DNA from: Phoronis australis
Lineage: Eukaryota; Animalia; Phoronida
Reading direction: 5' to 3'
DNA length: 64,000 nt
Assembly: GCA_002633005.1 (NCBI GenBank)
Contig: NMRA01000054.1
Location: forward strand, 807,674 to 871,673
How positions within the stretch are numbered: the first letter of the stretch is position 1; every line of letters starts with the position of its first letter. Of the stretch, positions 1-64,000 are shown piece after piece. The notes below the pieces were generated by a model that was not told the DNA's origin, did no database searches, and was given only the letters and a program-made list of their open reading frames with translations. A program made the translations under genes and the position numbers.

Positions 1-190
1 ACGCCTTGTCTCCAAACAGGTTTGATGTTTCCTGTTGCACCTACTGTCCATTTTGTGTTTTCGACTCTGTTTTTGGCGTTCGCCTCTCTATTTGCTAAGG
101 CCCTCAAAGGATCCGCATGAAATTCGGTGTGTGAGTTCACTTTAAACGTACACCTAGGGACAGTGTTCCTAACGTTTTATCTTATTTCAG

Positions 191-2587
191 TGACACAGAG
201 TATATCTTAACGTTTTCTCAAGCCAACTGGCCATCTTTAAGCGAAGAGGTAAGCACACATCTCTCCCGGAAGAATCTAGCTAATTCAGGCAGGGAACGTG
301 TGCCGCTGTAAATTATATAATGCATGTTCTCCTGTAAAGTTTTCCCCTTAGCCCAGTGAACATAACAGGAAGACTACGTGTTGACCTATGGACAATACAT
401 CCATGTTTCTGCTTCACGTGAAGTCAAAAAATGCTAACGAATCCAATCAAGCTATTTTAAAACGAGCATTCTTTGTCGTGATAACACTGTCATTGGATGC
501 AACGTTCAGTTGGAATTGGAACAAAGCAGCGATCAAGTTAATTTTGGAAAGGACTACTTTTCTAAGATCGATCTCTCAGTTATTTCACAAAATTCCTCGT
601 TGGCCTTTCTTCAGCAGTCATCACAAAATTAAACAACCTTTGTCGCACTGAAAATGCAATGAAGAAAATGAGGAAGATGGTGCGATTTAATGCAGCGATA
701 CACTTCCGTCTGTCCAATCAATGTTTGGTCACGCTTGTGTTAGTTCTGAGAAACTAGCAGAAACCACTCCGAGTATAGTTTGTGTTGGCGCAGTGCATAG
801 CAGAAGAACGGCGTATTTTCCCCCGTGGCTGCTCAATTATTGTTTTTGGTCTCAAGCAAACACGAACTATACTACTTGATGTCTGTTTCAGACAATATTT
901 GCTAAAAGAGTTGCTAAGCGCAGTGAGAAAATGGAGGCTGTTTTGAGGTCAAAATCGAAGTTTGGAAAAGCAGAGTAAGTGAACTTGTTAAAACATTTAG
1001 TTGAGATTGGGAACGAGATTGCATATTTACATCGCCTGTGCATTGGATACCGGGCTGACCATGAGTTCCGCAGACGCAAGAATCTCGCTAGTAATGGAGT
1101 GTGAGCATGCGCTTTGCTGATGGCGATATTTCGCTTAGACTTGCATGATCATCTTGCACTTTCGCAAGTGTGGGCCACCCATTAACTTAAAGGGCAATGG
1201 AAGCCAGGATTTCTGAACGCAACATGTGTTGCAGAGAAGGCAATCATAGCTCAACGGGAGTAGCATAGCACGTGTGAAATTACATCGGCCTACTTGACCG
1301 CAAAACAGGATAAGCAAAAGAAAGACAAATGAAGCCATGCAAAATCTGGCTACTGGAAGATATGAATACAACAGATTTTCCTCAAAGTTAATGGATGACT
1401 CGGTAGTGTAGTGGTTAGAGTACTTGCGTGCGTTCAGTAACGTTAGGACAAAGCTGAAATCTAGCCAAAGTCACGTGTCCTCATTTCAAACACACTACAA
1501 TATTTCGCGTAATTTCGCGAAGTCTTGCTTTTTAGGGAAGTGATATCGTTACTGAACGGGACGCTGAACAAACAATTCAAAGGTCCCTTGTTCAATAATA
1601 GCTTCCGCCAAGAAAAAGGAAAAACTGTTCATTATTAACCACCAGGAGTGCAGCATTCTCCCGTGCTCGTTCTTCTAAGAACACTGTAACATCTGAAGAT
1701 TACTGGACCGAAATGTCGACCAAGGTAAAAAGGCTAAGGGTTGGTGTGAATAGACCAACAGTGATGTTACCACATCACCACCTCAAAGAGGTTTAAGAAG
1801 ACGATATCGATGGTAGTGCTTGTGGTAGAAGGGTCTACCAAATACATTTTAGTTAGCGACAGTGGTGGTACAGTGAAGCAAACGTTACATATATTTACTT
1901 AAACGAATTTCTATTTGAAAAGAGCTACAGACAGGGTTGCACTTCATAGTGTTTTTTCAGTCATTTATTTTAAATTTGCGTTAAGAGTAATAACAGTGCA
2001 CCTCGGTCAAGAATGAGTGATTTGTAACGCACATGCTGTGCAATTGTTTTGTTGCAGAAACAATTTTGTGCAGCTGAAAGTTTACTATCAAGAGATGAAC
2101 TTTGAAGCTGTTGAACAAAAAGCCCAATATTCGGTAAGTATTGAGTAAATCGAGGCAATGTTCTGCTATTGTCACAGTGTTCGACTAACAGAGCAAGAAT
2201 GAGATACAACTGAGGAAATTAATACATTCGTATTCTAAAGTAAAAAATATCGTTAGCTCAGAACTTTTTAAAAATGGTTTAGCTTAAACCAAATTTGAAA
2301 TATCTGGAGGAGACTGTAATAACTAAAAATGATATTCGTAAGGAAACTAATATCTTATTTGTGCTTAACAGGCATCAAACCTTCTGGCAGACCTCGGAGG
2401 ACAACTAGGATTGTGGATTGGCTTCTCCGTAATCACGGTCGGGGAGTTATTCGAATTTATGTTTGCCTTGATTCAAGTTTGGTGGAAAAAAGCGCGAGAT
2501 TTTGGCCACGTTGGAAACAAGTTGAAAGACACAAGCAGAGAGAATTCCGTGGCACCCGTGACGGAATTGAGGCTGGAGAGTTTTTGA
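191..2587 (+). CDS. DEG/ENaC (amiloride-sensitive Na+ channel/ASIC family) subunit, last four coding exons; 5' part lies upstream of the window
   Basis: Exons 191-248, 892-974, 2058-2133 and 2372-2587 all have AG/GT boundaries and compatible phases. Spliced: xDTEYILTFSQANWPSLSEE-TIFAKRVAKRSEKMEAVLRSKSKFGKAE-NNFVQLKVYYQEMNFEAVEQKAQYS-ASNLLADLGGQLGLWIGFSVITVGELFEFMFALIQVWW...LESF*. WPS, L.VYY.E.N and LLADLGGQLGLWIGxS (TM2/selectivity filter) are DEG/ENaC hallmarks. Confidence 0.95.
1426..1563 (-). mobile_element. ~140-bp MITE (Harbinger-like), copy 1, inverted relative to the copies at 26924 and 48488
   Basis: Terminal inverted repeats GCGTGCGTTCAGTA / TACTGAACGGGACG. The interior is the reverse complement of the other two copies. 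Flanks are CTT/CTG. Confidence 0.75.
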
Positions 2588-5500
2588 TATGCAAAGAAGG
2601 AAATCGCAATGAAGAATACTTAGTGCATGCCAAATAATTCATATCAAAATGTAAATTTCACAGTCTCACTTGTGTTGTTAGAAATGTTTGTTTTGCAGAG
2701 TCGACAATTACACACCTAGCCGTTCAACGTTTTTGCTCCATCCAGTCTCAAGACATTCTAAAACTCGTGAATGATACTACGTTCAGGTGTGGAATTTTCA
2801 TCAGAAGGAAGATAGGACGCCTGATCAGAGGGCAGATCTGACGCTTAAAATGAAATTTTTATTTGTAATCAGCATAAAATTCATGTGTAAAATGATATTA
2901 TGTGTTTAATTATGAATCACGTAATTGGAATGTGCAGGTAGGCCTCGTTCTGAGATCTGCTGTCTGCTTTGTGCTCGTATGATTACGAGGCAAACCATAC
3001 GTCTGACTAGCGTTTACATGTGATTTTTAGACTGCGGTACGATTTGATTCTCGGCAAGTATCCCGTGTGAACCTTGTGTTGATCTCTATTGTTATTCAAA
3101 CATTACACACCCCATTGCCACATGCCAATTAACTTCAATTTGTTCCAGTCCAGCGTGGATACATTGTTCCAATCCACAATATCCCATGATTGAATTACAT
3201 GACACACACTGTATGATCCGCTGAGTCGGATTTATGCATATTCTCAGAGGCTCCCCCCTAGTTACGCGTGAGTAAAAAATCCTTTCTAATCTCGGACGTA
3301 CGCTTCTGTTGGTCCATTCGCTCTAGGAAAGCTGGTGTGGTGAAAGGCGGACTTAGGGGTGACTTAAGAAGCCAAGGGGCCCCTCTTCCCACGCGCGCAC
3401 ATTTTTCCTTTGAAAATGCGGTTTCCCTACTCCCCTTGCAGCAACTTTCATGTTCCTTCAAGTATCAAGGTACATTCGCCTACATCTGGCTGGAAACTAT
3501 TGTAACGGACTAGTGCCTTAAATTTACATGTACTAGAATTGGTACACTATTCGAAATATTTGTCCTTAGCTTGTTGTGTTTTCCTGCGTCTACTTTGAAG
3601 ACAGTGTAATTTTATGAGTATTTACCGTCTGTTTTATCCTACTTTTTTCATGCCGTATATAATATTCAATCTTAATAATTACATTATGTGTGTTAATTTG
3701 ATATCAAAACGTTTATATTTTCGACGGGAATCACTGAAGTAGTGATCCTCTCCGTTTTGTACATACGTCACAATAAATGACAATTTCGGAGCACTCACCT
3801 TTTGTTTAACTCTGCAACTGAAATAGCTCGTAGCATTGCATGGATTCCGATTAATGGATTATAGTGCTAACAGAATAGTGATCTCGCGAAATATCGCCGA
3901 AACTTAACATGAGAGACGAGAGTTTAAGATAGACAACCCAAAAATCTCGTTGCTTTTAATTGATCCAATACTTTTGGGCTCTCGGAAAGAAAATCGGTAG
4001 AATTCACAATATGCAGCTAAGAAAGTGATCAATGAAATCACCAAATATCCTTCGATATGTTGTAGGAGCGTGTTGTATTTAAACTGGTCTTGCAAAACAC
4101 TGAGTTTATTAAAATTAATCACTTAGATAGCCTGGATCCTGGAACTAATTTCCAAACTCACGCCAAGGAGAACTTTAACCCATCATGATGCATAACACAA
4201 GTATACTAATCTGTGAAACGAGGCATGCGATTGCTTTAGTTTCAAGTCGAGTTCCTAATGCAAAGATGAGAGACCTCGTGCCCTGATGACACAAAATAAA
4301 GCCGAGTAAGCAGAGCTAATCCTCAAGAAATAGAAAAGTAATTATTGCTCTGTGTGATACCACGGTAGCTCTCCGCAGACGGTTCTTGCGAGATCACACA
4401 ATACCACACGAGACAAAGGCGTGTTTCAGTACATGTACACTCGAAGCTTTACTTGCGTTACCTTGCAATATGGCGGCCACTGAAGTGATTTGATCGTTGA
4501 TGTTTTAATGTTGAATTATGGGATAGAATTCACTGTTTCCGTTCCATAAGCGAAGATTTTTCTGCTCATTTGCATGGGGATGTCTAGGGGCTACGCACTG
4601 CAGCCTCATATATCACAGAGACATTTGAAATCAGCTTATGACTGATTGTAATGCATGCACATTTAGATGAAGCGTTTATCCAAAACGTGTGTTTATTCTG
4701 AGAGTGAAAATTCTAGCATCATTCTGCCCACTGAAATTTGCAAACTGAATTCTTTAAACATTTCTGAGATAAATCGTTATCATTTCATGCGCATCTCTAA
4801 GTTGCTTTGGTCTTTTAATGGATAACAAGCTCTCGTTTGATGATACTATTAAGTCCATTGATAAATGCAGGGATCTTTTGAATTGATGTAAAATACCTAC
4901 ATAGAATGTCTAGATCTTAGATCATTAGTCTATGTCCATTGTTTGATCATGCTCGCCCAATCTTGTTAAGTAAATGTCTCCGTAAGTAAGTCAAAACAAA
5001 CTCATTAATATGTACTCGCATTACAACATCCCCCACTCACATACGCCAACATAATTTTTTGTCTCTCGGTGACATAAGGTTTAAAGTAGAGGTAGCCAAC
5101 TTAAATGATACTTTACGGCTTCATTTCAGCTAAAACCGTCATAAAAAGATTTTAAGGCAAGTTCAGTCAAAACGTGGCCAAGTAATGTTCAATCAACACA
5201 ACTCCAAATACTCTTATTAACGTATCTGAGTTAAGTATGAATCTTGTTGTTTTATTTTTATTTTTTGGTAGTGCACCACCACCTAAAATGGCCGCCGTCG
5301 TGAGTGACAGCTGAGTTCAGTATGCATTTCGAGTACTCACTCAACTGTCGCGATATGGAATGAGTTTTCTGCAGAAACCCCGCCCATTTTAAATTTTCTT
5401 TTTAAAAATAATAATAACAGAAGGCACAAACACAAACAGTTACGAAATGTTTACATTTTAGTGATATACTTCGACTGACGAAACTCACCCTGTGTTCTAA

Positions 5501-6284
5501 ACTGCTGATTTTAATGGAAAGACTATATTTTAAACTCATAAGACTTTTCTTATTAATCCTCCCGATCACCTCGTAGATCACTTCTCAGTATTCAAGCAAC
5601 ACCACTCGTATAAAACGAGAAAAGGCGTTAAGGTCCACACCAGTGAATCCAAAACTTGTTTGAACTCTGCAACGTGGAGTTTTCTCTTTCTGATCACCAG
5701 AGAGACATGAGAAGTGTTAATACTTTTAAACTCAAATTTCACCTGTTCAACGCTATTGAGAGTAGTTATGACACAGGTTTTATTTGCTAATTTATTTATT
5801 CAATGGTCATCACCCATGTTACTTCATGTACTCATTTTGTTCATTCATCTTCATTCAAGTTGCTGCCTCACTCACATTACCCCATATTCTAACGTATTTA
5901 TATAATCCGTATTACACATGAACCACAACGGAAATGAGATTTTAACTTTTTGGTGTTATCCTGGTAGCAAGCATGGTCTTATTTATTTGCTTCTTATATA
6001 ATAGTAATGGATACTAGACTACCTACCTTGGGATTGAATGTATGTTTAAATAATAATAGTAGACTCATAAAATTACATGTTTTCAAAATCCTTGATGTTC
6101 ACGCGAGTTAAAGGCGAGCGGTTAGAGAGTACGGTGGAGACCGCATTGTACACAAGCAAGATGGCTGCCTGTAAAGTGATTGGCTGGTGATGATTTAATA
6201 TTGAAATATGGTATAGAATTCGCTGTAACGGGTGTTTTCGTTCTGAATGAAGATTTCTCGCGCAAGTTTCTCGCGAATGTCTTG

Positions 6285-6364
6285 TGTTTACGGAACATAG
6301 CCCTGGCCATCCGCATAGGTGTATGCCTTACGTTTACGCAACGTAGCCCTGGGCATCCGCATAG
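6285..6364. repeat. Two-copy ~47-bp direct repeat
   Basis: GTTTACGGAACATAGCCCTGGCCATCCGCATAG recurs as GTTTACGCAACGTAGCCCTGGGCATCCGCATAG. Confidence 0.8.
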
Positions 6365-9217
6365 AAGTAGAATTTATCATTTACAAAATAAGTTATTCAT
6401 TAACTTCATTTTCATTGTTTGGTGATAGCAGCGAGTATGTTAGTGAAAAAATCTATTTTGATCAAGAACGGCGCGTGTTGCCGGGAGTATCATGCTGGAG
6501 GTAAACAGAACCTCTCCAAATCGATGGAACCTCATTTATCCCAGAAAACAATTTCACTATGTATTTAACTGGGGTATATTGTAATGTTCTATTGACATAA
6601 GACTCTGCTTGAAGTTTGACTTCGCAATAATCAATCATAAATGCATGCTAAGTGCACAAGTGAACACGTCAGGTACAGCTGGCGGGCACCAGTGGCTATA
6701 CACATTACAGGTAAGCGAAAGTCAGACATATATTTTATGGCTCAAGTGCTCTATTGGGTCGCTATTTATTACCCATCATAGTTACCAAGAACAAGTGTGT
6801 GTGGATCTGTGATGCTTCGTGGTTCCTAAACTGATTGTGGGGATATTTCCATTGAGTGTTTCGGCATCTGTGTTCTATCCAGTCACACAAGAGATTCTGA
6901 AGGAGAGCGATAAACAAGATGATTGCGACGTGCAGACAATACCTTAATGAGCATTAAACACGTAGTTTTCATACAAAACGTTTTGTGACCACACCTCCAG
7001 GCACACGACACGTCAGAGTCACATATAATATTAAATACTGAAAAACACTATTCAGTCTAGGCCTTGCGCACATAATTGGTATCAGTGTAGATTTTCACCT
7101 TCTGAATGTCGTATTGTAATGTCTTTTTAAGTATTGCAGGACAATGAAACAGTCTATATCCTGTTGACACGTTATGAATCGCAGTTGGAGAATTAAATGA
7201 GAATTAATTATCAATTATGGTCGAATTAACTATACAATTAATGGCAAGGCAAAGGTACGTGTGGCGTTCAGGGTTATCACGTGATCATGCGGGGACACTC
7301 GGTTTATAATGTATCCTTGATTATATGCAAGAGTTGCCTGCTTGTCTGAAAAGGACGTGGGAAAAAATAATTATACGGGGAGTATGCGAAATAAAGGAAT
7401 TCTTGTATTACCTCACAATGATAATTTCAAATTTGAATTTTGATATTGCACAAAAATGCAACTGCAGCTTCCTTCTATCGTTTTTACGTACTTTTACGGC
7501 ATTTTTATACGTTTTGCAATGTGTTAATACCAGATATCGAAATAACAATAACACTAGTTACAATAATAATTATAGAATTAATTATAATCATGTTATCATT
7601 ATGTATTGTTATTAATATTGCTGTAGTTGCAACAATAATAATAACAATTATGGTAGAGAGTATAAATGCAAGTTACAAAGTGTTACGCTTGTATTCACCT
7701 CCGGTATGGTAGTTTCCTGTGTAGTCTCAGGTGTGACCACATCCGTACTTGCCAACTGGAGTATCAAGCTAGGTATGAAATCAAAATCAACACAAGATAA
7801 CGTTGACTGATTAGCGCACGGGGGGTGCACTTTGGCGTCATAACAAGAAGTGTTCAGTGCACAGGGTCATCGACGGTAATTAAAATTTTAGTTGAAGCTG
7901 AAATGAAAGTGCATGCAGACAATATTGCCCTGTGGTTATTGAGGCCCCATTTTCTCGCTGAGCACGTCACATCCGTTTGTTGTCTGTCACAATAGCGTGT
8001 AAAATCATCACCAAGGGACATTTAAGCTTCTTATTCCTCCCCGAGTTCATATCTTCATATATCTAAACTACAATAAGCGTCCATGTAATTGTTAACTACC
8101 GATACTAATCACTACCAGCCGTGACAAAGGTTGTTGCGATGGAAGAACTTGACGATTTTTTGGATCAGTGGTTAACTGGCGTACGTATTGCTCTATTTAT
8201 TTCTCAAGTTTTCTTCAGTCATTGTACTGGACATACATGGAGAACTAAATTTCCATTCTCGCGAACATTTTCATTCTCACGTCTAGAGACAGTTCTCTAT
8301 TTATTAAATTGAGGATCACGAGCAAGCTTGGCGCAGTTGGTGCCTGTGGCGTCTTTTGTAATTAATTAGTGTTGCCACTGGGAGTTTCGCTGGCAGATGA
8401 ACATTGTGGGCGAGCGTAAGAAAAGACTCGTGTGAAGGATAGTCTTCTCAGTCCAGTGGCAACTCCCACTTACCACGGGTACCTGGTTAAATTCGTGTTC
8501 GGCTGAAATGTAAGGTTTCTATATAATGCAGTGAAAAGGTTTGGGAACAGGATCACTAGCCAAAAACAGTATTTTAGCGTTCAAAATATTCAGTGTTTGC
8601 GGGTTCGTTAGTTTGTCATTCCAGTCCAATGTTATCAGATGCAATTGTGTACGGTTAAAGCGATAGGCCTGGACTCTAGTATTACTGTACGTTGTCAAAT
8701 TTTACAATAGTACATTTCGATCAGTAAAATTTACCTTTTAAAACTGAAGTTTAATTTTTTTCCTGGTGACATTTTATGCGAAAGTGAAGACTGGCTTCTT
8801 TTTGAAAATTGACCTCCAAACCCATCCTAACACTGTAACACAGCTCAAAGTCATCACAACGTAGCACCAGATTGCGAAATGATGTCTAATTTCTCCCCAA
8901 CACACTTGATATCGCTGAATAATGTTTACGTGAGATACCATTTTAACGCCATTCATCATTTACCGCTACAATTACGTCTTCCTTGATGACATTCTTTAAA
9001 CGAACGACCAGCCTTTCTTACGGCAAGGCCTTGGTTTCCTTCCATAGTTTAGGGGGCGTAAGTTGGACATGAATCACTCGTGGTCTTAAACTTCGCGGCG
9101 AACGAACATGGCCACGTTCAAATCTTGGTTTTAAGAAGACCGAAGTCAAACTAGCTATATTGCAAGTGGCCGCGCGCGAGTCGAGCTGCGCCCAACGCCC
9201 CGGTGGTCAACCTCAGC

Positions 9218-10181
9218 ATGGAGCCAAGCCCGGAGATGATGGCGTTACAAGGGGGCCCGGTGGAATACGTGACGTCAAGGATCGAGAGAGGACCTGGAAA
9301 CAAGCTGGTTAAAACTACACGAATTATCACGACTTACGTAGGAGTTCTATGCACTGTCTTATGATGAAATAACTCTGTTGACTAATTTAGGCCAAGACCC
9401 CCGGTGTGCTTGGTCAATACTTTGAAGTAATGCAATCATTTATGATGTCGAAAGAAAATATTGTGTCCTTCTTTTCCTTTTATCAAGTTTTTCAGAAATA
9501 CCGTTTGCAATTTATATGACATATAAACAGCAAAATCTTGAAACTGTTTTGCTGTTAAGAATTGCGTTAAAAATTCCTTGTCGTAATAGCAATATTGGTC
9601 ACCAACGTTTTATATGAAATGATACAACGTTGAAAGTTTTGGCCAACCCTTCACAATAACGATCTTTTAAATTCGTTTTACTTGCCGATGCTGTGAACGG
9701 TCTATTTTCGAGATGAGGTCATTTTCTATCGCGACATGGAACGTTTTTGCGTGTCCGAGTAGTATGGTTTAAAATGAGCATTTTAATCGTGAGTAAAGAA
9801 GAAGTGTCCCTTTAAAACTCTGTTGCTTGAAACTGCACAACTCGTTTTTGAAGAGAAAATATTTTACACAGCCTGATAGTCACCGCCAGTAATTCTCGCT
9901 GTTGTCGCCCCTTGTTTAGTATTCAGCGCACAGCGTCCAGGGTGCTACGCACACTGCTCTTTAAATACTGTGTTGGACTCCTTGAGCAGTAAGTTACCTG
10001 GAAACTATGCGCATTTCAGGTGACTGACGAAGCCAATGATTCATACGACGCAATTACGCCACCTAACTTGGCTACAGAGGGCGGTAATGACAAAGTTCTG
10101 AGTTGGTTACTCCAGAATAATACCATTGACGATAGTGGAAACAGTTCGTTGCACGAACAGTCATCTAACGGAGACCCACAG
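9218..10181 (+). CDS. Putative upstream coding exons (9218-9337, 10020-10181) of a long espin-like isoform
   Basis: agcATGg start with an upstream in-frame stop. MEPSPEMMALQGGPVEYVTSRIERGPGNKLVKTTRIITTY|gtagga, then ttcag|VTDEANDSY...NGDPQ|gtaaac. Both exons are phase 0 and in frame with the acceptor at 17455 (RFQSAPHQSTV-MGLANSK). No homology recognised. Confidence 0.55.
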
Positions 10182-11303
10182 GTAAACTGGATGAATGTGC
10201 CAACTTAAAAAGACCTGAAATACATGTTTCAGCATTTCAGTATGAATTTTGAAAGTATAAGGGTTGGTTTCTGGTATTCACATTTTCTTAAATAGTGCAC
10301 AGTGTTTTTCTTTTTTACTTTATTAAAATAGACAATTATTATTCCCGTAAAGCCCCTATGCGCTGTTTTTCGTGACGTCACTGAGACTGCTCAGCAAAAA
10401 GTGATATCATTGGCCCTGTGAGTACATATTCCAGTCAACAGATCAACCTGTGCATACCCACAACCTTAGAGCTATAAACCGGCGGAGGTGCATGCAAAAC
10501 CTCAGAGTCAACCGACACGCACCCAGCCCGCTGCAGCCGTTTAAGTGAAAACAATCTAATAAACGCCATTTTCTCCCATAATTTTCCAGCTTTTGCGACA
10601 AAGAAATCAGTCGTCGTTTTGAAAACAGTACGCTGGTGACACGCGCACGCACCATTTCCTAAAATTTTGTGACATCTCTCGGGAGATGATGACAGCTTCG
10701 CAAGATAAAAAATTGTTCTGAAACTCGGTTTTCTGGTATTAAACTATCAAGCACTTGTAACGAATTGAGAGCAGTTCCAATGATTTCTTATGACGTTTGC
10801 GCAACCTCGTGGATGAGAAGAACAGTTGATTTAAAAATAAGGAGAAAAGAAACTGCCAGTGGGTGATGCAATGTTTCATGGCGCCAAAAGCCCGCGCAAA
10901 AGATCGCACCACAATTTTAGTAGCAAAATGACGATAGAATTCTAATTTTTCCAGCACCATCAAAAACTTAGTTTACTCAAGGAAGAGTGTAGTTTTTTAT
11001 TACATTAATTTTGATCATTTTACCCATATCGGAGCAACGGCTGTATATTTAATATACAGCTTTGCACCAAGGCTACGCAGGGTCATGCAGAACGGCATCG
11101 TTCTACTAATATTATAAACGACACGGTAGTAAACTTGTATTATGAACTTTTGAGAGCCAAGATGAAAACGTGGAGACTGGCATAACCAGAAAGCAAAGAA
11201 ATGCACAATTTCGAAATATGGGAATAAAACTTGTATTACTGTAACAACGTCTAATTTATCCAAATCAAGTAGCCATGAATAAAACCTTGATATATTTCTA
11301 GCT

Positions 11304-14300
11304 AAACTTGTGGACATCCGAAAAAGCTTTAAGAATTTTTTTTGCGCTCGAAGGACGGCATTACGAAAACATTGTTGCCATTGAAACACAGTCTTCCAGA
11401 AAGCTTTATGTACATACATGCACCCGCTTATCTGCCATAAAATATCCAGCAGCCTTTGTCGCCTTCAGTAAGTTCGAAGTAATGAGCAGAATTCTGAAAA
11501 TAATTGGCATCCCAAACAAAATTTCTTTGCTGATGAAATCTTACATGAGCTACCGCCGTCAACCCCAAAAGAGGGAGCCACAAGTTGGCGAAAATGTTTC
11601 GTTCACGAGTCGACTTTTTAGTACTGCTAAACAATTTGTCGCTCAAAAATAGTTCGGCAAAGAGACAATTGACGAGAAAGGGAAGTAGGCGAATTTATAA
11701 AAAGCAGAAATGTTCGGTTAGCATTGATTTTGATGCCGGGTGTTATATAACATTGTCATACTTTTTTCGTCGGAAAATACCGCTTCTGGGCTGGGTTGCA
11801 TAAAACTTCAAAATTATCGGCTGGATAAGTTTGATCGTTACATGAAGTCAGGTGCATTGTTCAACAATAACAAAGTGACGCTTTATAATGCGACGTCATT
11901 GTTGCTATAGGGCGTATAACTTTTATTCAACTGGGCCCTGGTTACATGTGCAGATAATTTGACCCAGTGTAATTAAGATAATGCGCTAGAGTTCGCTAAC
12001 GAAGTAAATCACAAAAGTGGGTCTGCGCCTCTTGTCCCTGGTTGTACAATCACAGCGCCATCTGTGGAAGATTACTCTACAAGGATTATACATTGACATG
12101 CATAATTCCATAGTCACCAATGCGCATGCCTTAGTTTGCACGTTTGTCGTGTTGTCGTAAACAAACGACCCAGGAATGAGCTGGACAAGTAAAGGAACTA
12201 GTTCTATGCTTTAATAGATGTCTCACAGAGTCCTCACAGATTATAACTGGTGTGGAATGCATCGATTTAATCAGTTGTTGCAGCGGCCGTAAGTCTCGTA
12301 TGCAAGTCTCAAATTCCAACCAATAGGAATTTCCGGATACTATTTTTTAACCAATCAGAATGTAAGAATGTTCTTTAAATTTAAACAATACGAAGCCATG
12401 AGAATCAAAGTCTCTTCACAATGGTAATATCCGTCTCATTGGGAGAGCGTGTACCCCTGACAGAGGCGGATCTACAGGGGGGGTTCGGGGGGTTCAGAGG
12501 GAAACCCCCCTCTCGACCTTCCTTCTGCTCCGGGCTACGCGCCTCGGATTCGCTCGAATCCTAAACCCCCCCCCCCTTACTGAAAACGTAGATCTGCCAC
12601 TGCCTGATCAAAGACACCCTACCCAAGACATCGCCGATATATTTACGAATGGTAATATTGCACAGGCACTTTGCTAGAACGAGTGCAAGCGCTATTGAGC
12701 TTTAGCTATTCCATAGTTCTGTGGAGCAATTTCCTATGAATTTCAATCATTGAAATTCTAAGGAAATCATCAGAGATACTGTGATTATATTTTCAGAATG
12801 AGCTTCTAGCTCCGCCAGGATTTGGTGCACACGGTGGGTGTGATCAAGGTTCTTTTTCAACTGCGAATGACGACACAACGTTAGACGGGTCAGAGCCCAT
12901 ACAGACTGAGACGTTGTACCATCAGGTGATTCATGCACAGCACTTTAAAGCTGGTGCACACAATAGTGAAATTGGCCTTNAAACTTGTGGACATCCGAAA
13001 AAGCTTTAAGAATTTTTTTTTGCGCTCGAAGGACGGCATTACGAAAACATTGTTGCCATTGAAACACAGTCTTCCAGAAAGCTTTATGTACATACATGCA
13101 CCAGCTTATCTGCCATAAAATATCCAGCAGCCTTTGTCGCCTTCAGCAAGTTCGAAGTAATGAGCAGAATTCTGAAAATAATTGGCATCCCAAACAAAAT
13201 TTCTTTGCTGATGAAATCTCACATGAGCTACCGCCGTCAACCCCAAAAGAGGGAGCCACAGGTTGGCGAAAATGTTTCGTTCACGAGTCGACTTTTTAGT
13301 ACTGCTAATCAATTTGTCGCTCAAAAATAGTTCGGCAAAGAGACAATAGACGAGAAAGGAAAGTAGGCGAATTTATAAAAAGCAGAAATGTTCGCTTAGC
13401 ATTGATTTTGATGCCGGGTGTTATATAACATTGTCATACTTTTTTCGTCGGAAAATACCGCTTCTGGGCTGGGTTGCATAAAACTTCAAAATTATCCGCT
13501 GGATAAGTTTGATCGTTACATGACGTCAGGTGCATTGTTCAACAATAACAACGTGACGCTTTATAATGCGACGTCATTGTGGCTATAGGGCGTATAACTT
13601 TTATTCAACTGGGCCCTGGTTACATGTGCAGATAATTTGACCCAGTGTAATGAAGATAATGCGCTAGAGTTCGCTAACGAAGTAAATTACAAAAGTGGGT
13701 CTGCGCCTCTTGTCCCTGATTGTACAATCACAGCGCCATCTGTGGAAGATTACTCCACAAGGATGATACATTGACATGCAGAATTCCATAGTCACCAATG
13801 CGCATGCCTTTGTTTGCACGTTTGTCGTGTTGTCGTAAACAAACGATCCAGGAATGAGCTGGACAAGTAAAGGAACTAGTTCTATGCTTTAATAGATGTC
13901 TCACAGAGTCCTCACAGATTATAACTGGTGTGGAATGCATCGATTTAATCAGTTGTTGCAGCAGCCGTAAGTCTCGTATGCAAGTCTCAAATTCCAACCA
14001 ATAGGAATTTCCGGATATTATTTTTTAACCAATCAGAATGTATGAATGTTCTTTAAATTTAAACAATACGAAGCCATGAGAATCAAAGTCCCTTCACAAT
14101 GGTAATATCCGTCTCATTGGGAGAGCGTGTACCCCTGACAGAGGCGGATCTACAGGGGGGGGGGGGTTCGCGGGGTTCAGAGGGAAACCCCCCTCTCGAC
14201 CTTCCTTCTGCTCCGGGCTACGCGCCTCGGATTCGCTCGAATCCTAAACCCCCCCTTACTGAAAACGTAGATCTGCCACTGCCTGATCAAAGACACCCTA

Positions 14301-14658
14301 CCCAAGACATCGCCGATATATTTACGAATGGTAATATTGCACAGGCACTTTGCTAGAACGAGTGCAAGCGCTATTGAGCTTTAACTATTCCATAGTTCTG
14401 TGGAGCAATTTCCTATGAATTTCAATCATTGAAATTCTAAGGAACTCATCAGAGATACTGTGATTATATTTTCAGAATGAGCTTCTAGCTCCGCCAGGAT
14501 TTGGTGCACACGGTGGGTGTGATCAAGGTTCTTTTTCAACTGCGAATGACGACACAACGTTAGACGGGTCAGAGCCCATACAGACTGAGACGTTGTACCA
14601 TCAGGTGATTCATGCACAGCACTTTAAAGCTGGTGCACACAATAGTGAAATTGGCCTT
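11304..14658. repeat. 1.68-kb near-identical tandem duplication (11304-12979 and 12981-14658), probably uncollapsed haplotypes
   Basis: Both copies run aaacttgtggacatccg...gtgaaattggcctt. They differ only by scattered SNPs and homopolymer lengths, and are joined by a single N at 12980. Confidence 0.95.
12461..12602. mobile_element. Short GC-rich MITE (CAG...CTG) with 5-bp TSD; duplicate copy at 14139-14281
   Basis: TIR CAGAGGCGGATCTAC / GTAGATCTGCCACTG, flanked by CCTGA on both sides. Confidence 0.8.
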
Positions 14659-14912
14659 TTTATGTCGGTAACAATATCTGGGCTGAGTTCCGTAGACGTA
14701 ACAACCTCGCGAAGGAAGCTAGTGTGATCATCTGCTTTGCTTGTAATGCATGGCGATATCTCGCAAAGTCTTGCGTCGTCTTTCGTTTTTGCGAGGTTCT
14801 GGCGTCTACGTAGCGCACGCCTTGTGTGGAATAACTTTCTTTCTGCTGCAAATGAACTTTTCCTACACTCCACTGTGCATGGGACGCCTCTCTTTATGAA
14901 TGGCAGTGTTAA

Positions 14913-16986
14913 AGGAGAATGTCACCCGATTTAATTAGTCTTTTTTACTGTCTTAATCGGTCTACAAACACATCACCTCGTATACGGTCGATATTACATC
15001 GCCGAGAGATGTCGCGTTAACCTGCGAGGAAGGTGAGAAACGACGCAGCGACGTCAGTGGTTCTTCTGCAGAGTGAGTGCCGCTATGGTGTGGTGTATCG
15101 TTCCCGCTTGTGCGAACTATGAAGCTGCGAGAAAAGCGGGTATATCGTTTTTTTTTGGATTTCCTCGAGAGCCCACATGATGCTTTGGAAGTGGATCGCG
15201 GTAATGAAGAATGAAAAGTACACCGTTAACACAAAGTATGAGGCCGTGAAACTTCTCCGTGTCTGTCAGTGGCCAGCATATCGTCGACAGTGATTTCGCT
15301 GACGATCAAATGCCGGCTTACCAAACAGCTCATGCCAGGGCAGAAAAAGAGACTGAGGCTGAAGTCAGGTGTTATAAATAATGTGTTTCCGTTCGACACG
15401 CAGGAGAAAAAGAAACGCGGATCGGTTGTTTAGTTTTTGATTATGGAGCATTGTAGTTGACCATGAAAGCATAAACAATTACAATTAATTCAAGGCATGA
15501 GAACATAACGTCTTATATGATGACTGACTCGTTCGTCAGTATTTTGGTTGGTCCTCTGTGTGTAGCATGTTTTCTTTTTCTCAGCAGCCTATAAAAACGT
15601 CGTAAGCACAACTCTGCTTAGATGCGGTGCAAATTTAGGATGGTCCGTGAGACTCATCTGCTCTTCTCCAAGAAGGCGTTTCACTTTCGGAATTTCGTGG
15701 CACCAAACGCAAGCGTCAGTTGTTTCCACTATCGTGACACCGTGACAAGTCATTCAAACGGTTTTCGGAGCTATCCATGTGTTCCATCGTCTGTGCACGT
15801 TCACGAGCCTCTCTGTTATTTCTTGATCAGTGTTTTCAGGTTCGAAGTGATAGTCTGTGAAACCTAATAATCGACCTGTGAAGTCTTATTCGGATGAGCA
15901 CTCGTCCAAGTCGAGATTGCGAGTTGCCACGTCGGCGTTTATTATTGTGCTTTCTATTTCAAAATGAATTATTCTCATCCTAACCAATGCTTATATGAAA
16001 CTGAAGCAAAGTCTGTCTCATTAGATACAACTTATAATGCCTTGGAATGTTCGTGAGTGCAAACGTTTTGAGAGGCCCGCAAAAATAAATCACTGCTTTA
16101 GCCCCTTTAGATGCAATAAACTAATTGACTAGGCACCGAGGCTTTGTGAGTTCATGCTAATTCAGTGTTTGCAGACAGAAAGCTGCTGCGAAACAATAAC
16201 TCGATTTTATATCCTATGGCTAGATGCTAGCTGAATCTTTATTTAGATATTCATATACACGTACATTATTCGAATCCTTGTTACTGTACAACTTTTGCCC
16301 TGACGGTTTTGTGGGAGGGTAACCCGACTTCGCGGCCCCCGACGAGCTAGTAATGCAGTTTCGCGGTTAATTCACCAAAACAATCACGTGCACATTATTT
16401 CTTGAGCTCACTAGTACAGTGTTTTCGCGACTGGAAGTTTAGTTTCCAACTTTGGCTGGTTTATGTTCGTGATGTCTTCAACTGTCCGGCCGTGATGGGC
16501 ATGATCAGGTTCCGAGCCACTGACCGGGATAGCAAGCGTTTTGTGTGTTTAGAACATAAACAACACACAGGTATGTTCTCTTGTCAGTATTTCACGGACA
16601 AATAATTCGAATTTAGCACCGAACAGAAACCAAACTCCCACGACCGACCTTGGTAAATTGACCAACCGAACTCTATAGGCTACGGTACGTTCAAATACCT
16701 AAAAATCCGTAACAGAGAAATAAAACAACACGTTTGTTCAATAACTCGATGTATTTGTAAGGGTTTTTACTGGTGTAAAACAATGAATTCAAGCTATAAG
16801 CTGACACCAGTAAGCGTGTTGTGAACTGCTGAACAGACTGCGTTCGAACCTCTGACGTCATTGGTTAATTTCAACACCTCCGTCTGCCGTCAGGTGTCAG
16901 GTAACAGAGCTGTACTTGTTGTTATCGAGTGGAACTACTCAATCTAAATTAATACAAAATAGGTTGTTTTTGGGTGGCATTTTCCT
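14913..16986 (+). mobile_element. Kolobok-like non-autonomous DNA transposon carrying a decayed THAP domain
   Basis: TTAA|AGGAGAATGTCACCC ... GGGTGGCATTTTCCT|TTAA (TIR 13/15 match, TTAA on both sides). TTAA target, RR...YY termini and a THAP ORF are Kolobok characters. Confidence 0.75.
15085..15395 (+). pseudogene. Frameshifted THAP zinc-finger (transposase N-terminus)
   Basis: MVWCIVPACANY...GISFF/FPREP/WKWIAVMKN...RVC/QH..DSDF...KRLRLKSGVINNVFPF: C2CH THAP pattern broken by frameshifts. Confidence 0.8.
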
Positions 16987-17487
16987 TTAACGTTTACAAA
17001 AAACAACGACTATGCATGTACATATGTATAACCATGCGTAACGGAATATCAACTATCGACACGATGTGGGTGTTTTGATTGTTGCCAAACTCTATAAGTA
17101 AACTACTGTGGCTGTAAATGCGTGGAAACGGATGTGATTTGATTTCTCCATACTATACATCTAACGATATATATACATGAACTAGAGTAATTAAGTTTTG
17201 CGATACAGTTAGTCGGTCAAGAGACAACAATTACGCAAAAAATGTCTAAAACCAGCAAAACTAATGGGTGATAAAACGTTTTTTTGTCTTTTTAGTTTCT
17301 AAAGTTAAGGTTACAAGTCCATGGATAGAAATAGTAAGTCCATTACCAACTGTTAAGTTCTTTGTTAAATGGTATCACTCTGTACGCGTTTCATTTCGTT
17401 TACAGTACTGTTCCAAAAGCAGAAAATGAACAGGACTTGTTTTTGTTTTCTCAGAGATTCCAAAGCGCACCTCACCAAAGTACAGTA

Positions 17488-20124
17488 ATGGGATTGGCGA
17501 ACAGTAAACACAAAGGTTTTGGTAAGAAGTCTAGTTTGTTATAGTTCATGAATGCCACGTTGATCTGCATAGATCATCTACAAGCAAGCTTTGTATTACA
17601 AATAAAACTTAAACGATAAACATTTAAGTATTCATGTTCCCCCACTCTTGGGTCCTTTTTGAAAGTCGTACATAAACATTAATCCATTTGTGACGTTGAA
17701 AATTGTTGACAGCACCCGTAGCATGTCGAATACAGTGTTTTTCTTTCAGGTTCTGCATATCACGAAGGTGTCCACTACCCAGGCTCTGAAATAAAGACGC
17801 CTCTCCCGGATTATGACGACGAGCCTGCTCTACAAAATACAGTGGTCAGTCAAATAGCTCCTCCGACGGAGTTTATGGACATTCCGCCGCCTCCGAACTA
17901 TCCAGCCCCATCTCCTCCGAAATTGTCAAATAGGTCATACTTACCAGAACGGTCTGCATCAATGCCGTCAATATATTCTGCTTTCCCGCACCAACAGTTT
18001 TACTATGACCCAGAAATTGCCCGCAGGATGTCGCTACATGTAATTCACGAAAACGCCTTACCCATGCAATATAATCCCTATGCTGTAGCTCCAGCGGTGC
18101 CATCACAAGGATACATATACCCTCCTCAGGGATATACGTACGGTCTTCAGCCAGGCATGTGTCAGCCACAATACCCGTATTTTCCTCCCGTTATTCCCCC
18201 TCCCCCGTCGTTCCAACCCCCATCTCCTCCTGTTCAAAGAGCTCATCAAGCGTCGACAGTGCACCCAACAGCGACGTCAGCAGCACCTGTGAAAAAAATT
18301 ACACCCCCTCCCCCGTCATTCACCCCACCACCTCCGCCATTGTGCACGCAGTCTTCAAATTCGCTCTACCAGAACAGTGGCGCTTTAATCCGAGACCATC
18401 AAGTTGGCGCACGAATGTCCAGCTCGGAGAGCTATGAAGCACTTTTGAAAAAATATAGCACGGACGCGCACGAGTTCCCACCTCCCCCACCAGCTGAGCA
18501 CCAAACAACACAACGTGAAAAGCAGGAAACTCAACAGCATGAACGTAAATCCTCACATTCAGAAAATCTGAAACCATCTGAAGCAACACCAACAACGGTG
18601 TCAACAGAGCCACCTATTGCGGAGCCTCAAACGCACTTTGATGCACCAGATGATCCGATTTACTCCACAATTCAAAACGTCGACGGTAAACCACAAACAG
18701 AATGTGTAGCTATTGAGAAAAAACAGAAGAATAAAAAAGATAACAAAAAGAAGGAAAAGACAGAAAAGGGTACATTAAGTAAATTTTTCGGCAAAAGGTC
18801 TAAATCAACGTCAAAAATCCCTGAAGTGTTCTCCGAAGCCCCCCCTCCTCCACCGCCTCCTCCTGCTGTGGCAGTACCTCCCCCGCCGCCACCACCTGTG
18901 TTGGAACCAACAGCCAAGAGTTCGTCTCACAGGTAATTGTGAGCAAAACTTAATACATTAAGTGAAAATGGTTACTTTTGCATGTGCATTCCATGCTCAT
19001 TCAAGTTACTTTGGCTTTACATTCAGAAAGCAACTCATTCAAATAACATGTTTTCGAACTGGCAAACCCCCGGAAGCGCTTTTCGAATGTTATCCACTGC
19101 AAGATACATCTTTGCGCAATACTAAATTAATTTATCAGTGTAGTCAAGATTTGAACACGAGTCTTACAAATGGGTATCTTCCTAAACTCAAACCGTTGAG
19201 CCACACTCTACCCTCAGCCCATTCGTGTTGTTTCCATAACGACCACTCCCACCTTTTCGTCAGCTCGTCTAGTCTATTTACAAAACAGCTTGAAGTATTA
19301 AAACTATCATGCACACAAAAACAAACATGTGATCCCTAACATATTTTTAAAAGAAATTTTTTGTTCGAGATTAATGAAATTTTAAAGTCTGTATTCCTCT
19401 TTTGAGCAGACGAAAGAGCGACGCTAACTCCAACACCCAATCGCCTCCCGGTGATTTGCTGGCAGAGCTGAGAGCTGCCAATGGCGTGACGTCGTTGAAG
19501 AAGTTTTCGCCGAATGCTGACGAGATTCACCGCCAAAGTGCTCTGCCATCATCAGCCGACGCCAGGTCAAGCCTTTTGGCAGAGATAAAGGCTGCCAATG
19601 GAATGAAGTCGCTTCGCAAACGCCCAGAAAGGAATTCAAATCGTGATTTGGACCTCGGTGACACTACAAACACCGCAAGCCCTAAACCAGTTGATTTACT
19701 TTCGGAATTAAAAGCTTCAAACGGGAAAATGTCTTTAAGACGCACTAAAAAACCTGCAAAGTGGGGTGCTGAATTAGGTTTGTCTGAAATTAATGAAAAC
19801 CCTGGACAGGCTGACGATGGAAAATCGGAAGAGGACCACGAACCTATATATCATGTGCCATTGAAGAAATCACAGGTATGATAAAGATATGAAATTATAT
19901 TAAGAGCCCAACGTTTTGAGCATCACTCTTACCTGTGCAGTGTTGACTTCCGACTTAACTTCCTCCTGCATTCTATCATATCTATTGCGAAATAGCATTA
20001 TACAATTTTTATCCACCTATGTCAGTAATGGCACCGGCTTTCAACATCTTTCTCAATTTTACATTTCTCTTGAATTTAGGTATGTATGTATGTATGCATG
20101 CGTGCGTGCGTGCTTGTCCGTGTA

Positions 20125-20167
<43 letters not shown>

Positions 20168-23100
20168 CCACGCATTCATACATACATACATACATACATA
20201 CAACATACATCCATGTATAAATAAGTAAAAGTTTACCTCTGCCCCATACAGATGTTTATTTGAATGTTTGTCAAAATGGAAGAAGGCAATATGCTCTTCG
20301 TCAAGCGAGTTTCGTACGAGTTTCACTTGAAAAGGCTAATATTTCGGGAGTAAACTCACGTCCTTACCATCGTGCACTAGTAAATTGGCCACCACTAAGG
20401 CATGAATGTTGATTTTTGGGACTAAACTGTTATTTCCATACGCGTTCCATTGGACTTTGCCATCATAGACAATGACAAGCCCTTTCCAGACTGATTTGCC
20501 GTAAAAATTACGCCAATTAACTTAGTACTAAAGGCTAGCTTTCACCTAACATACAGGCTATCCAATTGAGTAGTTTTCGAAATACGAAAGTCAGTATAGT
20601 CAGAAAATTAATGTACTTTAGTTTACGCGCATCCGTGTGCGTATTTGGCGGTCGGAACGATCCAAGAGATCCACAGGCCAAGATTTCTTCCGGCAAGTGT
20701 ATCGCCTGTGACTAGCGATATGAAACGCGCTCCAAGTACTTCGTATACAAGGACAGTGGTGTTTTCGGCTGTTTGATGCCCTTTTATGATATGGGGGTGT
20801 TTCCATAATCAAATTGAACTCGAAAGATGATGATATTAGGCTGTCAAACTAAGTAAAATCTCATTGGTTTTGATAATTCCATATTTTTCAATCACCATTT
20901 ACAGGCGACGTTTTGGGAAGATATAATTTTTTGTTCGTTTTTAGCACAACCAATCTTCTGAAGAGTCCAAAACAGAAGTGCCGACTTGGAAAAAGCAATT
21001 GTTGGCCAAGCAAGCTGCAGAAAAATTGAAGAAAGAGACGGAGAGTCAGGAAAAGGTGCAAATATATTAAAGATCACATTTCACGCTCTACACTTTGGGC
21101 AGTGCTGTGGTTTTGTTCATGTTGATTGATGTTTTTTATTTGCAAAGGAAATTAAATCCTGTTTTAACCAAAATTAAATTACGCTAGGTCAGTTAAAGCT
21201 TTCTAAAAATATGTTCTGTTACCCTCGTCAGTCTTCAAAAGTTTTACACAAGTTTGTAGACGGCGTACAAGGTCTGCTCAGGCGTGACAAACGAGTGAGG
21301 CGAGTTGATAGACCAACCAAGGGACTCACTTTTAAGCCACCGATAAAGTGTTTAAAACTGCATGTCCTCAGTATCTACCTGTCAAAAACGATAAATGAAT
21401 TAAGTCATTTAAGCTCATTAAATCTGTCTAACAACAAGGACATCAAAACCATCAGGGCCTTAAGAAAACTCTTTAGAGTTTATTGGGTTTGGACAACCCT
21501 AGAATCGCGAATTCGAAAATGGCCCAATCTACTCATTGCTTGTGACTTGAGTTGCCGACTCATTGGAAACAATTGAAACAATTAAAGATCGAATGAAAAA
21601 AATAATAAAATCAAGATCGAATGAGCACGTGATGTTTTGAACCCCAAACTACTTCGGTTTCGAATTCAACAATGCTGCTAAACAGCGGCATAATGACCCT
21701 TTAAACTGAATAATGCTTTGTTTTTAAATGCCAGAATAAACTGTGATTCAGTTAGAGACAGTATCAGTTTGAGTGAAATCGGTAAAACAAGGTTTAGCAT
21801 TTCTTTGAGAAATAATTGAACTGTTCTCATTAGGTCGCTTAACTCATCACAGGGTTCTTTCTCACAGGCGAAGGAACAAGCTCAGATACCGGTTTGGAAA
21901 AAAGCGTTGCTGGAGAAAAAAGCTGTTGAAGAAAGGTGTGTCATGTTTTTTATATTTTTGCGACAATAGGAGCTTGCGCGATCAAAAATAACGCGAATGG
22001 ATACCACAGTTTGGCTTATGTTCTGGTATCTTGTACGTGTATTTTTTCGCGTGTTTTTTGTCTAAAACCGAAAAACGTAAGCTTAACAAGTTTGGGTGGT
22101 AAACCGCAATCTGCTGCGCTGTAGCATAAAACTAGATTGCACAAGAAAGGTAAATCCGCTTTTAGTCACAAAGTGGGGGTACCAGTGGCGGATTTAGAGG
22201 GGGGCCAAGGGGGCCATGTCCCCCCCTAAAATTCTCCCAAAATAAATTTGGTAATTCGGGGTGTAAGTGTCTGACGGGCAAATTCCTGGCTAATACTCTG
22301 CCCCGCCCCCACTCAAAATTCTGGATCTGCCCCTGGTCAATGTTTTGCAGCACTAGCTGCAGCATAAAACAGACATTATGTAGTACGTTTTGTTTGAGTA
22401 GACTTGAGTACGTGCGGTCGAAATTAATAAAGTGTTTAACTCGAACCAGTCTTCAGTCTATCGTCGCACCGAAAGCTACTAAACACTGGTCAGCGATAAC
22501 CTGTGTCCACCCATCCACGGAGTAAACCGCGTGTTCATTGTAAAATCTGCAAACAGATGCGTGCCGACTAAGTACGTTTTCTGAATAAAACGGATAAAAA
22601 GACGAATATAGACGGCACACCCATATTAAAACCGCAATTGCTTGTTTTTTCTTTTTATTCTTTTATTCATATCACGACTGCAGTGCAATGAACGTAAGTT
22701 TTTCATAAGCTCATTCATTCACACATTCCGATGAGAAAACCAACCAGTTTCCTATCTTAAGAGTGCAGCGCACTTCAGACCAGACAAAAAGCCATAAATG
22801 GGTGATACGCCCTATGTCACGGATTTGAATCATACTACGCGTTGCAGTTTACTTTCTTATGTTATATTACTAAATGTAGTTTAAACAATTCCTACTCTGA
22901 TAAATAGTTTAACAGTCGGTTACATCAGTTTTCGCTCAAAATCAGTATCAAATTTTAACATGAAATCTCATTTTTTGTGGTATTGTAAAAATTATAGAAG
23001 CTGCTGGACAGTGAAATAGTTTGTGTTATGGATTAACTCATCCATGGTCTCAGTAATAATAATAAATAGAAATTGGAAATATTGCCTGAAATTTCTGAGG

Positions 23101-25910
23101 ATAACGGGGTCAAAGAAGCAAAAAACACAGAAAACTGATAACAATTCTTTACCCAGCATTGTGAACAACAATTTCTCGGAATAGCATTTCAAGCATTTTT
23201 ACATGACGATCCTTGGAAAGAATGCAAACTGAAACGCGACTATTGTAATGTCAGTTGAATTGAATGCAATCAACCTTGTGTAGTAAAAGAGAACGTCTGT
23301 GTACACATGTATTTATCGGATAACGATTCTTTACCCTGCATTGAGAACAACAAACTCCGAGGCACAGTTTTCAAGCATTTTTTCATGACGATTCTTGGAA
23401 AGAGTGTAATCTGAAACGCTACTGTTGTGATGTCGGTTGAATTAAATGTAACCAACCTTGCATGTATTTATCTGATGACGATTCTTTACTCTGCATTGAG
23501 AACAACAATGTCGACGCATAGTTTTCCATGCATTCTTCCATGACGATTCCTGGAAAGAACGCAAACTGACACGCTTCGGCACTCAGTAACAGGAGCATAG
23601 AATATGCGTTTGAAAAGTGCACTCGTCAGATATTGTCACTCAACAGGAGATGTTTGTATGCATTTTAGATGACTTTTATTCGCCGTTATTACGGAAATAA
23701 GAAAGTTCGTGATCTAGTTTTTGAAATAGGAACATTGTCGTGTCTCTCATTAATGTCGGGAAGGCAAAGAATTTTAGATCAAGCATCCACGAGTATTTGT
23801 CCAGTTTATAAAACTTTTTTTCACGCCGGTATTGCAGCCCTCAACACAACACTTAATACTTCGTTAGCATAGGAAGAACGAATAGAGTAATGCAACCGAG
23901 AAAAACTTGTTAAGAATCAAACAACAACAATGAACATGTGAAACTCCAGTGGCTCGAAAACGAGGCATGCCTGATGAATGTTTACGGCATTGTGAGTAAA
24001 TACTGCGAGATTCGAGTGTCGCTGTGTATTCCGGGACGGCCCTATTGCCACGAACCGCAAGTATATAGTACTAACTGTATGCTTTTAATTCTACTAGTTA
24101 TGTATGCTTTGACCGTACAGGTAATAGCGGAAAGCGATCGAGAAACAATCCTAATAAACTTCAACACGTGCATTATACTCAAGTAAATAACCCCGGCATA
24201 AATTCTGGAGTGATAGGCCTACACTTATTCAGTTCTGACAGTGGTGTTATTTTAAACTCGGGAGATGATTTGTGTGCGTCAAAATATTGCCCTTCGTTAT
24301 CCGTAGGATTCACAAAGGATTGTAGGTGATACTCAAACATTAAACTAAGGCCGTAAGTTATTTTTAGAAATGCTATTGCTTGAGAGAACGCTTGTTAACT
24401 GTCCCGCCGGATTTCGGTTGTAGCGCAGCTTAGAAAACTCTAAAAAATTTGCTCAGCTACTTTGAAATTTGAACACTCATCTTAGCCGCCGCTTACTTCT
24501 ATCCGAGCCAGTCTTGTCTTTTACGCTGGCATTTTCCTCCGCGATAATTCTACGTTTCAAACACTCACTGACGCCTTACTATGCGAGGCTACCTAACTTT
24601 ATAAGCACCTCCTCGTGATGGTCACGTGACACAACAACTCATTTCTCTGACTCCGGAAAGTGTGCAAAAAAGCCCATTAATTGGTCCAGTTTCATAAAGT
24701 TTACGTAAGCAGTGGCGGATTTAGGGGGAAGGGGCAAGGGGGCCATGGCCCCCCTAAAATTCTCCAAGATTGAATTTGGCAGCTCGGGGGTGGGAATATC
24801 TGCTCTGGGCCTCCCTAACTCAAAATCCTGGATCCGCCCCTGTTTCTGGATAACCTAAACGCACGAACGGTAGCACGACATTAATTTTGTCCTGAAAGAA
24901 TTAAAGAGATGTTATCGGTTTTACGCATTATTGTTGTTTTTGTCATTCAGTAACAGTCGTTAATTCTCACCGTTGTCTGCCAGACATTACGTTACAACTT
25001 AGATACCCTCACAGGAAGTTACTTCCTCGCCGATAATGTTTCTTTAATAACCGCTAATTTACTTTACACATTTTTTAGGAAGTTCATGAATGTCTATCTA
25101 TTGGCAGTTTTGAAAAGCAGGTGGTTGAAACTCACAAAAATCTCTAGTTAAACAGTCAGCCAGTCATCTCCTTAAGGAAATTAAACATGCCTACTTTTAC
25201 TGGTTGACACTGCTTCCGTGTAGGTTTTGTAATAATTTGTCCATTTTCCCCGAATGGCAAAAGCTTACGCGCGTATACATACCCTTCAGTTTATACTCGG
25301 CATTGGCCTATGTTTTTCAAAAACAAGTATGTCACATAACGACAAGCATGTCGCGTAGGTTAAAACACAACGAACTCTGGCAGATTTAGGATGTCGCAAG
25401 GGGGCAAACACTATTTTCAAAGGACAAAGTCGGCATACGCGTTGAAATGCTGTGCTCTTTTTCTTTAGGTAGTGTTCGCCACGCCACCAGCCTCTCCCCT
25501 CCCCTGAATCCGCCTGTGGCGAATCGAGAGAGGATTCAGAACTTGAATTTTCTGTTCCGGTCAGTCCCACCGCGGAACAGAGAACTCTGGCGGTCAAACT
25601 GATAAACACCACTAGGGGCTGCTATCGATATAACCAGGAATAGAAGAGATCTCTTCCTGGTATAAGGAGAAACAAAACATTGAGCCTGTTAGTGTTGGTG
25701 TGTAGAAATATTTATCTAACTCTGTTAGATAAACCTGGGTCTCAGTGACTGACATTGTTAATTCATTACAGCAAACATGGCTCACAAGAGGGCTCTACTG
25801 ACAACAGCGCGGACAAGAAGTCCCTCGGAGATGACGAAGAACGAAACAACAGTGGCGAGAAACTAGCACCTTGGCAACTGGAGCTGAGGAAAAAGAAAGA
25901 CACTGATTAG
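17488..25910 (+). CDS. ESPN: Espin/forked-family actin-bundling protein (proline-rich, 3x WH2, C-terminal actin-bundling module), ~666 aa from this ATG
   Basis: Exons 17488-17521 (acceptor at 17455), 17750-18932, 19410-19875, 20945-21055, 21868-21935 and 25772-25910 splice in frame (2001 nt). Espin-type motifs: PPPPNYPAPSPP, PPPPSF(Q/T)PP, WH2 LLAEIKA, and three Trp motifs VPTWKKQLL, IPVWKKALLEKK and KLAPWQ near the C-terminus, matching espin IPEWKRQ / MPAWRRD / KLAPWQ. Confidence 0.9.
20080..20201. repeat. Compound microsatellite (TATG)n-(TG)n-(CATA)n
   Basis: Directly visible. The outer arrays are reverse complements of each other. Confidence 0.95.
21502..21672. repeat. Dispersed repeat fragment, diverged second copy at ~50070-50205
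   Basis: Shared GAATTCGAAAATGGC.CAAT...TGTGACTTGA..TGCCG.CTCATTGG.AA...AACCCCAAA in the same orientation. Confidence 0.65.
22183..22334. mobile_element. CAGTGGCGGAT-type MITE (hAT-like termini)
   Basis: CAGTGGCGGATTTAG...CTGGATCTGCCCCTG. Same family as 24710-24842. No clear TSD. Confidence 0.75.
23136..23575. repeat. Diverged tandem repeat, ~3 units of ~155-180 bp, intronic
   Basis: Unit core A(A/G)TTCTTTAC...GCATTG.GAACAACAA...CATGACGAT.C.TGGAAAGA...CTGA.ACGC occurs three times. Confidence 0.85.
24710..24842. mobile_element. CAGTGGCGGAT-type MITE (hAT-like termini)
   Basis: CAGTGGCGGATTTAG...CTGGATCCGCCCCTG. Interior is similar to 22183-22334. Confidence 0.75.
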
Positions 25911-26923
25911 TGATTCATAATTTGTATGAAATATTTTTGTCTCTCAAGGGTCTTTATGTGTATATTTGCTTTTCAAGTTTGCATGCAAAGGTTTAGCAAC
26001 CAAGTAACTGACCGTTAGGCTGATGGTGATATCAAGCTTGGCGATCTCTTTCTCGTTTCGTGATCAAGTGTTCAAATTTGAGCTCGTTTTTGCTACAATT
26101 TATTGCGATTCTATTGTGATGGGCGCAATTCCACCGTTCACGAGCAAAACCCGAAGCCCTCAAGTTAGTATACAGAAAAACAAGTTTTTCTTCTTGACTA
26201 CCTCTTCCGGATAGATTTAATAGCATTGCTTATAAGCAATAAAATACTCAATACTTTGAAATCGTGCATTTTTTTCTATTAATGCCGTTCCCACGTTAAT
26301 TTTCAAGGTCACACTTTTCCAGTTCTGTGGGCCCTTGGACATAATGTTTTTTCTAACAAATTTGAAGTCCTCCAGTCCGATCACGTGACATTTGCAAACT
26401 GAGAAGTATCATTTGCGTACTCATTACTATGACGGAGGCCATGTGAAACACTCGTGGGAAAATTTGCGGGTGTAAGATGTCAGGTGCATCTTAGTGTCAA
26501 TTTCCCAATATCCATCTTTGAACACGCTATACGTTGATAAGTAGCCAATGGTAAATGACTACTTCCGGATCTGGGATGATGCAAGGTGGCCATAGCAGTT
26601 ATGGAAGGAAAAAAACGTTTGCTCAAGTCCTAAAACAGGCTTTTTTGTCATGTCCGTAGGGGGGTTCTGGGCCCACCCCTAGATCCACCTATGATGAATG
26701 TACCATAAGCACCTTTTACATAACCCTGCATCCAGTCATGAGTCAGATAAATGGAATGCATCAGCAGAAGTTTTGACTTTGTTGGAGGGTGATTGATTGA
26801 TTGATTTCATTAGACTTCGCAGACAATACATACAATTGAATGACAAAAATTTCAGACATGAAAACAAGTAAATAAGACACATGAAATGGTAATAGATAAG
26901 AAAAATAAAGTACATACAATCGG

Positions 26924-27074
26924 CCTCCCGTTCAGTAGCGCTAGGACCTAGCTTAAAAGCAAGACTTTGCGAGATTACGCGAGATATTGCCGTGTATTTT
27001 AAATAAGAGCACGTGACCTTGACTAGCTTTTGGCTAGGTCCTAGCGTAGGTCCTAGCGTCCATTGAACGCACGC
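26924..27074 (+). mobile_element. ~150-bp MITE (Harbinger-like), copy 2
   Basis: CCTCCCGTTCAGTAGCGCTAGGACC...GGTCCTAGCGTCCATTGAACGCACGC. Highly similar to 48488-48638. Confidence 0.8.
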
Positions 27075-28584
27075 TAGGATAGCGCCAAAAAGTGAGACAC
27101 TTATTTCCGTGGAGAGCGTGAAGACAGACAAAATACACAAAACATTGATAACAAAGTGTTCTTGCGTTCTTGTTGTATTTCATTAGGACTCGGATTGTTG
27201 CAGTTATGCATTGTTTTAAGTACTAGCCTATTGTTATTACTATTTTAGTTGTATTAGCTAAAAATTAATAGTTTAGGCAAAATGTGAGCCTACGTGATAG
27301 ACGGTTTCTTTACTTGTCACTCTCGGCTTCCGTTTTAACCTAACCATAAATCTGTGTTAACATGTGCTATGCAAATGAACTTTTAACACCACGGTGAACT
27401 GAGTGAAAATTGCTGTGTATCTGGTATTTAGGACAGGATATTCTGAAGTGTGTGTTGATATGAAATATAGTTGGAATATTTTCGAAGAAGATTTCGCAAC
27501 ACTCGATGACAGATTACAGTTGGGTGTTCCAAAAATGTTACTAAAAATAATCTGGGCTGTGAATACCAGGAAATTATTTGAATAGTGGTGTTTTGGAACT
27601 TCCTGAATCCCAGTTACTTTCGCAAGGCATTGAAGTAGGGCTCTTTGACCTTTAATAACTGGGAAATGACAAATGATTTTTCATAATCTGCAGAAGTCCC
27701 GCTCTTACAGCCTTGGTACGCTCCACAGAATGAGTACTTCCCATTCAAGTACTGTAGTTTTTGCTCAAAATCAAACAAAAATTTCCTTTCAGAAAATAAG
27801 GAAACCGCTTTTAAATTTTCTCAGCTTCGTTGAAAATTTCTCGATTTATGCGCTGGAGTTGCACAACTATTTGCTTTTGGTGACAAAACGCTAAAATTTT
27901 GGTCTCAAAAATAAGAGTCAGCTGTTATACTTTATCTAACTTCTACGCTCTGCAAAAGAAACTTTAACATCGTTGGAATAATAAAAATACTGTTTCCAGT
28001 AAAACCGCGTCTTGTTACCACTTTTAGTTGGGCGTGCAATATTTAACACAGTAAACTCACTCGTTGTGACAACATGAACAACAGTGATGAATCCTTTTCA
28101 GACAACCACAGTCTTAGTTTATTTCAATATATCACCCATTATCAAGTGAACCTCTTTGCCATTTACAGTACTAATGTGTGCGTACTGTAGCTTTAAATTC
28201 ATTTAGTTGACGATATTATGTCAAAACACAATAACCGGTCTGAATCTTTATCGCAATGCCTTGACGAAAATTTCGTGGCGTTTCATGTTTAGAAAAAAAT
28301 GCTGACACCTATAACTGTTCTGCTAGTGTTATATGTCCCTTTTATTTTCTTTTACATTTACATCAATGATATTTTCATGTCTCCTTCATATTTTCATATC
28401 TACATTGAGTACAAAGCTATTGTTCCAGTTCGTCTAAGCCTCACTAAGTCACAATACTACCCACTTTGTAAGTTACTTCACACAATAAAGCATCCCAGGA
28501 AACTCTGCAGTGGTCCATTTTTCCAAGACGAAGATAGTTCACAACGTAAACTGCGCAATGTTTATGACTTAAACTTGGCCATCT

Positions 28585-31500
28585 TTAATTTTTAAGGTAT
28601 TTTCGGTTTATATTTCTACGATGTCTCCACAGAACTGAAGGTGGTTGGGCGCCGTGTCCGTTGTCGTTGTTTTTATCCAATGCGACCCTAAGTTTGTCAA
28701 GAATATCCGATAAGCTGAACCCAGTATACGCTTTGCTGTTCATGTACGCACCAACGTCTTTCCGCTTCACCGCCAAGAATCCTGGAGAGTTTTTCTAGGG
28801 AATAGAAACAAATCAATCTTAAAGTAATCATCGGGAAATGCAAATTCGTGCTGATTCTGCATACTGATGGATTAGCCTTACATAAAGGTCATATCTCCCG
28901 GGTTTATCGTTGCTGTTATTACATTTTGTCTAGTTCAGTGAAGGTGCGTTCACATCACTTCGTAACTCTGTCTGCCCAACCCTTGATGGAGGTGATTGTT
29001 AACAAGGGTTTGTTTCATTCCTGTATTAATAAATCAGGGCACACGTTGCAGCCTGATTTGTTTCAATTTTGTAATAAATCGGGTTGTTGTAACAAATCGG
29101 GGCCGAATGTAGTGATTTTGAGAGCATTGACAAGGCCAGCTCGGGAAATTGGACCCTTATTCTTCCTTAGGGCGGTACTTCCACAGCCGGGGTCAACTGC
29201 CATGGCGTGCTCGGGTAGTGTTCTCCCAGAGCAGTTTGGAGCGGGGTTCTTCCCGATCCAACCAGGTTGGGTACAACCACAGTCAGCGCGGGGGTACTTC
29301 GATAGTCACTTTGTAATGTAGACAGTGGCAGTGTGGCGGGGGGCGCGGGTCTAGGCCCCCCCTGGAAAGGCATTACGGGGGCGTCAAATCATAAAATATA
29401 CTGCTTTAAGTTGCATGTATAATTTTTTTCCTTTCCTTGTGTCGGCCGTGTGTCCAGGTACTGGGTCGAAAAATCAGAAGCTGATCAGAACATGAGCTAC
29501 CAAGTCACGACTTAAGTTTATTGCAAAACACATGATTGTCTGTTACAGTCGTCTCCCAAGATTTCCTCCGTAAACATCATTTTTAGATCCCTATGGTTTG
29601 TTCCATGTCAAGAGAATTTCTCATACTTGAACTCACAGAAAACATACGTGGTGAACACATATAGTTTCACAAATAATTGTTCAAGCGAAAACACAAGAGA
29701 TAGATTACATCTGAAAAATAGTGGAAAACAATTTAACTACGGTATGCAGTAGACCAAAAATTGCACCATCTAAGCTGGGTACATGAATTCAAGTATTTCT
29801 GATCTGCTTGTTCATATCTCACAATTTTAATCCCGATGACTTGACAAAGTATCGAAGAAAAATTCTGGTTACGAGAACAACTTTTATGAAAATCTTCCTA
29901 AAAAGTAGCTATAGCGAAGCAGAAGTAAGTTCATCTAATCTAGGATTGGAACCAAGGAAACCCCTCTTGAAATATAAGATGCACCGATCTGTATCGAGGA
30001 CAAATCCTACAGTGCTAACAAGTCATTTGATTTACTTGCACCATCAAATGTTGGTGCAATCACCAACGGCAAACATTGTATTTCTTGAATCATCTCCGCC
30101 CCAGTTTGAAAGGCATAATTACTCCCACTTGTAGCGAAAATGACAGCGAATTTCAAGTTGATGAAATACGCTATTATATGTCAAATGGCATACCTTCAGA
30201 AACGTCAGATAATGTCTAAGCGTCGTACTTAGGACCAAGGACTAGAATCGAATCAGCAATCAATGGCGAAATTGACAGCAGTAACCACGATAATAAAATA
30301 TGTGAAACAGTAAATATACGTGCATATGTAGGTGCATCCAATAACGTCACCGGAAACAGTAAAGTGGCGCCGTTATGCCAGGATCCTAAGACATCTCGTT
30401 CACCCTAAAAAGCGTTAGATCCTATGAACTTCGTCTGTCAAGTCAACATCAATGTATTTCTAGTCCCAAAAAATAAGATTTTGAAAATGGAACCGTACCA
30501 GTCAGAAGAAACATTCCTATATTCCCGAAACAAGATAATCTGACAAAAACAGGGCAACTGCTCCCAACAAGTGTTTTCCACACGCCTTCTATGAGAACAA
30601 AGTGGTTATCGTACTCCTTAGCCATCAATTTTCTGTTCAGCATTCCGTGCCTGCTACGTTCTCCCTTTTAGATGTAGAGGGCAACTAGTCTAGACTACAA
30701 TATAAAGGATTTTGAGAAATCTCGAGTTCGAGTCTGAGTTTGAAGCCCGGCCTGGAACCTCAGGAAATCCTTGCGTGCGCGCGGCGCTTACATAAACAAG
30801 AGAAGGGCGTTGTTCGGGTACAAGTTACGTCCGTCTAACGACGTTGATATTATAGAATGCGCAGCTACGTTTTGTTAGATTGGCGCATTTGTACGGGATA
30901 GGTGATTTAACAAGTCCGTGAATTGTGTTCAGCCAAAATTAGGGTCGTAGTAAATTGAATCACTGCCGATGTGTCCTTTTCCTAGTTTCGTGGAAAATAA
31001 AAGTGTGTCGACTTCTTTTCTTCGCTTGGGATTTATTACCCATCAGCGTACATGTTGACCAAACAAGATTGGCAGACCACTTTCAAAATATACCACGAAT
31101 AACACTGTAAATGCACATTTTTAGTATGACATTCGTCAACTACACAAAAATCACAGTTGCATTATGTTTGCGCAGTTCGTGAAGCCTTTGTAAGTGTCGC
31201 TGAACAGAGTTTGGGGCGTACAGTGGGGGATGGGCATTTTCTCACCCCCTCTACCCACACCGTTACTTATTGTAAACCAGTGAAAGGAGTAAGGGGTCTT
31301 AATCAAAAGATCGCTTGTTGAATGGAGGCGGGTTTAAAGATACTCTAAAATGATCGAGTCCACAATCAGCACTAAGCTCAAACCGTATTTAGTAAAATAC
31401 GGAGATTGTCAATTCTCTTATTAGAAAGGCTAATCATTCCTTCTAAGCAAACATTAAGCTCTGCCAATTAGAGGACTGGTAATCTCCGGTGTATATTGAT

Positions 31501-34500
31501 TCATTGAATAAGGTAATTTTTGCAGGAAATATTTGCTCTTAAATTTGATTTGAATGTTAGGAAGGAAAAGTTTGAGACCAATTATTCAACGCTAGTGTTC
31601 CACATGAAAAATTTGTCTTTAGTATAGAAAGTGGGTATCAATGATCACAAGTACAAAAGTACATGTAACATTAGTATCGGCAGAAGAATCACTTCTACGG
31701 GTTACCTGAAATTCTAAAGTAATCTGGTCGTGTAGCTTGAAGCAAATTCAAAAGTTTCATGGAACCAAAAAATTGGATGGGAAAAAGTAAAAACTCGGTA
31801 ATTCCGGAAGTGCTAAAACTAGCGGCACTAGTGGATGTTTTGTGATGACTTGTCCGGCGAATGAGATATATTGCTCATTGTGTATGGCATTATTATGACG
31901 CGACTTGGATCCGCAAATAGGAATTGTACACAAAACATACCGTGAGTGGCGTACATGAAGTAATATCCCACGAGACATTATTCGAGTATCGACAGAGACC
32001 GAAATACGCTTCGAATTCCTAAGTTTTTTTAATTTTTTCGGCAGATTTTTTAACTACTTCACTCAGACTGTTCACGTAGCGGATCACATTATATTTGTAT
32101 GTACTTGCGCGTTAGGTTGCAAGTTTTTTTTTCTAGTAAAAGAAATGTTTTAAACGTAACGATCTATTAGTTGAAAAGAGATGACAAAGATGAAAACAAC
32201 GGTAATTGTGCATTGACCTTGAAACATTTCCTGAAAATAGTTAAGTAACAACAATATTTGATATTGTACTTACCGAGGAATCGGCACCTGAGTTTCAGAC
32301 GATATGATATTTAGGAATTGAAAACTGAGACAGAACTGTCATATAATCAACAGTTTTGTACCGTACGTTTGGGACCTGATTGCGTGTCGAGTGATATTTA
32401 TACTACTGCAGGATATAAATACGGAAAACATTATTACATGGCCTTATTGCACTCGACTGATTCAACGCGTATGGCATAAAAATGCAGCCACTTTCACGTT
32501 GTCAAAATAGATAGATAGATATTTCCCATTCAGGTAACCACGGGGGGAGGGTATTTCATCAAGATTGACCAGGTCCATATCCCTAAAATAATTGTCAAGG
32601 TGCTTAGTAATTTAAAGCGCTACGTAAAATCTGGCCGAATAATTACAGTGCTTTTTAATTTTGGCATTTTAATTTTATATGACCGTGTCCAAAACGTAAA
32701 ATGGCGTCCAACTAAAGAAGCCCACGTGACAGAAAGCGCCAAAACATGTCGGCAGCTGTCAAATCGGTCAGCTACTCTGCTTAACTTTGGCTCTATAGTT
32801 TTAGTCATGCTTATTTCTGGTTCGAGTAAATGAAGTTGTCACTGTGCTAATTCACTTCTGATGTGTTTTTCGAACGATGCTTATTGACAAATAGTGCGTA
32901 TAATCTCAATTTGGACAGTGGCAGGTATCGAAGTCTTAATTAGGCGAAGAATCTCAGTGTTGATTATGCAAGCGATCGAAGAAGACTACGTAGAGCACAA
33001 CAGATTTTCTGGGCCTCATATTCACGTAAATTTACATGCGAGCTTTCTTAAAGTAGCATATTTACTGAGTGATGTATGCGGCTTTTCATTTTTTAAATTT
33101 GTATGATGTTTAGTTCAAGTGGGTGATAGACATCTTGCTTAAAGTTGTGTTAATTTGGTTTTGCGCTTCATTGTTCACAAACCCATTTTGGTGATTGCCA
33201 CGGACGGCATTCAATAGTTCCTTGAAGATGTTTTGAGTAAATGAAATCTAGAAATTTGACTTTTGCGGGAAATTTTTGACACGAATTCAGGTACTCTTGA
33301 AATAAAAGAAAAATGACAAAAATCTGGTTGGTAATGACATATTTTAACCTAATTTTCTGAAATCTAGGGTGCAAAAGCATTTGGCTTCTTGTCTCTTTGC
33401 ACCTGGGTTGTCGTGAATTTGTGATTTTAGGTGTAAATAGACCATTGGTCATTTTTTGGCATCTTTTCTATTTCAGTGCACGTAGCGAGGAAAAAGATAT
33501 GGCTTTTTTGAATTTGTTCATCTTTGAGAGACTCCGTCGAGTGTGATTTCTACGAGTCATGCCCTTCTAGACATGATGCAAATATGGGATTTTATTGACT
33601 CAGACGAGTGTTGACGTCAAAATCAACCACTTGAACTTTGATGGTTGTCCTCTATAAACTTTTTGGTGGAGCCATTTCCATCGTCAATATGACATTTCTT
33701 CACTTTTTATAACAAATCTAGCCATGAACAGGTCTATTTATGACAAACACCATTTACAGTGATAACAAAAATGTTTTGAGTTTTGAATTGGATTCCCTAA
33801 TTAAAAACTGGCGACCTTTGAATGAGTTTTACTGTGCCCTGCATGAGTATGCCTTGAAATTTCACAATGAAAACTGAAACTACTTGCACAAATGGTGCCA
33901 ATAAATGTTTTTAAAGGAATCGATAAACTTGATGTTGCGAAAGTGTCATAAAATTTATGGTAAGTGGGAACACTTAAAACAAAAACAGACCACGTTTGAC
34001 CATGGGTCAGTTCACTGACCAGCCATCAGCTGTACTCCCATTTGAATGGTCAACGACAGAGCAGTCAAACATGTCTTTTATTACAGTCATAATAAATTGC
34101 ACTTACGTAGTAGTATCCATTCTTTAGTGCACTAGGTCATTAACAACGGAGAAACCTACAGTTTCATTTATGTTAAGCAAGGTTTTTATTACGCAATGTT
34201 CAGACGATAAATTCTGCTTCTGTGAGTAGAAGCGCGTCCTTTTGCATCCTCTGATATTTAAAGCAATAAATTAACTCTTTATTCACACCCGAAACAAGTT
34301 TTTTATTGCACAATTTCTGGACAACAAGTTGCATTTGTGTGTGTAAAATCAAGTCTTTGAATTCCCCCCTGGGGTTTCTTTAATGAAAAGTGACTTTAGA
34401 CTTTAATCACAAATTTGGTCTGGCAACCCTACATTATAATTACCAGGCTCATTAAGATACAGTTATGCAATTATTGGAGCATTACTACCGACATGCAAAT

Positions 34501-35055
34501 TGTTTCAGTCATTATAGATGTGCTCTCAGATACTTTTAATTTTTTTAAAAAGGAGTTTCACTTATGTTTAGACATAATTATGTGGAACGTAAGACCAGAT
34601 TCCTGACTCCAGTCTAAGTCACATTTCACGAAACAAACTCTAGATATCCACTAATTCATGTATCTAACAAGCCTATTACGCAATTCTAAGATGATTAATT
34701 TCATTTATGAGCGTATTATACAGTCTTTGAGTACCCCTTCGTATTCACAATAACAGCAAAAATCCGAGTTCACTAATTCTAGTGTTAAACAAATCTTTTA
34801 ACATTCAAATCCAAGGTAGTTCACTCAGTACAGTATGGTAACCATAACGACAAAAATATGTGTCCACTAAGTAAGAATTTGTTCACAATACCAGTAATGC
34901 CAATTTTAATTACAGATGTAAAATCAGCGGGAATCACGCAAATACAATCCTACCATGATTGCGTCGTTGCCTTCAAAGTCCTCGTTGAGGCAATGCACAC
35001 CAAACACCATCAAGCAGAACACGAAAATAAGAACCGAAGTAACTTTCTTATCCAT
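28585..35055 (-). CDS. Putative secreted neuropeptide/peptide-hormone precursor, 103 aa, two coding exons (35055-34954 and 28794-28585)
   Basis: Exon 1: gcaagATGg start, MDKKVTSVLIFVFCLMVFGVHC-LNEDFEGNDAIM|gtagga (signal peptide plus acidic spacer, phase 0). Exon 2: tttctattccctag|KNSPGFLAVKR-KDVGAYMNSKAYTGFSLSDILDKLRVALDKNNDNGHGAQPPSVLW-RHRR-NINRKYLKN* (phase 0). Minus-strand AATAAA near 28341-28346 and a TATATA about 40-45 nt upstream of the ATG. Confidence 0.75.
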
Positions 35056-38000
35056 CTTGCTCTGTATTCCCAACGCTAACGATCCGACAACATGTATATA
35101 TGTGCTCTGAGATAACTATTCGCTTGACGTTCATTTCCCCATAGATCACTTCTCTTCGACAACTCGTAATCGAAACAATAACAGGTTCGATTAACTAGAC
35201 CTAATTAGTCGTACAGTCATTTAAACCCCGGTGGAAATTTGTTAGGTCATCCATTAGCGTGTATTTATCAACCCACATCTTTCCAGGAAGGGGTGAAATT
35301 TAGTTTTCATTGTTTATTTCAATAAATAGTTTGGTGATAAGAACTTTGCGATATGGACGTCACCATTATCACTGCGACAACAGTTTAGATTACGTAATTC
35401 CTAACATTTAGCTTCCAGCAAATAGAGCATTAGGAGATATACATCATAAACAGAAATTTCATTGAAAATTACAATCTATGGCTTTATCAAAATCGATTTA
35501 AGTATAGCTTACAACAGTGAACATTTAGTGAATGAAGGAAAATTCTCTCAGCAGCACTCTTGAAAGCAAAGATCTTTGACGATGTGTTGATATGTTCATG
35601 TTTTTATGATACCTTTTTCAAAAAAGGGGTGCATATTGACGTTTGATGACACATGTAAAATTTTGATTAATCCCCTTTCTAGACACGTTTGAGTATTATC
35701 ACGTTATTTTGGTGTGCATATGTGAAGGGGAACCGCCATGACGTGTATGACGTCAATAATTCTGACCAACTGGAAATATTTCGCGAAATAACCTTTAGCA
35801 GATTAGCAGAAACGTGATGCGTAGTCCTGAAGCGCTATCCTCTACAACACTGGTTACGTCAAATTCCGGTTGTTTACATCTTGTCCAAGCGTCTTGCTAA
35901 TGTCCAAGCTTAGGACAAAGTTAAGGCTTGGCGCACAATTCTTCAGATCGTCGCACCTAACCCTGTAGCATCTATATACGACCCTTCTCTCAGATGATTG
36001 CCCGGCACTGTCTAAACTCCGAGATTCTCGGACCTTGTCTATAGTGAAAATTGCTTACACTGTCATATCGCCACTGGATCCCCTCGAAAGCTTTGGCGAC
36101 CAGTGGGGCGTTTGAAATTGTGGTGAAAGGTGGGAATAATAATGACGAAAGCCCCCAGACGTTTCATATCTTGGAACACTGAGAATCCGTAATACAGAAC
36201 TGCTTGTTTGCCAAGACACGTGTTACCATTTTTAATGGTCCCGTGAATCTTTGACCCAGAACTTGCTGAGCACTTGTTCGCCATCTTGATGAATCTTTAC
36301 TTCCTTAGAGTCACACATACTTATTACTAACCTACATGTTTTATTATTATTATTATCTTTGAATTGTTCAACCGGGGACAACAATAGTAACTTGAGTTCT
36401 GAAGATCGGCTGAACAGACCCACTTGTGAAAATTTGGTGTAACTCTAAGCCAGCATCGTCGTATAGCGCACTGTTCACTTTTCTCTGCACAGACAGAAAA
36501 AGCGGAAATAAACAGATCTGCATGAACATTTAAATGTAACTACTCGTGGGGAGAAATAGATTAAATTGCAAACCTCTCGAGGAAAATCACACAACATTTT
36601 CATGCAAAGACTCACAGCCATCAAGACATTCTGACCAAACTACCAACAATTAGAGAATTATTAAAAACTAATTGCTCGGGATCGAAAGAAAGAAAGTTTG
36701 ACTAACTTGAATACCACTATTCGGAAATTTGCCAAAGACAAAATAGATTAAACTTATGTGTAATGATGACATAGTGTATGTTACTATTTTGCAAGCAGTT
36801 TATCCCGTTCAATCCGCCATCTTTTTGGTCACATCACGTGACCTAATGAATATAAGTCCGAAAACATTTCTGCCCCCCACGCCTCACTGACTAAAAATAT
36901 ATTTATACATATGTTACTGTGCTTTCGCTTAAATAATTTGAAGTTGAATAGTATTCCTTTTACGATTGAAACATTATTTATGAAGAATATCGATAATGGA
37001 GTATAAATAACTTGATTATTTGTGCCACATTCACTGGATAGATCAGACCGTCGACCGGTTTACTTGTAAACTTTACGGATTCCATGGTGCCCAGTACTGA
37101 CAATCGTTACAAACCAAAGATTTTTTATGCTATTTTGCGATATAAACTTTTCTTCTGAATCAAAAACAGGTTAAATCTAGAATGTCCCTGACTGAATTCA
37201 CGAAAACATTTTTCAGGAGGGTACCCACACCAACCAGCCAGCCATCTGTGGAATACCTCCGAGTCCGTCAGGTATCTGTGCTCATGGATTTAGAAGTCGT
37301 CTAAACATCCCTGACTGTGAAACACGAAGGTTTAGCAGGGTTTGACGAAATCGAAGTGGTCTTTCCCCCCGTAATGATTTATACCTTCACATGGGCTTTC
37401 TAATGGTTAATGGACTCGCGTTTGAACAGCCATTTTACATGTGTTCATTCATTAAACAAACAGCTTACAGTTTATGAAGTTGAGTATGTAAATCAAGGAT
37501 AAATTATCTATGTCTCACGTAATGGCAGATTTACCATGAAGCTTGGCCTTCAGGCATTCAGTACCGGGGGGTGCCTAGTCCCGGAATTCCATTTTAAGTT
37601 GACTACGGAACGTGCTGTTTAGGATGGTGGGTGTATCTTAAAGTTTCGGGACCAGGGTTTCCCTCGCTTTACCCTCTAATAGAAGGTACAAGTAGGTAAC
37701 AAAGGAGTAACATTCCAATATCTTGCTGAGATCACCCAGTGAGTCCGCCACTATGGAAGGTAAATACGTGGGAAGAATATGTGCAAAGATCTATGAGAGT
37801 CTGTGAAGCGATCAAAATGGCACGAGAGTTTGCGAATTCCTCAGATCAAAACAAGGCCAACGCAAAACGTTAAAATGGGTCCACGGCTGTAACGCAAACC
37901 TGCAGTATAGGGGTGTTTATTAAGTTCCTACAATTTGGCCATTGTGATATCGAAGGGGAATTAAAACGACTGGTGCTGGCCCCTGCGTGATACAACTCTC

Positions 38001-39473
38001 AGTCAGAACCCATCAAAAATCTGTCAAGCTATGTTGATAATGATAATAAAAACAATCAATGTCTTGTCAAAAAGTGAAATGGTCAACAACATGTACCAAT
38101 CTATCTGATAATTAACGCGCATCATGGCCACAAACACTTGTCTCCAGTTTCATTAAAACTCGTAAAGCCGTTTTGATGATAAACAATGTACAAGTAACAT
38201 CTTGCCAAAAAATGGTCAAATCGGATTCAAAATCACGTAACTAGTGTCCACTCACATCCACCATATTGTACAAAATGCTATCAAAGTCTGGAAAGTCGCT
38301 TCCACAATAATCGAAGGACAAGAAAAATTCTGCCGAAAACTAAAATGGCCAACAGAGGTTGCTAGTGCAATCATCTCGTGTGCAAAAGTCAACTGGTGCC
38401 AGTGCATTCCCAACTTATACCTCCGCCATGTCGTATTGACAATAACGACGGAGTAGCAAAATCTTACCGAAAAACAACGAGGCGGCCACGTTAGGCAAAT
38501 CCGTTAGAAAATTACCTGGTACCGACGCATTCCCAGCGACAAGTTTGATCAAAATCTATCGAGACGTTATTACACTAAATGACGGACATCGACAAACAAA
38601 GGATGTTACGGTAGCCGAATCAAATCCGTAAGAAAATCCACTGGTGTCGGCGCATACCCACCACATATCTCGACAAAATTCAGTCAGAAAAATGTTTGTT
38701 TATGGAACGTAAACAGTGAATTCTATCTGGTAATTCAACATTCCAAATTCAATCAATTCAATCCAATTCCAATCATTTCAGAGTCCGCCATTTCTCTTGA
38801 TTATGGTAGTAAGGACCTCAGTCCGGACCTTGTAACTCCCTCTAAAATAAAAAATGCATGTTTAGGTTTGATGGAAATCCCGTGGTTTGAATTAGGAGCA
38901 GTTGTCACCAACGGTGTCCAGAAGTCCTTTGTAATTGCTTTGAGTGAAAGATGCTCAGATATTTGGATTATGCTCTATTCTTACTTGATACGCAGCACTT
39001 CTTTGTTTAGCGCGAAATTTTTGTTGCAAATACAGGGTAACCCTCAACGGAATAGAAATCGGAAAAATCTGATTGGCAATAAACAGAATTGATCCTGTAT
39101 TGATGGAATATATAGTGCATGAGTATTAGGATTCAGTTGTCTCTGCTTTGGGATCGAGCAGTCGTGATTTTGTGATTTTAGGGAAAAAATGTAGAATTGT
39201 AATTTTCGGTCATTTTTGGCATCTCTTTTTCTGGTGGACGTAGCACAGAAAATTGACACAGCTTTGTTGAATGTCTTTATCCTTGAGAAACACCATCGAG
39301 TGTGTATTGCTGTATGTTGTATTTTTTCAAGCGTCTTGAGAGAAAGGGGTAACAATAGGGCTTCTATTTAACTAGAATAGCGTTAACGTGCAAATTACCC
39401 ACTCGAACTGTCTTAGCCTCAATGCTTCGAGCATACTCACGAAACGCTTACACGGAACGCTATCCACTTTTAA

Positions 39474-40550
39474 GGTAGGTGTATACACTGATCAAATCTC
39501 CAGGTTCCTAACTAAAATGAGTAAAAAGGGAGTTTTAACTAGTTAGACATGACTCTGAAAGTGACAAAAATCGAAAAAAAAAGTTTTTTATGTAGTTCGT
39601 TTTTTTAAAAAATCGTATTTTTTAATTTTCAAAAAATCCAATTTTACCTCGATTTTTATTTGAAAATGCACAGGGATCATCATCAACTGTTTCCTTACGC
39701 AATATTCTACTTATCCATACCAAATTTATGTACAAAATCATTATGATCTTGATTTTGTGGCATTTTTTGTGTTTGAGTTGGGGCAAGCACGCCACTTTTT
39801 GTCATTTGATCACTTTCCGTCTTATAACTAAAAATCTGGTCCATTTATCAAAAAACCCTGGCACGCGATTTTACTTCAGTCCAAGAGGATTTCAAATTTG
39901 CAACTTTCGTAAAAATTGACCCACGTGTTGTGGAAAAATAGGCCCGAGAATCTTGTCACTATCCTGAAATCACGAGCCGAGAAAAACGGCTTTGAAGTTA
40001 AGCGGTCCATCGATTGCCACTTGAGATCAAATTTCGTTCAGAATGCGTGGTCATTATGTTCCAATTTTTGTTGAAATACTAGAAATAAAGCTGATACTTA
40101 CTTCATGTTTAGAAAATGTGATATAGCTCTTTGTTTACAGCGTAATTTTAATCATTTTTTCGAACTTGTGAAGCACGACAGACGACCAAAACAAATATGG
40201 CTGTCACGTGGGCGGAGCTTAGCGTTGATCTATCGTCTGCTGTACTGGTGTGCCGACCACACATTAAAACCATGTGTTGATTGTTTACACGATTCATCTG
40301 AACTCTCCACTCAGTATAGTAAAAGACACTCTATATGACACAGACTTATTTGTTAGTATTCCAATATTATTATCAACCAATATATGTGTTATATCAAATC
40401 GCCGNGGTCAAATATAGCTAAAAAAACAACTTTGGATTTTCAGAATGATTTTATTTTTCTTCAGTATACTGTGCATCAAGAATTAAGGATTAGGATGACA
40501 TAAAAATGTAAAAAACAGTCAAAATTATTTTTTTTGTGTATCCACCTACC
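39474..40550. mobile_element. Kolobok-like non-autonomous element, 1077 bp, no coding remnant seen
   Basis: TTAA|GGTAGGTGTATACAC ... GTGTATCCACCTACC|TTAA (14/15 TIR match, TTAA on both sides). Confidence 0.85.
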
Positions 40551-41249
40551 TTAAGAACTACAAGCAGTAATTGGTAGGAGATGCAGTGATAATAGTACCA
40601 GGCGTTGACGTTATGCCATAAGCATGACTCGAGCACACGTATGGCCATCATTTAAGGTCCGTTGACGAAAGAATCTTGTGGAAATGCTAAATCACAAGAG
40701 TGAAATGCGAATATTTCGCGAGTTTGCTTGGGACTTTTACAACGTAATTTAGCAAAATGGCAAGCTCATTTATAAAAGGTAGGCAAAAGTTGATCAGAAC
40801 AAAACATAGGGACGTGGACGGTTGACTTGAATTGGTTACTTACTGTACTTCAGATGGCAGGCTTGGACACAATTTAAGTCATTAGAAGAAGTATCTAGTT
40901 TTCTAAAATACGTACGGCAGTGGGTCAGTCATGTAGGATATATTTAATTTCAAATTTTCCAACACCAGGACTCCGCTCTTGGAAGAAACCTGTTCGATTT
41001 TGTTGTCGTTTTACACACGTCCACGTTTTGGTGGTGGTTTTAGATCCTGCAAGCAGGGGTCATATGGCGAAAATCTATATTTTAATTGACATATCCGTGT
41101 TGGTGAATTCAGTTTTTGCAGTTGAATTTTGTCATTTTAAAAGCCTAGTAATTCATGAATGAAGTTATTATTTAAAACAACCAAAATGTCAAAACTCTTC
41201 ATGCAAAGAACGTGACTCATTACAGTTTTCAAGGCTTTGTCAAACGTTT

Positions 41250-41592
41250 GGCCTATGGAAAATAGGAGACAAATTTTCATTGGTTGATATTCACGGTGAT
41301 ACAGTAGCTCCATGCTTGCAATGTTTATGGCCCAGTCTGTACGATCTACACACTTCCTGGGAGGCAACATTTAGTCCTAATTCCGAAGTCAATAACAATT
41401 TTGTCGGCACTAGCTACAGTTCTCTAGTTCTGGCACAATAGGAGGCAAATTTGCTTATGACAAGTGGCCTGTGGAAAATACGACACAAATTTGCATTGAC
41501 CGTTATTTACGTAGTCCAGCAGCCCCACATTTGCAGTGTTAAGAACCCAGTTTGTGCGGTCTGCAGATATTCTGGAGGGCAACATTTAGTAC
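41250..41592. repeat. Diverged two-copy direct repeat (~128-bp core, ~216-bp period)
   Basis: GGCCT(A/G)TGGAAAATA.GA.ACAAATTT.CATTG...GGCAACATTTAGT at 41250 and 41466. Confidence 0.75.
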
Positions 41593-42768
41593 ATTTTTGT
41601 CCCATGCCTATAAGAATTAGGTCAGCAGCCCAAGTTCTGTTGTTTTAAAGTTCTTCAATGCCTTGGACAACTTTATTGCCACGTTGCGAATACTGCTTTA
41701 AATTGTCAACACTTGCTGATAGTTTGGCGATTTGATCTTTCAACTGCTTTCCGCCTGATTTTTCTCGTCAATTATTGCCCCTTAGAAAGACTTTATCTCG
41801 TCCCAGGCGTGCCGGAACAAATAGTCTTCCAAGTGTGTTTATCACTTGAGGCGACGTCACAGCTATATTTTGAGTTTGGCGATTCCGCCGCTTTAACCAG
41901 TTTCGCGTTATGGCAGGGCCACGGGACGAAAGCTGGTTGCAGGGTTTTCTTTTATTTTTTTGCTTAAAGGGGTGCTGAACTGGCTTTGTAACTATTAACA
42001 GGTATTAGAGACGACTATCCTGTCTAGCTCTCTAAATTCAAACGTAATCCTCGTCAACCCTCAAAAGCTTGGAACGAGTTCGAAAATTACTTACAACGTA
42101 TGCTTAACCGGCATGGGTGACTAACGCTTTAAGCGAGGTACACGACAGCTGTGTGGAAAGGCATCCACAAAAAACAGAGTATTCACTTCATGACACCCTG
42201 GGCATGTGTTTTCAGTTGACTACTGCTTTCATTACTCAGGTGAACACGCAGGCCCATTAGCACGCGACAGAACAAGGTATGGCAATGGCCGAAATTCCCC
42301 AAAACAGGGTTTAGTATCCTTTTACTCGTTCAAAGGCGTTACGCTTCCGTGAATTCTCATCACTGACATTAGTAGATATTAATGACAACTAGCTGAAAAT
42401 GCGATTAAATACGATGAAATGACTGGAAATATTCGTGATAAAAAAGAACATGTAGCAGGAAAACAATCACGACGTCCCTTCTCAGTTCCACTTGTACATC
42501 GTATTCGTTTAGCTACATTTAGTTGCTTTTAATCAAGGCCTATACGATAAGTATGGGTATATAATCGATTGACTTGTTATACATGTCGAGAAACCCCACT
42601 TCGCCGGAGTTAAGATAAGTAGACTTGAATGAATTCATATTTTCATGGTAATGTCACTGCAATAATGGGTATGTGTTCTGTTCACGTGTGCCATACTGTA
42701 CTAGTGCACAGAAGCGAACTGCACAAAAATTGAGGATGTTATTTTTCAGCAAAGTAATGACATATTAT

Positions 42769-42865
42769 CATGGGTGGCGCACCATTGGAGGCTGGGGGGG
42801 GGGGGGGGNNNNNGGGGGGGGGGGGGTATAACCCACTCACTTTTTTCAGTGCTGCGTCACTAATG
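42769..42865. mobile_element. Short CAT...ATG MITE with poly-G core (contains a 5-N gap) and 5-bp TSD
   Basis: CATGGGTGGCGCACC / GCTGCGTCACTAATG imperfect TIR, flanked by ATTAT on both sides. Confidence 0.6.
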
Positions 42866-45800
42866 ATTATGATGATGTCAAAATAATTATCATGAATTGA
42901 AAAATCAATGATGCTTCCGATGCTTCCTGGTATTACATAAGACTCAAGACAATTTCAAGAACTGCGGTTTGAGTTAAGAAAATCGCATTTAAGTTCACGT
43001 GTTAATTTTAGTATTCAAAAATTCACACTCAACGGTTACGTGGCGGTGATCTAGACCACGTGTCTTGAACGGCGTTCGGCGTTTCACCATGCAGAATGCT
43101 TTTGGCCAGGAATGAAAACATTCCTTCATCAGCCTAAATATTTGTGTATCCTGCCACCGAACAATAACAGAAGTTTTCAGATAACGGTAAATCCGACGTG
43201 ACGATTTCAACTTGGTGTAGCCGTGCGGTGATAACGTCTTTTATTAGTCGGCACAGATGTTTTACGGCATTGAGTCAAAAAGAACCCTAATGACTGGTCG
43301 TCTACAGAACATATTTTCACGACTCAAGTGTTAACTGAAATTATGATTCCGTGAGCCACCGGCAGTCTTTTACATTGAGCGCTAATTTCGAGTCTACCCA
43401 GGTATGTTTTGTGTTTTATTTATAGATACGTTCTCGAACGAGTAAATTAGCGATCTTTCGCTAGAAAATTCCGCAGTACACTGGCAATAGAAGCGATAAC
43501 ACGGTGGCTTGTGTTGACGTTGAAACGATGAATGCAACTGTTAGGTCGACCAAGGAAAGGTAAAATCTCAGGTAAGATAATAAATAGCATACAGTACAAT
43601 TGTTGCACATCGTATACATGCTCTGTAAAAACACCGTGGTGGTTAAAACCTATGGGTATGCATATGCAGTGAGTAGCCAAAATTTTACGCACTTTCTTGG
43701 GCGAAAAAACAACATGAATAGTGACTTTCTTGTAGCAATAGAATTTTCGGGACCGGGTAAGAGCAAATGAATTCCTCCATGCCAAACGACACTTTACATG
43801 GGGATGCTTTGGTGAATTTAGGCGTGTGTTTCTTTGAGGGACCAGTATTTGCACCTAAGGTCGAGGAATTTATCGACTTGGGTAAAACAGACGTAAGCGG
43901 ATTTAGTGGAGAGCACTATCCTTGCCTTAGGACACGAGTCGCTGAAGAAGAGCCATCGGCTGACACATTCCCTTCAAAAGTTGCTGTTGTCCCCACCCAC
44001 CCCCCACCCCCACATTCCCTCCCCCCTTGCGACATCCAACGTGGTCAGCGGAAGATTGATAATTGGTGTAAAATCTTACAGGGACATTTTCGGCTTTAGA
44101 GTCGAAAAACGCAGTTTGAGCATTACTGGTGGTTGAGATAGACTTCTTGGAGTTTTTAGCCTTGACATCCGTAGTATTTTTGAGATTTTGTTACAAATAG
44201 TCATTTCTTTCCGTTGGCTGGCAGTCATTCGCTGAAATGGGGGCCGGTAACTTCAACAGTTAAATACGTTAAAATACGTGCTGCTTACCGAGTGGAGTTT
44301 AACTCCACTAACAAAGCGTCGACCTGTGCGTTGCCGCTGATGTCGTGAATTCGAAACCACGGTCTTAGTCTGATTTAAAACAATAAAAGGAAGTAACTTG
44401 TTACAGGTTAAACACACCAAAAATACTGCTTAGAAGGCCATGTTCGGTGCATAAAATGACCAGCTTGGTCAAGCCAACTTACTACAGTAAGCCTGTTCTA
44501 GTGCATCAATTATAATACATAATTATAATACTAACCTAAAAAGGGTAAGATTCGAGACTAGCTTGGTAATGATAAATTATAAACGCATTTTTGACAGATG
44601 GTGGGTACAGACGTGCTTTAAGTCCCTTTATTAGTAATTTGTTTGTTGGTTGCTATGTGCAGTAGTGAAAGACGCGGTAATTATGCAAGATAGCCTTCCG
44701 GTACTTTTTAGTTAAACATTTCAGGAAGGGAAATTGATCAAAACAAACTTATAGAATCCTGTTTGATAAGGAAGGGTAGTGGTCCAGTTTTAACCCCTAA
44801 TTAAAACATTCTTAATGGTTTGGCCTGTAATTCTGACGGTAAACAAATGGGTATAAAATTAACTAAAATATCTTTCATTTGTTATCAGCTTGTGTGTGAC
44901 CTATTTCTAGCCTATCAGCGTGGTCACCGTGTACACGATTTGAGGTCAGAGGTTGTATTTTCTTACTTTCGTGTGACATCAGTGTAACACCACTCTGAAA
45001 ATTAATATGATGAACTAATTACAACCTTTGCCTTTCAATACATATGTTTCTTTTTCAAGCAGGAACATCCGAAAATGACTTTGAAATACGAAACACCAAC
45101 GTTTTCTTTTCATGCAAAAGACAGGCGATATGCCACCTATACGAATGTTTATCGTTTGCGCACGTTCAGAATAAATTAATTCGCAGGAGTAATAACCTTA
45201 TTATGATTCGCACTGACAGTTAACTTTTCTCGTTTCAGTGTGTCGATAAACTAAGCTTCTTTATTATTTTCGTTACTCTTGTCTCGTTTGTGACAAAAAT
45301 CGATCCTACTTAGAGCAAACATGAAGTCCTGTCGGTTGAATTCTTTGTTAATGATCAATTCAGCGGAGACACTAATTGTGCTCGTTGATCGATCACGTTG
45401 ATCACGACTTTGGATGGAACAGGAAAGCGATTCTATCACATTTTTCTTAAAATTATTTTTTCTTTAAATAATATCACAGAATTCTCAGTGATTCTTGGTG
45501 AAATAGCTAAAAATTGATCACAATTGACAAATCTCGCGAAGGAAGATAACTAGCGTGATCACCTGATTAGCTTGTAAACTTGTCGATATTTCGTGAAATT
45601 TTACAAATTCTTGCCCTTTCTGGAGGTTCTCGAGTTTACAGAGCCGTGCGCGCCCGGATTCCCTTTGTTACGGTCGTCATTTGAAAAGATATGCTGTTGT
45701 GAAAATGCGCATTTCCATGATAAATCAAATACTGTAATATGATTCTCAGTGACTTCTTTTGCCACTTGTTGCTAATAGTTAAAACTTCATTTCTGCAGTA

Positions 45801-48024
45801 TTTCGCTTCCAAAAAAGAAAAATGTATTAAACCACTTGAATTAATACATGATTTTCTGAGACCAATAACCTGCTACCCTCGCGGTCGCAGTCTAACGCTG
45901 TGCTGGTGAAGTAAGTGCCTCTCGGTAAATGGTTAAGCGCTGGTTAAGTCACCGATCTTGATCTATTAGCGAATGTTTGGTAGACCATGGCCAGAATGGG
46001 TGATTCGTAAAATCACAAAAACACAGCACAGGTTGTTGTTTTATAGCCTTGTTCAAAGATGATAACTTCATGAAGTCCATCACTTCCAACAATAATGTCA
46101 AGATGCGTTTTTTAGACTTTAAACCGACATTATCTTTTTAAGCTCATGAAACCTCTCTCACAATACTCCTTACTGTGCCGTTTCCCGGCAACAAGAATAT
46201 CGAAACCATCAGAGACTCGAGAATTAAAAGTTCCAGCAAGTTTATTGAGGTTGCCCGACCCTGTTGCGGATTTGAAAATGGCAAATTTGAAATGGCCAAA
46301 ATTTGAAAATGGCGCATTTAAGCATTGACTGTGAGCTGAGTTTCTGTCTTCTTCGGCAACAATTCAGGATCAGGTGAGCGTGGTAATGTTTTCAAAAGCC
46401 AAATGAAAGCGCTTCGGTTAAGAATTCAACATTGACAACTGAACAGCGATGAATTGACATATTAAGAGTGACTAAATGCCCTTTTAACTTTAAAGAACAG
46501 AAAAGAATATCTAAATATAGATTCACATGCTCACATGGAATTGACGAGACGGGAGATAGGACGTTTGATCTGAAGGGAGATCAGAAAACTGACGAGCGTT
46601 CACAAATCATTTTTCAGTCTTCTGGTTGGACGGCATGTGAACGCTGTGTTCAGGAATTCCGCGCCGTCACCAGAATAAAAGTAGGCAAGACAAAAAAATC
46701 GATCAGCTAATGTTTACCCCAGACTCACAGACAAAAGTAACAGTGACTGTAAAAATTGCTTAATCACAATATCACAATAACAATCAACTGGGAAAACGGA
46801 TTGCCTTCTATATGATCGGTAATATTCCCTGTTGATATAAAACAGAATTGTGTATGAAGCTCTGAAATTAAAAAAATGATTGAGACCCAGTCGTCGGCTA
46901 TTTATTTTTGTGCCACGGTATGGTCGTGTTTGCTTCAAGGACGCGAGAGGTTAAAGTGTTTCTTTAATTTTGAAGGTAATGTGATTATACGTTGAAAGTG
47001 TTTGAAGGTTGCTAGCGAGACAATATTAACGCGTAACATCCATGTGGTAAATCAATTATTACTTGGACTTGTTGTCAGAGCACTTTGGTTCGTTGTTCAA
47101 CCTCTTTGTGTGAGAGACGCAGGGGAATGTCCTCTAAATGGCGGATGCGGTATAATTATCATCATCATTTTGTCATCAGCGCGACTTAGGTGGCTTCTTG
47201 GGTCTTTTTAACGATACCGTCACACTGGGTTTGACAGTGCTTTGTGGTTATCCACCAGTGCACTTTATTATTTGGCTTCTTCTCCGAGTGGAATGGCATC
47301 GAACGTAAAGAGCTTCGAGTGGTACCGTTGACAATCGATTATCTTCGTTCATGGAGCTGTCTGTCATAAAGTTGTGCATTGCAATACGTCTACAACAATA
47401 CAAAGACAATGAAAGGAATATATCGGTGGGTACTGTTTTTACTTAGGTTCTTGAAACATAATTTTTCTACACCAGAAAGCATATTTAACATTTGCGGCAG
47501 TTTTTCACCTATCGGACATATCGCACACGCGTGCCACTCCAGTTATTTTACGCAACATAGGACGAGTTTCTTTATAGTTTCTACGTCAATAGAAATACCT
47601 GAGAAGTTAATGCTTCACGGCCTAGTACTAAAAGTAGAGCGGCAATCAAGGATTGTTGACGGGTTTCACAATACTTAACACTGAGAATTTTGCGTGTTTC
47701 TAAACGTGCAGCTGCGTTTTTTTCTAAAACACTGCTGAAAATGATTAGTTTTAATGCTAAAATAGACATTATCGCATTTTTACCTATAGACGCGATTTGG
47801 GGTTATTGCTGAATAGAATAGAAAAGTTATTAGCTTTGACCAGAGCTATAAAATAATAAAATACCTAGGCCCATAATCTTTTTTGTTTTTATTGTAAATC
47901 GCCAATTCGTGCCGTTGGTCTGCCAGACATCCAGTGAAATCAAGGCCGTTCTCTTTACTATTTAAATATTCTTAAAAAGCTTAATTACTTTTCAGATAAA
48001 ACGCGTGGGATTTGGTTCAGCGAC

Positions 48025-48248
48025 CATGCGCGTACCCAGGGGAGGGCTCGAGGATCTCGGGAGGGGCTCGGAGAAACAAAAACAGAGCAAAACAGTGAAA
48101 AACGACCCAATAGTCCACTAAAAAGGCAAAAACAATCAAAGTTCGGCGATTGCACAATTCGTAGCTCTCAACGTACCCCATGAATCTTAGTAAAAAGTCC
48201 AAATTTTCAAAATTCAAGCCCCCCCCCTTTTGGCTGGGTTCGCGCATG
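48025..48248. mobile_element. CATG...CATG MITE with probable 5-bp TSD
   Basis: TIR CATGCGCGTACCCAG / CTGGGTTCGCGCATG. Flanks are GCGAC / GTGAC. Confidence 0.75.
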
Positions 48249-48487
48249 GTGACGGATCATTCGGCTGCATAAGCAGAGTCAATGGGTTGACGTTGAGCTT
48301 CTGCTAATTTCTGAAAATCCTTTTGCTCTCCAACAGAGTATTTTCCCTTAATCATTTGTATACCAGTTTAGCTACCTACACTTTTCGTTTTTCTAGCAGC
48401 AATAATAAAAAAGTTCTCATAATATACTCGAGCAGGCTAATTCATTCATTGTTGCTCGTAAATGAGAGATCAGGCTCAAGAAACCAG

Positions 48488-48638
48488 CCTCCCGTTCAGT
48501 AACGCTATGACCTCGCTAAAAAGCAAGACTTCGTGAGATTACGTGAGATATTGCAGTGCATTTTAAATGAGAACACGTGACTTTGACTAGGTTTTAGCTA
48601 GGTCCTAGCGTAGGTCCTAGCATCTACTGAACGCACGC
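48488..48638 (+). mobile_element. ~150-bp MITE (Harbinger-like), copy 3
   Basis: CAG|CCTCCCGTTCAGTA...TACTGAACGCACGC|CAG: 3-bp CWG TSD. Confidence 0.8.
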
Positions 48639-49500
48639 CAGGTCTGCTTCCTGTCTACGCAAAGTGAAAAGGTCACATAGTCACAGAAATGGTTATTATA
48701 AAAAAGACAAAATCCTTCAGCGCTTCATATGTAAATATCTCTTTTTGAAAGTTTCATGTAACATAGTTCTTAGCATGGGAGCAATGATGTAAGACGTTGT
48801 TACAAGCTTGCCAATTGGGGATACGGGGATTCAAATTCTACAAATCGTAGACATGTTTTATCTAACTTGTAGTTCATGCAATTTCGATTTTCTCAGTAAC
48901 TAAGGTAGCCTGCGGTAAATAAATTCATTACAGTTAATATGTCGTCATGACAACTACTTTGTATTCCGACAGTTACGAAAAGCCAATCCTATCAATAAAA
49001 TTGACTAGGCATAACTGAATAAGCAAATATGTCAAGTAATTTGCGTGTTTGACAACCCGAAGACATACTTGTCAATTCTAAATTAGCAGATTTTCGATGA
49101 ATGCATTTCCGTACAAAACCTTGCATTTTCAATACAAGACAGGTGTTTTCGCAAGCATTGCCCGGTGCAAATTATTTTGAAATACCATTTTGTGAAGGTG
49201 AATACAGACTGGAATATATCTGCCACTTTTCTGGACACCGTGCAACCCAGAACAGGTGCAACTGAGGCAGTTGCCAAGAATGTGTCTTTTAACACTCATC
49301 ACTGACTACTCCTATTAACTAGGTTGCAGACAATCATAAGTACATGAGGATCTTGTTCTACCATCTGCAGATACAGTGTATTACTGATGTGGAACATAGA
49401 ACAAGTTGAGATAGTTATGGAACGCAATACGCTACCTATGTTATAGTCTGAGTGCCTGTTAAATCCTTTTTATTGGCAAGTAAGTGAAACAAAGAGAAAC

Positions 49501-49773
49501 AAGTTGTAGTGTTTTGCTGTGTTACATTGTATTATATAGGTCAAATGAGAATTCAAAACTGTCATTGATACTCATCAAAACACGTCTTTAGAAGATATTT
49601 ACTGTTTTATTGTGTCAGGTTAACAGCCCATGGAATTAAAAGGCTGTGAATCTGAAACAATAAATCTGAAACAGTAAATACCTTCCAAATACATGTTTTG
49701 ATGAGTATCGATGACAATTTTGAATTCTCATTGGACCAATAAAATACTTTAATACAACAAAACACCGCAACTT
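49501..49773. repeat. Foldback/inverted repeat with ~105-bp arms (MITE-like)
   Basis: 49501-49607 (aagttgtagtgttttg...gagaattcaaaactgtcattgatactcatcaaaaca...atttactgttt) is the imperfect reverse complement of 49669-49773. Confidence 0.85.
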
Positions 49774-51198
49774 ACTGACAAGCCCTCAAAAGACAACAAT
49801 CACCAAGTCAAACAACACATGCGTCATGGCACTGCGCAACATTTCAACACTCATTCCTCGTCTTCAGTGTCATGCCAAGGTTGACCAATACTCACATAGT
49901 CAATTCACGTCGTCGAAAACTAACACAGAACATCCCCACTTGTTTAAAATTTAATTAGGTCTTTCACCCTAATGAAGTCGATCATAGGATTTATACTTCC
50001 GTGAAGAAAAAGAATCCGTCAGTGAATCAAGAAAACACTTCAGATTTTATATGGGATTGGTCAGGACCAAAATTGTGAATTCGAAAATGGCGCAATTTCA
50101 TATTCCCTGTGACTTGAAGTGCCGGCTCATTGGGAAACAATATAAGATTGGATCAACGTAGCAATACTCTTAAACCCCAAAGCGCTTTGGTTCAGAATTG
50201 AAAATTGACGACATCAATTTTCCCACTGTAGCCATTTTCTCGGATTCATTACTTTTTGTCCATCAAATTCTAAAAAATGGCATTGACAGAACAAAAGAGA
50301 CCTCTGTAGGGATATCTTCCCAGTTAGTGATTATAGGTCTCATACAGCAAAAGGTCTGTATTCCTAGTGTTAATTCAGGCCTCATCGTTTTAAAGTTACA
50401 GCACAGCCGTTGATGTTGAATTTAAACGTAACCAAATCCTGTTTTTGCTCATTGGTAGATGTTAAATTACGGATATCTTTGTTACAAAATATTTCCTTAT
50501 AAACCAGTTGTCAACCATCAACAGTTTGGAAGAAGTTTTGAAAACTCAGCGCAGAAACTGTTAAATTGGCCAACATTGCTAATGGATTAGGAATGTCACT
50601 CAGTAGCTTCACAGTGAGAATATGCTTATTGTGCTGATTTTTGTTGTTGTCTGCAGTCAGGCGCACATTAGCCTACATATGGGTGATGTCATGAATTTGA
50701 ACTAAATAACCCAAACGAGAGTTTAATATCCTAGGTCTTACCATCAACATTCCTTTACACGTCCTAAAACTGCATTGCAGCTAATATCCATTGTTCTACA
50801 GGGTTGGTTTAAGACGACCTACCTCTTAATTGCATATGTTAGCCAACGCCCTCTTTAGGAAATTGACCCCGCTTACAGCCACCTTGTTAGTAGCAGAAGA
50901 CTAACTTCCTAAAACCTCTTTGATGAAGTGACGACAATAGTAACATTATGTCAAAAATCTCGCGATCTATTTCTATGAAGCTCGAGAGCAGTGTAACTAA
51001 GCGAGAGATTTTAGACCCTCTATTAGCAAATTAACTGCATTCGTTTGAAGAAAGCAAACACTCCAACAGGGAAACTACAAAATTGTCCAACACCCCTTAT
51101 TCTAGCATGACAAGAGATGAGAGTACATTGACCATTAATGTCGAAAATCAAAATGTTCTTGGCCAGTTTCAAAATCGTTTATGTGATCATCTTTCAGA

Positions 51199-54100
51199 AT
51201 GCACAACGGTGGTCCACGTTACTCACCTGCGCCCTCTTGCGATGAGGCGGAAATCTATGATACTCCGCCGTCAGACGAGTGCAATGGAAACACAATTGAA
51301 GTTGACATGTGCGAATCTCAGACGAACACGTTATCTTCACTTGTTCGTAAAAAGGGTGACGGACCTAAGGAAAAGTTTCTCATCCAAGAACGGTTAGAAC
51401 GTAACTTGCACGGCGGAGACGTGTTCTACGTGAAGTCCTGCGTTAACCGTAGAACTGCATTGGAGAGATACCTTTGTATGTTTTGCTTCCTATTCTTTGT
51501 CGGGTGTGTAGTAATGATGACGATGTTGTTAACTGTGCACAAAGGAAATGGACCCATGGGGAGCCTCAATCTATCTAGAACGGACAGATTACAGCAAGGT
51601 AAATGTTGGATTTCTAAAGATTTTATATGAGCAGAAATGAGTTTTTGATCTGTCAGTTAATCGAAGAAGATATTTGGGCAGAAATGTAAATGAATTTTAT
51701 ATGCGATAATTGCGAAGCGATACCGAAGGTAGTTTACAGTGAAACAACATGTGAGAGTGAGATAAAACGTCATGTGTATTATGACAAATTAAACTACAAA
51801 AGATATCGATAAATACAAAAGTTATATATGTTGAGCTGTAAAGGTGGGTGACAATCTGCCGGCCTAATTACTCATTTATTCAATCTTAAGACTATTTCTT
51901 TATCCGTCTGACCCATCTCACAGGCCGATGGTAACACTGGGCCAATTTGAAAAAAAATCGTTTTGTTGCATAAGATTACGGCTTTGAAGTAAAATAAGTG
52001 CGTTTTTTCTATTGTTTTGCCCTAGCTTTTCCACAAGTCTGCCTTAGCGAAGATTGTGTCAAGACAGGTAAGTTAAAGTTCAAAAATATTGGAAGATTAT
52101 GAAAACAGGCTTTTTATTGCAATTTTCATACATTAACATTCAGACGAACTATCCATCGCACATGATGTTTAAAAGAGTTGTGATGTAACCATGTTAAGAA
52201 ATGGACCGCAGAAAAATGTCCAGATTTGGCTAACTTTAGAACATCATGTCTCAGAAATGGCTAATCGGATTCGAATGAAACAGAAATTTTGCTTTATGTA
52301 TGGTTCTTCAGACCGCCACTTTTGCAAGAGGAGATATCTAAAATAGGACTTTAACGATTTTTATGAAAGATCAAAAGTTTCATAAAACGACAACGAAACT
52401 TTCATTTAAAAAAATAAAAGAGCAAAATTTCATATTGCACAGTCATATCAAATGAAATTTGGTCATGTTTTTTGCCTCTAGTTTGCTATGAATGTAACTT
52501 TCTATTTTACTAAATTATTTTTAAAACCGAAGGCAACCTTTTTCATGTCACTTTTAGCAAACATAAGGTTCGTTGATTATCCCAGACACATTTTTCACTT
52601 AATTACAGCTTTTCGTAATTTGGTTAATTTCTCGTCCTCTGCTCCAGAAGTGACGTTTTGGGAGGCAAGAGTTTCGCGCCAATTTCTTTTCATTATAGTC
52701 TGACTGTGAGAGCTGTCCAGTCAGTTATTGTTCTACCTCGGTTGTGATAAGTTCGGTCCTCGTTTGCTTTTGTTTGCAAGTCAGTCAACATGCCACGCTG
52801 TTGCTACCTGCCGGGATGTACTCATTATCGTCTCACACGCGCTTTGGGTACCTTGCATCGCTTTCCGAAGGATGACACACTTCGCCTTACTTGGCTAGCT
52901 CGTTCATGTGAAGAACGCAGCGCTACCCGTCCAGGCAACGTACAAAGCAATGGAGGGTTACCGAGTGTGTGGCAAGCATTTTCTGCCGTCAGATTACGAC
53001 AGAGATATGTACGCTAAACTGATGAACGTCCCTGCGAAACAACGCCTGAAGAAGGGTACCATACCGTCGCTGTTGATTCCCGGCAGTGCCCCGTCGTCAA
53101 CCCCGAGAAGTGCGTTTTTCAAGCGAGAAGCCTCGCGATCGAGCTGTGGCCACTATATACAGTGACTGGAGGCACTTCCTCTATACTGTCACCCGTGCCT
53201 CCGAACGTAACCCATTGCGTGCACTTTCGGGAACTAGCAGTGATTCGCCCTGTGCTGTTGTCTCTAGCCCAGAGCCTGTAAGCAGCCCTGCAGCTATGTT
53301 GAGTAGTGGGAGTGAATACAGGCCCAGTTCGACACCCAGTGAAGACGACAGTTCGTCATTCAATGAACAGATCGGTGAGCCTAAGTTTGAAAAGTTTATT
53401 GCGGTCTTGTATTGGAGCTATTTAGAAGGTGCCAGGTGTGTGGCGAGGGAGTCACACGGCGGGATGTAAGCAGTTTGGGTGCTCCGATCACCCACCAGTG
53501 GGACTGTGTCGCGGGGCACTCGGGTAAGTGGGATAGTTCTTCCTCTGTACGTGAGACGATAATGAGTACATCCCAGTACGCTGCAACAGAGTGGCATTTG
53601 ACTGACTCGTACTCGAACTTATCGCAACCGAGGTAGAACAATGACTGACTCGACTGCTCTCACAGTCGGACTATATGAAAAGAAATTGGCGCGAAATTCT
53701 TGCCTCCCAAAACGTCACTTCCGGAGTAGACGACGAGTAATTAATTAAATTACGAAAAGCAGTAAATATGTGAAAAATATGCCTGGGATAATCAACGAAC
53801 CTTATTTTTGCTAAAAATGACATGAAAAAAGGTTGCCTTCGCCTTTAACGCACACGCACACCTGTGCCCCGTTGAATAAAACAGTCCCAAATGGAGACTC
53901 AGCTATGTTCCCCAAATCTTTTGCGTATTTGTTTTCGTTTTTACTTACAAATGTAATATTTCTGTATCATTTTATCTTTATTATGAGCTCCTCTTTGACT
54001 AATGATATTTACTTATAATATTATTAAAAACCGAACCCTTAGTTCAGTCAAAATAATTAGGAACATAGTCTTTGAATTAGGAGCGTTGCATGAAAATCCC

Positions 54101-54606
54101 TTCTTATTTTCAGTAACATTGAGAATTCAACGTAGAGTTAATTCTCCATTTTTATCAAAGTCAAAATCTGACTTAGTAGTGAGACTCACACAGCATAACA
54201 AAGGACAATCAGAGTGTCCCCAAGTCCACAAATACGCAGATCATTTAGGGAACTTGGCTGAGTCCCTATTAAAGGCTATCATGTGACCGGGCACATGACC
54301 CATCAATGGCAGATTGGTATGAAGGCTTTCTAGTTCAGAAAATGTACTTTTTACTGAAATAAATTGTGAAGTTTTTTTACGTATTTGACTGGGGGCAGAC
54401 TTGACGATAAGGTCTTACATGACCTTAATGTCAGCTCACTGAAATGAGTTTCCAGTAACATTTTTTATTTTTTATTTAGCTTAGTACACAAATAACAATA
54501 CAAGGCAAGTGAAAATAAATAGAAATGCTGGGGAAAGGGATTGCACAAAAAGTCCATTGCTGTCCGAAGTCTCCTCTTAACATCACCTTGACTTTAAGAT
54601 ATGATA

Positions 54607-54644
<38 letters not shown>

Positions 54645-54762
54645 AATGATGATGGTGATGACGTTGATGATGATGACGATACTAATAATAATGATAATAA
54701 TGATAATAATAACAACTACAACAATAATAATAATGATGATGATGATAATGATGATGATAATA

Positions 54763-54800
<38 letters not shown>

Positions 54801-57800
54801 AGTAATAATAATAATAATAATCATAATACTGTTTTACGCAGTTATTTTATTGTAGCCGCGGCACTGTTGAACTCTATGGACCAGACTGTTGATCCGTGTG
54901 ACAACTTCTTTGAGTATGCCTGTGGCGCGTTCAACAGAGAAAACAAGATTCCGGACGACAAATCTATCATCGACACGTTCATGATACTTCATAAGAAAAT
55001 GCAAACGCAGTTACAAGGTTTGTTTCGTGTTCTGCTGCAGTCCATTTTAATAATCATTTTGAGTTAAAAATGCCAAGCCAAAGCAGCTATTTTGTATTCG
55101 AACATTTATTTTTACTGCCTTCACTGTTGAAACATTTATTATTATCATTGATTATGCATGAAGCTACATGCAAAGTCGGAAAATGTTGACCATTATGTCT
55201 TCTAGTCCACACGGTGTCAATTTTTACGATTAGAACTACCGAATTTGCTCGTAGAGTAAGCAAGCTATTTCGCGTAGAAACGTACTAGCCTTTTGGTACT
55301 TCTCTTATACAAATCAAGTGTGCAGACGACACCGCAATGAAAAATAATGTAACTTACTGCGGTTAGCAGTAAGGAATACAGGCGTGCAAGTTAATATACT
55401 TTCTTTGTAACTAGGCTGCTGGTTGGTAGAAGTCGCACAACCGAATGCGAGAGCAAACACCCAGGAAAGGTCTGCGTGTCACATGCAGCTCGAACACCCA
55501 AACTTCCCATAATGCTATGCTCTGCATAAGCAGCATTTATCTCGGAAGATTATTATAAGAGAAACTAATGCAATACGATTGGTAATATACGAACTCGATA
55601 CACAGCTAGAATTTGCGTTATCTATGATGTATTGATTTCTTTCTACAGGTTTATTAGAAACTCCAGAGTCATCGTCGGATAGTACCGCCATACGGAAAGT
55701 GAAAAATCTTTACAAATCGTGCATTAACACAAGTAAGCGTAAAGGTCTCAGTAGTCTTAGAGAATTTGACTATTATAACGGACGTCCAAATAAATCGGTA
55801 GGGGGGGCAGAGAAACTTGATGGGCGCGGAGCGCCTACAACAGGAAAAACGTAAACAAAAAAATGTTTTCCCCACTCTCGACCTACCGTAACTTGTGCTG
55901 GCGAAAAAGATTATATTTACAGTGAGACTAAATTATCAGCTTTGAAATGTAAAAACGGAATCTTTCTTCAACAATAATGAGCTCCCCCTACAGTGTGAAG
56001 TGGAAAAATAAAAGATTTAGTTTGCAGACTTATCCATCTCAGAGGAGACTAGTTAGAATAAGGGGCCTGGCAAGAAATGTTTTGCATAATCCTGAGATGT
56101 GAAAAATACTCTGATTATGTGGTTATTTGTAATGAAAATGATCCCAGATTTGTTAGCAAATGAGGAACTTCGTGCTATCTATTTCTAGCACAGGAAACGA
56201 ACAGTTTGAGTTCAATTAGAAATTCAATATGCCTTTTATATTGTAAGGTAGTCGGGTAGATCAGTCCACTGCGTCAAATCTAATGTTCATACTGGATCTT
56301 TCCCAGGCTCTGCAGAGGACCACGGCGATATTGTGTTGATGAAAATGATTGCTGACCTTGGAGGCTGGCCGGTGATTAACTCCAGCTGGAACGAGGACAG
56401 TTTTCACTTGGAAGACATGCTGAGTGCACTGCGCATGCGTTTCAACGTCGGCGTGATGATGAAATCGGACGTAGGAATCGACGACAAGAACTCTTCCAGG
56501 CATATGTTTGAAGTAACGTTTCATTTCTGCCAAATTATTAAAGCAGTTATAAGCTCGCCTTTTGTCACAAAAGTCAACGTTTTGATTTAGTCAACGTAGC
56601 GTTTTTATGAAATTGTTCTCAATATGTTTCTTAATCATAATAGGCGAGATTTTAGTGCTTGGACAGTACTGGTAATTCGTTTTTGTCTGAGACCAGGACA
56701 TGGAAGTTGACTTGTCGTGACGTGTCATGGTATTATCTGAGCATAGTTTCGATGAATGACGAATTGCTAGTTTTTTCCCAGAATTCCTTCCCTTCTGAGA
56801 AAGGAACAAGCAGTGAAAGTTTTTATAGCGCGAAGTGTTCTTGATCAAAATTTAATTTCTTTGGCGAAACGCGGGTCTATTTCCGCTTTAAGGTGAATTT
56901 CACAGACGAATGTTTTGGACAGCACAAGACTTATGCACAGTCTCAAACAGTACCTAGGCTTGGAAGCTTGAACACCATGCGTGCTTGATAAAATCGTAGA
57001 ACACAATATGTTTAAATGTTACAGAATAAATAAAATAGACGTTTCAATGCCGTGCCGATACCGATGGATAAGAATATAAAATAGTAAAAATAAAACGACA
57101 AGCGTCGGACGGGTACTAAAGTATGTTAAACTATTCCCCACGTTTCGAGCGGTACGCTCTTTATCAAAAGATAAATGTTGCACAATTGCTTGTTTAAAAA
57201 ACATCATTTTCAGCAGCTTTTCATCAGATTTTGTTGTATGACCTTTTCGTAAACTCTGTGTAGGAGAAAGGGCGTAAATTGAGATGATACAGCCTGAGTG
57301 ATGAACATATCAAGGAAGACAAATTGTTTATCTAACGAATGATCTTAGCTATAACATATTGGCACCTGTTGATCACGTCATCGATATTGCAATTCTTATA
57401 GAGGAGCCTGCGGCAAGTATGCCCCTTGAAATGTTATCTCGTATCGAGGTCATTAGAGCAAAGAGATTTTTGAATGGATGCAACTTTAATTCTGTTAAAA
57501 ATCTGAGCAGTTTCACTGAGAAGATATGACGTTACATGCCATAGGCGGATCCAGGAGGGTTAAGGGGTTCTGGACCCCCTTTTTGTCCGGATTTTAGTGA
57601 TATCAAATCTAGAATTTTCAAATTGTTGACTTGGACCCTATTTAAAAAATTCTTTGATCCGACCCCCTTTTAAAAATCCTGGGTTCTCTCCTGCATTAAA
57701 AGTTTTGAGCGCTTGCTCCAAACTTCTCTCGTGACACCATTGGCTTCTGCATTTGGAAATACTTCAGTTCAAAAATACTCTGTCTGCTTTTTTATCAAAA

Positions 57801-60800
57801 ATTTCTTGAAATTAGTTTGAACTCAAGTCAAATGAGTAAAGAATTATCCCAATTCTTACTTTTTAAATGCGTTATCACTGTTTCTTCGAAGTGAACCGAA
57901 TTTAATGTGGATTTTCCAAATTTAAATTTAATTTTGGTGGGCATCAACGTTGTGCCCGGTACCCTAATTTTTATATAAATTTAAACGACAACGGATGAGA
58001 CTCGGTCTATGTTCTTAATTTGTGAAAAAACAGGAAAGGTATCTTTAAGTTGCTCGCAGTTTACAAGTTTGAAAGCAAATATTTTGTGGTGACGTCGAGA
58101 CATCCGTTCTGGAATATGCTAAATATTATTGAATCCGGTACAATTAAAAACAACCGCACGGCTAATGGTTCATTACAGATAGATCAGCCGAGCCTGGGTC
58201 TTCCCAATCGAGACTATTTCCTACAGTCGAGCTTCGCCAAAGTCCGTAGTGTTTATGTGTCCTACATGGTCAACATAGCCGTCATGCACGGCGCCAACCA
58301 GAGTTATGCACGCCGAGAGATGCAAGACGTGCTCGACTTCGAAACACGTCTTGCAAATGTAAGTAAAATGGAGAAAGCAGACAGTTAAAACTGTTTATAT
58401 GTGGGACGAGAGATTAGAAATTCTGTGGTAACCATAGAGTTCTTGTACGTCACAATAATAGGGAAATTGTCATTCATAAAGACCATTTGATAACTACGTG
58501 AAGACGAACTTTCAACCTAAACAAATGCTTGTTTGAAGACAATTAATTTTGTTGCCGGCAGAAGCCATGTTTACTTAAAAAATGCGCTCTCCCGTCTACA
58601 ATGCCACTGGAAATGGTCAGTTCTGGCTTAAGGGGATACACGCAACTGTGCTTTTACGTTTTTACAGATAACTTTGACAGAGACCCGACGAGCAGACAGG
58701 CAGATAATGGTGAAGGTGATGACAATACAGCAGCTGGAACGTGCAATTCCTCAGGTGAATTGATTTGGCTTAATTAGTCATTACTTAGCGTTCATCAGAC
58801 TAATTAGATATGTATAAACCTCAAAATCTAGGGTTTCACTTGCGTTTTTTTATCAACATACGTTAGAGTCGCATAAAGTTCATGTAGTATAAGCATAAAA
58901 TGAAACATGATATTGGAGAGAATATTGAAGAATCTGGGGCCCGTTCCAACAAAACTGATTTAGCTAAGACAATTCTTAAATTTAACTAAATTTTAAAATA
59001 AAAGTTAAATTTGTCTCAAATTCATTTCAAGGGAGAGATCTTAAGCTTAATTTAAGTGTTTGACATAAGCTTTGTTTTAATTTTGACAAACTTACTGGAT
59101 GTGGAAGTTTCAAAGATTGGAAGTTAAGACAAATCTTATACTTAGTAAGTAAAAAAGGAACTTTTAAGTTAAAAGTCAGTTTCTTGGAACGGGCCCCTGA
59201 TCTATGGCCTAAGAAATTAACATTAATCCATTTGGTAAAAGAATATTCTGAGATTTTTGGATGTTTGGATAAATAATAGGAACTCAAATGATTTTCAGAT
59301 AACTGGATACAACTTCTGTAAAACATCAATTTGTCGAAGTCAAAGCTTTCCTGAAACCGGAAGTCGGCGTCACATGAATTTATCGCCACTTTATACAGCG
59401 TACTGTTCTTGCAAAATCGCCAATTTCTTTGCCAGTTCCTCAACTCATTCGTCAGTTCCTTGATCTGGTAGAGTGGTGAACAATTTTGGGAGCTCTTCAA
59501 ATTAAAAATCATTATATTTGTAACCCGACGACAGATCAAGTCCATTAGCTCGCCTGAGTCGGATTCGGCAATTCATCACTGCGCGGGACTGTGGAGTGGT
59601 CGAACAGCGTGAATCACTTGGAGATGTAATGTACCCGTATGTGCTCATTACTTATCTTGAATAGAGTTGAAACTGTTAGCATTCTGCCTCATGGACGAAG
59701 TTCTCGTAGTCACTCAGGACCATATCACCTTCGGACTAGGTCTACCGCGAGTCAGACTCGGGCGCTCTTGTCGACGACATCTGTGGTTGGATTTCCTACA
59801 AAGCGGCGTTATGAGTCTCAAGATTTAGGAACTAACGAATGACTTAAACCATTCACACTATGGTTATCAATCTTAATTCGGTTGCCAACAATTTGGTATG
59901 ATAGTTTAAGCATTCCTTCTTCAATTTGTGCACTTTCAATCAATAAATAAACGCAAAAAACAAAAAATAAATACAATTTGTGTGCGACGTCATTACTGTA
60001 CCGGTCTCCGCCACTGTGTTGTTCTGCACCAGCCGCGAGCCGTAGTGGTCTCGAAAACTAGTGAGTTCGAATGAGTAATATGAGAAGTTGCATGTATGCA
60101 GGATGCTGTAACACCAATGGTATAGACAATATTTCAGTTTTTGCGTTTCCAAAAAACTCTAAGATCGCCCAGAAATGGCACGGCTTCCGTCGTTCGTCGG
60201 ACACGGGTATGGCAGTACATGGTGGAGCAAGCGATCAATTCTGGAGCCACGCTGTGCTCAGCCCATTTTGAAGAATCGGGCTTCGATCCGTCGCAGAAAC
60301 GGAAATTTGATGAAGGTTCCTCCAACGTGTAAGTGCTTTTGAAGGAGAAAAAGTGTATTGTGTTGTGTCATTGCTGGGAACGAAGTTGTTAGGCACATAT
60401 TGAATATGAGCCTCAGCATCAAATTTTGACTGAGATAACGAATGCGACTGCAGTAGGCCTCAGTTTTTATCAGACCTTTCTTGTTCAAAATTTTGTGGGA
60501 ATGTACCGGTATGCTATCCACATATACGTCAATGCCCAATAGTAGATGGGATCGTTTTTTGATGTCACGGCCGCAACCGGCACTGAGGCTGGAGTCGGAC
60601 TGGGCCGAAATAATCGACGAATCACAATAATGCAAAGCTTTCATAATTTTGGAACAAACAAGACAGAAACGAATACCATTTACCAGAAATGAAATCTAGT
60701 TAGTATCATAATAATTAGATATAAGCGTTCCTGACAAAGGTACTCGGCATCCCAAGAAATGAAATCAGTGTCCGCTATTCGCGAGTGGGTTTTGACAGTC

Positions 60801-63507
60801 AGAATAAAAACTTTGGTTAGATTTACAGTTCGAGACACATACTGCTCGACACTCTAGTGGTTAGAAAATTAAATCGTGATTCAATAAAAGGCTTTAATTA
60901 CCGCAGTGAAATCAAGACTGTCTTCAGACTGAGTAGGCCGGCTACCACTTAGCTTCACTTACCGGAGACGCCGGTGCGGGAAGTCGAGTTCGTCGATATA
61001 TAATACCCGCACTTGCACTAATAGTGTCAACTGATTAACGTCTTCCACTGATTACATCACGTGGCGGGAAACCAAGAACTCATTAATTTTTCTTTAAAAT
61101 ACAAAATGTCCAATTATGGTCTAAAATAAGTGCATTTTTAATATTATAGAAGTATTACGTCAAAAAAGTAAAACGTCAAAAAGTGCAAAAATCCATTGTA
61201 CGAACTCTTTAAGGAAGAGGCAACGAAGACTGCAGTTTTTCACTAACAATACATGTGATAAAATTGCCGTGAATTCATTTGACACCGACTTTCGGCTGTG
61301 GGAAAAGCTGGATGCCGACAAATTAATTTTTTACAACAATAGTAGCCAGTTATCTAAACATCTTTTTAGTTCTTATTATTTACTTCCGAAAAATCCCTTA
61401 GCTTTCCCTCTGTTACCTTTCAACGCTCAGATATCACCAGACGGCTTCTTGTCTGGAGGATGGTGGTTTCGATGTTGTTCACAACGACCTCCAGCGTTCC
61501 CTGTCCCTTGGTTGCGTTTCCATTTCAGCTCGCTTCATTTCCCGTTCCATTTGAAGACTCACATGTACGTTTCATTGCAGATCTTCTGGCGCCGTTACCT
61601 CGCACCCCAGCATCCAACCTTAAACGATGAGAACGCGCGGGTGGCGTTGCTTTCGTCGGAGTTTTTCAACTCACTGCCCGACATTCTTGCCTCGACAAAC
61701 AAAAGGCAAGCGCTATGTCTAAGGTTTCATATTGATGGTTACAAACAATTTTAGAACTGCTGTAAATTCAAAAGTAAAATGAGCAATAATCAAGAGAAAA
61801 TTTTCAACCTTCAGCCAGATTTTTTTGAAATTTTCTGATATCTAAAACATAGGCCTGCTGTTGATATGTCTAACTTGATGACTGTTTCAGAACAGTGGCT
61901 AACTACTTAATCTGGATCACTATCATGACTTATGCAGAGGATCTGACGTCAGAATATCGCAAGAAGAGAATGGAGCTGCAAGAAGCAATTGAGGCAAGCT
62001 GCGAAGACTTTGTTGTAATTGCTCTTTTCTGATATTGCGAATGTCGGCAGACACGGTTGTGTTCGTTTTAAAATGGATTTAAAAGGGTTTGTTGAAAGTA
62101 TATACTCTTTGAGCAGCCAGTCTTGTCAGTTTTTTGGCAGTTAGGACTTGACTTTTCAGAAACCTTGACAAACTAAAGTAAGTGCATTTCAGGGCGTGAA
62201 AAAAGAAGAGAATGGATGGAGTCGATGCGTGGACTACTGCAATAACTATATGGGCATGGCATTAGGCTCAATGTTTGTGACGAAGTACTTCGATAAAGAA
62301 AGCAAGTCTTCGGTAAGGAAATCAGACATTTCACAAGTTCGCCAACGGAATCACCCTGTCTGGTGTCATTTTCATAAATCAAAAACCAAAATGCCGATGC
62401 TGGATGATCTTTAAACATTGTTGTCTGTTGAAATGTGTTGAATATATTCTATCAAAAAGCACGTGTAGTGTCGGATTGGTGAGTTGGATTAGGCTACATG
62501 GAGATTACGTGTAAGATTTATACATACTATAAAGACGTTAAGTCAAAATTGTAAATGGAATGTACTTGGCAAATTGTGTTTAATGGTTAAACTATACCGC
62601 TTGCACCAAAACTGAATCACCAGCTGTCAAAATCACTGGCTCTCTTTTGATGATGAAATCCTGAAGTCGTTGGTTATTGAAGCATGTATTCACATTTTGT
62701 TTTTACCGGATTTTGAAAAGTCAGAACTATTGCAGAATAGTTTCACAGCTGGGTACTAAATGACATTGTCTTCTCGAATCTGGGTTGCAAAGTACATGAA
62801 ACACTTTTAGCCTAACAAGTCAAGAGATGCAAAGAACGTTTACCTCTGTTTTAGGCAATCGAGATGATAAGACATATCCGACAGGCTTTTAACGAGCTCT
62901 TGGATGTGAATGATTGGATGGACGATGAGACAAGGGTAGTTGCAAAAGAGAAAGCCGTGGCCATGAAAGAACGAATCGGATACCCAGACTTCATACTCAA
63001 TAGTACCAGTGTTGATACCATGTATGAAAATGTAAGATTACAGAGGTTTCAGAATACTCATCAACCTAAATTATCGGAGATGAAAATGCTCTCATGGTTC
63101 TTGGTGTTGCCTGACTCATACTTTGTCGGGATTATCCAATTATTGACTATGGATTACAGATCTATATCATATCTTTAGAATCATAACTCTCTGGTTTGTG
63201 ACATGAGCTCGCTCGAAAAACATTTTCTCTATTATTTCCAAAAAAAGTTCACAGTTGATTTATTCTTAATAAAAAGTAAGGTTCAAAAGGAAAGGTAATC
63301 TGATGAGAAAAATGAAATTTCTTTCAATTGCATATTGAATTTTCCCCCAAATTAACTAGCTTATGCTTGTGTAGGATACAAATTTTATGCTTTCTTTCTC
63401 TAGGTCACATGTTCCCCTACAGACTTCTTCTCCAACGTGATCGCACTGGAGCAGAATGATGTCAAAAACAGCATGACGAAACTAATGACGCCTGTTGATC
63501 ACGACGA
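51199..63507 (+). CDS. M13 family neprilysin/endothelin-converting-enzyme-like type II membrane metalloendopeptidase; first 12 coding exons, continues beyond the window
   Basis: Exons 51199-51598, 52026-52067, 54856-55017, 55649-55732, 56307-56512, 58179-58358, 58668-58754, 61581-61705, 61891-61993, 62193-62312, 62855-63031 and 63404-63507 are phase-compatible. Motifs: RRTALE plus TM, [95 protein letters not shown]. The HExxH motif would lie downstream and is not visible. Confidence 0.95.
52525..53844 (+). mobile_element. Kolobok-like internally deleted transposon with ~190-bp TIRs, in a peptidase intron
   Basis: TTAA|AACCGAAGGCAACCTTTTTCATGTCA... and ...TGACATGAAAAAAGGTTGCCTTCGCCT|TTAA. Inverted similarity spans ~52525-52713 vs ~53656-53844. 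Confidence 0.9.
52790..53560 (+). pseudogene. Frameshifted, truncated THAP-transposase N-terminus (Kolobok type)
   Basis: MPRCCYLPGC...LHRFPKDDTLRLTW / RVCGKHFLPSDY...RLKKGTIPSL (THAP), RSAFFKRE, then EPKF / LELFRRCQVCG...WDCVAGHSGKWDS (second Zn motif), spread across shifted frames. No DDE core. Confidence 0.85.
54602..54827. repeat. (GAT)n/(AAT)n trinucleotide microsatellite
   Basis: Directly visible. Ends about 28 nt before the acceptor at 54855. Confidence 0.97.
57540..57693. mobile_element. Degenerate CATAGGCGGATCCAGG-type MITE
   Basis: 5' end CATAGGCGGATCCAGGAGGG and 3' end AAAATCCTGGGTTCTCTCCTG resemble the 22183/24710 family. Confidence 0.6.
58937..59196. mobile_element. PIF/Harbinger-type MITE, 260 bp
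   Basis: CTG|GGGCCCGTTCCAACAAAACTGA ... TCAGTTTCTTGGAACGGGCCC|CTG: TIRs plus 3-bp CWG TSD, AT-rich interior. Confidence 0.88.
59234..61418 (+). mobile_element. Old THAP-bearing DNA transposon (probably Kolobok-like) with ~200-bp diverged TIRs
   Basis: ~59234-59450 is the diverged reverse complement of ~61212-61418, also visible as similar pseudo-translations in ORFs 59027(-) and 61269(+). Termini are decayed and no clean TSD is seen. Confidence 0.75.
60071..60332 (+). pseudogene. Frameshifted THAP domain
   Basis: MRSCMYAGCCNTN...SVFAFPKNSKIAQKW / VRRTR..W / ATLCSAHFEESGFD: C2CH THAP pattern over shifted frames. Confidence 0.85.
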
Positions 63508-64000
63508 GTACGTATTTTATGTCGTAGAAGGCATTCTGCAAACGCAAGACACTCACATGAAACTTGCTGTGAGGGATCAAATGGAATCCATAAATTTTCT
63601 CCTGTGATGCAACAGCCAATCATTTCAGCCTTTTGTATGTTAGTAAAATACCGAACTTACTCGTGAAAACATTTGCGTGGTTTTGTGTGATCTTGCCTGT
63701 CTCGCAAGAAACTTGCTGTACGGAACACACCCTGGATACCGACTAAGATATAAATTTCCTTACACTTTTTACACAACTTACTGTACTGCGATATTGATAT
63801 TGTGTACCTTGCTTATACACTGCGTGTATTCAGGGTATCTCCGCGGATCGTAGGAGAGAGTATTTATAAGACCAACAATTCAACAAACTATTGCACCTCA
63901 AAATGTAGACTATTGTTGTATGCCTAACAAGCTGAAATACCAATGGGGATTTTTGAAAAGCTCTGATACTACGACAGATAGTATGAAGTAGCAGACAAAT

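What the first reader, a model, noticed from the sequence alone, without database searches (positions are those of the whole stretch)
28585..35055. Hidden two-exon prepro-peptide gene of no family I recognise
Seen: a 102-nt exon too short for the ORF track encodes a textbook signal peptide (MDKK, hydrophobic core, VHC|) and an acidic spacer. It splices in phase across a ~6.2-kb intron to an exon carrying KR and furin-type RHRR sites. These sites bracket a 45-aa peptide, KDVGAYMNSKAYTGFSLSDILDKLRVALDKNNDNGHGAQPPSVLW, with no Cys and no C-terminal amidation Gly. Established: signal + acidic propeptide + dibasic sites is the standard neuropeptide/hormone precursor layout. Inference: the amphipathic helix SLSDILDKLRVAL loosely recalls CRH/DH44 peptides (SLSIVNPLDVLR..L) and other class-B GPCR ligands, but spacing and C-terminus differ, so it may be a new or strongly diverged peptide family.
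Basis: partly seen in the sequence, partly recalled or inferred. Interest (0 to 1): 0.85.

Follow-up and report, generated by a model that had tools for sequence, protein, structure and literature searches.

The report
Spliced gene for calcitonin-like orphan peptide
A small two-exon animal gene, shown by RNA reads to be spliced and expressed, encodes a predicted secreted precursor whose predicted 45-residue peptide has no database match and likely descends from the calcitonin/DH31 hormone family, although it lacks the cysteine pair and the amidated end typical of that family.

Summary
The gene is real. A 102-nt exon (35055-34954) and a 210-nt exon (28794-28585) on the minus strand flank a 6159-nt GT-AG intron. 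Exactly this joint appears in 31 reads from 3 of 3 raw RNA runs (2, 4, 25; one study), all in one orientation. The 103-aa product has a signal peptide, a short acidic spacer, KR and RHRR sites, and no Cys or amidation Gly in the 45-mer. No homologue was found. The CRH/DH44 lead is weak: its hallmark motifs are absent and the helix moment does not beat shuffles. Against published spiralian precursors the peptide matches calcitonin/DH31 end to end in four short motifs, including the non-amidated P-x3-L-x-R-x-R-R end of phoronid calcitonins. A separate end motif recalls iPTH/PXXXamide, with Trp at the Gly position. All motifs were chosen after the fact, and defining features of every family fail, so it is filed under none. 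Best reading (0.4): a derived calcitonin/DH31-type ligand for a class-B1 GPCR. The host phylum is unresolved. Interest 0.45.

The parts
35095..35100 (-). TATA-like box (TATATA), 45 nt upstream of the ATG
   Evidence: no read depth in bins 35112-35600; promoter function inferred
34990..35055 (-). Exon 1: predicted signal peptide, residues 1-22 (basic n-region, hydrophobic core, V-x-C cleavage context)
   Evidence: (Kyte-Doolittle 3.4 over residues 8-18); SignalP not available
34954..34989 (-). Exon 1: acidic spacer, residues 23-34
28795..34953 (-). Phase-0 GT-AG intron, 6159 nt, with a dispersed repeat at about 31930-32480
28768..28794 (-). Exon 2: rest of the propeptide, residues 35-43
28762..28767 (-). 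KR dibasic site (followed by a third basic residue), residues 44-45
   Evidence: cleavage inferred from prohormone convertase rules
28627..28761 (-). Predicted mature peptide, 45 aa, net charge 0, no Cys, ends in Trp; predicted central helix
28615..28626 (-). RHRR furin-type site (R-x-R-R), no preceding Gly
   Evidence: cleavage inferred
28585..28614 (-). 9-residue basic tail and TAA stop
28118..28584 (-). 3'UTR, with AATAAA at 28346 and 28123; end not mapped
   Evidence: depth falls to 2.7 in bin 28000-28253 in the best run

Best explanation
This is an expressed, spliced two-exon gene whose 103-residue product is predicted to be secreted and cut at KR and RHRR into a 45-residue linear peptide that likely derives from the calcitonin/DH31 family and would signal through a secretin-type (class B1) GPCR. 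Shown: transcription, the splice joint, the reading frame and a roughly tenfold difference in junction reads between samples. Inferred from established precursor biology: the signal peptide routes it to the secretory pathway; prohormone convertase or furin cuts at KR and RHRR; carboxypeptidase trims to a free-acid Trp end, since no Gly is there for amidation. Inferred from motif likeness only: descent from calcitonin/DH31, with the cysteine ring absent as in DH31 and the Pro-amide replaced by a short extension as in some phoronid calcitonins; a central helix would dock on the receptor's extracellular domain and raise cAMP or Ca2+. My odds by step: real gene 0.97, processed secreted peptide 0.85, class-B1 ligand of any kind about 0.6, calcitonin/DH31 origin 0.4.
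For: Splice joint in 31 reads, 3 of 3 raw RNA runs, one orientation. Precursor anatomy. Four motifs read from the Thiel 2021 supplement (PMC8557429) occur in the family's order: (1) D-x-G-[YF]-x-S-R just after KR, in 6 of 6 DH31 entries shown, matched here with two one-residue insertions (151 of 1,000,000 shuffles); (2) [LI]-[SE]-[DNE]-[ILV]-x-[DAN]-K-[LM], in 3 brachiopod calcitonin peptides, matched without gaps (66 of 1,000,000); (3) K-[LM]-x(1,2)-A-L-x4-D, in 2 of 6 DH31 entries (1011 of 1,000,000; motifs 1 and 3 together 2 of 1,000,000); (4) P-x3-L-x-R-x-R-R without Gly, the end of a calcitonin peptide in 3 Phoronis species, in exact register (P-x3-L part: 5092 of 1,000,000). Each occurs once in the six frames of the window, here. 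Family counts were made by eye. Cysteine loss has a precedent in DH31 (PMC3890597 passages). A single-sequence AlphaFold model puts a helix on exon-2 residues 28-43 (mean pLDDT 65.8).
Against: No profile or sequence search finds the family: Pfam none at E<=1, PDB sequences none at E<=10, none among 1.84 billion representatives, no fold match at E<=0.001. Strict DH31 patterns and P-G-basic are absent. The motifs were picked after seeing the peptide and two were loosened to fit, so the shuffle counts overstate the case; an iPTH motif picked the same way scores as well (52 and 9 of 1,000,000). The C-terminal amidated Pro, described as conserved in CT/DH31 peptides of many taxa, is missing. The peptide is 45 aa against 31-33 for mussel calcitonin-like peptides. 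The intron is phase 0, nine codons before KR, whereas isoform pairs of spiralian calcitonins imply phase 2 just before KR (my reading; DH31 phase not seen). The helix moment is not above shuffles. No orthologue is in hand.
Confidence: 0.4

Rival explanations
1. A lineage-specific neuropeptide or peptide hormone unrelated to any described family; the motif likenesses are chance or convergence on a helical secreted peptide.
For: All searches blank. Three families each yield a post hoc motif, which shows how easily such motifs arise. Defining features of all three fail. The intron phase differs from that inferred for calcitonin and iPTH genes.
Against: The calcitonin/DH31 motifs run in order from the first residues after KR to the second cleavage site. 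Searches with a 69-aa query cannot see distant peptide relatives, so the blanks are weak.
Confidence: 0.27
2. A diverged iPTH/PXXXamide/QSGamide (PTH-type) precursor in which Trp stands where the amidation Gly stands; it would act on the PTH/glucagon/PACAP-type (cluster B) receptor.
For: iPTH entries for Capitella, Sepia and Notospermus end G-H-G-x3-P-x3-G-basic (PMC7224569 Table S1); the window peptide has G-H-G-x3-P-x3-W-R in the same register with an upstream S-D (10 and 2 of 200,000 shuffles; 52 and 9 of 1,000,000). The Trp codon differs from a Gly codon by one base. A diverged iPTH paralogue keeping mainly the C-terminal motif is listed for Paranemertes. PTH-type receptors are reported in ambulacrarians with no ligand found in ophiuroids (PMC5627052 passage).
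Against: The S-D-x-R-L start, the L..L..L helix pattern, the [IVFL]-[DN]-P core and G-basic are all absent; the paper calls the amidation signal strictly conserved. S-D lies 18 residues into the peptide, not near its start. Isoform pairs imply phase-2 introns in iPTH genes (my reading); here phase 0. No phase-2 G-basic-basic exon was found downstream in the window and no such joint is listed.
Confidence: 0.13
3. An exocrine product (venom, mucus or defence peptide), possibly a fast-evolving mimic of DH31/calcitonin rather than an internal signal.
For: Signal + acidic spacer + basic sites is also the layout of many venom and antimicrobial precursors (own knowledge). DH31-like peptides are reported in venom-gland transcriptomes of centipedes, spiders and a caterpillar (PMC13311285 passages). 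Expression is uneven across samples and no relatives are found.
Against: Net charge 0 and an unremarkable hydrophobic moment do not fit a membrane-lytic peptide. Expression is modest even in the best run (25 junction reads in 11.0 million records). No paralogue in the window. Tissues and host biology are unknown.
Confidence: 0.12
4. A CRH/DH44/ELH-type precursor.
For: Nemertean DH44/ELH peptides contain L-S-D-[IMF]-[ILV], as here (662 of 1,000,000 shuffles); length near 41-44 residues.
Against: Neither DH44 pattern tested, N-terminal or the amidated C-terminal one, is present; no Pfam or PDB hit; the C-terminal third is Asn/Gly/Pro-rich with low confidence in the model.
Confidence: 0.05
5. A decaying duplicate of a peptide gene, still transcribed but no longer yielding an active peptide.
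For: Absence of both the ring and the amide would be expected under decay; purifying selection could not be tested.
Against: Intact signal peptide, both cleavage sites, clean splicing and sample-dependent expression. None of the 40 difference rows or 7 indel rows listed falls in the coding sequence while several fall in the 3'UTR, but 152 difference rows were not shown.
Confidence: 0.03

Closest known systems
Spiralian DH31 precursors (brachiopod, nemertean, annelid)
   Same: Single Cys-free peptide after KR; D-x-G-[YF]-x-S-[RK]-like start; K-L-x-A-L-x4-D-like middle; short precursor of about 100 aa.
   Different: Two one-residue insertions in the first motif, about 12 residues longer, no P-G-basic end, furin-type second site.
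Spiralian calcitonin precursors (brachiopod and phoronid)
   Same: L-S-[DN]-[IL]-x-D-K-L-R as in a Novocrania peptide; A-L-D-x-N-D-like stretch and non-amidated P-x3-L-x-R-x-R-R end as in Phoronis peptides.
   Different: No cysteines; one peptide copy; short propeptide; phase-0 intron against an inferred phase 2.
iPTH / PXXXamide / QSGamide
   Same: S-D upstream, G-H-G-x3-P-x3 directly before the cleavage site, signal + short pro + KR layout.
   Different: Trp for Gly, no [IV]-[DN]-P, no S-D-x-R-L helix, 17-residue extension before S-D, phase-0 intron, short C-terminal tail.
CRH / DH44 / ELH
   Same: Length and one L-S-D-I-L stretch.
   Different: No hallmark N- or C-terminal pattern, no amidation.

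Membership tests
Secreted peptide precursor (general) | Spliced, expressed transcript with intact frame | tested here: met
Secreted peptide precursor (general) | N-terminal signal peptide and basic cleavage sites | tested here: met
   rule-based, SignalP not run
Secreted peptide precursor (general) | Mature peptide detected; neuronal or endocrine expression | not testable with these tools
   needs peptidomics and in situ hybridisation
Calcitonin-type | Two N-terminal cysteines | tested here: not met
   no Cys in exon 2; feature
Calcitonin/DH31 | C-terminal Pro-amide (P-G-basic) | tested here: not met
   non-amidated phoronid calcitonin ends exist
DH31-type | D-x-G-[YF]-x-S-R start without cysteines | tested here: inconclusive
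   strict pattern absent; matched with two insertions
Calcitonin/DH31 | Central helix motif ending K-L | tested here: met
   ungapped match to the brachiopod motif, chosen post hoc; helix predicted
Calcitonin/DH31 | Profile hit to family models or solved peptides | tested here: not met
Calcitonin/DH31 | Intron phase before the peptide exon | tested here: inconclusive
   phase 0 here; phase 2 only inferred from calcitonin isoform pairs; DH31 not seen
Calcitonin/DH31 | Activates a CTR/DH31R/cluster A receptor | not testable with these tools
   no genome or receptor sequence held
iPTH/PXXXamide | S-D near the peptide start followed by the conserved helix | tested here: not met
iPTH/PXXXamide | Pro at -4 before the amidation position, preceded by G-H-G | tested here: met
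iPTH/PXXXamide | Gly + basic amidation signal | tested here: not met
   Trp at that position in the assembly; no read difference listed there, but the list was cut
CRH/DH44/ELH | N-terminal L-S-x...L-D-x-L pattern and amidated C-terminal pattern | tested here: not met

The most novel reading that the evidence does not exclude
It marks an undescribed branch of class-B1 GPCR ligands: a cysteine-free, non-amidated peptide that carries calcitonin, DH31 and iPTH-like marks in one chain and is the ligand of an orphan invertebrate B1 receptor; if the host is an echinoderm or hemichordate, it could be the PTH-type ligand that searches in ophiuroids did not find.
Probability: 0.15. Interest if true: 0.75.

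Novelty: new variant of a known kind. Interest (0 to 1): 0.45.

Why it matters
It is a confirmed small gene of the sort that ORF-based annotation misses, and a ready candidate ligand. Pairing of the two spiralian calcitonin/DH31 receptor groups with their peptides is described as unsettled (PMC8557429 passages), and PTH-type ligands were not found in ophiuroids. A Cys-free, non-amidated peptide that still activates one of these receptors would show that two features treated as hallmarks of the family can both be dropped. If it is only a lineage-specific peptide, it is an ordinary addition to a neuropeptidome.

Tried and rejected
No whole genome is held, so paralogues and receptors could not be searched. 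Homologue searches with exon 2 (69 aa; the joined 103-aa product was not used as a query): no candidate in the 5.8-billion set at 37-121 aa; 0 hits at E<=0.001 among 1.84 billion representatives; ESM Atlas gave only viral hypothetical proteins at 0.87-0.90 with low recognition; PDB sequences 0; Foldseek 6 rows at E 4.6-9.6. The metagenome scan gave 2 loci from 459 pattern matches; in both the matching frame is broken by stops or shares only the seed word, with no signal or cleavage layout: chance. Exact-word searches: 3 unrelated papers; no related precursor among the places shown from the Thiel supplement (not all places were displayed); 0 in 3 sea cucumber supplements. Such words would miss a relative at 50% identity. 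Earlier scan findings: none. Host placement: the neighbouring neprilysin's best stored match is the annelid Dimorphilus, 48% over 376 aa, with arthropods at 38-50%; no deuterostome or mollusc protein was among the named hits, so the phylum is open; one search found nothing and cluster look-ups named no close relative. CpG observed/expected 0.94, Rfam and tRNA scans were uninformative. No RNA holder was listed by index; the RNA runs came by species label. No DNA run was laid. A close read-level view of the Trp codon and of the transcript's 3' end is not in hand, so a Gly allele at low or half frequency is not excluded. Alternative acceptors: 6 of 33 pyrimidine-rich AG sites give 50 or more codons in phase 0, and only 28794 is seen in reads. 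The amphioxus PTH paper PMC4833073 was not held, so amphioxus PTH-like peptides were not compared. A likeness to the first residues of vertebrate PTH is recalled only and untested. No profile built from published family sequences was run.

Full report
Observation. On the minus strand, 35055-34954 encodes 34 residues and ends at a GT donor; 28794-28585 follows a pyrimidine-rich TAG acceptor and encodes 69 residues and a stop; the intron is 6159 nt and phase 0. Joined, they give 103 residues: a 22-residue predicted signal peptide, a 21-residue spacer whose exon-1 part is acidic, KR, a 45-residue peptide of net charge 0 without Cys, RHRR, and a 9-residue tail. The ATG has a strong context, an upstream in-frame stop and a TATA-like box 45 nt upstream.

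Expression. One contig run holding 0.09 of the sampled words and three raw RNA runs with the same species label were returned. Laid on 28000-35600, the three raw runs show the predicted joint in 2, 4 and 25 reads (2, 4 and 17 starts), all first mate on +, from about a fifth of each run; they come from one study. In the best run depth is about 32 on exon 2, 18 on the 3'UTR and 11 on the exon-1 bin, and depth downstream of the Trp codon (40 reads at 28515) is at least that at the joint, so read-through to this stop is the main form. The contig run covers only 28293-28545 and differs at 10 letters and 3 gaps. The gene is therefore real and unevenly expressed. No DNA run was laid, and the difference table was cut (40 shown, 152 not).

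Homologues. None were found with exon 2 as query: Pfam, the 5.8-billion set, the Atlas, PDB sequences, 1.84 billion representatives, metagenome contigs (two chance loci), fold search of a low-confidence model. For a 45-residue peptide these blanks exclude only close relatives. No genome is held. The flanking M13 neprilysin gene shows an intron-rich animal without a close relative among the hits; its best stored match is an annelid at 48%, which does not fix the phylum.

Family comparison. I compared the peptide by eye with published precursors and then tested short motifs. Calcitonin/DH31 (PMC8557429 supplement, parts 8 and 10 of 386): the peptide starts with a DH31-like D-x-G..Y..S-K needing two one-residue insertions; carries L-S-D-I-L-D-K-L, an ungapped match to a motif in 3 brachiopod calcitonin peptides; continues K-L-x-x-A-L-x4-D as in 2 of 6 DH31 entries; and ends P-x3-L-x-R-x-R-R, the register of non-amidated calcitonin peptides in 3 Phoronis species. 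Shuffle counts were 151, 66, 1011 and 5092 of 1,000,000, and 2 for the two DH31 motifs together. iPTH/PXXXamide (PMC7224569 Table S1, part 1 of 2; PMC8557429 part 26): G-H-G-x3-P-x3 stands directly before the cleavage site with Trp in the Gly position (52 of 1,000,000; 9 with an upstream S-D). DH44/ELH: only L-S-D-I-L (662 of 1,000,000). All motifs were chosen after seeing the peptide, and two unrelated readings reach similar rarity, so the counts rank the leads at best and are not probabilities. Strict hallmark patterns of all three families fail. Isoform pairs in the published sets imply phase-2 introns for calcitonin and iPTH genes (my inference), against phase 0 here. The amphipathic helix is predicted but its moment is matched by 1512 of 5000 shuffles.

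How it most likely works. The precursor would enter the secretory pathway, be cut at KR and RHRR and trimmed to a linear free-acid peptide, and be released from a restricted cell population. Its closest likeness is to calcitonin/DH31 peptides, which act on CTR/DH31-type and sometimes PDF-type class-B1 receptors through cAMP and Ca2+ (PMC12638048 passages). I put calcitonin/DH31 origin at 0.40, an unrelated lineage-specific signal at 0.27, iPTH at 0.13, an exocrine or venom peptide at 0.12, CRH/DH44 at 0.05 and a decaying duplicate at 0.03. It is not filed as a member of any family, since a defining feature failed in each.

Literature seen. Passages only: PMC8557429, PMC7224569, PMC7251081, PMC10508912, PMC11521371, PMC5627052, PMC4772807, bioRxiv 10.64898/2026.06.22.733765 (62), PMC5818035, PMC9049855, PMC7200681, PMC12638048, PMC13311285, PMC3890597. 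Supplements: PMC7224569 file 1, part 1; PMC8557429 three parts and five word searches; PMC6586643 word search. Eight library searches showed no description of this peptide; figures, most subscription papers, preprint supplements and unread supplement parts could hold relatives.

Verdict. It is a real, easily missed peptide-precursor gene, most likely an unusual variant of a known ligand class; the family and receptor remain open until orthologues are aligned. Interest 0.45.

Noticed in passing
window 51187-63178 (+): Multi-exon M13 neprilysin/ECE-type peptidase gene running to the window's end; Pfam Peptidase_M13_N hits on three ORFs, 48% to Dimorphilus over 376 aa. A peptide-degrading enzyme 16 kb from the peptide gene; no link shown.
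   Followed up: partly
window 17722-19881 (+): Two proline-rich ORFs (404 and 167 aa), the second with repeated 'LLAELKAANG'-like units and a weak WH2 hit (E 0.28); no Atlas hit. Probably exons of an actin-binding protein; espin-like is a recalled guess.
   Followed up: partly
window 31930-32480 and about 34400-34425: Dispersed repeats in the intron; many diverged RNA reads with loose ends, on both strands for the first. No Rfam or tRNA match.
   Followed up: partly
window 28630 (-): A GT lies inside the Leu codon before the Trp, where spiralian iPTH genes appear to have a phase-2 intron; weak donor, no such joint in reads, no G-basic-basic exon downstream in the window.
   Followed up: yes
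window 28402 and 28434: 3'UTR polymorphisms: a substitution (9 of 15 reads) and a 10-nt deletion (11 of 24 reads) in run X4, also in X2 and X3.
   Followed up: no
window 11302-12677 and 13010-14356: Near-identical translations about 1.7 kb apart suggest a local duplication or two copies of one element.
   Followed up: no
window about 60065-60270 (+): Inside a neprilysin intron, a short frame with C-x4-C and F-P motifs that looks like a THAP zinc-finger remnant (family name recalled, not tested).
   Followed up: no
PMC8557429 supplement part 8: Three Phoronis calcitonin precursors hold a peptide with cysteines but no amidation Gly, a natural precedent for loss of the Pro-amide.
   Followed up: partly
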